DNA of 63,997 nt, filler included, from Sphacelaria rigidula (GCA_964200075.2; 3 parts of 3 records of this genome joined end to end with filler, not necessarily neighbours in it); one strand, 5' to 3'. Shown: positions 1 to 63,997, counted from the first letter of the whole stretch. Made by a program: numbers and translations. Notes: generated by a model not told the origin, from the sequence alone.

Positions 1-271
1 AAAAGGGTACTCTCACAGGCTCTCATTTTCGGCGCGGTAGTTTAGCCCAGTAACACTTATCAAAGTGAAAGAAATGGTGGGATATGCAGCCCAGAGACCT
101 TGGGCGTGGGGCTGGGGTCCTGGAACGTGTTTTCGAGGTGTTGAGCCAGCGTGCAGCGCCGCGCGCCAAAGCGAAAAATGCGCTACCCTTTTTTGCTCCA
201 AAAGCACAAGGGTGTACCCTTTTTTGTATGTTGCCCAATAAAAATTGGCTTAAGACTGGGGTCCCATGCAC

Positions 272-610
272 CGTAGGCAAGGTAGATACCCTACCGTACC
301 CGCCCAATCGGGTATTTTCAAATGTCGTACCTACGATACCCTCGATACCTTCGATAACACGGTATTTCGAGATTTCAATACCTACCGTACCCGCTCAATC
401 AGGTATTTTCAAATCTCATTCCTACAATGCCTACGATACCTACGCTACCACGGTTTTCGAGTTTTCAATACCTGCTGTACCCGCTTCATCCGGTATTTTC
501 AAAACTCATACCTACGATACCCACGCATACTACGGTATGGGATACCCCGGTAAATACCGGGGGTATACACGGTCAATACCGGGATTGTACCCGGGAAATA
601 CCGGACGCGA
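272..610. repeat. Second copy of the same MITE-like family (~90-bp units)
   Basis: Three units starting near 291, 382 and 472. Shares ACGGTATGGGATACCCCGGTAAA with 1895-2220. Confidence 0.7.
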
Positions 611-1894
611 TGCACTCCCCACGGTTTAGCAGGTGGCCCCAACTTACATGGGCCAGGAGTTGTGGTACGTCTTGTTTTCACGAGTAATATACACCAAGAT
701 TCCCCCTGGCTTTCGTGTTCGGATCGATTCGAATGAACCTATTATGTAGTAGTATGAAGTGCGGTCGAATTCTGAATTGATAGGTCCCCCGCATTTGTGT
801 TCCTAGAAGGCTTGAGCTCAAATTTATAATAAGTAGCGTGCGGATGAAAACTACAAAACAATAAAGCAATAAAGCTGAGCCTTTTCGATCGAAAACATGC
901 GGTCGAAAGGCACAAAGCGACACTTGACTCTTATTTTACAGACCACAACGCCACGTAACACCCGTTCACAGAACCATGCAAACTCCATCCAACTAATTCT
1001 CAGCTACCACCGCAACCCTGCAGCATCGAGTACGAGTTGAGCACAGGGAACAAGGTTTTCGTAAGATTGAGAATAGAGCGCTGATTGAGAATGGCTTTGA
1101 TCATTCGCTCTAACTTGAGCTAATTATTTATTCCGTGTGTGCTTTTCTCTGCCTCCATCACTGGCGTGTGCTTACAGCTACACGTCGACTTCTTATTCAG
1201 GGATATCAAGAGCCTCAGTGACAGCCTACTGCAAAAAGCATATCGAGCCTCGTGGAAGGGCATTTCGGAACGAAACGATTCATTCACTAATTGCCCATTT
1301 TCCACTCTCGATCGTATCCTCTATACTCTCAATCTCACGAAAACAATATTAGGGATACATACACTGCAGTAGTTGGGTATGCTTTAATTTTTTGTTGGCG
1401 AAAACAAGCGCATCTTCTTTCTTGCTAGGATCAGCGACGGAACTACGTGGTACCGTGGGCAACCGAGTCGCGTACACGCTCATGGACAGTACAGGCAGTA
1501 CAAAGCTGTACGTTGTTGAAGTCCTTTTCACGTGGCTTTGTAACCGAAGAGAGCTGATAGTCCTGGCTTGTCTGCACCGCACGTTGCCGGCTTCTCTCTG
1601 AAATCCTACTGTACGAAACACGCACACACGCGCTCAAGACACACTGCTTGCAAGCAGTGCACACAGTACAGACTGTACTGTACAAGAGTGACCATGTACT
1701 GTTTCACGAATTTCACTGTTCTTTTTCGATCGAAAGCTTGAAAACTCGCTTGGGCTCAACTCGACAAAAATGAGCGATTTTTGCTCAAATCAATTCCACC
1801 GCCCCATTTTTTCGACTGAAAAAAAAAGTGCTAAGGCACGCCATGAAACGCTTCTCCGCACTGCCGGATCGCAGTTTTGAAATCGGTTTAGAGG

Positions 1895-2220
1895 GTAGGG
1901 TAGGTACCCGGTACCGGTATGTGGTACATCTCATACCCTGCCGATACTGACCCGGTCGGGTAGTTTCAAATGTCATACCTACGATACCCACGATACCACG
2001 GTATTTTGAGATACCAGTACGTACCGTACCCTCTAAATCAGGTATTTTCAAATGTCATACCTACGACACCTACGATACCGCGGAATTTCGAGATTTCAAT
2101 ACCTACCGTACCCGCTCAACCAGGTGTTTTCAAAACTCATACCTACGGTACCCACGCATACCACGGTATGGGATACCCCGGTAAACACCGGGGGTACGCT
2201 CGGTACGGTACCTTACCTAC
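1895..2220. mobile_element. MITE-like element with internal ~81-bp tandem units
   Basis: TIR GTAGGGTAGGTACC...GGTACCTTACCTAC; internal units ACCGTACCC..CAGGTATTTTCAAA.TCATACCTACG. Confidence 0.65.
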
Positions 2221-2354
2221 GATTCCCGTGGACTGGTCTGTTCGTGTTCGTTTTTCTTTCGTTGCTTTTCTCTGTTTTTTTGCTCTGTTAGATCTCTCAT
2301 TTCTCTTCCATCGCCCCACTTTATTGAGTTTCTTCTAGCGTGTATTCTCCGGGG

Positions 2355-2835
2355 GAATTTTCTTGCGACCGCGTGCGTCTTGCGACCGCGGCTGTGTACG
2401 TCGCGGGTTGTTGCAGATGTCACAATCGCTGCCAAACCCCCCCTCCCTCCCCTTCCCCCCCAGAGGAGACATTGCCGTTCCATCGACAGGTGTGGATGTT
2501 GCTCGTAGCTGCGGCAATCGACGGATGCACTAGCTGTATGTACAGGTTAGGGAAGGACATCAATGAGTCAGTCGAGGGGCGTGAAATGCAGAAATGAACT
2601 TCACGCCCCTCGACTGACTCATTGATGCCCTTCCCTTACCTGTACACACAGCTAGTGCATCCGTCGATTGCCGCAGCTACGAGCAACATCCACACCTGTC
2701 GACGGAACGACAAACCCCCCGGGTGGGAAGGGTGAGGGGGGTTGGCAGCACGTGATTGATTGCTTGATTGATCGTGACAAATTCACCAACCCGCAACGAG
2801 CACAGCCTCCGTCAGAAGACGCGAGAAAAAAAAAC
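2355..2835. repeat. Long inverted repeat containing an inverted duplicate of MFS exon 4
   Basis: Core arms 2476-2585 and 2600-2709 have 4 mismatches in 110 bp and a 14-nt loop. Diverged outer arms extend to ~2355 and ~2835. The plus-strand exon copy at 2490-2545 retains AG and GT. Confidence 0.93.
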
Positions 2836-5800
2836 GGAGAGTACGCGCTATTTTATCAGCAGCTCTTGTTTCACACATGAGAGTGGCATGACATCTCTTA
2901 TAGGGCATTTCGGGTCCTTAAGAAAAGACCGCGACAGTTCCCTGCCGCATGCAGCTTCACGCGAGGAGACCACGCAAAACACAAGGGAAGACATATACAC
3001 TGTCTGTACGGTCGCATGAGCTTGTACAGTGTACTTATCTGCAGCGCTTTTCCAGCTTGGAGCCAGAGTAATCCGTACGTGCGCCGCAAAAACGAATGAA
3101 GGAAATTTCCGTCATCATGAAATGAACCACGCAAGACTGTACAACACCACAGGCCAAGAACGTGACAGTGTGGCTATGACTGATCAAAACGTGCGAAGAC
3201 TTGAAATGACCGCGCCCACGAAACAGGGGTACCTTACAAGTATTTTCGCTCATGGTAATATGTGTCTTTCTTTTCTGTGCGTGCGTAGTTTCAAGATGTA
3301 CGTTTGAACAAATTACACCCGACGGCGGAAAGCACACTTTATCAATGCAACGTCTACTGAACGTGTGTGTGATACTCCTCTGTGTGCATGTGTGTGCAAT
3401 ACATCAACAATTTAAAAACGGATCTCACGAAAATATCGACAAGGCCATGAGGAACAGATCGCCGTCTTTTCCCTCGTCATACCCCCCCCCCCCCTCCGCC
3501 TTCACCATAGCATATCTGCATGGCCAAGTGGACGCGGCGAAAAAAATGAAATTGCGATTTCGGATGGGGGACCTGGACCTTCCAGAAAGAAGAGATACAC
3601 CAGTAGTCGAGAGGAGGAGGAAGTAGATGCACACAATTGCCCCAGTGGCAAAGCAGTAGAGAGCAGAACTCATAGAGTTGCAGAATGTGAACCATAATAC
3701 CTCACGTTGGAAATGAGCACGACTCAACTTGGGGGTTTTCTCGCGTATATTTTTCTACATAACTCGAGTTTGCTAGCGTCGATAGAATTTGGCAAAATAA
3801 ATAGATCGTATTGCCCCCCCAGTGACCAAGTTAGTGTCAGTCGATGTTATCGGGCGATACGAGTAGATACTCCGTTTGTCAAGAGGGTGTTATTGACCGC
3901 GAAACATAATTGTTCGGCTCTAGTGTAATAAGACGGTAGAGTTCCAAAACCTATGCCTTTTTATTTGTTCACAAGTACGATCGGGACAGGCTCGATCGAT
4001 CGAAAATACCGACGAGTCAGAAGCTGGGCTGGAAAGTGGCAGGACCCCCGATGACAATATTGAGTACGGATAACTATATTTCCTTGGAATGTGGAGCGGA
4101 TACTAGTGTCTTCAGGTCCCCAGCCTGATGAGAGGTGAAAAGCGAACGAACCCAAGAAAATCGCCAATAACGAAGAAATCACCAGATTTCCCACTTTGAA
4201 CGTGGGGTACTGTATACAAGGAGAAACGAGACGTGCTAGAGGGGAAAATGCGGGACGTGAACGAAGGTGGCATAGAATCGTTTCATGCATTAGACAGTAG
4301 CGAGAAGACGATGGCCACAATAGGAGATAGATGGCGACCACAGACGGCAACACAGCACGGGGATAAGATATGTAATATGAAATGTTTTTGCGTAATATAT
4401 GAAAGGAACGTCATGAGCACCTGATTGTTGGACGTGTCTCTCCGTCTCGAAAGGGGTGCGTGGTCAATGGTGAAACAACTAAGGTGAGAAACAAATGAGT
4501 ACGCCCCCCCCTTCCCCCCAAGACGAGTCCGTGCTCCCATGGGATCAACCCATCCCTCTCTCATGGTGACTGCCGTACGATGATTTAGGAGCGTTTTCAA
4601 CAACGCGAATTTCTTCCATTTTACATTCAGGAATTGGAAGGTGAATCTTTTGAGCAAAGCAACTGAGAATATGCGTCGTCTGTTTTTTCAAACAGACGTG
4701 AACCACAAGAAAACAACATCAGCATACTCATCACTCAATCCTGCAGCCCATCCGCATTCGTCGAAATACGGCCAATGATCCTTGTCACGCTTTCCAGCCA
4801 TGGAAACATACAAGAACAAGAAAATATTGCTGTCGGAGAACGAACCCCCAACATGATGCCGTGAACCGAAGTTGACGTCCAGATACCACCACCTTGATCA
4901 TTGAACAACAATTTTTCCACCTGAGAAATACCCCCCCCCCCCCCCCTCAACCCCACGTAAGAAGGAACAAAAAGTTACACGCGACTGCCAACCAAAGGAG
5001 ATGAGGACGACTTTGGCGCTTCGTGTGCGCTTGATGATGCACAATATAATTAAAAACAGGTGTACGTAACCCTTGTGCCTGCAGGAAAGGTCGATCAACA
5101 ACAGTTTTTGAAGAAATATTTTATATGCGGGTAAATACCTCCCCCCGCCCGGCTAAAGATGGACGCATCGCCTTCTGTAAAAGAGCACGAGCCATGGTCG
5201 CTCTCGAACAAAAAACTTTGAACAATAAAAAAAACACCATAATAAAAACTCGGCTGCGATCTCGCTTTCGAAGGAAAATAAGAGTAACGAACTCATTCAA
5301 ACTAATGAAAACGCCCCTCCCTCCCGCCATCCCCACCTTTCGACTGAAGTATGTTATCGTGAACCCGGTGCCCAGCCCCAGAGCGCTTAGCGCCATGAAT
5401 GGCCGGCGCCCGTACTTGTCGCTCATGCTGGCGTGAAAGTTCACCGTAAGGAGGGTAAAGAAAGCATCCGTCGAAGCGAGAAGACCGTAAACCGTAGCAG
5501 ACTTAGCTGTCACCTGAGAGACCGTATCATATTCAGGCAGGTGTTGCGGGCAAGGTGGGGAAGGGGGATGGGGGTGAGCGTGGGGTTTGGGGATGTACTT
5601 ATGATGATGCATGTCGGAGTCGTGGGACCATTGACCTTGCATCCCTACAATGCCGAGATGGAGCACGCCGGGTGTTCGCCGGACCAGGGTCGCAATCACC
5701 AATCACCAAGCGCAGAGCGCCGTGATGTGTTCGGCGAGTTGAATGAAGGGTGAGCTGCATCCTGCTAAAAATGTTCAGCCCGAAGCGCACTATTTGTCTT

Positions 5801-7994
5801 GCGTATGAATGTCAGCCTACAATGAGCTGCTACATATTTTGGTATCGCCACTCCCAGAGACAGCTCGGGGGTTGGGGGGTGGTCTGCGCAGAATCGTTAT
5901 TTTCCTGCAAGCAAACACTACGGTGAGATCACCAACCTCTCCCCAACAGGACCGATTTGAGTGCTGGTCAGCCGCGCTAATCTTGTATGTAGCAGTTGTC
6001 AAACAGTTTCATCAAGGTGGAGGGTCGGGAGAGGGTGCAGGGTGCGGGCGAGTGGAGATGGCGGAAAGAATAGACAGAAAAATACGATAGAATCTTGGAG
6101 GTACACAGCTTTTCATCTACAGTAAACGTATGTAAATGTACGGCTGTACACGTTCTACACTGCACGGGGGGGGGGGGAAATCAGTCACATGAGCGAAGGC
6201 CTACAGGAAAACGAAATGCAGTTGTCGACCTTGGACAAGGGGGCGCCAATATGTGTTGCTAAAATAGCGCAGTCGCATGGTATTCTTCGAGCTTCAAGAG
6301 CAGTGCCTTTGGACATGCATCCTTACAGCTTTGGCTATAATACATAATAATACATATATGCCATGATCGCCGGGTCGTGATGTGCTTATATTTCAACCCA
6401 AAAACGTACAGGTGCTGACCGAGGGAAAAAAGCAACTGGTCCTTCACAATTATGGTAACGTCCCGCTTCAACAGGGTAGCATCTGTACAGACAGCTTGTC
6501 ACATGTGTCAATGTTGATCCTACAGCATAAAGGTTTGAGCTTCGAGTGGCTATACTGTCCACAGGGGGGAGGCACCGGGTCCATTTTTCGTCAAATATTT
6601 TTCACCACTCACGTCTTCAGGCTTTACACGACAGAAATCAGCTACCGCCTGAGGGGGAAAACTGCATAGAATTGTATCTGTTGGGAATTGAACTCCCTAC
6701 TCCATCCAAGCTGGCTGGCTGTAAGCTGCATCGGTTACACCCCCGGGGCGCGGCGGTCAGTTTCTCTTCAATAAACAATGGCGCATGTGATTCCATAATT
6801 ATCGTACCGTCCAAAGATGGAATACACATAAGAATGTACAGTTCTCTTCCGGCCAAAGCCCGCACTCGAATTTTGCATTTAAATTTCACCGGGAGAAGAA
6901 GAGAACTCCTGCGGTACTCGTAGATATATATATTGCTGCAGAGACGGGCCGTGCCGTACCACAAAAAATAAAAAATCGCGATGTACAAGGCGTCCAGTTG
7001 GATGGGCGCAGGTCAGCAACGACACGGAAGTACCGTAGACTGCTGCAAAACACGTTCGGTCAAGAACGAAATAATTATGCCCGAAAAGACCTTCCGCTCC
7101 CGGTGGAGAAACGTACCGCCTTGGAGCCGGTGATCATCTCGTTCACGACTCTGGGTAGTCCCGGAATAGTCAACGCCATAGCCAGGACGTACAGGAACGC
7201 TGAGAACATGGGCCACCTGTCATTTTGAAAATCGTGTGTGGGGTATAACAGCAATCTGCGTTTACAATTATTTGCCTGGGCGACACAGTCAGGGGCGGTG
7301 TTTTCCAGAAACGGCCTCTCATGTGCAGGAATCGCCATAAGCAGGGTCCTCGGCCACACACCTGCCATGAGAGCTGACAGCTCGTGCAAGGTGGACAAAT
7401 CGTTTCGTTCTGCCACCCCCCCTCCCCTCCCTGCCCCCGAAAGTAGGCGGTGGGTGTAGGTCGCCAGTGACGGCTGAAAACATTGAGCGCGCTAGACAAG
7501 GTTCATAACACGTATTGGCGATCAACAATATCAACAATATAGGCGAAAAAAATGCGTATGGCTCTGCGCTGTTTACCGGCATCACACCCGAGGAGTACCC
7601 CAGAACCTCGTTGCTGACATCACTTTTTGTCCCCCCCCCCCTGCCCACCTCTCTTCCCTCTTGTTTTTTCGCGCACACACCTAAAACTAATCCCCGAGCC
7701 TTCTCCCTTCAGAGTCTTGGTAGTTTTCTGGTGGATCTTTGCTCTTCCTTTCTTAGCGCTGTCTCGCGCCCGCCCGCCGCCGCGCAACGTCACGGCCAAG
7801 GTGGCGGTGGTCGAATTGTCCTCCTTCATCGTGCTTCCCACATAGGCCGCTCTCCGAGCCGCAGCAGAAGCACCAGCACGGCCACCATCACTCGCTACTA
7901 CCGTGTGGTGAATATCTATTGGTGGTGGCGCTGCCTTTTGTCCTTCGTCCTCTACAAGCAAGCCAGGCTTCGAGTCGTCCACGCTGCTACCCAT
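2640..7994 (-). CDS. Major facilitator superfamily transporter (Tet/DHA1, MFSD14-like), 5' exons only
   Basis: Exons 7994-7681, 7216-7117, 5513-5337, 2695-2640 join in phase. They encode TM helices PMFSAFLYVLAMALTIPGLP and YGLLASTDAFFTLL, MFS motif A (ASMSDKYGRRP) and VWMLLVAAAIDGCTSC. Downstream exons were not found in the window. The start codon is uncertain. Confidence 0.8.
3500..3720 (+). mobile_element. LINE ORF2 3' remnant (post-RT Cys/His region)
   Basis: Frameshifted YLHGQVDAAKKMKLRFRMGDLDLPERR / YTSSREEEEVDAHNCPSGKAVESRTHRVAECE resembles a LINE C-terminal zinc-knuckle region. Confidence 0.65.
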
Positions 7995-9024
7995 GTCATC
8001 GAGATGTCCACCTCGGATGCTTAGCAGAACTTGCTCCAAATTGCTGCTGCCGCCGCTGCTACGGTGAGTTCTTCTGCGTGCGTTAACGCCAGCTGTGCCG
8101 GGGAAACCATCACCGTTGCCGCCAGCAATGCTGCCGGTTCGCCGCCATCCGCTGTAGGATCTGTGCAAGGAGGCGGACGTGGCGCACGCGCATGCAGGGT
8201 GTGGCCGTGAAGCGAAGGCCACTTGTCGGTTGTATTTTCTGAAACGCGAAAATGCGAAGGAACATGGTGGTCCGCGCGGCTGTGCAGCGTTCACGGTACA
8301 GAAGACGGTAAGTGTCGGCGTGTGCTTAGTACCCGTTGGTGATAATTATTTTCAACGCGCGCCCCTACTTCCAGTAATTCACTCGACAGGGGAGAACATT
8401 CCACCTCCATGACAAGAATTTCGAAGTAAAGTTTCAAGTTTTCATCATCGTTTTCAATGAGATCACGATACTTTTATGTTTATCGAAAAATCTCGAACGA
8501 CACGCCTACCACATCTTGTTACGAAATCCGCGGTTACACCCTGCAGGTTCGGTAATGAAATCGCAGTGCATATTCGATCATGCTCTGATGAGAAAATAAT
8601 GTACTGATATTCGATGTCCATACTTTACTGCTACATATACTGTACATGTAGTACCCTTGTACTCTGTACTGAAGAAGATACGAAAGATGGGCTGGATGTC
8701 GACTCTTTCTACATTCGTGTACACCTAAAGGCATAGGCATACAGTCAGGCTCCCATTTACATCCTTCGGGGAGGGGATGAGTTGGTACTACCGAAGGTAC
8801 TAGCATCTTGGGGTGGAGGGGGGGAGAGGGATACCGATCCGATGCAACCCTATAGCACGTTTGGTGTCATATTCCAGGGCGGTAATTTGGGTCGGTTATG
8901 TTTTTGGCCCATGTGGGTAAATTGCTAGGGTTGTGACAAGGTAGAAATAAACGAAATCATTTATATATACATATCGGCGAGCACAGTGGACGGTCCAACG
9001 AAGCAAATATCATTCGCAGTGCGG

Positions 9025-9430
9025 GCGCCAATCGACCCCCCTGCGGCTGGCGAGGACGGGCTGTTGGGAGCGCCGCTGAAGGCAAAAAAAGCGCGAAACT
9101 TTCGCTTCATTTCTGATCAAAATTGGTGGTGTTCAGGCCGTGTCTTAGCACATCATATTTCGATCGAAAAAGTGTGGTGGAAAACGAAAATCCCGATCTG
9201 ATTTGTCGTGATTCCAACCATCTTCAAAATAAACGACGATGGTTGAAGTAACGACCTGTCAGATCGGAGTTTTCCTTTTCCAACGCAAATTCTCGATCGG
9301 AATTTTTTTTGCGAAGACACGCCCGCAGGCAGCTGAAGTAAGCAAAAGAAGGTACCACATGATTTCTATAGAAATGTCGATGATGACAATACTAGAAAAA
9401 ATGGTCAGGGGGGTTGGAGGATTGATTCTC
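9025..9430. repeat. Imperfect foldback (MITE-like)
   Basis: Arms ~9135-9222 and ~9238-9330 pair (CCGATCTGA..GTCGT..CAACCATC versus GATGGTTG..ACGAC..TCAGATCGG). Confidence 0.6.
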
Positions 9431-9911
9431 TCTGTTGACAAGAGGGACTGCTTCTGCTGACAACCGGGTATGAGGAAACACACTAAAACCACATTGTCGT
9501 GTGGTTCTCGGTTTATTTTCATGGGTCCTTTGCTTCCTTAGCTTGCGAATACCTACTTTACTTTCATGGCTACTTTTGTTTGCAGAGATCCACCGCCAGG
9601 CGGGATCGCACATGCGTACCCTTTCCATCGTCAGAGCTCACCAAGAGCTGCAGTCGTGTACTTTAGGTCTACAGCTGTGTTGTTCGTCATACAGGTGTCT
9701 GTGTGTTGTGCGGTGATGCGAAGCACGGGGCTGTCAATGAACCCCTTGTTCTCCTGGTTTCACCGGCTTTCTATTCTGTTCAATACCCGCAAAACTATCG
9801 GTCAAATAATCAGTCATTTTTGTTCACTTGATGATATCTTCCCCTTGTCCCAAAAACCCAACCAACCAAACAACCTCACCCTAAAGCGTACACTCTCTTA
9901 GTCATGCAAGA

Positions 9912-10261
9912 TTGTCTTCCCATCCATTCTGGACGCCGGTCTAGACCTTTCGGTATATGTTGGCGCATCAGGCGGGGTCAAACAGGAGAAAGGTCAACAG
10001 AGGAGTTTCTATTTTTTGTTTCTAATGTCCCACCTTCCTGCTGTGGTGCTTGCTTTTCTTTTTCATCGCGAGAAGGGTTCAGCACTCCCTCCCTTTCCTT
10101 CGTCGACAGTCACGTGGAATTTGTGTACCCTCGACATAATCGCTCTCCACCACTGTTGGGCATGGTGTGAGAAAAAATCCCAGATCGCTCCGAGATTTGA
10201 ACCCACGACCCAACCGTCAGAAGGTTTCGTGGTTACCAACTGAGCCACCGGGGTGACCGGC
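9912..10261 (-). mobile_element. tRNA-derived SINE, family 1
   Basis: Minus-strand head GCCGGTCACCCCGGTGGCTCAGTTGG (A box)...GGTTCAAATCT (B box). Homologous copy at 52485-52811. Confidence 0.8.
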
Positions 10262-12149
10262 TCTTTACGTGTGGTATACAGCAACACATATCGACCGATA
10301 GTATCGAATGTATCGATACCTATATACAACCCCATCGATTATCGTTTGATGTGGAGTGAATTTTCCGCATCCTACGGCAAATATGTGCTCGGTATGACAA
10401 CCAACCTCCAAAGAAGACCAACAACAATTGTGTTCGTTACAAAATCTTTCGTCGCGAACAGATTTTCGAATTCGTTCCCGCAATTTTTAATAAATATCGG
10501 TTCGCGAAAAGGGTAACATGCGTGAACACAGCAACCGCTGGGGCACACGCAACAGTACACTGTGACACGCAACCCAACCCGACACAATCGAACATTGAAC
10601 TGAGAACCCCTCTGACCCCATGAATAAAAAACACACAGCTCGAGCCGTAGCTGTTGATCAGCTGAGCACGCTACGTTTGACTTTGGTCAAGTCCGTTCAG
10701 GATCCGATGAAAAACAACTTTTTGTGCCAAACCGGTGTCGGAAATAACCACACATTGCCGGTCAGCGACTGTGCGTTTTCGGTTGAAAACGTTCGCTCGC
10801 GGCCAACTTTCCTTCAACACTGAACAGATTTCCGTCCAAGACTGACGTGTGTGGATGAACAAGAGGTAGCGATGGAGATAATGCACGTGAGCAGGAAGCG
10901 TCTGCGCATCTTTGTTCGGGGCTTGGTACATCGGTGCGTAGGGGTCGTCTTTCTTTGTCGCGTCCTTCCTGTACCGCACGAGATGTTGAACAAACCACCA
11001 CTGCTAGAACCGCCGCATTTACATACGTGTGTGCAGATCTTGCTTGCATTGGACGAAAAATATGATTTCGATAAGACTGAAAGCGGCCGTGGCAGGCACA
11101 ACGCACATTTAGTGAACTGGTTTCATGTGTTGAGACACGGCCCTGTCGAAATGGTTACTCTACTCAGGGAATACTGTGGTGATGTGGCTGTACGGTAGGG
11201 TTGAGTCTGCAAGATGAGTGCTGACTACTGTTGTTCGTCGTCCTTCCTTGTTATCCAGTTTCTCCCGATTTTTTCCTTCGCGGAGTGTTTTCATTCTCTT
11301 CTCATGGGTACGTCTCTTTTAACTGCGGCTGGATTCGCTGCGGATCAGTTAATCTGCGACAACTCATTATCAAGCGGCCAGTCGCGTGTCAATTCCTGCT
11401 TGCCACTGCGGGGGGGAAGGGGTGCACGTTACGTCTCGTTACATGGCGTAAGCGCGAGCGGCGAGAAAAATGTCCCAAACCCCATACCTTGTCCTGGCTG
11501 GTGTGTAGATACCACGAGTGGCGCTCGCAGCGGTGCGACTCCAGCATACTGCCACGAGAGCGAGGAAGAAATGCCGTAACAGCATGGTCTCCAATAGCGA
11601 AGTGTTGTTCAGTACAAACAGGAGTGTTGGATATCCACCTGCAGGTACAACGAGGCACCTACCGTTTGTTCAAGGCCCAACCGGCACCTCTCTGTTGGAA
11701 CATGATATATATTCAGTGTTCGACCTGAATTAGTGTCACGTTCTTTATCTTCCCCACAATAATGCATGGTTGGGTCAGCAAACTGTTTGTCAAACACGTG
11801 GTTACAATACTACCGTTATAAATCTATGTAAAATTCCCATTGGTATGTATTTCATTAACTGGGGCTCAACTCTGGCCACCACAGCGCATGGAATGGCGAC
11901 GGATGTTTGCAAAAAGTTGTTACAAGAGCACAGGATAATTACTGTACAAACGCATTGTCATTTCCCACATTGGCATCCAAACGCGACAGCCACCAAGCCA
12001 CGGCCAGCCACGGAAGCCACACAGGCCACTGCGCCAGCAGTAGGGTGATGGATGCTCACAGTCGCGCCGCACGAGATGATAGCGGCAACCAGCATATGAT
12101 ATGCCGAGAAGAGTAAGCCCCTTGCCGTCGTCGACACCTGCTTCAGCAC

Positions 12150-13050
12150 ACGAAAGGGGGGGCAGCCCCAAACGTTCGAGGGAACGAAGTTGCCCACGAC
12201 GAGATACCGGCTCGAGTATGTCGTCATGCTTCAACAGACCCCCGCCCCGTGCGAATCGCAGGTGTACTGTACACCAAGCAGCGAGGCACTACTCTAATCA
12301 CTCAACTGCACATGTACCGTTCCGATCAATGATCTGAATCGCCACCACTCGTAGAAAACACGACCGAACGACTGGAAGCAAACGCAGACAGTTGGACCGT
12401 AGACAACTTGCAAATCGATTCGTCCAACTGGAGGTGGCCCGCGCCATCGCGGCCCACCTCTACTCCGTAGACCACCGTACAACAACATCCATGGATGATA
12501 GCTTGTGTTACCTCCTCTACTGACACTGCGTGTGTACCGAGCGAGCGGGACAATCCCACCAACACCGTGATACGCGCGCCAACTTGGCTGGTGTGTGACT
12601 GCACCACTCACGCGCAGATCGATACCGCATGGCAGGTGGGGCATGACGCGCGGAAAGCCGTGGAGGTCGCCCTAACCGATGCACCACTCCACAAAGCTAC
12701 GAGTAGAGCTGTGTATGGGTCGGATTTTCGAACATCAATATCAATATACAGAAGAGGTTGACAACCCCAACGCCGGCAGTACATCGGAATTTCGCGATAT
12801 TTTGGCGATGTAGCGGAACAGCTCGAGAGGGCGTAAGCCGCCGCCCCCGACTGATGAGGGGAACTCGTCCGAGGCGCAGCGTGAGGCAGGAAAAGTCTTC
12901 GTGCTGGTTCCATCTCTCTTCGAAACCGAACCCATAGTTGTGCACCGAAAACGGAAAATACTTCCGTACATGGAAAGGCAGACTTCTGCCCAGAAAAGTG
13001 CTGAAAAAAAAGTACGTCGCACAGGGTGCCGCTTGCTGAGGACACTTTTT
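12150..13050 (-). mobile_element. Heavily decayed non-LTR retroelement C-terminus (restriction-like endonuclease type)
   Basis: Fragments in several frames (WSGASVRA, LQLDESICKLST, FQSFGR, VSRRG) recall the RLE-type endonuclease end (ESFGR motif). Recognised from memory only. Confidence 0.4.
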
Positions 13051-13989
13051 ACGATAGCCCGCTCCCCCACCCCCCCCTCAAAGTGGGCGGTTTGGGAGGG
13101 GCGAAATCTACACGGAAATCGAAATGACGAAAGCCGAGCACAACGAGCAGCTGGGAATTCCCACGCTTCGATTCGTTTTCGCCGATGTCGCCGATATGAG
13201 GCGCTTTATGCAGCCTGAAACCAAACATGAGGCGCTGTGTAGCAATTTTGTTCGTGATAGTTTTGGGCTGGTTTTGCGGGTGGGGGTATCGGAGAAAGAC
13301 CCTGTGGTGTGTCGGCAAAGCTATGTATATTGTCAAGAGGAAATATGCCCAGTGAAGCGCACAGTGCTAAGGTGGGCGTATCCGATTCGCGTGCGGCTGC
13401 AGCAGCTCGGCGATCGAGTGTCGAATCCGGGGGACTGCTAGCCGCAGCGTTAGCTGTTGATCTCGAGGGAATGCTCACCACTACACTAGAATAATCAGAC
13501 TCGCTGTTGTCTTCGAAGACATGGAACCAGTGCCGGGAGGTTGTTGATGCTCCTCCCGGTTTCAGGTCAACTGGTCTCCCGCTCTGGGGTACGCTGCGGC
13601 CGCTGTGCAAATATACCGATCGCTTTTCCCATCCAAACTACAAATAACTACAAACTACAAACTGCAGATAGACTGCAGATAATAACGACGAGTAACATGT
13701 TTCGTTGGAGTATTGCCAGAACATGTGTGCATTCGGTGGATTACGACATAAGCATGGGTGGGAATATATTTGTATTTTGATGTCGCTGATTCCCCGAACC
13801 AATATATCGGGATGTATTAGTGACAACAACCAATATGTAATGGTACCGAAAAACAGCTCTACAAAAGCTGTTTTGGTGGCCGACAAAATGCTCAATAGCA
13901 TCTGACAAAACCGCAGTTGGAACGTCCCTCGATAACCTCGTCGAACGCGCGGAACACCCCAGGGTCGAAGGGGACCCAAGCGGTTTATA

Positions 13990-14870
13990 CGGGTATCTCA
14001 GGGGAATGAGCCTGAAGGGATCAAAGAAGTGCTAGTCCAAACATATCGAGGACGAAGACGGCAAGCTGTTGAAGAACCCAACTGAAATTGCCAAGAATTG
14101 GGGCAGATGCCGCCACGAAGGGTGAAACTATTGATCCCAGCAGATGCAGATCCCGCAGGCTCCAGTCAAGACGTCGCTCGCCGTGGCGTTGAATATCGGA
14201 GACATAGAGGACGCCCTGAGTATGTTCGTGAATGGGAAGGCAACAGTACCCGATTGTCTACCTGCGGAACGGCTGAAACTAGGTATACGGGAGAACTGCA
14301 CCACCCCGCAGAGGTTTCATAAAATCATCGCCAAGGTGTGAAAGTTAAGGCAGCCCCCCAGCTATGAAAGGGCGTTGTTATCGAGGCCATACACTGGTGA
14401 AAGAACCGAACTGAGTGTGGCAACGATAGAAATACATCACTGGTAGCACATGCCGGCAAAGTCCTTCGCAAGGTTGCCAAAAACCGGCTCGGCGCACACC
14501 TGGAGCACAACAAACTCGTTTCGGGAGATAAGTGTGGGTTCCGCCTCCAACGCTCGACGTGCGTGGTGTTCGTGACGCGAAGACTGCAAGAGCTTGGTAG
14601 AGCCCGGAAAACTCCGCAGTACATGTGTTTCATTAATCCAGGGAGCGCTTGTGATTCGGTCAAATACATTCATTCTCTGGACAGGGCTTGCACGATTCGG
14701 GGTACCCGCCAAGATGATCGTAGCCATTCGCCGATTCCACGATGGGATGCAGGGTTGTGAACGAACGGAAAGCGGGAACTCATCGGACAATCTATTTCGA
14801 ACAGGAACTTCGACAAGTATTCGTGTCGGCCCTATTTGCTATTCAACACATTTTTCACCTTCTTCTACGG
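13990..14870 (+). mobile_element. Decayed RTE-clade LINE reverse transcriptase fragment
   Basis: Frameshifted peptides KNRTECGNDRNTSLVAHAGKVL, KCGFRLQRST..VFVTRRLQELGR..PQYMCFI and LARFGVPAKMIVAIRRFHDGM correspond to RT domains 1-3 of RTE-type LINEs. Confidence 0.85.
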
Positions 14871-15129
14871 CCCGCGGAGGGTATCGACTGTACCACGGGT
14901 GGTAAACACCGCAAGGCCTGTACGTGCAGGAGTACTTGGACAGTAGGAATCACCCAGCTGCGGCACGGGCGTGGTAGGGAGCAGTGTGACAATAGGTGTC
15001 CTTGATTCTCCGTACTAGCCAAAGTATGTGTCTTTGCTTGGGCCGCTGCCGTCAGTCGGCTCAACGCGACCTCAACGGCTCGGGGCCAAGGCCGGGAGCT
15101 GAGTGGCTAGAGAAAAAACAGGAATTTTC

Positions 15130-18100
15130 CCACCAACATGACGCGGTATTTTTGCTGCACACGGGGTGTTCTTAGATGACAACGAGCAATCTCGGATAAC
15201 CACGGGGAATTTCCTGATGACCAGGGGGCGTTCGTGGCCCATTTGCCCGCGTGTTCTCGGTGATTTCGGGGCATGATCAGCTCATGAGGGGCGTCTTCTG
15301 ATAAGAAGGGGGCATGCTTGGATGAAGAGCGGCGTTCTCGGAAATCAAGGAGCGTTCTCGGATAACAGGGGTCGCTTTCGGCTGACAAAAGAGAATCTTC
15401 AGAGATTAAGAGAGTTTTTCGGATGGCGAGGGAAGTATTTTCGGATAACAAGGACGTTCTCGGATCACTAGAGGTTATTCTCAACCAACTTGATAGTGCG
15501 TTTTCGGTGCACACGAGACATGATTGGCGAACAGGAAGCGTTCTCGACTAACGAAATGCATTCTCGGACAACAGGGGGTGCTTTCAGATGACATGGGAGC
15601 GTTCTCCAATGCCAAAGAAAGTTCTCGGATAAAAAGGGAGTATTCCTGGCAATCATGACGGCGTTGTCGGTGAGCACGGGACGTTCTCGGATAGCAAGAC
15701 TTCCGGACAAGAGGCATTCTGAGTTGACGCGTGGACATTCTCGAACAACAAGGAGCCCTTTCGGATGACACTAGGGTGTTTTCGGTCGATCTGACGGGGT
15801 GGTTTTGGTGAACACGGGGCGTTATCAGGTAACAAGGGATGTTCTCGGCTGGAAAAAAGGTATTCTCGGATAACAAAGGGTGTTTTCGGATGACGAGGAG
15901 CGTTCTTGTCTGCAACAAGCGTTGTCGGAGAAGGTGGTGGCGTTGTCGGCGAAATTGGCCCAGCGCTCCCACAGAACCCGGGGCATTGTCAGCTAACAAG
16001 GAGCCTTCTCGGCCAGTCTCGACCAACAAAATAGGTATCCTTGGGTAACAGAGGGGCGTTTTTTTTTAACAAGGAGCATTATCGGATGACAATAAGACAA
16101 TGCGTTTGCTGACGGGACATTCTCGCCGAGTACGAGGCATGATCAGCTAACAAGCGGCGTTCTCGAATGACGAGGAGACGCTCTCGATGAACGTAGGACG
16201 TTTGGGGTGCACATGGGGCATTATAAATCTAGTGGAGAAGAATGCGTTTTCGACGAACAATGAGGTAATCTCGGATACCAGGAGAGAATGCTCAGATGTC
16301 AAGGGTGCGTTCTCGGATGGTGAGCAGTGTTCTCTGATAACAAGGGAGCGTTCTCAGGCAACACAACGGACCTTCGCGGTGAGCACAGGGCGTGATCAGC
16401 TAACAAGGGGCGTTTTAGCCTAACAGGAGGTTTCCTCGGATAGCGAAAAATTCTCTCGAATTATGAGATAATTTTCTCGGTAAACACGAGGCGGCGTCAG
16501 CTGAGGAGGGTCATTCTCGGATGAGAAAGGGGGGTTCTCGAATAATAAGGAGCGTTCTCGGATGACAAGGAGGCGTTCTCGGATGACAAGGCGGCGCTCT
16601 CGGCGAATATGACGGGGTGTTCTCAGTGAAGAAGGGGCGCCCTGGTATGTCAAGGGGGTTCTAAGATAACACCACGTACAATCGTAAAACAAGGGGACGT
16701 ACTCGGATAACAAAGAGTGCTCACGAATGACAAGGGGTTGTTGTCGGTCAACGTGATAGAGTCTTATTGTCGCACACGAAGCGTGGTCAGTTAACCAGGA
16801 GTGCTCTCGGCTAAAAGAGAGGTATTTTCGGGGGAAAGGGGGGGGCGGTATGGATGAACACGAGGCGTTATCAGGAAACTGGGGGCTTTTTCGATATCAG
16901 GGAGGCGTTGACGAATGACAAGGAGGTGTTCTCGGCGATAATGACGGGGTGTCCTCGGTGAACAAGGGGTGTTCTCGAATGGCAAGGGGCTTTTCCGATG
17001 AAAAGGGGGCGTTCTTGGTCAACTGTACGGGACATTCTCGGCTAACAAGGGCGTACATTCGGATAACAAAGGGCATTCTGAAATGACGAGGGGCGATGTC
17101 GTATGAGAAGAGGCATTGCCAGATAAGCACGGGGTGCTCTTGGCGATCATGACGGGGCATTCTCGATCAACACGAGGCGTTCTCGGTGAAAATGGGGGCG
17201 TTTTTTCCTTTTTTTTCGGGTGAAAAGATGCGTTCTTTTAGCATGAAGGGTGCGATTTCCGAGAAAAACGGGGGGGTTCTCGGAGCGTAAGGAGGGGTCT
17301 TGGATGAAAAGGGTGTCTTCTTATAACAAGGGACAGCTCTGGAATAAGAAGGGGGCGTTCTTGGCGATCATGACGGGGGGTCCGTTCTCGATCAATACGA
17401 GGCATTCTCAGTCAACATCGGCCGTTCCGGATTACGGGGGGCCTCGTTGGATAACAAGTGGGAGATTTCCGAGAAGAAAGGGTCATTCTCGGATAGGAAG
17501 GAGGGTTCTTGGGTGATAAGGGGACGCTCTCGGATAACAAGGAAGCGTTGTTAGGTACAAAAAGGCTCACCACATGAAAAAGGCGTCTTCTACCGACTTG
17601 ACAAGATGTTATCGGAAAACGTGGGGTGATACCAACTCAGAAGAGAAGCTATAAGCTATCAAGTAGCTTTCCCGAATGATGAAGGGGCGTTCTCGGATGA
17701 CAAGGCCTTCCCCCCTGATGACAAGGGGGCCTCATTGGCCAACTTAGCGGGGCATTGTGGGTGAAAACGAACAGTTGTAGGTCACCACGGGCCGTTCGAG
17801 GAGCACACGCGAGGTTATCAGCTAACGTACAGCAGCCATCTGATAACAACGGGGCGTTCTCGGATGACAAGGCGGTGTTCCTGGATGACAAAGGTCGTGT
17901 TCGGATAACAAGGGGGCGTGCTCGACAAATGTCCGCTCCAGGATAACAAGAGAGCGTTCCCGGATATAATAAGGTGGCGTTTTTGGATAACAAAGGGGCG
18001 TCCTGGGATGACAGGGTGTTATCAGATGAAAAAGAAGGGGTTTCGGCAAACTTTACGGGACAAATTCGGTGAATACTGGGAGTTACCAGGATACGAGGGG

Positions 18101-18190
18101 CATTATCAGCTAACAAAGGGCGCTCTCGGATATCAAGGGGGCATTCTCGGCCAACATGACGAGACGTTCTGGATGAAGAGGGGTTTTCTG
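15130..18190. repeat. Degenerate ~21-bp satellite/minisatellite array, ~3 kb
   Basis: Consensus approximately GTTCTCGGATAACAAGGGGGC, repeated throughout with strong strand asymmetry. Confidence 0.9.
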
Positions 18191-18234
18191 AATGCACAAG
18201 GATCTCGATAAATAGGGGACACTATTACTATAGC

Positions 18235-19110
18235 TACGAGCTAGGCCAGGAGCAAATCCCGCATTCGCTCCCCCCAAATCCGTGCGACTTGAGCATACCG
18301 CCATGAACTGTGGACCAACCTGGTAACACACGGCACCACCGCTGGTCGTTTGCATAGTATTGACGATGATGTAATTGTACTGCATTGAGTACTGGGTACG
18401 TCGCTTGTCGTTGCGTGACAGCGTGTCTAGAGACATTTCATTCGCACAATGCGATGGAATTACGATAAACAACTGCGCCGCATAGGCACACGCACACCCA
18501 TTATGGACAGGCAAGAGCACACTGGTAGTGCTGCAAGATGGCATCAAGCTCGTCAAGAGCTCCGTCATGGAGAAGAACCTTCGAGCCGACTGTCGTGTAT
18601 CACCGCACGAGGGAGAAGTACTACTTGAAAGTTTGCTATCCTCCCCACAAAAGCAAGACCGTCAACAAAATATTGAGACCCCTTTGCAATCCGGGAGGTA
18701 CGAGAGATTATGCAGGATTAGATTGTGCACAAATTGTTTCTGTCGTGTCGGGATTCGAATTCGTGACCTGTGTATTTTGAGGCTGTTGTATCGATTTGAC
18801 CAGAGGGGCGCAGCCGTGTCACACGAAGAGTGCGCCCCGAAGCCCAATGTGAGGTATTTTCGGCCGAAAATTCACCAAGATATCCTTGACGCAAGTGTCT
18901 ACAACCCACAAAGTGTTGCAGGCGTTTTTCTCAATTTTGAAGGAAGTTACAGCATTTTTCCTGTTTTTGCTGAAACTTCAAGTCGCCCTAACTTCCTGTT
19001 TCATTTTTATTCCTCTGCAACACTCGGAGGGTTGCGCGGGTTGATGATAGAAATGCCGTGACAAAATTTCAGCGTCTAACTCTTCGAATCATCAATCGCA
19101 TCTCCACTTT
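18235..19110. repeat. Dispersed ~870-bp repeat, copy 1
   Basis: Reverse-complement similarity to 47550-48420, e.g. GCTCGTCAAGAGCTCCGTCATGGAGA versus GCTCGTTAACAGCTTCGTCATGGGAGA. Confidence 0.75.
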
Positions 19111-20510
19111 TCATTCAAGAATCACTGTCAGCTGGCCCAGCTCGTGGTGAGGAGCATTTTGGGAAATCAATGTGTGTTCTTCGATACCAAGGGGGCGTTC
19201 GCGGATAATAATGGGCCGTTCTAGAATACCAAGCAGTTGTTCTCGGGTAATATTAAGGTATTGTCGGGTAATATGGCCAAAATAAATACATTTGGATTCA
19301 ACATGAACAAGAAACGAGACGCGTCGGTTTGCAGCAGAAACCAATTACAAGCGGCATGAACAATCATCCAAGACGCCAGAGGAGTTTTCTTCTCGCGAAT
19401 TTATAATAGCAGCTGTACGCGGCTGCATGGGGGTCAATTTCGGGGAGGGGGAGGGCGACGACAAAACCCTTAAGCCATCTTGCGATCATTTCCGCAACAT
19501 CTGGGTCTCCCAGAGTTACCATCTATCCTCCTCGCGCGGTGTTTAGGGGGGATCTTCATGCATTTATTTCTCTGCGATCAAAGGGTTCATCTTCAAGCAG
19601 AAAGTATGCCAAAACGGCGTGATTTTCTTCGCTGTCCAGCTCCGGGAACGATCAAATCAATGATCATGCACTGTCTATTACTACCACAGACTATCTGTAG
19701 AAAAACCGACGATCACCTCCTTCACACTCTACAATGCGTTGAATCCCCTAATGAATGAATGAACTGGTAGTTCTCCTCACCCTCCTACCATATACCCCCG
19801 CCCCCTATCAAGCCAGGGAAGTCTTGGCATGACCACAATTGCTATAAGTCACAGCTACACACGATCTCACTTGAAAAATGAAGGTGCATCCCTTTTTGTG
19901 CATGCTGTCATATTTTCAACAGTTTGTACAGTGTACTAACATAGACCATTCAACACCCGCTCATGATACGCGATTCTCTTCCAGCTCTTGAAGACGAACA
20001 TAACCAATCGGGAAAGGTCTAATAGGTATACTCATTTCTCAACGCCAAATTGTCAGCCGCCCCGGTCGAGCCCGCGATCGTACGTATATCATAGCCACCG
20101 ATTTAAACACAGCTTTGGCTCCGGCTGGAAGCACGACGCCCTCCTCACCTCCGTCATTGGGGGTGGTCTGTTTCCGTCTAATCATCCTTGAAGGTTTGGC
20201 AGCAGCAGAGCGCTTGGAGGAGTCATCCAATACCACCAGTGAGTGTCAGTAATATCGACCGGATTACGGAACGATTGATATTCCCTCCCCACAGCAATAA
20301 ATATTATCCATCGCTCTCGCCCCCCGGCGCATATCCCGCCCGTAGTTGGCACCATTTTGTTAACGATTACTCGGGCTACCAGGTGATACATTGTCAAACG
20401 ATATTCGTCGAGATACTGAAGCCTCATCCCATGCACGCAGTTGTGTGGCGTAGCTTGCAAGCTCTGCCGAGGAGGCGCGCGCCCCTATCGCTGAAGGAAT
20501 CTCACGGACG

Positions 20511-20690
20511 TTATCGGTGAGGCTCCCAGTGCGAGATATCTATGCTGATGCAAGAATCTCGTGACTTTCCTGCTGCGTCCCGCAGTGTGTAAACTAGCCG
20601 CCCTATGTTTGAAGAAAAAGTGCCGACGAAGACGTCAGCGGCAACGAGCTGATGGAGATCCGCGAATAAGTACGCGAACGAGGCCAAGTT
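20511..20690 (-). CDS. Terminal exon of an alpha-1,6-fucosyltransferase-like (GT23/FUT8-like) gene
   Basis: Acceptor ccacag, then NLASFAYLFADLHQLVAADVFVGTFSSNIGRLVY...SIDISHWEPHR-stop. The D-x(6)-D-x-FVGTFSSN-x-GR motif matches the GDP-fucose-binding motif III of FUT8/NodZ-like enzymes. Upstream exons are presumably lost at the contig end. Confidence 0.7.
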   Translation of the reverse strand, partial: NLASFAYLFADLHQLVAADVFVGTFSSNIGRLVYTLRDAAGKSRDSCISIDISHWEPHR

Positions 20691-21477
20691 CTGTGGAGAC
20701 AAGGAGCCATACGACGATAGAAGGATATTATGTTCTTCAGATGGACGTCACTGAGACCGCAAGCGTGAGAGATGACTCCTGACTACCTTTCTTGTGCACA
20801 ACGTTGTTAAGCACCACGCGCGTCCAACTTGTGGATAAACAGTTTGTGAATACTCCATTTTTCTTTTACCCATTTCTAGTTCTTCTTGTCTAGCTCCATT
20901 ATCGACGACAGTTTGCTGGCGGAAAAACAAACAGAAGTGGTGATAGCAAACAGAGCGAGCGAAAGGCGCGTTGGATTTGCATATCCCGGCAAGCTGGAAT
21001 GTGCTATTTAGCTGAAAAATGGGCCTATAGCTGATGGACGTGCGTTCGCGAAAACTCGAAAGAAAAGTCGTCGCAAACCTCTCTTGCGCTAACCGTGCTA
21101 CCGTACTCTACCGACCACTACAGGAGGGCGATGGCGTTTGGACATCTAAGGGCGTAAAGTTGAGGAACACTACGCAGCGCGTAGAGCGGGTGTGATTTGC
21201 CCCAACTCTATGAAACCGTGCTGTACTATTGTGTACTATACTGCACAGGCTCGAAGCACGCCTCAGCAGATGTGACTGTTGTTCAGATTATTTTAGAACA
21301 ACAGCCAAGAACGGTGGAAGGGCTAGAGATGATCAAGTGGCACTGTGTTTATGAAATGAGCTGAGCAATAAACTTGCCCTGAGGTAATGACTTTTGTCTT
21401 GACGCAATCATCAAGTGTCAGGGAATACTAAAAGCTCGAATTCCTCTCCGAGGGCCATATGATGAGCACCTTTCCGG

Positions 21478-21713
21478 CATACATACATACATACATACGT
21501 ACATACATACATACATACGTACATACATACATACGTACATACATACATACATACGTACGTACATACATACATACATACATACATACATACATACATACAT
21601 ACATACATACATACAAACATACATACAAACAAACATACGTACGTTCACAGCAGCCGGAACAACAACTTACACCACAAGAGCAAGTACATACATACATACA
21701 TACATACATACAT
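21478..21713. repeat. (CATA)n microsatellite at contig end
   Basis: Direct reading; interrupted once near 21640-21685. Confidence 0.97.
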
Positions 21714-21812
21714 NNNNNNNNNNNNNNNNNNNNNNNNNNNNNNNNNNNNNNNNNNNNTTAATTAATTAANNNNNNNNNNNNNNNNNNNNNNNNNNNNNNN
21801 NNNNNNNNNNNN
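21714..21812. other. Artificial contig linker
   Basis: N-run, TTAATTAATTAA (stops in all six frames), N-run. Confidence 0.97.
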
Positions 21813-22697
21813 NGGGGGTGTGAGGCGAGCCGGGTAGGGAGCGGGGGGAAAGCGGGGGGGGGGAGGGGGGGGAGGGGGGGGGGGGGGGGGGGGGGGGAGG
21901 ATACGGCCACGTAGACGGGGGGAAATCCTACAACTGTGTGCCAACTATTCATCACTTCTCTTTTTCACAAATATGGGGATGGATATAGGAGACTGGAGCC
22001 GCCTAGCCATGTAAAGCAAGACGGTTGACGTATATTTCGATGACATGCGAAGCGAAACAGCGCTTGGCAGCAGCCACCCTTTCCTACAGGAATCGCGGTG
22101 ACAGCAACATATCTTGACATTATCTGCCCCTTCCCCCCGATCAAAGCCCCTTCACACTTCACTGTCGCATATTCTGGATATTTGATATGAGAACAATATT
22201 CGGTTCGCGTTGTGAGGTGGTGTCTCCACTTCTAGGCGGTTATATATGTGCTTGTACTATATCGACTCGAAGTGGGACCTTCACTGCAATCTTGCTGCAG
22301 CCGCGCAACACTGTGTGGCCCTATCGCAATGGTTGATTCAATTAATCAACTGTCGCGTGTTGACTGATCCGCTACGACTACCACCCGTGGTCATAAGATA
22401 GACGTACTTGTGTTGATTGAATAGAAACACTCCATGAAGGTTGACACCCCAAATCGCAGCACGAAATATCCAAATCATACTGTGTATACTACACGTTGGC
22501 GTGCCGACAGCCCAAGGGCATCAAAACAAGCATGCCAACTCAACAGAATAATCTTCAACCCTCCGGCAACGCCCGAAATATTCACATCGCTCATGTGCAC
22601 ATCACGCCAGAACGTACTGTCATGATGCAACAACAGGAAACGAACAGTAAAAGAGAACTATCCAGAGCACGAAACCACATCACATCCATGATATTTG

Positions 22698-25600
22698 CTA
22701 TCGGGGGGGCTTCAGGCCGACCTTCCTCTCCATTTCTTCTAGCTCTATAGCGCCTATCGGTGCGCGCCGTAAATGCCCCAATTTTGGAGGTGGGGTTTTC
22801 ACCCCCCCTAACCTGGATTTTCGTACTTGACCCAACCTATCCTCGAGTTTACCAACTTCTTTGATCGTTTCTTCCATGAGACGCTGTTCATCTTCATCCC
22901 CTACAAGAGTTGTTCTATATTGACTGTCGCGAACGCCACTTTTGCTCTTTGCGGCTTCTTTCGCTGCGCTTTTACTTTTGGCGCTTCTACTTTTGGCGCT
23001 TCTACTTTTGGCGCTTTCATCTGCTACGTCTCTACCACTCGCGCTTCGTTCATCTGAAGATGACGCAAAATGAGACGCATCAGCGTCAACAAACATGGGT
23101 TCTGTCTCGTTTTCCTCGTCTTGGAGGCGCTTTCGCAAAAAGTTGGCGTATGCCGGATGATGCGCTGCGGCAAACGCTGCCCGAGATCGCCTCACAAGAC
23201 CGATCAAAATGCTGGGGTTGACCTTTTTGTCGTCTCCCGCTCCCCCCGCTATTCCGGCGTCGACAGCGAATTGTAAACGGGCTAGCGGTCCCCATCCTGC
23301 CTTCAACAGCCATGGACCTGAAAACAACGCCCCAATAAGTTCGAGGGAAGAGTTGATTGATATCTTTGAAAGAATACCATGAAACGGGAAGTTGACCCAC
23401 AAAGTGTGTCCGCACAGATCTACAACAGACGTGAACAGCGTTTCAGCAGGAACATCGACATGAATATTCAACATAGCTAACACAAGAGCAACTAACAACG
23501 CTGCCCCTTGCCCTCCTGACCAATCCCTCCAGCTCATTCTCCGTGATACTCTATGCTCGGACGCTTGTCCCATGGACTCGTGCCCGCAGGGAGGACGACG
23601 CTTTTTAGCCATGCCAAACGGCCATCGCGCACGGAAAGCCTTCTCCGTAGCTACGACTAGGGTTTCTGCCGTCACATTCCACTGTTGCGGGGGAACATTG
23701 TTTTTAATAGTAAGAGTACTACAAAAGTAGTATACAGGATCGGAGAGACGCCAAGAGGAAAAAATCACGAAATGGGCCTTAACTTCTTGTGTGCGTTTTT
23801 TTTTTCATTTTTTGTCGCTGGCCGCTGATCGCGGGGACCTTGCGGTTCATCCGAGATATCTATCGTGTGCTGGAATCAACCCATGAACATTCGAGTTACG
23901 AACGTTCATATATCCTGCTCGTACTAACAATGTTCCCCCGTAATAAGGCTTCCATGCTGTTACAATTGAGCGCCTTGTGTTGGTAACGTTCCATCTTGCC
24001 ACACGTCAAGGTCCTGCTATGATTATCACTACTAGGACCGACGCCCCATTGGGTAGGGCGACTCGTGTACAGTCAATCCAGGGGATGCCAAAATGAGTTT
24101 TACTCGGAGCATCCCCGAGACTGCCTGGGTAGGGGAGATAAGCAACCTACCCTGGCGCGTACCCGGACACGGAACCATAGCGATGACGATCAATCCTGAG
24201 GGAGGGGGCTGATGTTGTGGCGAAGTGAAGCGCACCCGCCTCGGCGAACGAACGCGATATACGAAACTGAACGCGGCAAATGGATATGTACTCGGCATGG
24301 GTTTCCTTGTTCTCTGGGGAGCGAAAAAAACAATAAAACTAGTTCGTTGCATGATGAGAACAAAGTGGTTGACACCTCTGCCGAGCTTGTGATGGTCGCC
24401 CTTTCACCCATCCCAGAGTAATCCCGTTGTAGTCACTATTGTAGTCACTATTGCAGTCACACTAGTCACAACATAGGCGCACCCAAGATGAACAAAACGG
24501 GAACACTCGCTGAAAGAAAGTCCTGCAATATTCGTCAACCAGAGGTACAGCGGTACTCAGCCACCTGTCTCGATAAGGCTGTCAAGGCCGTCCTGATCAA
24601 GCCCCACGGCCCCTTTGATCCAAAGCGCTTTCGGTTTGATTGTTCTGTCCACGTCCAAGTACAGGATCCCCGGGGTGCGAGACACCATCTTGGTCACGTT
24701 CGCCGTTGGAAACAGCATCTCCAGTTTGTTGACCTGCCCCACAAGAACGAGAAACATAGCCGGGCAAAACACACAACTCACATGAGGGGAAACGAAGGGG
24801 AAATCCTTTAGACCGAATAACAGAACGGGTCACACCTAGCAGCACAGTGGCCACCAAACACACCGGTAAAGGTGGTCAAGTACATCAGAGCGTCGCAGGC
24901 AATATATCCGCGGTTCGGACGAATCAGAGATCATACGGGTTGACTCCCCATGAATGTTGAATGCGAGCCATGCACCAAAGAGTGGTCCGGTATGAATCAC
25001 GTATGGTGAAGTTGCATGATCAAGGTTATACCGCACGAATCGCGAACTGGGAATGTGTACACTTCAAGTAATGTTAGACGAATCAAGAGTGCAAAATATG
25101 TACGAATCACACTTCCTGGATGTATATTGGGTGGGAAACGTGTACACTTGATTTGTCTTGTATAAATGGAAGGTGGGGAACATGTATGTACGATTCATGC
25201 TGCATGAACAGAGATAGGGCAACATGTGCGCTTGATTCACCTCGTACGGATGGAAGGCGGAGAACATGTACGTATTATCCACCTCGTATGCATGGAAGGT
25301 GGGAAACATGAACCTGTGATTCGTGCTCACGAACGCAAAGTGGAAAACACGTGCACGACTCCCGTGATTCATGCTGTATGAATTATAGGAAGAAACAGCT
25401 AGAAGAATCACTCTTGGCGCGAAAATGCGTGTTGTGCCATGCTGTACTGTACTGTCCGCGGACTGCAGAGTACACTGCCGGAGTTTTCCCAAAAACGCCC
25501 GCGAGCATGCGAAGACAACTCGTGCTGGTGCTGTGTTGTTCGCAAGTGTTCGTGGTATTACATACAGTGTGTTCAGATCAACTGCACCCCAGAACACTAC

Positions 25601-28600
25601 TTGTTGACGTCCGAGTCACACGAGTGAAAGTAGAACTGGTTAGCTGTGTGCACTTGTTCGCTGTTGGTCTTGCCAACAATGATGACCATCATCTAAAGGC
25701 ACCTAGTCTCGAGATTCCGTTTGAGCTCTCTCGCTCCGTCCTACCTCGCTTGTGTCTCTGTCGTGTCCGTGGTGGCCGTTTGGACTAAATAACTATCTCA
25801 CGCGCAGGAACGAAGCAAGAAGCACCGTCTCAGGACTACATGGATATGACAACGAGCACCCTACAGTACAAATAAGCGACCATGTCCGCATACCTTAGCG
25901 GGTAGGCTGTTGAGACTGCGTATCAGAACGCCGGGAGCGTTTGCGAAGACGTTAGTCACGTTCACTCCTGGAAGTAGGTCCATGAGCGCGTCTACCTGCG
26001 GCATCATGCAGGTGTACGTTCAGCGCACAGCACTGGATCGGCAAACATGTGATGCATCGGATAAAATATTTCTACACAAAAGAGGAGCGACATGACGGAC
26101 TTACTGTCATGTGGGGATGGCAGGGAGCGGCGGCAAAACACGCATTCTGGCATCAACTGAGAAACATGCGATGCAGTTATTCTTTCAGAAGACGATCAAG
26201 ATATGACTATTTGCAAGGACCAAAACGCTCGAGGCTGCCGTGCCACTCGGAACTGCCGCTAGTGTCTCCTGCGTCACCGTTCTAGGCAACGAATCACGTC
26301 GCACTCATGCATTTCGAAGGGAAGTAAACTAAGCCAAGAGTATACTGATATCATTCAGCCCACCCGAATGACATTGCACACATGAAACATGAACCTGCAA
26401 GGATGGAGGGAGCACAACGCACAACACACAATACCGCCTACAAATGCTGGTTTGCTGGTTTCAGGTGTACGGTACGTGTCGAACGCAGCGAAGGAAGATT
26501 AAGCCGGGACTGATTCTACCATGGAGGGACGCGGGGGAGGGGTTGAGCCAACTGTTACACAAAACAGCAACCTCCAAACGCCGCTGCAAAGCACAAGTGT
26601 CCGCCTGAATGTTCTTGTTACCAATATCATGCTCCTTTTCCAAACCACTCGACACGTTTTGCACCCACACGGAAATCCATTATGAGCGTGTGAGGTGTAA
26701 CACACTCGTGACCCCATTTTTTCGTGCAACCCCTGCCCCCCCCCCCCCTCTGTGTGGTAAGATGAGACGTGGGCAAACCGCAGTCGAAGGACCAGTGGGC
26801 CTGGTGGGAAGACAGATGAGTCAGCATTGGCAGATATTTTTTTCTTCAACCTGTAATACTGTAAGGAAGCCGCCGTTTGTACTCCTGCCGAAGGCGAGCG
26901 CAAACAAAAAACGCAACGCTTCAAGTGCGGCATCGTGCCAATAATGCATCTGAATAAATTACATACCCTATAATGGTGCCTTCATAGTACCAGAGACTAT
27001 TTTGCCCCTCCATCCCGAAAGCTTACTGCACAAAATGATCGATGTGGTGAATATCTGTAGCTTCATGTGATTGTATGTATGTGTCCTCTACAAAACAAAC
27101 CATGCTGCTCCAGTGGCACTGGGGCATCATCGGGTATATAGTAGCTCGGTTCCCTCGCACCTTTACGTCGAGAGTACCGTTGAGACCCGACATCCTCATC
27201 AAACCCGGCGCAGCCTCCACGAGTCGGACCAATTCCTTATCCGTGGAACTGGGAAATCTCTGTCCAGCCAACCACGAGCAACGTTTTTCAAAGTTCCACG
27301 CGCAAACCATGCATGAAGGAGTGAAGCGGAACTCTCAATCACTCATGCACGTTGGTAAGAGAGCGTTTGTGAAAACGTCATGGAATTGTCAACCTTCGAT
27401 TTCTCAATTCTTATATAGTCAACAATAGGTGAGCTTACGATCTCGCGTGTTGACAAGTCGACACCAACACCTCCCACAAATTAACTACTTGGGATTTTTC
27501 CCCCCGTCAAAACTGCATTCGTAGTAGAAATTGGTATCAACATATTACGATCTGGGACGGTGAGCTTAGCTCACCAATAGTTACCTGCGAGAAACAGAAA
27601 ATAGACAGCATGAATTTGTAGAAACACTCCATAGCTAGCCAACACTACGTATGCAGTAGCGTTCTTCACATCATCTATTTCACGACTTTAAACCCCTCTC
27701 TCTCCCTCGGGACGACTCTATAGTGTCAAGGGGTCAATCCGCCCCCCTTTCACATACCTGCCTTGCACTTTGATATCGAGCATGGTTATGATGACTGCTC
27801 CTACAGCCCCTCGACGCCTGTCGAACAATTTTGCCCACACCATTTCAGACGATAATAACTAGATAATACTCTACAGTCGGAATTCCCGCGAAATAAGTCT
27901 GCTCAAACTAGCGTCGGCTCATCGGTTAATCGGTTTGTATCACCGGGGAAGGGCGCCCACTACTGCACACCACACCACACCACACCACCGCGGGAACGAT
28001 CACCAGAGAATAACCGCATAGATGCTTCAGACGTTTGTCCAGTACCACGTGTGTCTGCAGACCTCGACCGCACCATTCCGACGGCCGCGCCACAGACATA
28101 CTGAAGTTTTCATCAAGCGTGGATTGGCACGGACTGCTACCGGAGTTATCCTCCTCACCAACGGGGTGGGTCACAAGGTGGAACACCTTGCATTTTTACG
28201 GATCAACTTGGGGCCGTGGGAAATCTGGGAGTTAAGTGGACTGAGCCAACTATTCCCCCCGAAGGTTGCTGCGGCCTATCGGAAGTTAACGTTTCAACAA
28301 CCCCTCATGTGCGTCCAGCCACACTGTAGGTTGATTATTCCTCCGCTACGGGTCGACTACAAGGCGAACACAACGACCAGCAGAAGAATGACCACCAAGA
28401 GCGAACCACAACGGCACGACAAAGGGGGAATACCTAAAACCATCGACTGTTGCGGAGGCTCGTCACCTCTCGTAGTTTGTCCAGGCTTCTCGGCACAGTG
28501 TCGTCACTCCTCGCCAAAACGGTGGGCATACCCTTCAGGATGGTGTGCAAGTTTGCCCCGGGCAGGAGACTCCTTAGGGCCTCCGCCTTCCGCTTTATAG

Positions 28601-31600
28601 TCTTGGGAGGTATGAACACCATCGAGGGGGCGGCCTGTGCATTTTCACACAGAGATTTGTATGCCGTCGAATAGATTACCCCGGGCGCTCGGATTCGCTG
28701 TTGAAGAGCCCTAGTTCCCCCAGGAAGCCGACACATATAAAATAAAACACAGAGTATGACAGTCGTGCTGCATGCCAATATGCCCCGCACGTAGCAGCTA
28801 CAGAAAACATGCATTCACCCCGCAACGGGTCAAGCAAGCAGGGCTAGACTACGAAAAGAGAAGGTAGCCGGTATGGGAATTGGTCACACTGAAGAATAGC
28901 ATGTGTGCGTCAGTGGAAAGAGCACAGTATCCGGTTTCGCAAACGCAGCGTGTAGCGTGTACGCAGCTCGACAACGGGAGTATTCACTGTGTTGGAATTG
29001 GACAACTGCATGTCTCTTGTACGCAACTGCCGAGCGGACGGGCCACTACAGTACGTCAGATTCGATGCACCGGATCCACATCCCGCTGTATTGATTTTCA
29101 ATCCAGCCCCCGTCTTCGTAGACGGCAAAAATTGGTGCAACTCCACCTGGGAGATGTCAAAACCCCGTCATGCCGCCAAGGGTTTGCAACAAGGAAATAA
29201 AGTGACGTGATCATCTATTTACCTGGAATATTGCCGAGTCCACCTCAGGAACATGCTCTTTGATGCCCATGATGTTTTGCTCCAGCCTGGGCGACAGATG
29301 GCACAAGCAGCGAGGCATGGCGCAGCACAGCGCACCGTAAATACTGAAGACATGTGCGAGAGTTCTGCAGTAGTGCGCACTGTGGTACACGACGCACACT
29401 GCAGCAATCCGAAAAGCACGTGCAAGGGCACGTACTTCTCGTTCTTGCAAGAGCGGAAAAAACTGCAGCGATATTCGAATGGCGTGTCAGTTACACCGAT
29501 TCACGCCCGCGAATATTGTGCGTCAACTGCGGTTGTCGAAATCGGCGCCCCGAAGGCAAGGTTATGGCACATTGTTGAAACAACTGGAACCAGAATCAAC
29601 CTCATCACACCCGCAGGAATACGTGTAGGCATGGAACATGACGTACCTGTATGTTCAGACCTGAACGGAACATATGCTTAGCATTCATCTTTTGTGAAGC
29701 TAAGCTTCACCTATGGAACTCTAGTAGTGAAGGAAAGACCAAGAGGCCAGGACGAGCAATGCCCTTGAACAAATATTTTCAAAAAGTGACCATCTCCAGG
29801 AACAACGTTGGACACAACCTCTCCGTCTCACACGCAATTGGCCATGGCGTGTTTTGGCAAAACAGTTTCAGTGCGCGTGCGAAGTGAGAGCGATCTCTAC
29901 TTCGTGTACCTGGTCGCGTTCCTAGACAACATGGAAGGGATGCGCTCCACTACCCGAGCCATATTCGCCGTGGGAAAGGCATCGCTGACGACCTTGCACA
30001 CTCGTTTCATTTGGGCCCTGGGTACCAGGAACGTCTGTTGAGGCGTGTCAATCGACAGCGGAGTACGACATAGTCGAAGAGTGCACGAAACGCCAAGATA
30101 TTTGCGTCACGTGCGAATGGAGCAACCATGAAATGTGGGGGTACTGGCACCAGTCAGCGTTGACGAAATAGTTCAGAGGTGGTTAGGGTTAGTAGTGGAT
30201 AGGGTAGAGTAGGGTATCAAGTGAGGTATTTTGGCGTGTCGACATCGTGGCTAATCTGAAACACTGAGTATGTTTGGCTATTGATACCCCGGGTACTCTG
30301 GTGTATTGAGAGTATTTGACAACTTGTACCCAGGATACTCTGAGATAATCAGTATCTAGGTTAGTCGATATCCTGGATACCCGGGGTGTTCAGTACATGT
30401 ACCCATCACTGATTGATTTGGTTAATTGATTGTCGCAATTTAACTGACCCGAAGGGAACCAGCCGTGGTTACATGATGGACGTACCCGAGACAGAACAAA
30501 AGTGAAACGCTAGCTGAAGAAATGGAAGACACAGCAAAGGTAGAACAGAACAACATCATTACGGGTACCAAATCGGGTATTCCAGAGAGCGAGTACCCGA
30601 GGTACTCTGAGATACCTGGTACTTGCGGCAATGCTTCCCCTGGAATGCTGATTATTTCCGATATCGTGGGAACCTTGCAATACTGAGTACTTTCAGCGGG
30701 CTTTCAGCGGCGATTCCCCGAGTACCTTGAAATACCGAGTACTTCCAGTAGCCAATGCACGGCATATCCTCGAAGACTCAGTACTCTCAGTCGACAGCAC
30801 CCTGGGTACCCCCAATACTGCAGTATAAATACTGCGTATTCCAGGTAACATTCCGGGTATTTTAGTGTGTGGGTACCCGAGGTGCGCGAAGGTATTCAGT
30901 ACTTCCGGCAATCGATACCCCGAGTACCCTGGAATACTAAGCTCTCTCATGGAGGGTGCTACCCCGCGAACCGTGGAGAACTCAGTATCTACGAGACTCG
31001 CGATCCCAAGTAGCCCAGAGTACTTGATACTGCGGGAAGTTGATACATCAGGTACTCGCGAGCACTCAAGTAGTGGTTTGGGGGCTTGGTCGGGGAAATA
31101 CTAATACTAGTACCTTACGCGAATTATTTTTTTGGGTAGTTGATATTGGCTAGAGTACAAGTTCGAATATAACGTGAAAATACTCTATGCAAGAACCACC
31201 AGACAAGTGGGCAGCGCATTGCACGTATGTAATACGAGAAATAAAGTAGTGTGAATGTTGGGGGCCTGTTGACTGTCGCCGAGCGTGCAGCACCCGCCGT
31301 GGCCACGGGCTTCGCTGCAGAAGCAGTAGAATATCCAAGCGCGTGCATGCCCAGCAGTGGAACTTTCAAGCGCTTGCATGCCCACACGGTGTGCTTGCAA
31401 ACACTGCACCTCCGCCGTCACTCATGCTCAGCACTGCCCTCCTTACTGGATACCATGTGCACTCTACCGAGTGCAGTACTAAGAAGGCCTCTACTGCGGT
31501 GTGCTAAGTAGGTTCGTGATTGTGAAATACGGGAAGGGTGCGGTGTGTTCGTATGTGGAACTTTTTTTGAATGCTTTATCGGGGTTCGTGGGACAGCTTC

Positions 31601-34600
31601 TCCCGCGGGCGTTGAATCTACACTTGGCATCGTTTCAATCAAGTTCAATAAACTGATACGTTGACGCACCGTACATACATACATACATTCGACACATTTT
31701 TATGTACTGCCCGGCGCGACGGTGAGCCTAAAAAAGATTGTGTTCACCGTCCATTCTCGATAGAGCTCGACCTAGTTGTTTTAACATCAACTGTAGACGG
31801 CCAAGTGTACATAACTCATTATATGAATGCACATGATTCAGAATACAACCAGGCAACTTCCTCCCGTTCTTCATACCGAGCTTTCGGAATTCAGGATACG
31901 TTCAGGCAACTTGCTACTGTGCAGGTAACGTTTGTATTATTGAATAGCCAAATATACAGAGTGCAGTACATAAATATAAATCGTTTACAATACAACGTGA
32001 AGGCATTTCCTACCAATCTTGATGCCAAATACTCAGAATCGAGAATGTCGTCAGGCAACTCGCTGGAGTGTGGGTAAGTTGCGGAGCACTTAACAGTCAA
32101 ATGTACAGATTTCTGTATTCAACGCTGGGTGTACATGGATCAAAACTCTTCGAAAAAACTTCCCACCATTTTGTATTTCAAATATCCGAAGTTAGCTTGC
32201 TAAAGTGCAGGAAACAAGGTTTAGAACACCATACGTAATAAAACTAGGACTGGTCAGGGCAGAATACTGTCCAGAACTGAGTATAAACCCTGGAATACCA
32301 ACTAATTGTAGGTCACGATGCCCTGGGCACTCGGGAACGCTGAATATTTTCGGCACTTCATGCCCTGAGTACCCTGGAATACTGAGTATTTCGGGGAATC
32401 GATGCCCTGTGTACCCGCGGTACTCAGTACACATACTCAGTATACCTGGTGAACCACCGGGTAGATTGGGGGCGGGTACCCGAGAAACCCAAGAATACTG
32501 AGTACTTTCGAAAATCGGTACCCTGGGTACGGGAAGTACTCAGTGATTATACTCAGTACATCGTGTACCACATCAGATGTTTCGGGGAGGGAGTACCCGA
32601 GGTGCCCTACGATACTCCGTAATCTAGGCAATTAGGACACGTAGTATTTTTGGCCGTCGATACTCTGGATACCCTGAGGTATCGAGTATTTCAAATACGC
32701 AGGAAATCCAGGGTACCCCGGGATACCCTATTCTAACCTAACCACCTTTGGAATGATTTCAAGTATGTAAATTGTTCATATTCAAGAGTTCCCGGCTATG
32801 TCGTGAATGATTCTGGCTCGAGTTCCCACCTGAAAAAAAATATGCGCTTCGCAGCTACGACTTACTTGGCATTTCATAGTTGCGCTACTACCTCCCGCAC
32901 CGACGACTGGTTGCAACAAGCTTCCAGCGGTGTTGAGCGTATTTCAGGGAGGCATATTGGTTGGCAAACCGTGGCGACCAGCTGGGATTCGAGATATCGT
33001 GAAAATGCACCCAGAAATTTCGGATGGTTAGATCACACGTAAAAAAGCAACGCTGAGTCAAACACTCATTTGCTGACGGCCTGGTATCGTAACGTGTTGC
33101 TTCTACAATAATGGGATGGCGCTCACCCGTGGATGTCTGCTGACGACCGTGCGGAAGTTGGCGCTCGGCGCTATCTTCATCAGAAACATCGCCCGTTTGT
33201 GCACATCGAGCTGCGTGCCCCGACATGCAGCACAATAAAGCGGCAAGTGGTAGAGGACGTTGGCTGTGGGGTAAGTAATTGTTCCAAACACTCAAGGGAG
33301 TCGGTAGGAAAACAACATGCCCCCGGTGATGGCCGATACGACGTCAGAAATAGATGGTGACATGAAACGCCGGGGTTTGGTATTCTCTGTACCGACGACA
33401 TAGTCTGTACCTACGGTGGACATCGTCGGTCCGCGAAGTTACACGAAGCAGATCGAGTTCAGCCTGTACTGAACTAGGCGAGAGTGTGCGTCAGTTGCGC
33501 GTCGGATATCCAATGCCCGATACTGCTTCAAAATTGGGCACGTACATCTGCGTACTTATCCCCTTGACCGCGACCCCCACGCAGATCGCCAAAACTTGCC
33601 CATTTCGTGTTTCGAGGGGCACAGCACGCCCGGTGATACAAACAGATGGATGTTGAGTATTGGTATGGGAATGAATGCAAGAGAACCCCCAACCGTTATT
33701 TTGGTCGAGTCATGTGTGTGTACGTTTTGTTTGGCAATTTGGCGAAGAAGGCGGTACAGTACATGCTGCCATGCGTCAGTAAGTGGTGCACGCTGGTTAC
33801 CACTACTACTCCTGCTACGATGAACGACATACTCTCTTCGAGGCAGTGATGACGCGCCTCCTGCATGCTCTTATCTTGCACTGCATACACATCATCTCAT
33901 GCGGACTCTGGTAGAGTGCTGCTGTTGTACTGTACAGACGGGCTCAATCAACGGCAAAATTCAACAGTGCAGTATAGTGCCTAGGTTCTCTACTTCACAC
34001 GGTATAGACTATTTCTATCTCTGCTCAGTGTCCTAGAAAAACAGAAGGCAGCTATCCTCACAACATGCAGCAAAAGAGGGGTAGGCAGGTTGAAAATCCT
34101 GTGACAACAGCGAAATGTAGCGCTCATGAATCTGTGCGATTCAATGATGCGGTGGTCGTTGCTGAAACTGGCCATATCTACCTCGACATCCAGGTGAGCG
34201 AAAATTGGCGATTTGTGGGAGAATATAATGGATTATTCGACCTATCAAAGATATCAAAATAATTCCTCCACTCCCTTCAGGCCTATTGCCCGACCGACAC
34301 GTTTCATAGAAAACATGCATGGTTGATCTGGGAGGCGTTCTCTGACGATCGGTGAACTCGCATGCCTCCGCTTCAAAACAAGGAACCCCCTGAACTGTCA
34401 ACCGGCGATCCTCTTTCGAAACAAGGCCGAAGGAGTGATGGTATATCAGTGGAACACCCTCAAGTGATGGGGATTTTCAAGTTGGGCCTGCGAGAAACAA
34501 TGTCCTGAAATCTCGAGATATTTGTTCATCGAGACTTCCATTTTAGGATCATCATGGGAAACCGGCTTCAGCGGCGCGGCCGCTGCAGAAAAAAGAAAAA

Positions 34601-37600
34601 AAACAGCCGCTGTGGGGGAAACTACGATACACAACAGCCGACCCGTACTACTCAACAATGGCATCGTACATTCCACAATTTGGTACTAGCCCAACAAGGA
34701 GGGAAGGGGGGTAGGAAAGACGCGCTTACACGCTTTTGCGCAGGGAGCTTAGATCGTGTGATCACAAAATTTGAAGACCCGAATAACCTGGAGGAGCTGT
34801 TGTACAGCGCTAGTTAAAAATACCATTCACGCGTGGTGCAGTGAGCATAACCCGGTGTTATTCCAACACCATATCCAATGAAATCAGTATCAACATCACC
34901 CTTGTCGAGTTGCAGACCACAGCACATGCACACCCCATGGACCAAAGACCATCTAATACAGACATGTGATGCGTACATTCTTGCAGAGACACACAATAGT
35001 CCGTGCACAACGAATGGGGTTATAAAAAGGAGCCTCGGTACGCTCAGCGGTCAACAATTCCTTATTTGCCGGGTGGTTTATATCAAAACATGCAATTTAA
35101 ATGAGGCGACATGCAATTTAAATGAGGCGACATGTAAAATAAATAAAAAAACGCCGAAAGGGGTGAGGACTCACAGTAAGGATGTGCAACGCGTCGAGAG
35201 ATTAACAACAGTTTCCCCTGACCCCAAAAAAATGAAATCATGTGACGGCAGTGTCGGTAAACAACAAAGTAATGTATCGGCAGCTGTTTACAGTTTTAAT
35301 GTCGTCATAGTAGTAGCCTGGGGTTTTTTCAATCGCACTACTAGGCCATGTGATTTTACAGCTTTGACCGCAAGCAGAGCCTGCCACCCATGTCGTACAC
35401 TAACGTGTCTCGACAGCAAAAGAGGGAACACTTTCGAACACAATACTTTGTTCTCTTACATGCGTGTTAGCTCCTCACGAAAACTCTACCGTGGCTCATC
35501 AACTCTCTGCCCCCGACGCTGTGATTTAAACTGTGACCCTTGTTTTGCGTTCCTACTCAAGTGCCTACCCTTTATCATGTGAGGGGGAGGAGTGCAAGAT
35601 GAAACATCGACCTCCCCGACGGACAAGGACCCTTCGTCACAGGGAGGAAACATTTTGATGTGCGTCATTCGCCTGATGACGTATATGATCTTGATGAATC
35701 AGATGCACGGAGTCCATCGCCGGATATTCCACGGCACACACACTGAGTAAGGTCGGCAATCAGCCCCCTGGTTAACCTGGAATAACCATTCGGTACCCTG
35801 GGCATCCAAGAATACGAGCATTTTTGGCTGTCGGTACCTCGGGTGCTTTGGAGTACTCAGTTCTTCGAGTACCATACCGGGTAATTCGCGGGGCGGGTAC
35901 CCGAGGTGCTCTGGGGCCGTCAATGGGTAGACTCAACACTCCGGGGTACAAGACCGGGTATTATTGGGGGCAGGTACCCGAGGTACCCTAAGGTGCTCAA
36001 TACCTTCGGCAGTTGGTACCCCCAGTATCTAAGTACTCACTCATGTACTCAGCTCTTGCTCTGTAGTATTTATTAGTAGTGGCCTCCAATATCCTGGGTA
36101 CCCAATAATCACCACTGGTACTCAGTGCTACGGGTAACGCACGGGGTGTTTCGACGGGCGGGTACCCGAGGTACCGCGAGGCACTCAGTACTTCCGACAG
36201 TCAGCACCCAGTGTACCTGGGGTGTTCAGTAGTTTTCCTCAGCATTCCGGGTGCAGGACCGGATGTTTCGGGAGGCTGATACCCAAGGTACCCTGAGGTC
36301 TTCACTACCTTCGGTCATGATACCTTGAGCGTTTGTTCCACTCAGTACTTGCATGGTCCCTTTACTACTATATATTTTTTGTCGCACTTTGAGCCCCTCC
36401 TCTTCCTCGGGATGGGTCCGTGGTCTCAAGGGATCAACCCATCTCTCGCCCGGTACACGCCTTGCACTTTGATCTCGCGGATTGGGTCAGCACTCCTGCA
36501 CCGCGTCAACTCACGTCAAACAAACTCTGTCGACTACTTTGTTTACTCACGTTCTCAGGCTTTCCACGGTGGAAATCAGACAATACGAAGAAAAAACACA
36601 ACGCATCGGGAATCGAACCCTCGTTCTCTCCACTCTAATGGCGACAGTCGGACCATTACACCACCAGGGCGCGGCAACATATGTAGAGCTCAATATTTCC
36701 AGCAGTCCACACCCTCGGTTCCCCGGAATGTTGGAATATTTTCAGCATCCGACACCCTGTGTTCCCTGGAGTACAGGGTATCGCAAACAAGCCGGGAAGC
36801 TAGGTTTCCCCAGGGTACATTTCCTACCCTCAACCCTTTGATCGCTCGTTTCGGTGCAGTATTTTCGACTGAAAGTCCCGGGCGAGAAGTGCACATCATG
36901 CTGTCGTGATATATTCGTAGCGTTTGGGACACCGTGCAGTACAGTACTTTACTGTTCATGCAGGACGTGCTCGACTGTTGTCTGCATACCGTACAGTACA
37001 GTGATCCGTCATTGCTCTCGTCTCATCTAAGTTGAGAAGCCGCCCTGATGCGAGGGTAATTGTCCACACAACTCAAGCGTTCGTGAACGGCAGTCGATAC
37101 AGTAGCCTGGTTCAAGGCAAAGAACAAAACATAATGAAATGCTTTGATTATCTCTGGCCAAACCCTCTCACCTAACACGCACAGTCTCTATTTCAACCAA
37201 TCTCACTCTTAACCAATCAACCACACTCAATCTCTTTCTTACTCAATCTCTCAAACACTCACCAAACACTCGTATGCAAAACCCAGAGCAAGGCACGATG
37301 GCAGCGGACACCCAACCAGACTGTGCGTGGGGTAGCTCAGCTGCTTGTGCAGCAGATGCATTATGCTCGCATAACCTACGTCATTTGATACTATTCTCCT
37401 GATTGGCTACCATAATCATCCGCAGTTTCAACATGGTTGACGCTACATATACTGGACGATATCTTACATCATTCTCCTTCATGACTGAGGGTGAGCATTT
37501 TCGGTCATAGGTTGCACAGCACTGTTATCCAGCACTTGCACACAAGCCCGCTCTTGTACGGGCAGCGGGCGGGTAAGGCTGGGCATATGTGATCTCGGAT

Positions 37601-38527
37601 GCAGGTTATGAACACCGCAGTGTCCTTCTGGGCGATCCAAATAGAAAGTGAAATATCCACGTGATAACCTTGGCTGTAATGTACATACCACAATCATACT
37701 CCCAGTAACACCCCTCCGAACTCGCGCAATATGGCATTTTCAACGTGGACAAAGCTGCCGTTCTTCACATTTTTGCAGGTGCCCACCTTCGGTGCATTTC
37801 AGGGGTCAGGCGTAGTAGAGTTCAGCATCTTGGGAAAATACTTCCAGTGATCTAGGCCGTGTACACCGCAGGCCCCCTGCCCCCTAGTACAGTCAAGTAC
37901 AGCGGTACATTGAGGATCTTGCACGATAACATGGTGCCAAATTGTACAATCCAAAAATTGCAAGGCCAACAGTCGACTCAACTAAAGTCTAAACGGGATT
38001 GATATATACTCCCTGGATCTTACCGGGTTAATCTTCCGATAAGCAGACACTTCCTCCAGCATGTGCTCAACCGAACGGGCATCAAGCAGCCGCAGCTTGT
38101 ACACCAGGAGGACGATAACAGCGGCTTCATTCTGATTGTACCACCTGGGCCGATTGATTTGGTAGTCTCCTGCGTTGGCTGCGTCCGAAGGAAAACTCTC
38201 AGCGAGAGCAGTTGCGTCGACTAAGCTACTGGCGTTGTTATTATCGATGCTGCTGAGGGTGCTGCTGTTGTTGTTGCCATTGCTGGAGACCACGGCCGCG
38301 GTACTGTCGCTAGCCGCTTGCGAGTTGCTACTGCTGCGGCGTGTCGTGGTGGGTTGTGATGATCGCAGTGCGCATGAATTGAAGTTACGTGGGTATTGTC
38401 GCTGACCTATCTGCGTTGGAACTGGTATCGATAGACACACACCAAATCTTGCTGGTGATGGTGGAAAGATAAAAGCGTGAGCTGCGGCCAGCCACGCTGC
38501 TGCTAGCCGTACACACAGCATACGCAT
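22698..38527 (-). CDS. Plastid-targeted mTERF-like helical-repeat protein, 8 exons, 616 aa
   Basis: Exons 38527-38024, 30034-29910, 29286-29223, 28634-28467, 27259-27161, 25995-25894, 24733-24565, 23317-22698 join in phase (1851 nt). Signal peptide ends AAAHA-F (ASAFAP-like) and is followed by a Ser-rich transit peptide. Repeated ~35-aa units such as FPTANMARVVERIPSML, LLPGANLHTILKGMPTVL, LLPGVNVTNVFANAPGVL and LFPTANVTKMVSRTPGIL resemble mTERF repeats. The family assignment is inference. Confidence 0.8.
25095..25385. repeat. Degenerate ~42-bp tandem repeat (about 6-7 units) in an intron
   Basis: GG(G)AAACATGT...GATTC..CT.GTA.G.ATGGAAGG recurs at ~42-nt spacing. Confidence 0.7.
30165..32760. 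mobile_element. Non-autonomous TIR element (~2.6 kb) with GTAC-rich subterminal repeats
   Basis: Left end TTCAGAGGTGGTTAGGGTTAG; right end reverse complement TTCCAAAGGTGGTTAGGTTAG. Dense GAGTAC/GGTACC/GATACC repeats at ~30260-31100 and ~32270-32730. Confidence 0.6.
32950..33450 (-). mobile_element. Decayed Ty3/gypsy reverse transcriptase fragment
   Basis: TDYVVGTENTKPRRFMSPSISDVVSAITGGMLFS and HKRAMFLMKIAPSANFRTV align by eye with the gypsy motifs DYR.LN..T..D.FP.P.I.D and RMPFGLKNAPATFQ. Confidence 0.45.
35770..36835. repeat. GTAC-rich degenerate repeat element, interrupted by a SINE
   Basis: Repeated GGTACCCGAGGT/GTACTCAG motifs as in 30165-32760. Confidence 0.55.
36375..36675 (-). mobile_element. 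tRNA-derived SINE, family 2
   Basis: Head GCCGCGCCCTGGTGGTGTAATGG...GGTTCGATTCC and A-rich tail. Other copies at 56297-56592 and 58104-58410; 3' fragments near 4504-4560 and 27680-27785. Confidence 0.8.
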
Positions 38528-41500
38528 GGACGAGCTTCTATAGCTCCCAAGACAACATTGAACATCCGCGAGACAGTCATTTTCGGAGCAGTTTCCCGAA
38601 AACGTTAGAACATGACAAATGTGCAGCTGATATCATATCAAATATGACTATAGAATGTAAACAACCAGGTAAATGATGGCTCGATGTAAGCTTCATGACA
38701 TCCCACAAGGAAGAGTGCTACGCAGGACAGATTGCCTGCCCAGACACAGCAAGCTAGAGTTCGGCTTACACACTATCTTATGCCGAAATTGAAAGAGTAT
38801 GGTATTTGACATAGCAAGGTGATGCATCGCCGAAGTTTGGGTGTTCTCCAGTTTCCATCGTCTATGTTTGCGACGTGTTATACACCCCATCCTACTTTCG
38901 CCGCAACCGAACGCCCCATTTTCGTCGTGGCACAACAGTTGTACAACAGGGCAACTATACTGACCGTGCGGTAGCTCATGGAGTGGAACTATGCTGCAAA
39001 TGTGAGTACGATCTCTGTGCCTGGCATAAAAATTCAGAAAACAGCGTAGATGCGACCGCGGTCAGTGCTTCTAGTCGGGTTACGCCGTCAATCTGTTGTT
39101 GATACAACGCGTGGAGAGAGAGTGCCCTGCTGTGGCTCCCGTATCTTGACTATTCATGACGTGGGAACATGCGCCCAGATCAAGCAGCGTTATTCCTTTT
39201 CAATAATATCGAGGCGGTGTTTTTGGAGAATTGGCGCCCCAACACAGCACACCTGGCGTCTGATGAAGCTGAAAGTTGATGTGTGTGTGTGGATTGAGGC
39301 CAAAACTCTGTGTCGGCGCGGCAGTTGCGGCGACCCAATGCGTTTGAAGCGCAGCGTGACCTGAAACAAAGATTTTGCACGATGCTGAATCTGTTCCGAA
39401 AGGTAGAACACTTTCTCATGACAGTTCTAGAGGGCAATGATATCAAACCCGTGCGGAGCGAGGGGCATATCTTCCCAGCCTTGTTGTTTACATCGGCCCC
39501 CTGTCGGTCGATGCTGGCACCAACACGAGAAATGCTCATCAGTGAAGGTTCTCTATATGTTGGAGGTTGATGCCGTTGGGGTTTAGGCGCCGTGTCGAGT
39601 AAGACGGGGCCGCGCAGAGTAGCGAAAGAGGCGAGTGTGTTCAGCCGAGGAGCACTGCGAACCTGCGCCGGCAGCGGGCAACGTCTCTTATCCTACAGTG
39701 CCAGGCTTACCTGTGTCATCATTACGGCGGCGCGAGAATGATACGGGAGGTAGTTATAGTTTTCTTCTACCATAATCAACCGGATCCTCTGCCACATCAT
39801 GGTTCCACGTGAAGATATGACCTTTCCCTGACAGGCACGCCATCAGCGTTTTGCAGACTTCACGCCATTTTCATCTGCTTTTAATATGCAATTTCCGCCA
39901 GTTAGACAACAACCTGTCGCGACAGGTGTACTGCATACAGTATCGCACACCGTTTGTATCACGACCACATTTTCCATTCTGTATGCAGTACACCTGTTCC
40001 GAGCAAATGCCAGGGGGGGCACACTGCGGAATGCCGCGGGGATAAACAGGAAGCGTGGGCAGTGAGAAATTATCTGGCGGCAGTAATGCCCACCCGTACT
40101 GCTGGTGCAATCCCTGCAGCACCCTGGAGCGTGTCTTCCGCGATTAAGGTGGTTGTGACCGACATCTATCGCATTGACGTTGCGTCAGATGTTGAAGCCC
40201 GTGGCGGCATCATGTACGGTGACAGTACTGTGCAGTGTAATAGACTGTTACAGGAAATTTTAAGCAAAGACGGCGCACGAGTCTTTTCGCCGTTCATTCC
40301 GGCGGCGGGGGGCTACGGGGAACTTTAATACCCTCGGCGCCATGTGATGGGAAAAAGTACAGTCGAGGTACAGGTGGCATTTTCGTGGGGACTTCGGCAA
40401 CGCTTCGCATCGCAGCATAAATACACTACGGTAGGGGTTCACATCTTTTGTTTCTGAGGTTAAAACTGTCAGGACCCCTTTATCTTATCCAAAACACGAC
40501 TAATGAAATATGTGAGATTATGCCAGGATTACTTCCCAATGTGCTAGGAATATCCCGCATGAATTTGCAACCGGGGATGCCCTGACCCATATCCTTCTGC
40601 ATGTACAATCGGTCAAAGCCCCTGAACCAGACAAGATTTTGCGTAACAAGTGCACCCCTACCGTGGCATTGCTCCCGGAGGAAACGTTGGCGTCTCGCAT
40701 TTTCATGACCCCCCAATGGTTGGGACCCAATATTTGTGGCAATCAACATGTTGATGGGTCTTTGTATAGTCGCGGGGATGTGGATTGTTGGTAAAGCGCG
40801 GTCCATGTGCCCAAATTGTTATTGTAGTTGTTGCTTTTGTTGTCTTCACAGTTTAAACCGCACCGACATCAGGAGATTGCTCTGTACCGGACATATCACG
40901 CGGACGCTTCCCGTGGTGAAAGACAAAGAAACCAAACATGGGGGGAAATTGTTTTTAATGAATAATCGTGTAATGAATAAAACAAAGAAAAAATCACAGA
41001 TGCGATACAAAATCAGAAAAAAGAGTGGAATAAAATTGGTAACAATACAACGAGAATAGGAAGGAGGAAAAAAGACAGCGGATTGTCGGTGCGCACGCCA
41101 TCGTTTGGCGGTCGCGAGCCGTGCACGCCGCGTAAGCATACATATCACGGAGCGCAACAGAGGTTTTGCATGCCCCGCCATCCCTCGCGCTCGTCTCCCC
41201 ACCACTGCGTGCCGTGAAACCCTGCAGCCCTAACTCTCAATGCATCGCACCGCTCGATGAGTGATACAACCTGGAATGAGTGTTACCGTACAGCATCGCG
41301 CCAACAATACTGACGACGCCCCTGCACGGCGGCGCCATTACGCTAAATGCAAACCCTCGCCTCTACCCGCCTACGCACCCACACAAATGTCTCTCCTTCA
41401 CCGGCCCCGTCCCTACGGCCGCACTTCCTGCCGTCAACGGTCACGTCCTGCCATCCTGTGGCGCCCTTCGTCCCATGGACAACCAGTAAAGCGTCAGACC

Positions 41501-43526
41501 TGCCCGACGTGAATACCTGCGCCACTCCCAGTAACAAGAGCGCACGACAGTGGTGTGGCATTTTCAATCCGGTGATATTTCAGCATCAAGTTGCTGTATA
41601 TCACTCGCAGTGTTCACTACTGTCGGGAGCGTTTGTAAATACTCTCATCTGCGGCGATTGTCCATGACTTGCGCGCGCGCCTCCTGTCGTCGCCGTGCAG
41701 TTTTCCAAAGTCGTGTTCTGTGGGGTACGATTTTCTGTATACCCGAGACATTTGCCCGGGTATGTACTACCTTTCAGTTTTTTTCTTTTCTGACACTATC
41801 ATTTGTACGTCTTCGTCTATTATATCGCTCTCTTTTAATATCTTGCTGTTTGTAACGGTTTTCAGGGGCAGTGTTGACTTCCGTTGTGTCTTGGACGCGT
41901 CCATCACGCCACCACCGCCGAATCCCTGGGGGGTCAGTTCAAGTGCGTCAATGACCTCAACCAAGCAATCATTTACCGTACCCAACAAATTCGCACTGGT
42001 ACCCGACAGTTCTGAAAATCCTGTACGGTTTCATAGCCTCATCCCACAATTGCAACAGTTCTGTAAGCGTCCCGCACCGTTACGAGGGGATTGGGTACGC
42101 TGTTGATAACATACCCGGCTGCGGGTACGGTCTGCCGTGAGGTCTCCATGTCCGTGGCACCACAAACTCATTCCGCATGGCAGCGGCACCTGTTTCCGCC
42201 TTTTGGGAGTATGCACGTCGGGCTGCACAGCACGCGGTTTTTCTGTAGAGGTAGGTGGCGTCGGCCGTTGCCCCCCCAACAGGGATCCCGAAAGCATATC
42301 CCCGCTACTCCCTCCTCGCGCGGCAGACTGTCGGCGACTGCGTCGGCGGATGCCGCAGGCCAACGACGGTGGGCGCTCGCCGGCGATCGGTGTGCCGTCG
42401 CTGGCGATACCTGGCGATGGTTCATCGCCGGAAGTGGCATCACGATTAGACCGCACCGCGTCCATCCTCTCTTCCGCCGCCATACAGCCGGGTGCACAGG
42501 GAGAGCGTACCGCTCCTGCTACTGGAACTGGCGGCCCCTCTTCGCCGACGCGCACTGTTGCTCCGCTCCAATCCTTCCCACCTGCACTCCATGGTGTACA
42601 CACGGTGGGAGCAGGAGCAGCATAGGTAACACCCGGCGCGGGGGGTGGATCGTGATCGTCGCATCGACGGTATGTCAAACATGCAGGCAGAAGTCGCCCC
42701 CCGTCAACCAACCCTAACAGTCATTTATTATCATGGGTCGCAGCAATAACTGCGGCATATTCGGCACAAGACCGTCCGTACAATAGGCCCTACGAAAGAT
42801 ACCCAGTTGCACTTCTTTCTACTGCAAGGAACTCGTCATGCGTGGTACAGACCGTAGACGGAACCTACCGCACGGGCGACATTTACAGCCGCGCGGGAAA
42901 CTGGTAAGCACATGACTGCCATGTGCTGCATGCTGCACTCATACTATAGTTCAGTAATCTATGGTGGCTTCCTTCGCCTACAGGTAGCTATTGAGAACTA
43001 CCATACGCCACACAATTTCGGGTGGGTACAAGCAACATTTCGGCGCACTGAACGATTTTTTGTTCTCAGATTACGAAGATTCCACCACACCATTATTCCC
43101 TCTCGGATACCCAAGATTCATTGTTTTTTTTCCATAAGACCAAGACATCGGTTATCGGAATCTTATTGTTGGGGCGCATGGTGCTCCGCCATCACAAGCA
43201 GTCGATTGACGAACACAGCATGCTTGCACGAATCGGAGCGGATGCTAACGTTGCATGTTGCCGGATGTCGTGCACAATGCAAACGTCCATCGTGATTCTC
43301 AATGATGGCTTCAATCAAACCCAGGTTCTACTTACACCCAAATTGTTCCCGGCCATCACACCCGTTCACGTAACAACGGTGGAATAAATGAAGGAAGGTG
43401 ACTGGCGGATTTTAGAAAGTATAACCTCCTACAAATTCGACCCGCCTTGTCACAGCGGTTATTATTTATTATTATTATTATTTCCGCACATTAGTCCGAT
43501 CTCGCGAACCCGTGGTCACAGACGTA

Positions 43527-43626
43527 NNNNNNNNNNNNNNNNNNNNNNNNNNNNNNNNNNNNNNNNNNNNTTAATTAATTAANNNNNNNNNNNNNNNNNN
43601 NNNNNNNNNNNNNNNNNNNNNNNNNN
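43527..43626. other. Artificial contig linker
   Basis: Same N/TTAATTAATTAA/N structure. Confidence 0.97.
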
Positions 43627-46600
43627 TGATTTGGTACACTTGAGGAGTTATGGTTGGAGATGCAAATGCGGCACTCTTTGCTGGCCCAGCCTACACGGTC
43701 GACGAGGGAAAGGGGCTGCTGAACCCCCTTGCGATAAAAAATAAAGGCGCACCAGGATACGGCGTCAACACTTCTTATCCGCTTGTCAAACCCCATGCGA
43801 AGCGCAGCTCTGCAAGCACAGACAGTTCAGCAGTACAAGGTCGCACCTGTACAGCCTCCATTTGTCACCGTGGAAGCCGGGATACGTCTCCGCCGCCCGC
43901 GGACGTTGCGACCAGAAGCTCCAGTACGTTCACCGTTTGTCGACAGTCGACACACGGGGAGTAGTTCGAATCAATCAGATCACGTACTTGAACACCCCCT
44001 CCCATCTCAGCCATGGACGGCGTCGGCATGCACAAGCGAAGGCAAAGAAAAAAGCAGCAATGAAGCTGAACCTTCTTGAGGGGTTTTTAAGTGATTCGGA
44101 GAGCTGAATGCTGCGTGTGATGCCTCCAACCTCCAAAAGTGCCTCGTTTGAAGTTGCGACAGTCAAGGCTGAGAAGTTCAATCAAGATCAGCCGTGGTCA
44201 AAACAAGGGGTCGAGTTGGGCTGTTCTTGAGACCGCTCACAGATAGAAGCAAAATACAATGCCATGAGCACCGATGAAGCTGAAACTTGTTGACGGCGTC
44301 TTGATTGATGAAAGAAGAGCGATGGGGTGGTTTTTTCGCTCAGCGCGGCTTCGAATCCATTCGGGGGAAAAAAATGCGTGGTTCTGACCTTCGTTGTGCG
44401 AGCGGACGGGCAGGGACGACACGTTTTGGATTTCGGTCCAGTAGAACCCTTTTTGGCCTAAGGCCTCAAAGGAATAATGCTTGCGCTGCCGTGCAGAAAC
44501 TTCTGGGTTAGGGTTACATGGTCGAAACCGCTTGCGAATCCCGAGCTTTTGGGACGAAACAAATGAAATTTCGATGGTCAGTTGAATCTCAGAAATGAAT
44601 CCAGGCTGTTGACTATGCCTTGAGTACACAAATTCGACTTCACGGTCGACGAGTGAAAGGGACCGCCGTCACCTTCTCGCGATAAAGAGCATGGCAAGCG
44701 CATCGTAAAAGGAGGGTGGGTATTTCACAATAAAAAAACTCTTGCTGTTGTTGAGGGCGATCTTTCTTTTCGACCTCGACCGATGCGCCCACACAACCGA
44801 AATTGAAAGGTGTAGACTAGTGTCTAGAGTAGGTGTAGACTAGTGGGATGGCAATACACACCAAGGAAGTCGTCGCCGTATTCGTACCTTCGTGAGGAAC
44901 CTGCGTTCTCACACAACACCGGATCCGCAAACACTTCTACATTAGAGAGACAAGTTAGATGGTTTTGATTTAAATCTGTGTAAAGAGCGCTTGGCTGTTT
45001 CCGCGCCGTTGTACGTAGTAGTAGCTAAACCATGCGTGAAGAACTCCCCCTCCTCTACTTGCTGTCGCTGTGCAGACTAGGCTTCATGCCTCCGAGGGGT
45101 TCAGCGGTCTCATTCCCTCGTCGATCGTGAAGCCAAATATTGAGCTCTCACGAGGTTACAGTGAGTGGCTTTTCACTGTTGGGATTGACGGTGTGAGAAT
45201 AACACAATGTCGTATGTCTTCACCCAGACTCAAACCCACAACATGTCAAAAGGTATGTACGTCGTTCATCAACTAAGCGGTGGGGCCAACCGGAGTGCGT
45301 TCGAGTCCGTACGTACAAGTATCATTGTAGCCCCCTCTCGTCTGTCTTTGTCAGTTTTTCGCTCCCTCATTCAAAGTTCAAACTTACCCAGACTGGAAGA
45401 GAATGGCGAGGACTCACCACTATCACCAGACGAACTGAACCTATGAACCGAGAACATCAATGACGTTGAACCAAGGGGAGGGTGCCCAGATGCTGCCATC
45501 GCGAATGGAAATCAGCACAACTTTAATATTTTACAATCCAGAACGATCCATGGCGCTGATGTCGGTAATTTTTCATACCACCATTCCGTGGAGCACGGAG
45601 AATCGTCCAGTACGCCAACCTCAACTACGGCGGTCGCTGTTTTGAGATGTATCGTGCACGTGGGATTTACAAGAAACTCAAAACATCACGAGCAGAGGTA
45701 CGAAATGCACTCTAGGTGCGTTTCGCGTTGTCTCAATTCCATGATGTGTTGTTCAGGTGCAGGAAGAACACATTACGGCCTGAGAGTACATGCAATAACG
45801 TCTTCGTGAGATTGAGTGTGGAAACGATTGAGAGTGGAAAGTCGTCTCTCAAACCTTTTGGGGCCGTTGATGGAAAACTGACCATTTATGAACAATACTT
45901 GACGTTTGCTTGGGTAAGATATGGTTTTTCCGCGATTGTTGATGCAACCCACCAATAAGGGTGGGAACATCTTGGACCATGCCGTCAAATAAAGCCAAGC
46001 TAACCAACAGCATGTGGATGTTTCTAATCACTAGGTAGGTTCTCACAGCATGTGTTCGAGGGGTAACGTGCAGCCAACATGTGGATTGAGAGGGGGGAAG
46101 CACAGTGAATCTCAAGTTTTGAAACAAATACTTTGCTGTTGAGAAAGACACTGCAGCGGGTGAATGTGCTGTCCTGTTTACATTACCCAGTACATTAGGG
46201 ACGCTGGATGTGCGACGCGAGAGCTACATCTGCGTAAGCTAACCCATACGAGTGACCACAAGCGGCACCCAACACTCTCATTGCTCAAGCTTTGGCGAAA
46301 CGTGAAGGTTCGGGTTGTATGGCATGAATACGTCAACACACCACGTCCGTTGAACACCCTCCGGAGGAAAGGAAGCCTCCACTAAAACCACACCCTGCTG
46401 CAATGTGCACAGTAAATGAGTGTGATAAAACCGAGACAAGCTCATACCCGTACCAAGTTGGGCACTACCGACGACGCTCTCATGCCATGTCAGGGTGCCA
46501 CAAACACCACCACACCTCACAAACACACACCAAACTACAGAGGGCTGGGGTACTTCAGATAAACCTACGACGGTTACACCACGCTGTCCCACATCTCCTT

Positions 46601-46717
46601 AGTATAGACAGTCATAGGAAGCGCACGTTAGCCTCGACCTCCCTTCTCCGCCCCTTTCCACAAAATCCCCTGGGAGTCTGTCTGCATTTGTACACTGTAC
46701 AAACGTTTACACACAAA

Positions 46718-49700
46718 CTACCGGCGGCCTCTTCCTCGTCCCTTCCCCCTGCCTCCGCCATTTTTACCTCCGAACCCTCTCCCGCTCCTGCCACCGCGCC
46801 CGCCCCTGCCCCCACCATGGGGACCATGTCTATCGCGATCTCTCCCTCGCCCCCCAGATGAAACCCCACCACGACCACGGCCCGGATAGGCTGGGGAAGG
46901 GCCCCTACCTCGGAAGGGAACCGCACCACTGCCCCTTCCACCTCTGACTTTGCCGTTGCCATCCCCTCGTCCTCGACCTGGTCGGCCACCGTTGGGAACA
47001 GTGTCATTTTTTTTCTTCTTCTCCGGTGGTCCTTCGCTGGACACTTCATTTTGGTCTTCCTCCTCACCGTCACTCGTCACTTCTTTCACCTTGTGGCAGA
47101 CAAGCGAATAAGAGCAAGAGAGGCATTAGGCGGAAAGAGTAAAATAATGCGGACAGCTACCACGCGGTGATGCTCGAGCGGTTAAGCGGAATATCTACAC
47201 CATGGCTGAATATCAAAACAGCACGATTCACAACTATGCAAGGGTGCAACCACTCCATTTAGTGAAACAGTCGCGACTTCGGGAGCACTGGTGTTCGGAG
47301 CCTTTGGCTCGACATCACCGCACACGCAGCTGTTGATATGTCGCTGAAACGAAGTCTCACCGTTGCCCCCACCGCTTGACGGGCTTCCGTTCTTTCCTTG
47401 TCGAACTTTCTCGCTTCCCTCTTTGCGCGCTTGCGCTTGGTTTTCGCGTCTTCATCTTCGCTACCACTGCAGGTTGCCGACAAGGGGACAGCGTGAAGGA
47501 AGTTTCGTGTTGAAAAGTAATATACGAGCTGGGCCCACCAACGGTGATTTTTGAATGTCTTGGTTGTCCGGCTGTGGTGAATTCGAGGGCTTGGGCGCTA
47601 AAAATTTCCGTTATCCTCGACATGCATAATATTTCTCAGGTTGCCAAGAAAAAAGTAGGAAAAGAAGGGTGAAGCAATATAATTTTTCGGGAAAAGATGG
47701 ACACGGTGCACACCCAGAAATGATGACACTCATAAAATTGGGCCTAGCCAGGCACTTTTGGTGGGACACCGCAAGACCCCGGTGGTCGAACTGACACAGG
47801 AGCCTTTTTGTACCCAGGTCAAGACTTCGAATCCCGACGCGACCATTTTCCCATGATCTCGCAGATATTTTTCGGAGCATAGTTCGGCATTCTCCCTCTC
47901 TTCGATCACGGTGTCCCTTTCGTAGACTTCATTTTTAATCAAGAACAATATCTTTCTAGGTAAAAATAAATGCTTTTTCGTACGAGTTCCCGTCCGAAAC
48001 ATGTGCGAAACGATCTTTTTACCCTCAGTGTGGCTTTGAATCTTCAGTTGGGAGCAATAATCCTCCCTCTTCTGGTAATATACGACAGTCGACTCGGAGG
48101 TCATCTCCCATGACGAAGCTGTTAACGAGCATGATGCCCTCTTGCAGGACTAACAGTGCGCTTTTGCCTGCACATATCGGGTGCTCGTGTGCCTGTGCGG
48201 CGCAACATTCTATCGCAATTCCACCGGATTTTGAGAAACGAAACGTCTCACGACACGCAGTCACGCAACATAAGAAGTACCCGTTACTCAATGCAGTACA
48301 ATAACGCCATCGTCAAAACTACGCCAACCAAGCAACGACGGAGCCGTGCGTCACCAGGTCTGCAGTTCACAGCGATGTGTTCAAGTTGGGCCGATTTGGA
48401 ACCTGAACAATTTGCAGTGTAACGTGCGTATCTGGGATTCACGGCTGCCCTTGCTCATGTATATATTTATTGGCAAGGAACCAACAGCTGGGCACTTGCA
48501 ATTCCTTCGCCACGTACGGTGCAAACTACCGGGAGTGGTCATACAGGCACTTTGCGGTCGCTGATGACTCGTGTGCACAACACTTGCACCAAATTATCAG
48601 TTTTCATCGCTGGTCGCGGCGCACGTCGCACAGGCAGAACTGTCTTCCAAACTTGTACCTGTCTTCCACATCCATCGCAGAGCTCGCGCCGTCTTCGTTC
48701 GCCTCTGGTGCGCCCTTGTCTGGCACGCCCAGTGTTGTCACCGTTCTCCTCTCTCCAGGAGCAAACTTCTTGAGCTTCGCTACGAAGAAGCCGTCCATAT
48801 TGTGGACATGTGGGTAAAACCTTCGCGTGAGGCTCATGGTAGGATGGAACCTCCTCTCCTGGAAGCGACTGAATCCCGGACGCCCTGTTGGATGCGAGTG
48901 AAGAGCAGAATTCACGTGTAAGAAAAAATCCTAACGGCAACTTACTTACTCGACCTTCCTTGATTCAACATGTGAAACAACCCGTCATCTGAGTGGCCAT
49001 ATTCGCTAACTTTCAAGTACAAAATCCATAGGGTGTCAACTTCGCCAGCAATCCGACATGAAATCAAGTAAGCTTTTCAATCATAGAAAGATTACATCAT
49101 TGTCGTTAGAAATTGAAAAAAATTGTACTGTAGCATAAGAAAGACGAGATATCCTCCCATGTACTTGGAGGATACACCGTCGCTTCTCAGAACGATCACC
49201 CCCAACGAGAAATGTGGAAAGTGGGCGATGTTCACTTTTTTACAAAGTCTCACAGTAAATCATGTCTTGATAATGCTGAAGACTTCAGGTTCGGGTGCTT
49301 TGCTTCGGAGCAATAATGGCTTCACGACTCACCAAAGTCTAGCCCGGTGGGGATGAGCTTGACATAACGCTTGTTGAGGATGTACTCGATCACCTGCAGG
49401 AGACGAGGCGAGAAGCGAGGGGAGCGGTCAGAATAGGCAGAAACAGCATACATCAGCATTTGCAGTGACAGATCTACGAAAACGTTTCACGAAAACAGCA
49501 CATTTGAACGGCGTTTTTGTTGGTCGCTGTTATACTCCCCCTACCTCATAAGCAGGGTGGATAAAAGGCAGCTCCTTCAATGTGGGTTTCAATACTTCGA
49601 GAGCTCATGTTCCAAAAACAATATTCGCTCATGAAAACACACGCAGCAAGAGCAAAAGTTTCCTTGAGAGACCCACCGCCCCGGGTTCGGAACACTAGAC

Positions 49701-52700
49701 TGTTGCTCGAGTCGTTCATAAATGATCGGTCCCACATGATTAATCATTTTGAGAAAAATCAGTTCGACATCAAACCATAAGTCACCCTTTCGGCGTGAGG
49801 CTAGGGTTAGATGGGTCCGCCGACATACAATAAAATATGTCAAGAAAACGCCCATTCCCATTGTAGATCAGCCGCGAATTTACATCCATACGAGGTTAGC
49901 GCCAGAGCCAACGCGGGTGCCCTGCGGAGTTGTTAAGTTGTTTGATAGGTGTGTAGGCGTGGTGGTTTTCGGGAGCGCTTTGGTGCTACGAACCCGTTTG
50001 TTGGGTCAACGACCAGCCCGAGGCGTTCAAGAGAAATTCAGGCTTTTATCGAATGGACGTCTAAATAAAGCATGTTTCCTTGCCACGCAAAAACAAGGCT
50101 TAAAAACATTATCGCGGTGTGCAAACATGCTGACAAACTGTCCCTACAGAATTGTCATAACTCCACTCGTAGCAACGAAAACACGGCAACCACAAAAATA
50201 GCAACGTGTAGTTCATCTTTCAAGGCTGAGCCGCTTCCAAGTCGTTCCAGCAAGATTTTGCTATGGCGGTAATTCCAATTTTGAAGCAATTTCATCACAG
50301 ATTCCGTGTCTGTTCTCACACATAAAGACACATTCCACTTTGATTTTGATACCAACAGGCACAACAGAGGCGCACGTCGAGAACGTCTCATATACCGTTA
50401 GTCGATAACGAGCGACGGCACACCGCCGAGATGGACTTACACGTCTCTGACATACTGCAGGTTTTCAGACGAGCATAAGAAGACGCCAAAGTAACTTGCG
50501 CCAAAGGTTTGTCACGAGGACGTCGACAACAGCGTCCCCGTAAAGCACGAATGAAAAAGGCACCCTGTAGTAGAAACGAAATTGAATCCATCAATGTGGC
50601 ATGCCGAAAGCGGGGAAAAATGGCTTTCCTCTCTTGGCGACAAACTAAAAAACATGAAGATGACGTGGTGCTGGCATGAGACTACCAAGAGTAGACCATT
50701 CATCTCCTCAGGCTTAGCCGCTTCGAAGTCGTGTCAGCAGGGCTTCGACTCAGACGGTAATTCCAGTCTTGAAGCAATTCTTCACGGGAGAGGCCCTACG
50801 TAACACTCGGCACAAACGCTACCTTGATGTGTTGTTCCTCACGCATCAGACGGAGGCCCTCATAAGGAAGTCGACAAGGGGATTGTCAACATGGTTTCAA
50901 CTCAGAAAAACATGTAGATATAACCTGAGTCTAATCACGGGGCACGTTCACACACGGAGCAGTCGTGATACGTAATGATTGCCTCATATTACGCCATCAA
51001 CTTAGCGGGAGATACGTCTCACGTTCATCTCTAGTCATTACCAACAACTAGGGAACAAGTGAGGCTGAACGACACGCGGTCACCGTGGTACCGACAGTCG
51101 TCGTACTACTTAAACCAAAGGGGTTGTTGTGTTCACAAAACCACACGGTATCGCTGCGGTCGAGTAAAAAGCCCTCATAAGGAAGTCGACAAGGGTATTG
51201 TCAGCATGAAGTTGGCTCAGACATAAAAAATGTAGATATAACCTGAGTCTAATCATCGGGCGTTCATCCACTCGAGTGCTATAAAATTGCAATTTCTTCA
51301 AGGACGGGTTACACGAAGGCTCATCAATGCGCATGCCTATGAATACAGCTAGCTCTCCCCTCAGACTTAGCCGCTTCGAGCTTGTTTCAGCAATGTATTA
51401 GCTCAGACGGTAATTCCAGTGTTGAAGCAATTCTTCATTGGAGAGAGGGAGTAGAATTCACCGTGAGAAGCGCTAGGATGTGCTTGCTACGCGAATCAAA
51501 GAGAGCCAATTGACGTACCTATTTTTGAGGTCGAGAGGACAGATGTTCTCCCGTAAAGGAACGTCCACGCGGGGTCGAGAAACGAAACAGTAGAGTCGAG
51601 AAAAAATGTGCATAACGTGACTTGGACGACACGAGAGCAATAACGCTCCGGAGTAGGCCAACCCGGATCATTGTCATTCATGAGTGTCGCGCAGCGAAGA
51701 AATGAAGGCAGTATAATCACCGGATTCCTCGCTGTCAACAAACGAAAGGCATGTCGTACGTCAAAGCTCATCATGCCGCGAGACATCCGTAGGGTTCCAT
51801 GTTGCCGCGTGGCCGTGTAGCGGTGTTTATTGCGAGAATCTCCTCAGACTTAGCCGCTTCAAAGTTGTTTCAGCACGAGTTTGCTCAGACGGTAATTCCA
51901 GTCTTGAAGCAATTCCTCACCGGAGATGTCTCACTACACCCAATTGCATTCAACAAAACGAATGAAGACGGTCAACACACTGCGAATCCACGGCAATTTG
52001 TGGTGGTAACAACTGACACTGGGATGAAGATGGGATCCGATCGCGCTCTGGCCAAGTCGAGACATGTGGTCTCTTCGGGATTGAAGCCAGTCTTGTTCTA
52101 GTAAGACGGGTTTCGGACAGTAAAGGCCGACTAGGAACAGGTAACAAAATTGCCGAGGTCTCCAACAACGCTGCGCCTTATTTGCAGACTAGGGGTGCGA
52201 AAAACGGTGTACCGGTCAAGAACGCCTCCAAAACAAATGTAAAGAAACCCCAGTTTCGAATTGTGAACACGCTTGTGACACAAGATAGAGCCACGGACAA
52301 TTTCCATATAAAAGCTTGGGAAGATATTCTTGTGTCGGTGCGATGCCGGAGTGGTTCCAATAACCACCACCAACACGAGGGGACGACTCGTACTGGAGCC
52401 GTCTGAGAGCACCTTGATTACCCTCCTCTCCCAATAGGGGCCCCACATGGCCGTCCATGGTGCAGGATGTGTGTGTGTGTGTGTTGTCGTCCCATCTCTT
52501 TTGGGCGTCAGTCTACCCTTTCAGGATATGTGGGCGCATCAGCCGGGGTTACACAGGAGGAAGGTCAACACGGGAGCTTTTCTTTTTCAGTTGTTTCTTG
52601 TGCTCCACCGTCCTCCTGCGGTGCTTTCATCGCGAGAGGGGTTCGGCAGGCCCTTCCCCTCGTCGGCCGTTGAGTCGAATTTTGCGTACCCACGGCTCTC

Positions 52701-55700
52701 CACTGTTGTGCATGGTGTAAGAAATAATCCCAGATCGCTCCGGGAATCGAACCCCGCAACTCAATCATCAGAAGGTTACCAAGTTACCAACCGAGCCAAC
52801 GGGGCGACCGGATGCGGAAATTCTTCACCAAAATTGGAAATACAAAACCGCACACGCGCCTGCATGACCAAACCGCTTTCCCCGGCCATTCAATTTCTTC
52901 AGCTATACTACAGACAATAACCGTGTTTGGAACAATATTTGAAATTATATTTGTGATGGATAGATGCTCGAGCGTCGATGACCGTCACGAAGTTTTTTAA
53001 ATGCCGACGTGCAAAAAAAACGCGGATTCACCTGTCGTCTATTCGCGGTCATGGACGCGACTACTTGGCAGGAGAAGTCAAGCGTCACACAAACAAGTGA
53101 GGCTGAACGACACGCGGTCACCGTGGTACCGACAGTCGTCGTACTACTTAAACCAAAGGGGTTGTTGTGTTCACAAAACCACACGGTATCGCTGCGGTCG
53201 AGTAAAAAGCCCTCATAAGGAAGTCGACAAGGGTATTGTCAGCATGAAGTTGGCTCAGACATAAAAAATGTAGATATAACCTGAGTCTAATCATCGGGCG
53301 TTCATCCACTCGAGTGCTACAAAATTGCAATTTCTTCGAGGACGGGTCACACAAAGGCTTATCAATGCGCATGCCTATGGATACAGCTAGCTCTCCCCTC
53401 AGACTTAGCCGCTTCGAGCTTGTTTCAGCAATGTATTAGCTCAGACGGTAATTCCAGTGTTGAAGCAATTCTTCATTGGAGGGAGTAGAATTCACCGTGA
53501 GAAGCGCTAGGATGTGCTTGCTACACGAATCAAAGAGAGCCAATTGACGTACCTATTTTTGAAGTCGAGAGGACAGATGTTCTCCCGTAAAGGAACGTCC
53601 ACACAGGGTCGAGAAACGAAACGGTGGAATCGAGAAAAAGATTTGCACGTCGATCGAAGACCAAAGGGAAGAGGGTAGCTCACGCTAGGGATCTTTGCAA
53701 TTTACCGGTGTCGCGCAGCGAAGAAATGAAGATTTCTACCCTGGAGTTCAGTCATCAAGCACTTCGCTGTGTCAACAAAGGGCATGTTATACGCCAAAAT
53801 CTCAGCATGCCAAGGAAAATCGGCAGATTTTGATGTTGCCGTGTTGCCGTGTAGCCGTGTGAATCACGAGGGTCTCCTCAGACTTAGCCGCTTCAAAGTT
53901 ATTTCAGCATAAGTTTGCTTAGACGGTAATTCCAGTCTTGAAGCAATTCCTCACCGGAGAATTTCCCCTGCACCGAATCGCATCTGAAAACGCCAAGTAC
54001 AACAACCGTGGTCAACACTCTGCAAACCTGCAGTGCTTTGTAGTAGAGACAACGTACAGTTGTACGAAGATAATACCTACTTGTGCTAGGCTCTCAACGC
54101 AATTTCTGCCACACACGAGTTGGGCCGTGAACGGTCCATATCAATCTTTATGGGACGGATCCCCAACTAACACAGGGTTGATCATGTGTTCGTGAATGAA
54201 TGAAAGATAAGTCAGCGAGCGACCTACCCAATCACGGCGAGGCGACGAGTATCGACGAGTGTGAATGCCACTGCAAGGATCGTGTGAGGACCCCATCCCC
54301 AGCCCAGATAAACCTCCCCAGGTTTTTTAATTCAGGGTGATCGCAGCTTGGTGTTTTACTTGGATGCAGTACTCGTTCATCGTTTCCGAGTTTCTCGGGC
54401 GGGTTTTCGGGTCGCAATTCTGTAACAAAACGTAGTAGTTACACCAAAACACGGTGGAACGGAAAAAAACAGGAAGGAGTGTACATACCCATGTGTACAT
54501 TTTTACGAGGCGCGCAACCCAGGTGAGCCGTGGAAAGACAAGGAGCTACGGTCATGAATTCTGCTCGTCCCTCTGCCGACGACTTGCAGTGTGCAATCAA
54601 TATTTATGTAGTTGGCGGGGATGAAGAAGCATATAGACGGTTGATCTCGGCAGCTGAGAATTGCCCAGAATGTGCAAGGGAGTGTGCAGCGGCAGCTGCT
54701 GCTGCAGTCGGAGAGGTGTACCCACTGCACCATACTGTACTGTATGCATGCGCGCCGCAACGCTGATACCCTTCAAAGGAAATTCCCGGTGTGGGCATTC
54801 CGTTGGGCAAAGGGTAACGATCGATACCATCAGCTTCGCCCATGTTGCCGCATGTCTCGAGAAATGGCGCACATGAGGTACTATACTACAATCAAAATAC
54901 TACGAGCAAAGACAGTCAAGTGCACCATATCTGGGTATCGCGTCCAAGTTTTTTAAAAAAGTGCTTTGAAATTTCTGGTGGAGAATCGCTAGGGCACGAG
55001 AAAAACAGAGAAATATCAAATTTCTTCATTTTCTTCATTTCTTGGTCCTTTCAGGGGAGTTCCAAGAAGAATGGACAATGCTCCCGGACTTCATTTTGGT
55101 TATTCAGCTCAATTGTTAGATTTGAGATTCGGAACTCATCATGGAGAACCGCGAAGGCATGCCGAAGAAAAAAATAAGCCTCCACTTTTTTCTTGACAGG
55201 TATGAGCGCTGAGGGGAGTTTCAACTAAGAATGAACGATGCTCTCGGGGCTCATTTCAGTTCATCACATCAGTTTGTAGAAATGAGAATCGAAACCCTTC
55301 ACGGAGAATTGCGGAGGCATGTCGATGAATAAAAAATACATCTTCACTTTTTTTGGAGAGATGTGGACGTTTGGACGAAGAGATGTTACAATACTCGAAC
55401 GTCCCACACATATAAATGAAAACACAAAGTCGAATTTTCCCGTGTTTTTGCCTCACCTCAACTTTGGAAGTGGGACTTTCAAATTTGGTACAGAGATTGC
55501 GTAGGGCATCAAAGGATCGATCGGGATGGTATTTGTTTTCGTGAATCAACGGAAATTCTCCAGTTTCTTCGTATTGATTATTGCTGTCACGTCACGGAAA
55601 ATACATATATATCACCGTCCCGATCAGTGTTTTTCATCATGCCCTGCTTTTTCTTTTCACCAACTTTAAAAGTTCAACTCTCAAAATTTAGTCAAGACGG

Positions 55701-58700
55701 GGGTCTGCAAACCACAAATTGGTGTCTTGGCTGGCTCAGCTCATACTCATGTTGCAAGATTTCTAGTGCACAAGCATCGAATCGTGGCCCTCATCAGGAA
55801 GTCGACAAGGGTATTGTCAACAGTTATTACCTCAGTGGTAAAGTTGTAGATATAACCTGGACGTAATCATCGGACCACTTCGATTCCGCTTCTTGTGCCA
55901 TCAAATTTCTACTGATAACGTAATTCAAAACTTAGGAGTAAGGGGTGTCCTCAGGCTTAACCGCTTCGAACTTGTTTCAGCAGGGATTTTGTCTCAGACG
56001 GTAATTCCAGTCTTGAAGCAATTCCTCACAGGAGACCCCTTTATGACACACTTCTATTCGATTAAATAGACATGACAAGTTGTGAACACACGGTGATCGA
56101 CAAGTGTTCGATGGGTTGAAACGGCGCGGATGAAGTTACCACACGTTGTAATATCACTGCCGTGCTATAATAGTAGAATCCATGCTGAGTACTTGGAAGT
56201 GGTCTCCTCAGGCTTAGCCGCTTCGAATTTGTTTCAGCAGGGCTTTGTCTCAGACGGTAATTCCAGTCTTGAAGCAAATCCTCATTGGAGAGCCACGCCG
56301 CGCCCCGATTGTGTATGGTCCGACTGTCGCCATTACAGTGGAGAGAAAGGGGGTTCGATTCCCGATGCGTTGGCTTCTCCTTCGTTAAAGCGTGAGAACG
56401 TGAGGAAGCAAAATATTCGACTGGGTTTGTGTGACGTGAGTTGACGCGGTGCGGGAGTGCTGTTAGTCATGACCCAATCCGCGATAACAAAATGAAAGGC
56501 GCGCACCGGGAGAAAGGGGTTGATCCGTTGAGAATGTTAGACCACGGACTCGTCCCGAGGGAGGGGTTCGAAGTGTAAGGGAAAAAAAAAAAGAAGGGCC
56601 TGACTCCGTTCGATGGAGCAGGTCCTCAGTACTCCTTCGAAGTGATGACTTCTTCGGGTTCATATCAACATGGGTTGGCTTCATCTATATCTCCAACCAG
56701 CACAGCTACTTTCTCGCGTAGTTAATCGTGCTACACTCTGTACAAACGCTTCTCGACCAAAAAGGCGTGTGATGACGAGAAAGTTTCGGACGTGAAAAAC
56801 AAGCGACGGACAATCCACTCGACGAGTTTCGTTTTCGAACAGTATACAGCGTTCTCCACCACAGCCCGCGTTGAGTTGTTTCGGCACGGCTTCAGCTCAG
56901 AGGGTCTATCTGTCGTGCAATATGTTTCATATTGTAGTCTCAATCCAACTGCACAAGGTACCAGTACTGCAATGTGCAGGTGTTCTAGGAGAGGAAGGTC
57001 ACTCCAGGCCCCGAACACGCTTCTTTCGCAATCCGAACTATACACAAAATTTTCAATAATCCGTGTCTCCTCAGGCGTATCCACTTCCAAGTTGTGTCAG
57101 CACGACTTCGGCTTAGACGGTAATTCCAGTCTTGGAGCATTTCCTCACAGGAGAACACCCGAGGTGCAACCAACTTTTTCCAGTAAATCTTGACTCTCAC
57201 TGCTGTCGAGCGTCTACCTCAGCGCCATCAGGTTGGGCTGCCATCAGTGTCCAAAGGGTGGCTACAACTTCCATGCTCTACCACTATATAGTCAAGAACA
57301 GAGCGTTCTATTTTCTCTTTGCATTGCCTCGTCCATGTCCATCGCGCCCTTGGCTTTGGTACTCTATCGCTCAGCGTCTTCATCTCACAAACCAAGATCG
57401 ATAAAAAACTGGACCATCGTGCTGTGCGTGCCATCACATCGCCTGTACGTCTCGAATGCACACGCGGAATAATCGGTACCACCACACCACAACAACCGAG
57501 CCAAATGGGCAACGGATGCACGGGTCTCACCTGCTCGTTCTCCGCAACGCTAACGGAGCATGTCGAGTACACGATCACCCCGCCGGTGGAGCTCTTTGTA
57601 CTCACAGCGTCAACCGCCGCGCACAGCAGTTCCTTTTGCAGATGTGCTGTTCGCTGAATGTCCTTCACCGTGCGCTGAATTTTTACAGACTGGTCGCGTG
57701 ATATAACACCCAGGCCTGCACACAACAGGGCAACCGAGCACACCATTTGCATTTTAGAGGCATCCTGGTAAGCTACACACTAGTTCATGATGTTGGAGAT
57801 ATCAGCACGACAGCGCCTTCAGCTATTCGAGTGTTAGAAAGTGATTAATTTAGATCAAATCACAGTAACCATAGAACCGATGAGCAAAGACGAACCACCC
57901 CGTGGCTGAGCATGCGAGAACAAAGATCGTGACACCGAGTCGAAGACTATTCACGGTTCGGACGAATCATCGCCGGTTTGAGCCACCAATTTCACGATTT
58001 TTCAAACCTGAATGCTCGAAAGCAAAAACAAAGTTGACCGCTGATCAAGGGGGACTCCACGCAATTTTCATGACACTTCACGTGCCTGAACTGGGCGTGC
58101 CTGTTTTGTTTTGTTTTCCCTACACTTCGAACCCCTTCCCTTCCTTGGGAGGCGTCCGTGGTCTCGAGGGATCGACCCTTTTCTCCTCCGAAGTGCCTCC
58201 CATTTTGATCTCGCAGATTTGATCAGCACCGCCCTAATGCGTCAACTCACGTCTCACAAACCCAGTCAACTACTTTTGTTTACTCACGTTTTCACGCTCC
58301 TCACGGTGGGAATCAGATATCACAATGAAAACCCAACGCACCGGGAATCGAACCCCCGTTCTCTCCGCCCTAATGGCCACAGTCGGACCATTACCCCATC
58401 GGGGCGTGGCAGTAAACGCTAAAAACGAACCTCAAGGGTTGATGCATACGTCACGAATCAACCAGGCTAAAATCAAGTAATTTCCGAACGAATCATCTAT
58501 TCGTCCCACCCTTGCAACTATCAACATAATTCAACAACTACGCATTAGATTGCACAACTACACGATACAAGCCAACTCCCGACCACCGATTGAGGCAGTT
58601 ACCCGTGACGCCGCGCCTCACCGCGACGTCGTATAAAAGAATCTCATACCTGAACACGGCGCGTCGAGCAGCACGCGGTCAATGCCTTTGAATGGGATCT

Positions 58701-61700
58701 TCCGCCCGTCGTGGCAACAAACCAACGCGTTCCGTACACCAAGGCGATGCAAGTTCGCCACCGTTGCTCTTTGCCGCTGTGATCGTCACGAGATGTTCAA
58801 TGTTGACAGACGAAGTAAAAGGCTGAGTTAGATCAGTGCATGACTGCATGACGCCACTTATTGGTTATATAAATGCTGTAGATTGACAGCAATCCTTTAG
58901 TCGCCCATATGTTTCCATATCCGGAAGCGGCATCATCCTCACTTGACAGAAATGGCATCTGTCACGTGTCCAACGAAGGGGACACATCGACCATCACAGC
59001 TGAAAATGATTCATCACTGCCCGGCAAGTACGTGATCCAAGACGCGGATGGCTGTCACGAGACCAAGTGAGGCCAAGACTCCATCGCCCACCAAACACTG
59101 CACAGCATTACCGCTAGACAGTACGGTGATGTCACCTCATCGCTACGATAGCGTGTTCGGAACAAACCTGTGGGCGAAGATCATTTGCGATGACCACCCC
59201 CGTATTCCGCATCAGTTGCGAAATGTACGTGGTCTTGCCCCCGGGAGCGGCCGACATGTCTAGCACGCGTTCTCCCTGGAACAACCAAAGAGGGGGATAG
59301 AAGAAAAGCGGTGGGGGTATCATCAGCATGGCATTTTTGGCCCCATTCAATTCCAGAAAAACATACACAAGGAACACTCAGTTTGCTCGAACGAACGCCA
59401 CGTAACTGCATCTTGCGACGCCACCGTCATTCAAGTATGACATAAGCGGGTGAATGGACGTACAGAGCTCTCTTGGATAAAAAGTATGTATAGCGATCAT
59501 CCTGTCCTACCGCGCATTTGTTAGCGAAGGTGTCTAGCGAAACGGAACATACCTGTTGTGGTGCCAACGCCATGACCGGGCACATAGATGCAGCGGACTG
59601 TAGCATGTAGTGTCCCGCGAGGTACTCGGGTGTTGCGCCAATCGGAATTTGGGACTCGGTTATCTTCAGGCCGACCTTGGACCACTTCGCCACTGGTTCG
59701 AGGCTGACCCCCCTTTTTATCAATGCCTGGGCACAGCAAATGCAGTAAGAATGACAATGAAAAATAACGACAATGCTCTCCATTTTCATCATATGCTCTT
59801 CGTTTCCCTCCTCTTCCGCTTTCCGCTTCCCTTGTCCCTCGCGGTGAGGCCTTTTCATCTCAGGCTATTCGGCAAAGACGATCACTTCATCACTTTTCTT
59901 GAGTAGTCACGCACACTGGTGAGCGCGATTTCCACAGGCAAACGGGCCGACCGAAATTTTGACTACATTTCATCATCATGTCCGACACAACAAGGGAACA
60001 CGATGAATATTGTATTTCACCTACATGAGCAGATAAGCACATACTACTAGTTGCCGCACACTTCACCTCTGCCAGATCCTTTCGTCTCGTCTTGAGTGTA
60101 TTGGCACGAATCACGAGGGGCCGAGGTTTGTCGCTGGCTTCGAGGAACTCGACGGTTTCCGCAGGAGAGAACATCTGCACCGTCATCAAAAGTATGCAAG
60201 AAAATACAGGCACAAAAAGACAAAATGCCATGCAACTGTGAGGAGGTAGTCTACTGTGCCGTTGGACACGAACTGTTCTTCACGGCTCGGATCGTAAATA
60301 TTTGACGACAGCGAAGTGTTCTGTCCGATAGCGACGCAACGGCAAGGCCAGGGCAGCACCATCTGCAGTGTAGCAGTCTGTTTGCCACAACAGTGCGGAG
60401 TCAGGACGATGCATTGTAGTCGAACCGAGTTGCTCATCTGAAAACCCACACACACACCTCCCACAAATCGCAGAAGCTCGCACCTCCACGAAAAGCTGAC
60501 TCCCTCATAATTTAATAAAGCTCGCCATCAAGACAAAAATCGAACATTACATCGCACTCCTGTGCAGCAACGCTTGCACACACACGCATCCCCCCAATTC
60601 CCGATCTCGGTTGCAAGTGCATATTAGCGCATCACCATATATCAAGGTTAACACCATTATCTCACAAGTGAAAGCAGCGGCTACTCACGACGAGGAACAT
60701 GTCGACGAGCTCTCTGAGGTAGCCGTAGTATTCCTTGAGATCCTTCGCTAACCGTTCAACGTAATCACCGCGGGATAGCGCAGGATCTCGTCGTTCCTGC
60801 TCAAGAGAAGGGAAGGACAGGACATACAGACGCTGTGAATTTCAAGGCATACTCAACAAACTCGTAACAGAAACAATCTCCCGATCTCGATGGAATATAT
60901 GTTTACTTTGGACGAGAGGACACAATCGTCTCGGTAAATGGTATGCCACTGATCCAAGACATCGTTCTAGTGCTTGCTTGCGAACGCTCCAGCAAATGTG
61001 AACGAAAGGTACCGCTCTTCTCCATCGCAAAAGGATATCTGTGAGGGATGAAGAGAGCCCAGCTTGAAGCTGAAAAATTCTTACTACTCCCTCATCAAAA
61101 AGTGAAGAATTTTTTCACCATGAGATCATCCGCGCGTCAGACTTTCGTGTTTCCTCGTCTTATAGGTGGTGGGGGGCGGGTCGGGGGTTTGGACAGGTCT
61201 CGCGCAAGTAATTTCAGTGACTTCCACCCGTGGATCATTCTCAGATCAAGTGTAGTTGATTCTAGTAGCTGATTTTAGTACGGTCAGCCAATAAAAGATT
61301 TCGGAATAGGCTGATTTCGGACACAGGGGTTTCCAAGCCTGCATTTTACAGGGGCACTCGAAGGGGGACGTGAAAATGCAAAACCGCTCCCACCTGGAAA
61401 TCACCCAGCACTTCCACGACGGACTCAATTCTTTCCTTGAGCACCTGGGGGGGCACGACCTCCTCACCCCCTTCTCCTTCTCCCCTTTCACCCATATCTT
61501 CCCCACTCTCCCCGTCGCCCGCAGCTGGCACAAGACCCAGCGCATCTCTACTCTCCAGAACGTCTCTTCGGAGACCTTCTTTGGCCTCCTCGAGTGCCTC
61601 AGCTTCCATCCTTGCTGATTTTTTTTCCAGCGCTCTCGATTGACGTTCGACCTGCGTATGGTCAAGTTTGGGTTGCCGACATGTCGTAATGCCAAAATAA

Positions 61701-63139
61701 AACGTGTCAAAGTGGTGCATCGAAACTGACGGGACACTCTTGCTGGAGGGCATGTGATGATGCGCGCCACATCTCGCGTAGGGTGCAGCACGTGCTCAAG
61801 ATAGACCTGCCCGCATGATATTATATCAAACACTTCAACGGGTTGTCGAAAAACCCAGTGCGAGCACAGAACAGCGGGTCAGAGGAAAAGGCATATGCTT
61901 CGATCAGCACTTTTGTCCAGATAGCAGTGAATAAACAAACATTAATAGCCTACTCCTGCCCGATGAGTGGATAGGGAAGTGACCGTTGACTACACCAACC
62001 AGTATTGCTCTCATCAACACAACCAGTTAATCCCAAGCTCCCATGCACAGCTGTACCTATACCGTTAGACATGAAATAGCTACAAAGATACACCGTGTGT
62101 ATATATCGAGAGTTCAGTACCGCGCCGTACCTTCCCACTACTGACTGTAGTAAGACTCAACACTGTACGTGAAAAAAGGCAGAGGCACAAAAAAACACTC
62201 GCACTGCATCAGGTGAGGCGGAGCGCCACCAGCCCCTCCTCACCCCCCCCTCCCCCTTCTTCCCCTTACCTGCATCAATCCGTGGCCATTGTGCTCATCC
62301 CGCTCACCATCTTCACTACCGTCATCAGAGTCATCGCTGTCTTCGCTGTCTCCTACACCACCCCCCCCTCCGAGCCACCCTGACCCTTCATCCTCATCTT
62401 CGCTCTCCATTCCCGGAAACGCTTCCTTAAAAGACTGTAGGTCTTGTTCACTCTCCTCGCTATCCGATTCCTCTGCATCATCATCTTCGTCATTAGCGTC
62501 ATCAGCCTCTTCCTCTCCCCCGGTCCGCCCCTTGCTCCTCGTGGTGGTGGAGCCGGCCGTGGCCGCAGTCTCGACCGGTTTCAAATCTAGTAACGGTGCT
62601 TCTGCCTCCACCATTTCTCCCTGATCCCCCTGGGTCATCTCGTCCGCTCCATTGCCCGCGTTCGAACCGTTCCCTCCTTCGTCCTCTTGGTCGTCCGATG
62701 ATATGTCATCCTCAGCGCTGCCCGTAGCGGCGTCAGCGCGCGAAGACGCGCCAGTGGAGCGCCTGGACGCTGGCCTCTTCCTGGCTGTTCGGCCATTCGA
62801 AGTCGTCGGTTCTTCGCTGGAGACACGTTTCGAAGCAGGGGCACCAGCGACGGCTTTCGATGCGTCAGCCCGACCCGCCCCTTGACCTGAACCTTTTCGT
62901 ATGGTCGGCACGCCATCCTTGGATGGCGATTGCTTCTTGGCAGGTTTACGCTTGGTGCTGCTACGAGGCACCCCTGTTGATGTCTCATTTTTTGCTACCT
63001 CAACCTGCTTCTTATCTGTACTGATCCCATTCCTCTTGGTTGCTGATACCGCCGGAGTAGACGATAATCGGGTACTGCTGGCGGCACGGCTACCTTTAGC
63101 CTTGCCCTGCGGGGTTGATGATTTCCGCTTCATGGGCAT
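46718..63139 (-). CDS. NOP2: NOP2/NSUN1-type 25S/28S rRNA (cytosine-C5)-methyltransferase, 12 exons, 900 aa
   Basis: Exons with GT-AG boundaries and consistent phases: 63139-62270, 61651-61394, 60796-60689, 60174-60067, 59726-59553, 59275-59168, 58776-58650, 57715-57531, 49393-49333, 48884-48659, 47466-47361, 47089-46718 (2703 nt). Family motifs: [55 protein letters not shown] (SAM-binding motif I), [11 protein letters not shown] (motif IV), VYSTCS (motif VI catalytic Cys), [20 protein letters not shown]. Basic/acidic N-terminus and RGG-rich C-terminus. Confidence 0.95.
47550..48420. repeat. Dispersed ~870-bp repeat, copy 2 (NOP2 intron 10)
   Basis: Inverted homolog of 18235-19110. Confidence 0.75.
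50215..50302 (-). ncRNA. Box C/D snoRNA family A copy 1 (diverged)
   Basis: Minus strand: stem ATCT, box C GTGATGA, guide TTGGAATTACCG, degenerate D', D box TTGA, stem AGAT. Confidence 0.6.
50508..50595 (-). pseudogene. Degenerate family B snoRNA copy
   Basis: Plus strand TCACGAGGACGTCGACAA resembles family B TCATAAGGAAGTCGACAA. The remainder is strongly decayed. Confidence 0.35.
50703..50791 (-). ncRNA. Box C/D snoRNA family A copy 2 (snR77/SNORD65-like, 18S Um)
   Basis: Terminal stem TCTCC/GGAGA, box C GTGAAGA, guide CTGGAATTACCG before D' CTGA, C' CTGCTGA, second guide GAAGCGGCTAAG before D CTGA. Confidence 0.85.
50856..50943 (-). ncRNA. Box C/D snoRNA family B copy 1 (LSU rRNA guide)
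   Basis: Stem GCCC/GGGC, box C GTGATTA, TATCTACAT element, D' CTGA, C' ATGTTGA, guide TTGTCGACTTCCT, D-like ATGA. Confidence 0.75.
51171..51261 (-). ncRNA. Box C/D snoRNA family B copy 2
   Basis: Stem GCCC/GGGC, box C ATGATTA, D' CTGA, C' ATGCTGA, guide TTGTCGACTTCCT, ATGA. Confidence 0.75.
51353..51445 (-). ncRNA. Box C/D snoRNA family A copy 3
   Basis: Same layout; box C ATGAAGA; both guides intact. Confidence 0.85.
51838..51927 (-). ncRNA. Box C/D snoRNA family A copy 4
   Basis: Minus strand reads ATCTCCG-GTGAGGA-ATTGCTTCAAGA-CTGGAATTACCGT-CTGA-GCAAACTC-GTGCTGA-AACAACTTT-GAAGCGGCTAAGT-CTGA-GGAGAT. Confidence 0.88.
52467..52811 (-). mobile_element. tRNA-derived SINE, family 1, inside the snoRNA array
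   Basis: Head with TGGCTCGGTTGG and GGTTCGATTCC boxes, body matching 9912-10261, (CA)n tail. Confidence 0.8.
53209..53299 (-). ncRNA. Box C/D snoRNA family B copy 3
   Basis: Identical to copy 2 by eye; lies in the duplicated block. Confidence 0.75.
53391..53482 (-). ncRNA. Box C/D snoRNA family A copy 5
   Basis: Nearly identical to copy 3; lies in the duplicated block. Confidence 0.85.
53873..53960 (-). ncRNA. Box C/D snoRNA family A copy 6
   Basis: Paralog of copy 4; D' reads CTAA; guides intact. Confidence 0.82.
55784..55878 (-). ncRNA. Box C/D snoRNA family B copy 4
   Basis: Stem GTGGTCC/GGGCCAC, box C ATGATTA, guide TTGTCGACTTCCT, ATGA. Confidence 0.72.
55941..56040 (-). ncRNA. Box C/D snoRNA family A copy 7
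   Basis: Extended terminal stem (plus strand AGGGGTGTCCT...AGGAGACCCCT), box C GTGAGGA, 18S guide intact. Confidence 0.85.
56203..56291 (-). ncRNA. Box C/D snoRNA family A copy 8
   Basis: Box C ATGAGGA; both guides and both CTGA boxes intact. Confidence 0.85.
56297..56592 (+). mobile_element. tRNA-derived SINE, family 2
   Basis: GCCGCGCCCCGATTGTGTATGG...GGTTCGATTCCCGATGCG; ends in a poly(A) run. Confidence 0.8.
57066..57154 (-). ncRNA. Box C/D snoRNA family A copy 9
   Basis: Stem TCTCCT/AGGAGA, box C GTGAGGA, 18S guide intact, D' CTAA, D-side guide diverged. Confidence 0.75.
58104..58410 (-). mobile_element. tRNA-derived SINE, family 2
   Basis: Homologous to 36375-36675 over its whole length. 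Confidence 0.8.
58929..59021 (-). ncRNA. Candidate single-copy box C/D snoRNA in NOP2 intron 6
   Basis: Minus strand GGCA-GTGATGA...ATGA-TGCC: perfect box C, 4-bp terminal stem and an internal hairpin GTGTCC/GGACAC. TCATTTTCAG can pair with LSU CUGAAAAUGG. Confidence 0.5.
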
Positions 63140-63402
63140 GGTTGGAGTAGTGCTCACCGCACTCACTGAGCTTACTGATAACGTAGGGCGCCCGCGCACT
63201 GAAACTGTAGCCACTCAGGGGCAATCTAGCATGACTATCCCAACCAAAGTTAAGGGACATATTTGGATTATGACCGAAATCCAAGTCGTATACTTGACGT
63301 GGGCAGAACCAAGTCCTCACCTGGCCCGCCCACGGTGGGCCATGTACAATAGTGAAGGGTACAGTGAATTCCACACGGGTACCGGAGTGCGTGTAAAAAT
63401 TC

Positions 63403-63572
63403 CACGCCTTGGACAACATATTGTCAATAGATGCAATAGACGATAAGTGTACTGCATAAGGTATAGGCCTATAGCAACTATTGCCGGCCGACAATAATCG
63501 CAATAGGCCTATACTCCATGCAGTACGTTTCTTGTCTATTGCAACTATTGACCATATGTTGTCCAAGGTGTG
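63403..63572. repeat. 170-bp near-perfect foldback upstream of NOP2
   Basis: CCTTGGACAACATATTGTCAATAG...GTATAGGCCTAT pairs with ATAGGCCTATAC...CTATTGACCATATGTTGTCCAAGG. Confidence 0.85.
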
Positions 63573-63997
63573 AGAAATTCCTTAGCTCTAGCCTTGTGAC
63601 CATAGCTTTTTTATTATTATTAGTTGGTTTTCATATAGCGGATCAACAACTACATGATTTTAGTCCCTGACTAAAAGTGTTTTTTTCATCATAATACTAG
63701 ACGTTCTATTCAGGGCCACGGTCGAAAGATAGAGTCGGTTTAGGGCAATCACGCGTACAAACTATCGTATCAGTGTTATTCCTTTTCAATACGAGCTGGG
63801 CCAGCCTAGAGGCGGATTTGAAGTTTGCAGGCTCATGCTCTTTTATACATTTAGAGTTGGGCCCTGAAATTTGGTATGGACAGTGCATAGGGCATAAGAA
63901 AAAAAATTACTGAAGTACCAAAATTTGTTTTTTTTTCATAAGTTAAGGGCATTTTGGTGATACCTGAAAATCGATCATTGCCCTTAACTCCTGAAAA

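Follow-up and report, generated by a model that had tools for sequence, protein, structure and literature searches.

The NOP2 ortholog of Sphacelaria rigidula probably holds in its intron 8 a cluster of genes for box C/D snoRNAs; it probably grew through local tandem duplication with birth and death of copies. The anatomy of the units, their complementarity to rRNA, the pattern of conservation, the host gene and the intron are observed directly; transcription, processing, protein binding and methylation are predicted from them. Searches with blastn and profiles over the whole window (the 63,997-nt stretch of DNA analyzed) found nine copies of a unit A, four copies of a unit B, and one decayed A relic, all on the minus strand, which is the sense strand of the host. 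No further copy of either unit was found in the window outside positions 50212-57155. The 13 units thus lie in one spliceosomal intron and on the host strand. Their order on the plus strand is A,A,B,B,A,A,B,A,A,B,A,A,(relic),A. The initial annotation had listed nine A and four to five B copies. All nine A copies were recovered on the minus strand, as were four B copies, and the order agrees with that earlier reading apart from the fifth B, set in brackets there after A1, which was not found (E<=10). No A-rich tails were seen adjoining the units.

The host gene contains 11 introns, all of which are spliced in two RNA contigs (3469 and 3123 nt) and bounded by GT..AG (11/11), with an open reading frame continuous across exons. 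The PF01189 domain was matched by four of seven exon pieces (E 6e-17 to 5.5e-4), and the top four matches among solved chains for both exon pieces compared were the Nop2 proteins of yeast, human, S. pombe and Chaetomium (E 1e-24 to 3e-14). The RsmB/F-type methyltransferase domain and the lead of Nop2 among the solved chains bear out the earlier assignment of the host as NOP2. The borders given for intron 8 also hold. The joint 49389->57527 (cut +4) is present in two RNA-run contigs (X6, X7) that skip 8137 nt with plus-strand CT..AC, and the intron termini read GTGAGA...CTGCAG. The remaining ten introns are 271-1192 nt long. Intron 8 also contains very high-copy repeats, with word depth of 1e5 to 7e5 at ~52466-52600, 54670-54721, 56417-56560 and 57267-57386.

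Table. Features of the NOP2 locus and its intronic array, in the direction of transcription
Feature	Position	Strand	Description	Evidence
NOP2 ortholog, coding region (25S/28S rRNA m5C methyltransferase)	46718..63139	-		12 exons, 900-aa spliced ORF
NOP2 intron 8	49394..57530	-	8137 nt, contains the entire array	spliced RNA contigs
A9	57066..57155	-	first unit in transcript; C GUGAGGA, D' CUAA variant, D CUGA; 18S guide intact, D-guide region diverged	snoR77Y 29.1 bits, E 0.032
A relic	56860..56915	-	decayed; alignable only from D' to spacer past C'; guide, C box and D box gone	nhmmer 56871-56906, E 0.0014; alignment
A8	56203..56292	-	intact; C AUGAGGA, D' CUGA, C' UGCUGA, D CUGA, stem UCUCC/GGAGA	snoR77Y 41.1 bits, E 2.7e-5
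A7	55947..56036	-	boxes intact, terminal stem extended with one mismatch	Rfam 28.7 bits, E 0.04
B4	55786..55876	-	C AUGAUUA, D' CUGA, C' UGUUGA, D AUGA, stem GGUCC/GGGCC; overlapping CUGA 3 nt upstream of D	blastn and profile search
A6	53873..53961	-	D' CUAA; copy of A4 (94% identical)	blastn and profile search
A5	53394..53483	-	intact; copy of A3 (99% identical)	snoZ7 38.1 bits, E 4.3e-4
B3	53210..53300	-	identical to B2	blastn and profile search
B3-A5-A6 block	53092..53983	.	one copy of recent ~0.9-kb duplication	repeat comparison
A4	51838..51927	-	intact	snoR77Y 39 bits, E 9.6e-5
A3	51356..51445	-	intact	snoZ7 38.1 bits
B2	51172..51262	-	C AUGAUUA, D' CUGA, C' UGCUGA, D AUGA, stem GCCC/GGGC	profile search
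B2-A3-A4 block	51054..51950	.	other copy of the recent duplication	repeat families D2, D4, D7, D3
B1	50857..50947	-	C GUGAUUA, D AUGA; a CUGA 10 nt further 3'	profile search; fold z -3.2
A2	50703..50792	-	intact	snoR77Y 33.6 bits, E 0.0022
A1	50212..50300	-	last unit, most diverged (69-75% identity to other A); C GUGAUGA, D' CAUA, C' UGCUGG, D UUGA	SNORD65 18.1 bits, E 3.9 only

Many animal intronic snoRNAs sit near the 3' splice site. In intron 8, 375 nt separate the 5' splice site from the start of the first unit, and 818 nt lie between the end of the last unit and the 3' splice site, so the units are not placed as in many animals, and their link to the host transcript is predicted. The cluster might form one or several transcription units of its own that lie inside the intron, have their own promoter as most polycistronic snoRNA clusters of plants do, and are independent of NOP2 transcription. 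Plant snoRNA clusters occur both with their own Pol II promoter and within introns (PMC7671301). We consider an independent unit unlikely, as the 13 units and the relic are all on the host strand, which is expected if they need the host transcript. RNA contigs inside the intron have a depth of only 1-4, and no mature RNA was seen; the contigs do not tell strand or origin, and contigs of such runs are uninformative on short RNAs or their ends.

Its guide, together with Rfam matches below threshold, places unit A with the box C/D snoRNAs snR77, SNORD65, snoZ7 and snoR77Y. A C box, a D box and a terminal stem are present in A2-A9 and in B1-B4, with boxes that vary from the exact consensus RUGAUGA/CUGA. 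In A2-A9 the terminal stem has 5 bp (92.7% of stem cells paired) and the C box reads RUGA(A/G)GA, with A or G at position 5 where U is usual. Eight of nine A copies match the snoR77Y or snoZ7 model end to end and on the minus strand only (E 2.7e-5 to 0.04). None reaches a gathering score (best 41.1 vs 52 for snoR77Y and 38.1 vs 43 for snoZ7), and an Rfam search of the window at gathering thresholds gave no matches.

The guide of unit A adjoins box D' and forms 13 contiguous pairs (12 Watson-Crick, 1 G-U) with GCGGTAATTCCAG in five of five SSU rRNAs of other eukaryotes. The U opposite guide position 5 corresponds to nt 575-586 across the eukaryotic SSU rRNAs tested, and yeast Um578 is assigned to snR77 (table in PMC5344495). 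The D' guide of unit A therefore points to the universal 18S site that is U578 in yeast. Only one of 300 shuffled guides pairs equally well when anchored at the box; without anchoring, pairing of equal length is not unusual and arises in 35/200 A8 shuffles and 26/200 B2 shuffles. The element on the D side pairs no better than chance (9 nt; 154/300 shuffles), with no target in the rRNAs tested. Like the snoRNAs of clan CL00057 (snR77, SNORD65, snoZ7-snoR77, snoR77Y), unit A has the plant-consensus D' guide (UGGAAUUACCGU then CUGA) and the same length, box order and 18S target (U578 in yeast numbering). Unlike them, it scores below the curated cut-offs, has A or G in the C box as described, and has as its D-side element GAAGCGGCUAAG, a different one from those in 120 environmental relatives, where the D guides are complementary to 18S near 555-566 or to LSU. 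The snR77/SNORD65/snoR77Y identity proposed earlier is thus favored by the guide and by the Rfam matches, all of which stay below the cut-off.

By its anatomy, unit B is another box C/D snoRNA, and its boxes are variants. In all four copies the combination of C box AUGAUUA (RUGAUUA over B1-B4) and D box AUGA swaps the usual G-C contact for U-A, and the stem is GCCC/GGGC. Unit B has no significant Rfam match; the best is snR41 (RF01218; 21.5 bits, E 0.13), whose consensus carries both box variants, C UGAUUA and D AUGA. The guides differ, however: snR41 targets 18S A541 and G1126 in yeast (PMC5344495). The 14 nt adjacent to box D of unit B form 12 Watson-Crick and 2 G-U pairs with LSU rRNA at AGGGAAGUCGGCAA, in five of five rRNAs of other eukaryotes, and one of 300 box-anchored shuffles equals this pairing. 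The predicted methylation site is the first A after GGG. The sites listed for yeast 25S between 1450 and 2142 comprise Um1888 alone, without the site predicted for unit B (PMC5344495), and the names Am2836 and Um2839 find no mention in a human paper searched for them.

A second, 5' element of unit B is complementary to AAUGUAGAUA, which we take to contain the U of yeast Um1888/human Um2824. In the LSU context, the human offsets of +24 and +39 from this U agree with Cm2848 and Gm2863, the human letters at +24 being presumed. The 5' element pairs with 9-10 nt directly adjoining the guide target and is 8 nt from D' in B1, 11 nt in B2/B3 and 10 nt in B4, outside the methylating register, in which the target faces guide position 5. 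Unit B thus lacks an in-register guide for the LSU counterpart of yeast U1888/human U2824, whose position on the LSU sequence is partly assumed. The adjacent stretch of rRNA is the snR62/SNORD34 region, and unit B had been linked to U34/snR62. The complementarity of its 5' element to the presumed snR62/SNORD34 site agrees with that link. Against it stand the register, a SNORD34 score of 13.3 bits vs the cut-off of 38 (E 5.5; no match for B4), and the box-adjacent guide, which aims 12 nt downstream; the canonical guide does not point to the U34/snR62 site and instead points to a neighboring nucleotide. The 5' element most likely serves as accessory pairing; snR62 itself is named in PMC3116282 among the yeast snoRNAs with complementarity flanking the methylation site.

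The conservation pattern points to selection on the unit RNAs. A copies share on average 81% identity, vs 55% and 54% for their 100-nt flanks (34 of 36 pairs), and B copies 82% vs 55% (5 of 6 pairs); random intron pieces, the baseline of this comparison, are 54% identical (sd 4). The two A pairs and one B pair set aside fall in the recent B-A-A duplication. Within A2-A9 the 13-nt D' guide is invariant in 13/13 columns, C' UGCUGA in 6/6 and D CUGA in 4/4, whereas the linker between D' and C' is invariant in just 2 of 11. With units about 81% alike, flanks at random level, invariant guides and boxes and variable linkers, the retention of boxes and guides claimed initially is visible here. The accompanying description of the spacers as mostly unrelated applies to most pairs; it fails for the B-A-A block because the spacers there are 82-98% identical (repeat families D2, D4, D7 and D3 with 98%, 96%, 84% and 82% identity and a spacing of 2024-2038).

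It is quite unlikely that only one or a few copies work and that the others are neutral, decaying duplicates with no selected "high dosage". Decay does occur. A1, without proper D', D and C' boxes, is probably decaying, the relic has gone further, and A6 and A9 have CUAA as the D' box beside the sole assignable guide, bringing the A copies with a defective D' to three; the earlier term "intact" holds for most units and not for these. The three-unit block moreover arose by recent duplication, its spacers reaching 98% identity, so at least three of the 13 units are too young for a test by selection. However, A flanks have drifted to the random level (34 of 36 pairs) while the guide, C' and D are invariant in all of A2-A9, a pattern hard to explain unless purifying selection, or conversion combined with selection, has acted on most copies. 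That the units are a dispersed mobile element, or retrocopies derived from snoRNAs and accumulated in an intron full of high-copy repeats, is highly improbable: the window has no unit copies elsewhere, the units keep one orientation and lack A-rich tails, and unit bins have a word depth of 70.9-105.6 vs 64.4-85 over exons (run X1), which is a weak indication because word depth is not copy number.

As a cluster of intronic box C/D snoRNA genes, the array would be transcribed as part of the NOP2 pre-mRNA. The 5' and 3' ends of each unit could fold into the terminal stem and C/D kink-turn, on which Snu13, Nop56, Nop58 and fibrillarin would assemble. RNAs of ~85-92 nt would be released by cleavage within the spacers and then by exonucleases that trim up to the protected ends; release of intronic and polycistronic snoRNA clusters by endonuclease and exonucleases is established (PMC10557570, PMC7671301 and PMC2780460). 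The D' guide of unit A would then direct 2'-O-methylation of the 18S uridine equal to yeast U578. Unit B would pair through its D-adjacent guide with LSU rRNA, and through its 5' element with the 9-10 nt immediately upstream.

With its high copy number and apt host gene, the array appears to be a large case of what is found in rice, Drosophila and Chlamydomonas. Since intronic clusters with several isoforms were already known from these organisms, it adds copy number and host gene and not a new arrangement, and its novelty had been overstated. The mammalian SNORD115 and SNORD116 genes have dozens of tandem box C/D paralogs per host transcript, each copy in its own intron of a repeated exon-intron unit and encoding an orphan RNA. 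The NOP2 array, in contrast, gathers many copies, with a canonical rRNA guide, in a single intron of a ribosome-biogenesis gene that encodes a protein. The rice, Drosophila and Chlamydomonas clusters likewise place several snoRNA genes, including isoforms from local duplication, in one intron on the host strand, and their release takes cuts between units (PMC2780460, PMC7671301 and PMC5122169). In Chlamydomonas and plants, snoRNAs occur mainly in clusters yielding multiple isoforms, according to PMC7671301. The likeness concerns arrangement and not copies per intron: here 9+4 copies belong to two families only, and the 8.1-kb intron also contains high-copy repeats. Yeast SNR72-SNR78 (so named as cluster genes in a passage of PMC6171561) is a polycistronic cluster that includes snR77; RNase III (Rnt1) cleaves its one precursor and Rat1 does the trimming, as indicated by the title of Qu et al. 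1999 cited in PMC10557570. Unlike the NOP2 array, it contains seven different snoRNAs, is transcribed independently, is not intronic and has no amplified paralogs.

We regard it as rather unlikely that the locus exceeds an ordinary cluster in three respects. Unit B could be a remodeled snR62/U34-type guide whose two antisense elements clamp 24 contiguous nt in LSU domain IV. With its U-A-compensated C/D pair, it could methylate an adjacent adenosine, one that yeast and human leave unmodified. For unit A, the invariant element on the D side could have a target that is specific to the lineage and possibly not an rRNA. Finally, selection could have favored the amplification inside NOP2 as a feed-forward module; human NOP2 itself binds the core proteins of box C/D snoRNPs and assists in snoRNP assembly (PMC10557570). 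If so, each NOP2 transcript would deliver an assembly helper together with up to 13 client RNAs.

Two contigs of 3469 and 3123 nt from public runs X6 and X7, recognized as RNA by their splice joints, align to twelve minus-strand blocks. All eleven contig joints are CT..AC on the plus strand, and one of them (49389 -> 57527, cut offset +4) skips 8137 nt. This spliced joint fixes intron 8 of the host gene at 49394-57530, exactly the borders given in the initial annotation; the remaining ten introns are 271-1192 nt long. The joined exons form an uninterrupted 900-aa ORF, and each of the eleven introns is bounded by GT..AG. PF01189 (RsmB/F methyltransferase family) is matched by four of the seven exon pieces (E 6e-17 to 5.5e-4), one other piece matches the RsmF/B ferredoxin-like domain, and two have no match. 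The top four solved-structure matches of two exon pieces are yeast, human, S. pombe and Chaetomium Nop2 (E 1e-24 to 3e-14). The host gene is assigned as a NOP2 orthologue because of the PF01189 matches and because Nop2 chains are its best structure matches. At its N terminus the predicted protein carries a long extension that is Lys/Ser-rich and acidic, and its C-terminal tail is rich in Arg-Gly (46718-47089, 62270-63139, minus strand); its 900 aa exceed the 618 aa of the matched yeast chain and the 812 aa of the human one. Inside intron 8 the X6 and X7 contigs are present as pieces of depth 1-4 only and are silent on snoRNA expression.

Direct-repeat, blastn and profile searches of the whole 63,997-nt window agree on the content of the array. 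The nine copies of unit A proposed earlier, ~90 nt each, were all recovered by the three methods, and all lie on the minus strand. The order in the transcript is A9, relic, A8, A7, B4, A6, A5, B3, A4, A3, B2, B1, A2, A1, where the relic is a decayed tenth copy of A. A fifth B, thought possible between A1 and A2, was undetected at E<=10 in the profile search of the window. The rest of the window contains no A- or B-like sequence outside the array, and a search of 40000-63997 at E<=1 revealed no further snoRNAs in the remaining introns or the flanks of NOP2. Run X4, a further DNA source, which comes from a different study and diverges by ~2% in the flanking exons, also carries parts of the array; the array is thus not peculiar to one assembly. 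At window position 53478, X4 has four extra letters in the 5' stem of A5, giving an A3-like form. Either the variation is real or the two duplicate blocks have collapsed in the short-read contigs.

Array units, duplicated blocks and high-copy repeats in and around NOP2 intron 8
Feature	Position	Strand	Basis
Lowest-coordinate one of nine unit A copies (A1)	50212-50300	minus	repeat, blastn, profile searches
Highest-coordinate one of nine unit A copies (A9)	57066-57155	minus	repeat, blastn, profile searches
B1, ~91 nt	50857-50947	minus	repeat, blastn, profile searches
B2, ~91 nt	51172-51262	minus	repeat, blastn, profile searches
B3, ~91 nt	53210-53300	minus	repeat, blastn, profile searches
B4, ~91 nt	55786-55876	minus	repeat, blastn, profile searches
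Relic (decayed tenth A)	~56860-56915	minus	profile match (E 0.0014), alignment
B-A-A block, one copy	51054-51950		
B-A-A block, other copy	53092-53983		
High-copy dispersed repeat, intron 8	52424-53007 (core ~52466-52600)		word depth
High-copy dispersed repeat, intron 8	54670-54721		word depth
High-copy dispersed repeat, intron 8	56417-56560		word depth
High-copy dispersed repeat, intron 8	57267-57386		word depth
High-copy dispersed repeat, intron 7	58178-58500		word depth
High-copy dispersed repeat, elsewhere	47752-48919		word depth
High-copy dispersed repeat, elsewhere	62936-63500		word depth

In copies A2-A9 a stem of 5 nt precedes the C box RUGA(A/G)GA, after which come a spacer, the 13-nt element CUGGAAUUACCGU and the D' box CUGA (CUAA in A6 and A9). 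These are followed by a 10-11-nt linker, the C' box UGCUGA, a spacer, the element GAAGCGGCUAAG, the D box CUGA and the 3' stem half. At the default thresholds of Rfam there were no matches anywhere in the window. With E-value reporting, cmscan matched eight of the nine A copies to the full snoR77Y or snoZ7/snoR77 model, on the minus strand only, at 28.7-41.1 bits (E 2.7e-5 to 0.04), under the cut-offs of 52 and 43; A1 gave only a weak SNORD65 match. In the cmscan alignment, the guide and D' box of the plant consensus are identical to those of unit A. An internal helix of unit A (GCUUCAAG/CUUCGAAGC) was dropped: 91.7% of cells are paired, but a two-sided change occurs in only one of eight pairs, both cells with such a change belonging to the duplicate copies A3 and A5. 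The MFE folds of the A copies are discordant (z-scores -0.6 to -1.3).

The rRNA targets came from 36 pieces of eukaryotic rDNA (L001-L036), all of them contamination, that a pattern search picked out of bacterial and archaeal assemblies; in eight pieces Rfam recognized SSU, 5.8S and LSU genes, full or large. A group I intron lies within a eukaryotic LSU rRNA gene (L022 6653-6995, L025 4418-4760; one contig, filed under a bacterial MAG). In all five SSU rRNAs of other eukaryotes, the A guide forms 13 contiguous pairs (12 Watson-Crick, one G-U) with GCGGTAATTCCAG. The uridine opposite guide position 5 is nucleotide 575-586 of these SSU rRNAs; yeast Um578 is listed as the snR77 site in PMC5344495. 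Complementarity that is not anchored to a box was discarded as not significant, since a 13-nt run in 11.6 kb of rRNA was reached by 35 of 200 whole-unit shuffles for A, and equal complementarity by 26 of 200 for B. The box-anchored test was used alone, and here one of 300 shuffled A guides pairs equally well. The D-side element of A (complement CUUAGCCGCUUC) pairs over 9 nt, which is equalled by 154 of 300 shuffles and is no better than chance. We call this element a putative orphan because of this chance-level pairing and because no recurring complement was found in 14 rRNA pieces from five rDNA loci. Stretches of 9-11 nt complementary to 18S ~599-615, some 25 nt downstream of the A target, follow C' in A4 and A6 (51860-51870, 53895-53905) and precede D' in B4 (55835-55845); found in some copies only, they may be due to chance.

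The alignment of the four B copies contains five conserved blocks, GCCC, (G)AUGAUUA, CAGGUUAUAUCUACA, CUGAG and UG(C/U)UGACAAUACCCUUGUCGACUUCCU(U/G)AUGAGGGC. We read them as a stem GCCC/GGGC, C box RUGAUUA, D' box CUGA, C' box UGYUGA and a variant D box AUGA. In all four copies the contact of C-box position 6 (G) with D-box position 1 (C) is replaced by U-A. In cmscan alignments to several C/D models the AUGA falls on their D box, and the snR41 consensus likewise has both box variants. No Rfam match of B is significant, the best being snR41 (E 0.13). The 14 nt beside AUGA form 12 Watson-Crick and two G-U pairs with AGGGAAGTCGGCAA in all five LSU rRNAs of other eukaryotes, and in the box-anchored control one of 300 shuffles equals this. 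Opposite guide position 5 is the first A after GGG in LSU. In B4, a T-to-G change makes a CUGA three nt upstream of AUGA; if that is the working box, the target would be the U of GAAGUCGG.

The 5' element of B, UAUCUACAUU, pairs with 9-10 nt (AAUGUAGAUA) directly 5' of the D-side target, and in sequences of the L033 rDNA type both elements jointly cover 24 contiguous nt. By our reading, the uridine that is Um1888 in yeast (snR62) and Um2824 in human (SNORD34) lies within AAUGUAGAUA. Counted from the LSU 5' end, this U is at 1868-1890 across rDNA loci, which is ambiguous in yeast numbering. In the LSU context, position +39 from the U of AAUG is the G of CUUCGGG, consistent with Gm2863, and position +24, on the human LSU letters, is presumably consistent with Cm2848. 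The names of LSU methylation sites follow PMC8677024 and PMC5344495. The U34/snR62 link suggested earlier for unit B is therefore partly right, fitting the probable site region, where the 5' element pairs, but not in register or score: the element ends 8 (B1), 11 (B2 and B3) or 10 (B4) nt from D', which puts it out of methylating register, and SNORD34 scores 13.3 bits vs 38. PMC3116282 names snR62 among the yeast snoRNAs with complementarity flanking their own methylation site. Given this precedent and the off-register position, we take the D-side element for the putative guide, with the 5' element probably adding an accessory pairing.

Averaged over 34 of the 36 A pairs, unit identity is 81%, whereas that of the 100-nt flanks is 55% and 54%, so the contrast of conserved units with diverged spacers proposed earlier is borne out. 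Random pieces of intron 8 are 54% identical (sd 4), a level equal to that of the A flanks. Five of six B pairs give 82% for units vs 56% and 54% for flanks. Among A2-A9, invariant columns make up 13/13 of the 18S guide, 6/6 of the C' box, 4/4 of the D box, 9/13 of the D-side element and 2/11 of the D'-C' linker. A B-A-A block was recently duplicated, with spacers 82-98% identical between the two copies; the pairs A3/A5, A4/A6 and B2/B3 are its members. Damage is visible in several copies: D', D and C' are gone from A1, the D' box of A6 and A9 is CUAA, and the relic retains almost none of the features. The history of the array is pictured as birth and death via local duplication, with purifying selection probably acting on most copies; a uniform nine-fold dosage is contrary to this picture.

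The array would be transcribed as part of the NOP2 pre-mRNA, core proteins would assemble on the kink-turn of each unit, and trimming would halt at the protected snoRNA ends. Endonucleolytic cuts in the spacers would be required for release, since exonucleases acting from the ends of the debranched intron would free the outermost units only. This scheme draws on the accounts of box C/D snoRNPs and clustered snoRNA genes in PMC7671301 and PMC10557570. It is also conceivable that a promoter of its own inside intron 8 drives the array.

Very high-copy dispersed repeats account for a sizeable share of intron 8 (8.1 kb). In the DNA runs these have a depth of 1e3 to 7e5 vs ~65-75 for single-copy sequence, many loose ends and joints elsewhere. 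That the units themselves are such a repeat looks unlikely: in run X1 the word depth, a figure that is not copy number, is 70.9-105.6 in unit-holding bins, near the exon level (64.4-85) and far under the 1e3 to 7e5 of true repeats in intron 8. Adjoining the highest-depth repeat is a tRNA-like stretch (~52700-52850, minus strand) with a T-arm-like GGTTCGATTCC, possibly a tRNA-derived SINE; ARAGORN found no tRNA genes in the window. Related repeat copies at 56330-56600 (flanked by A8 and the relic in intron 8) and 58070-58430 (intron 7) were recognized by similar ORF translations, and depth is high in both. The stretches 21714-21813 and 43527-43626 hold four runs of 44 N, in two pairs 12 nt apart.

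A metagenome scan identified at least 120 stretches with a C box, the 18S guide of A and a D' box. Among the matches listed, the D-side guide depends on the lineage. In one type it is complementary to 18S 555-566 (all five SSU rRNAs), in another to 15 nt of LSU (both full LSU rRNAs), and no listed match has the D-side element of A. A scan requiring both A elements gave no matches. In the 120 loci listed (583,392 nt, many loci short), tblastn found no NOP2 near snR77-type genes, and there were no B-like sequences. Two or more snR77-type copies occur in eight of these 120 loci, with a maximum of four. The brine metagenome contig L099 has four identical snR77-type genes at 2123-12353, spaced by exactly 3397 nt; this is a tandem 3.4-kb unit in another eukaryote.

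The central reading, a cluster of predicted genes for box C/D snoRNAs in NOP2 intron 8 as initially annotated, is well supported by sequence evidence, namely boxes, guides and conservation. The family of B and the idea that the cluster couples guide dosage to the host gene are only partly supported. Human NOP2 is described in PMC10557570 as binding assembly factors as well as box C/D core proteins, and as aiding snoRNP assembly, so by analogy the host gene is functionally close to its passenger snoRNAs; the relevance of this closeness here is speculation. Plant snoRNA families are described in PMC5122169 as having many spatially clustered paralogues. The kind of locus is thus already known, with this one an additional member, and knowledge of how snoRNAs work is unchanged by it. 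For snoRNA organisation in brown algae or Ectocarpus, the papers listed by our literature search gave nothing beyond automated prediction; in PMC4513859, the snoRNA loci predicted by CDseeker and ACAseeker serve, where described, merely for read filtering.

The locus is a clean, well-delimited case of snoRNA family expansion by local duplication in a host intron, in which fresh duplicates, diverged constrained copies, box-damaged copies and a relic stand side by side. The analysis yields two predicted rRNA methylations, and the paralogue-specific linkers could serve to measure dosage and differential stability. The array also offers a lead into snoRNA organisation in this lineage.
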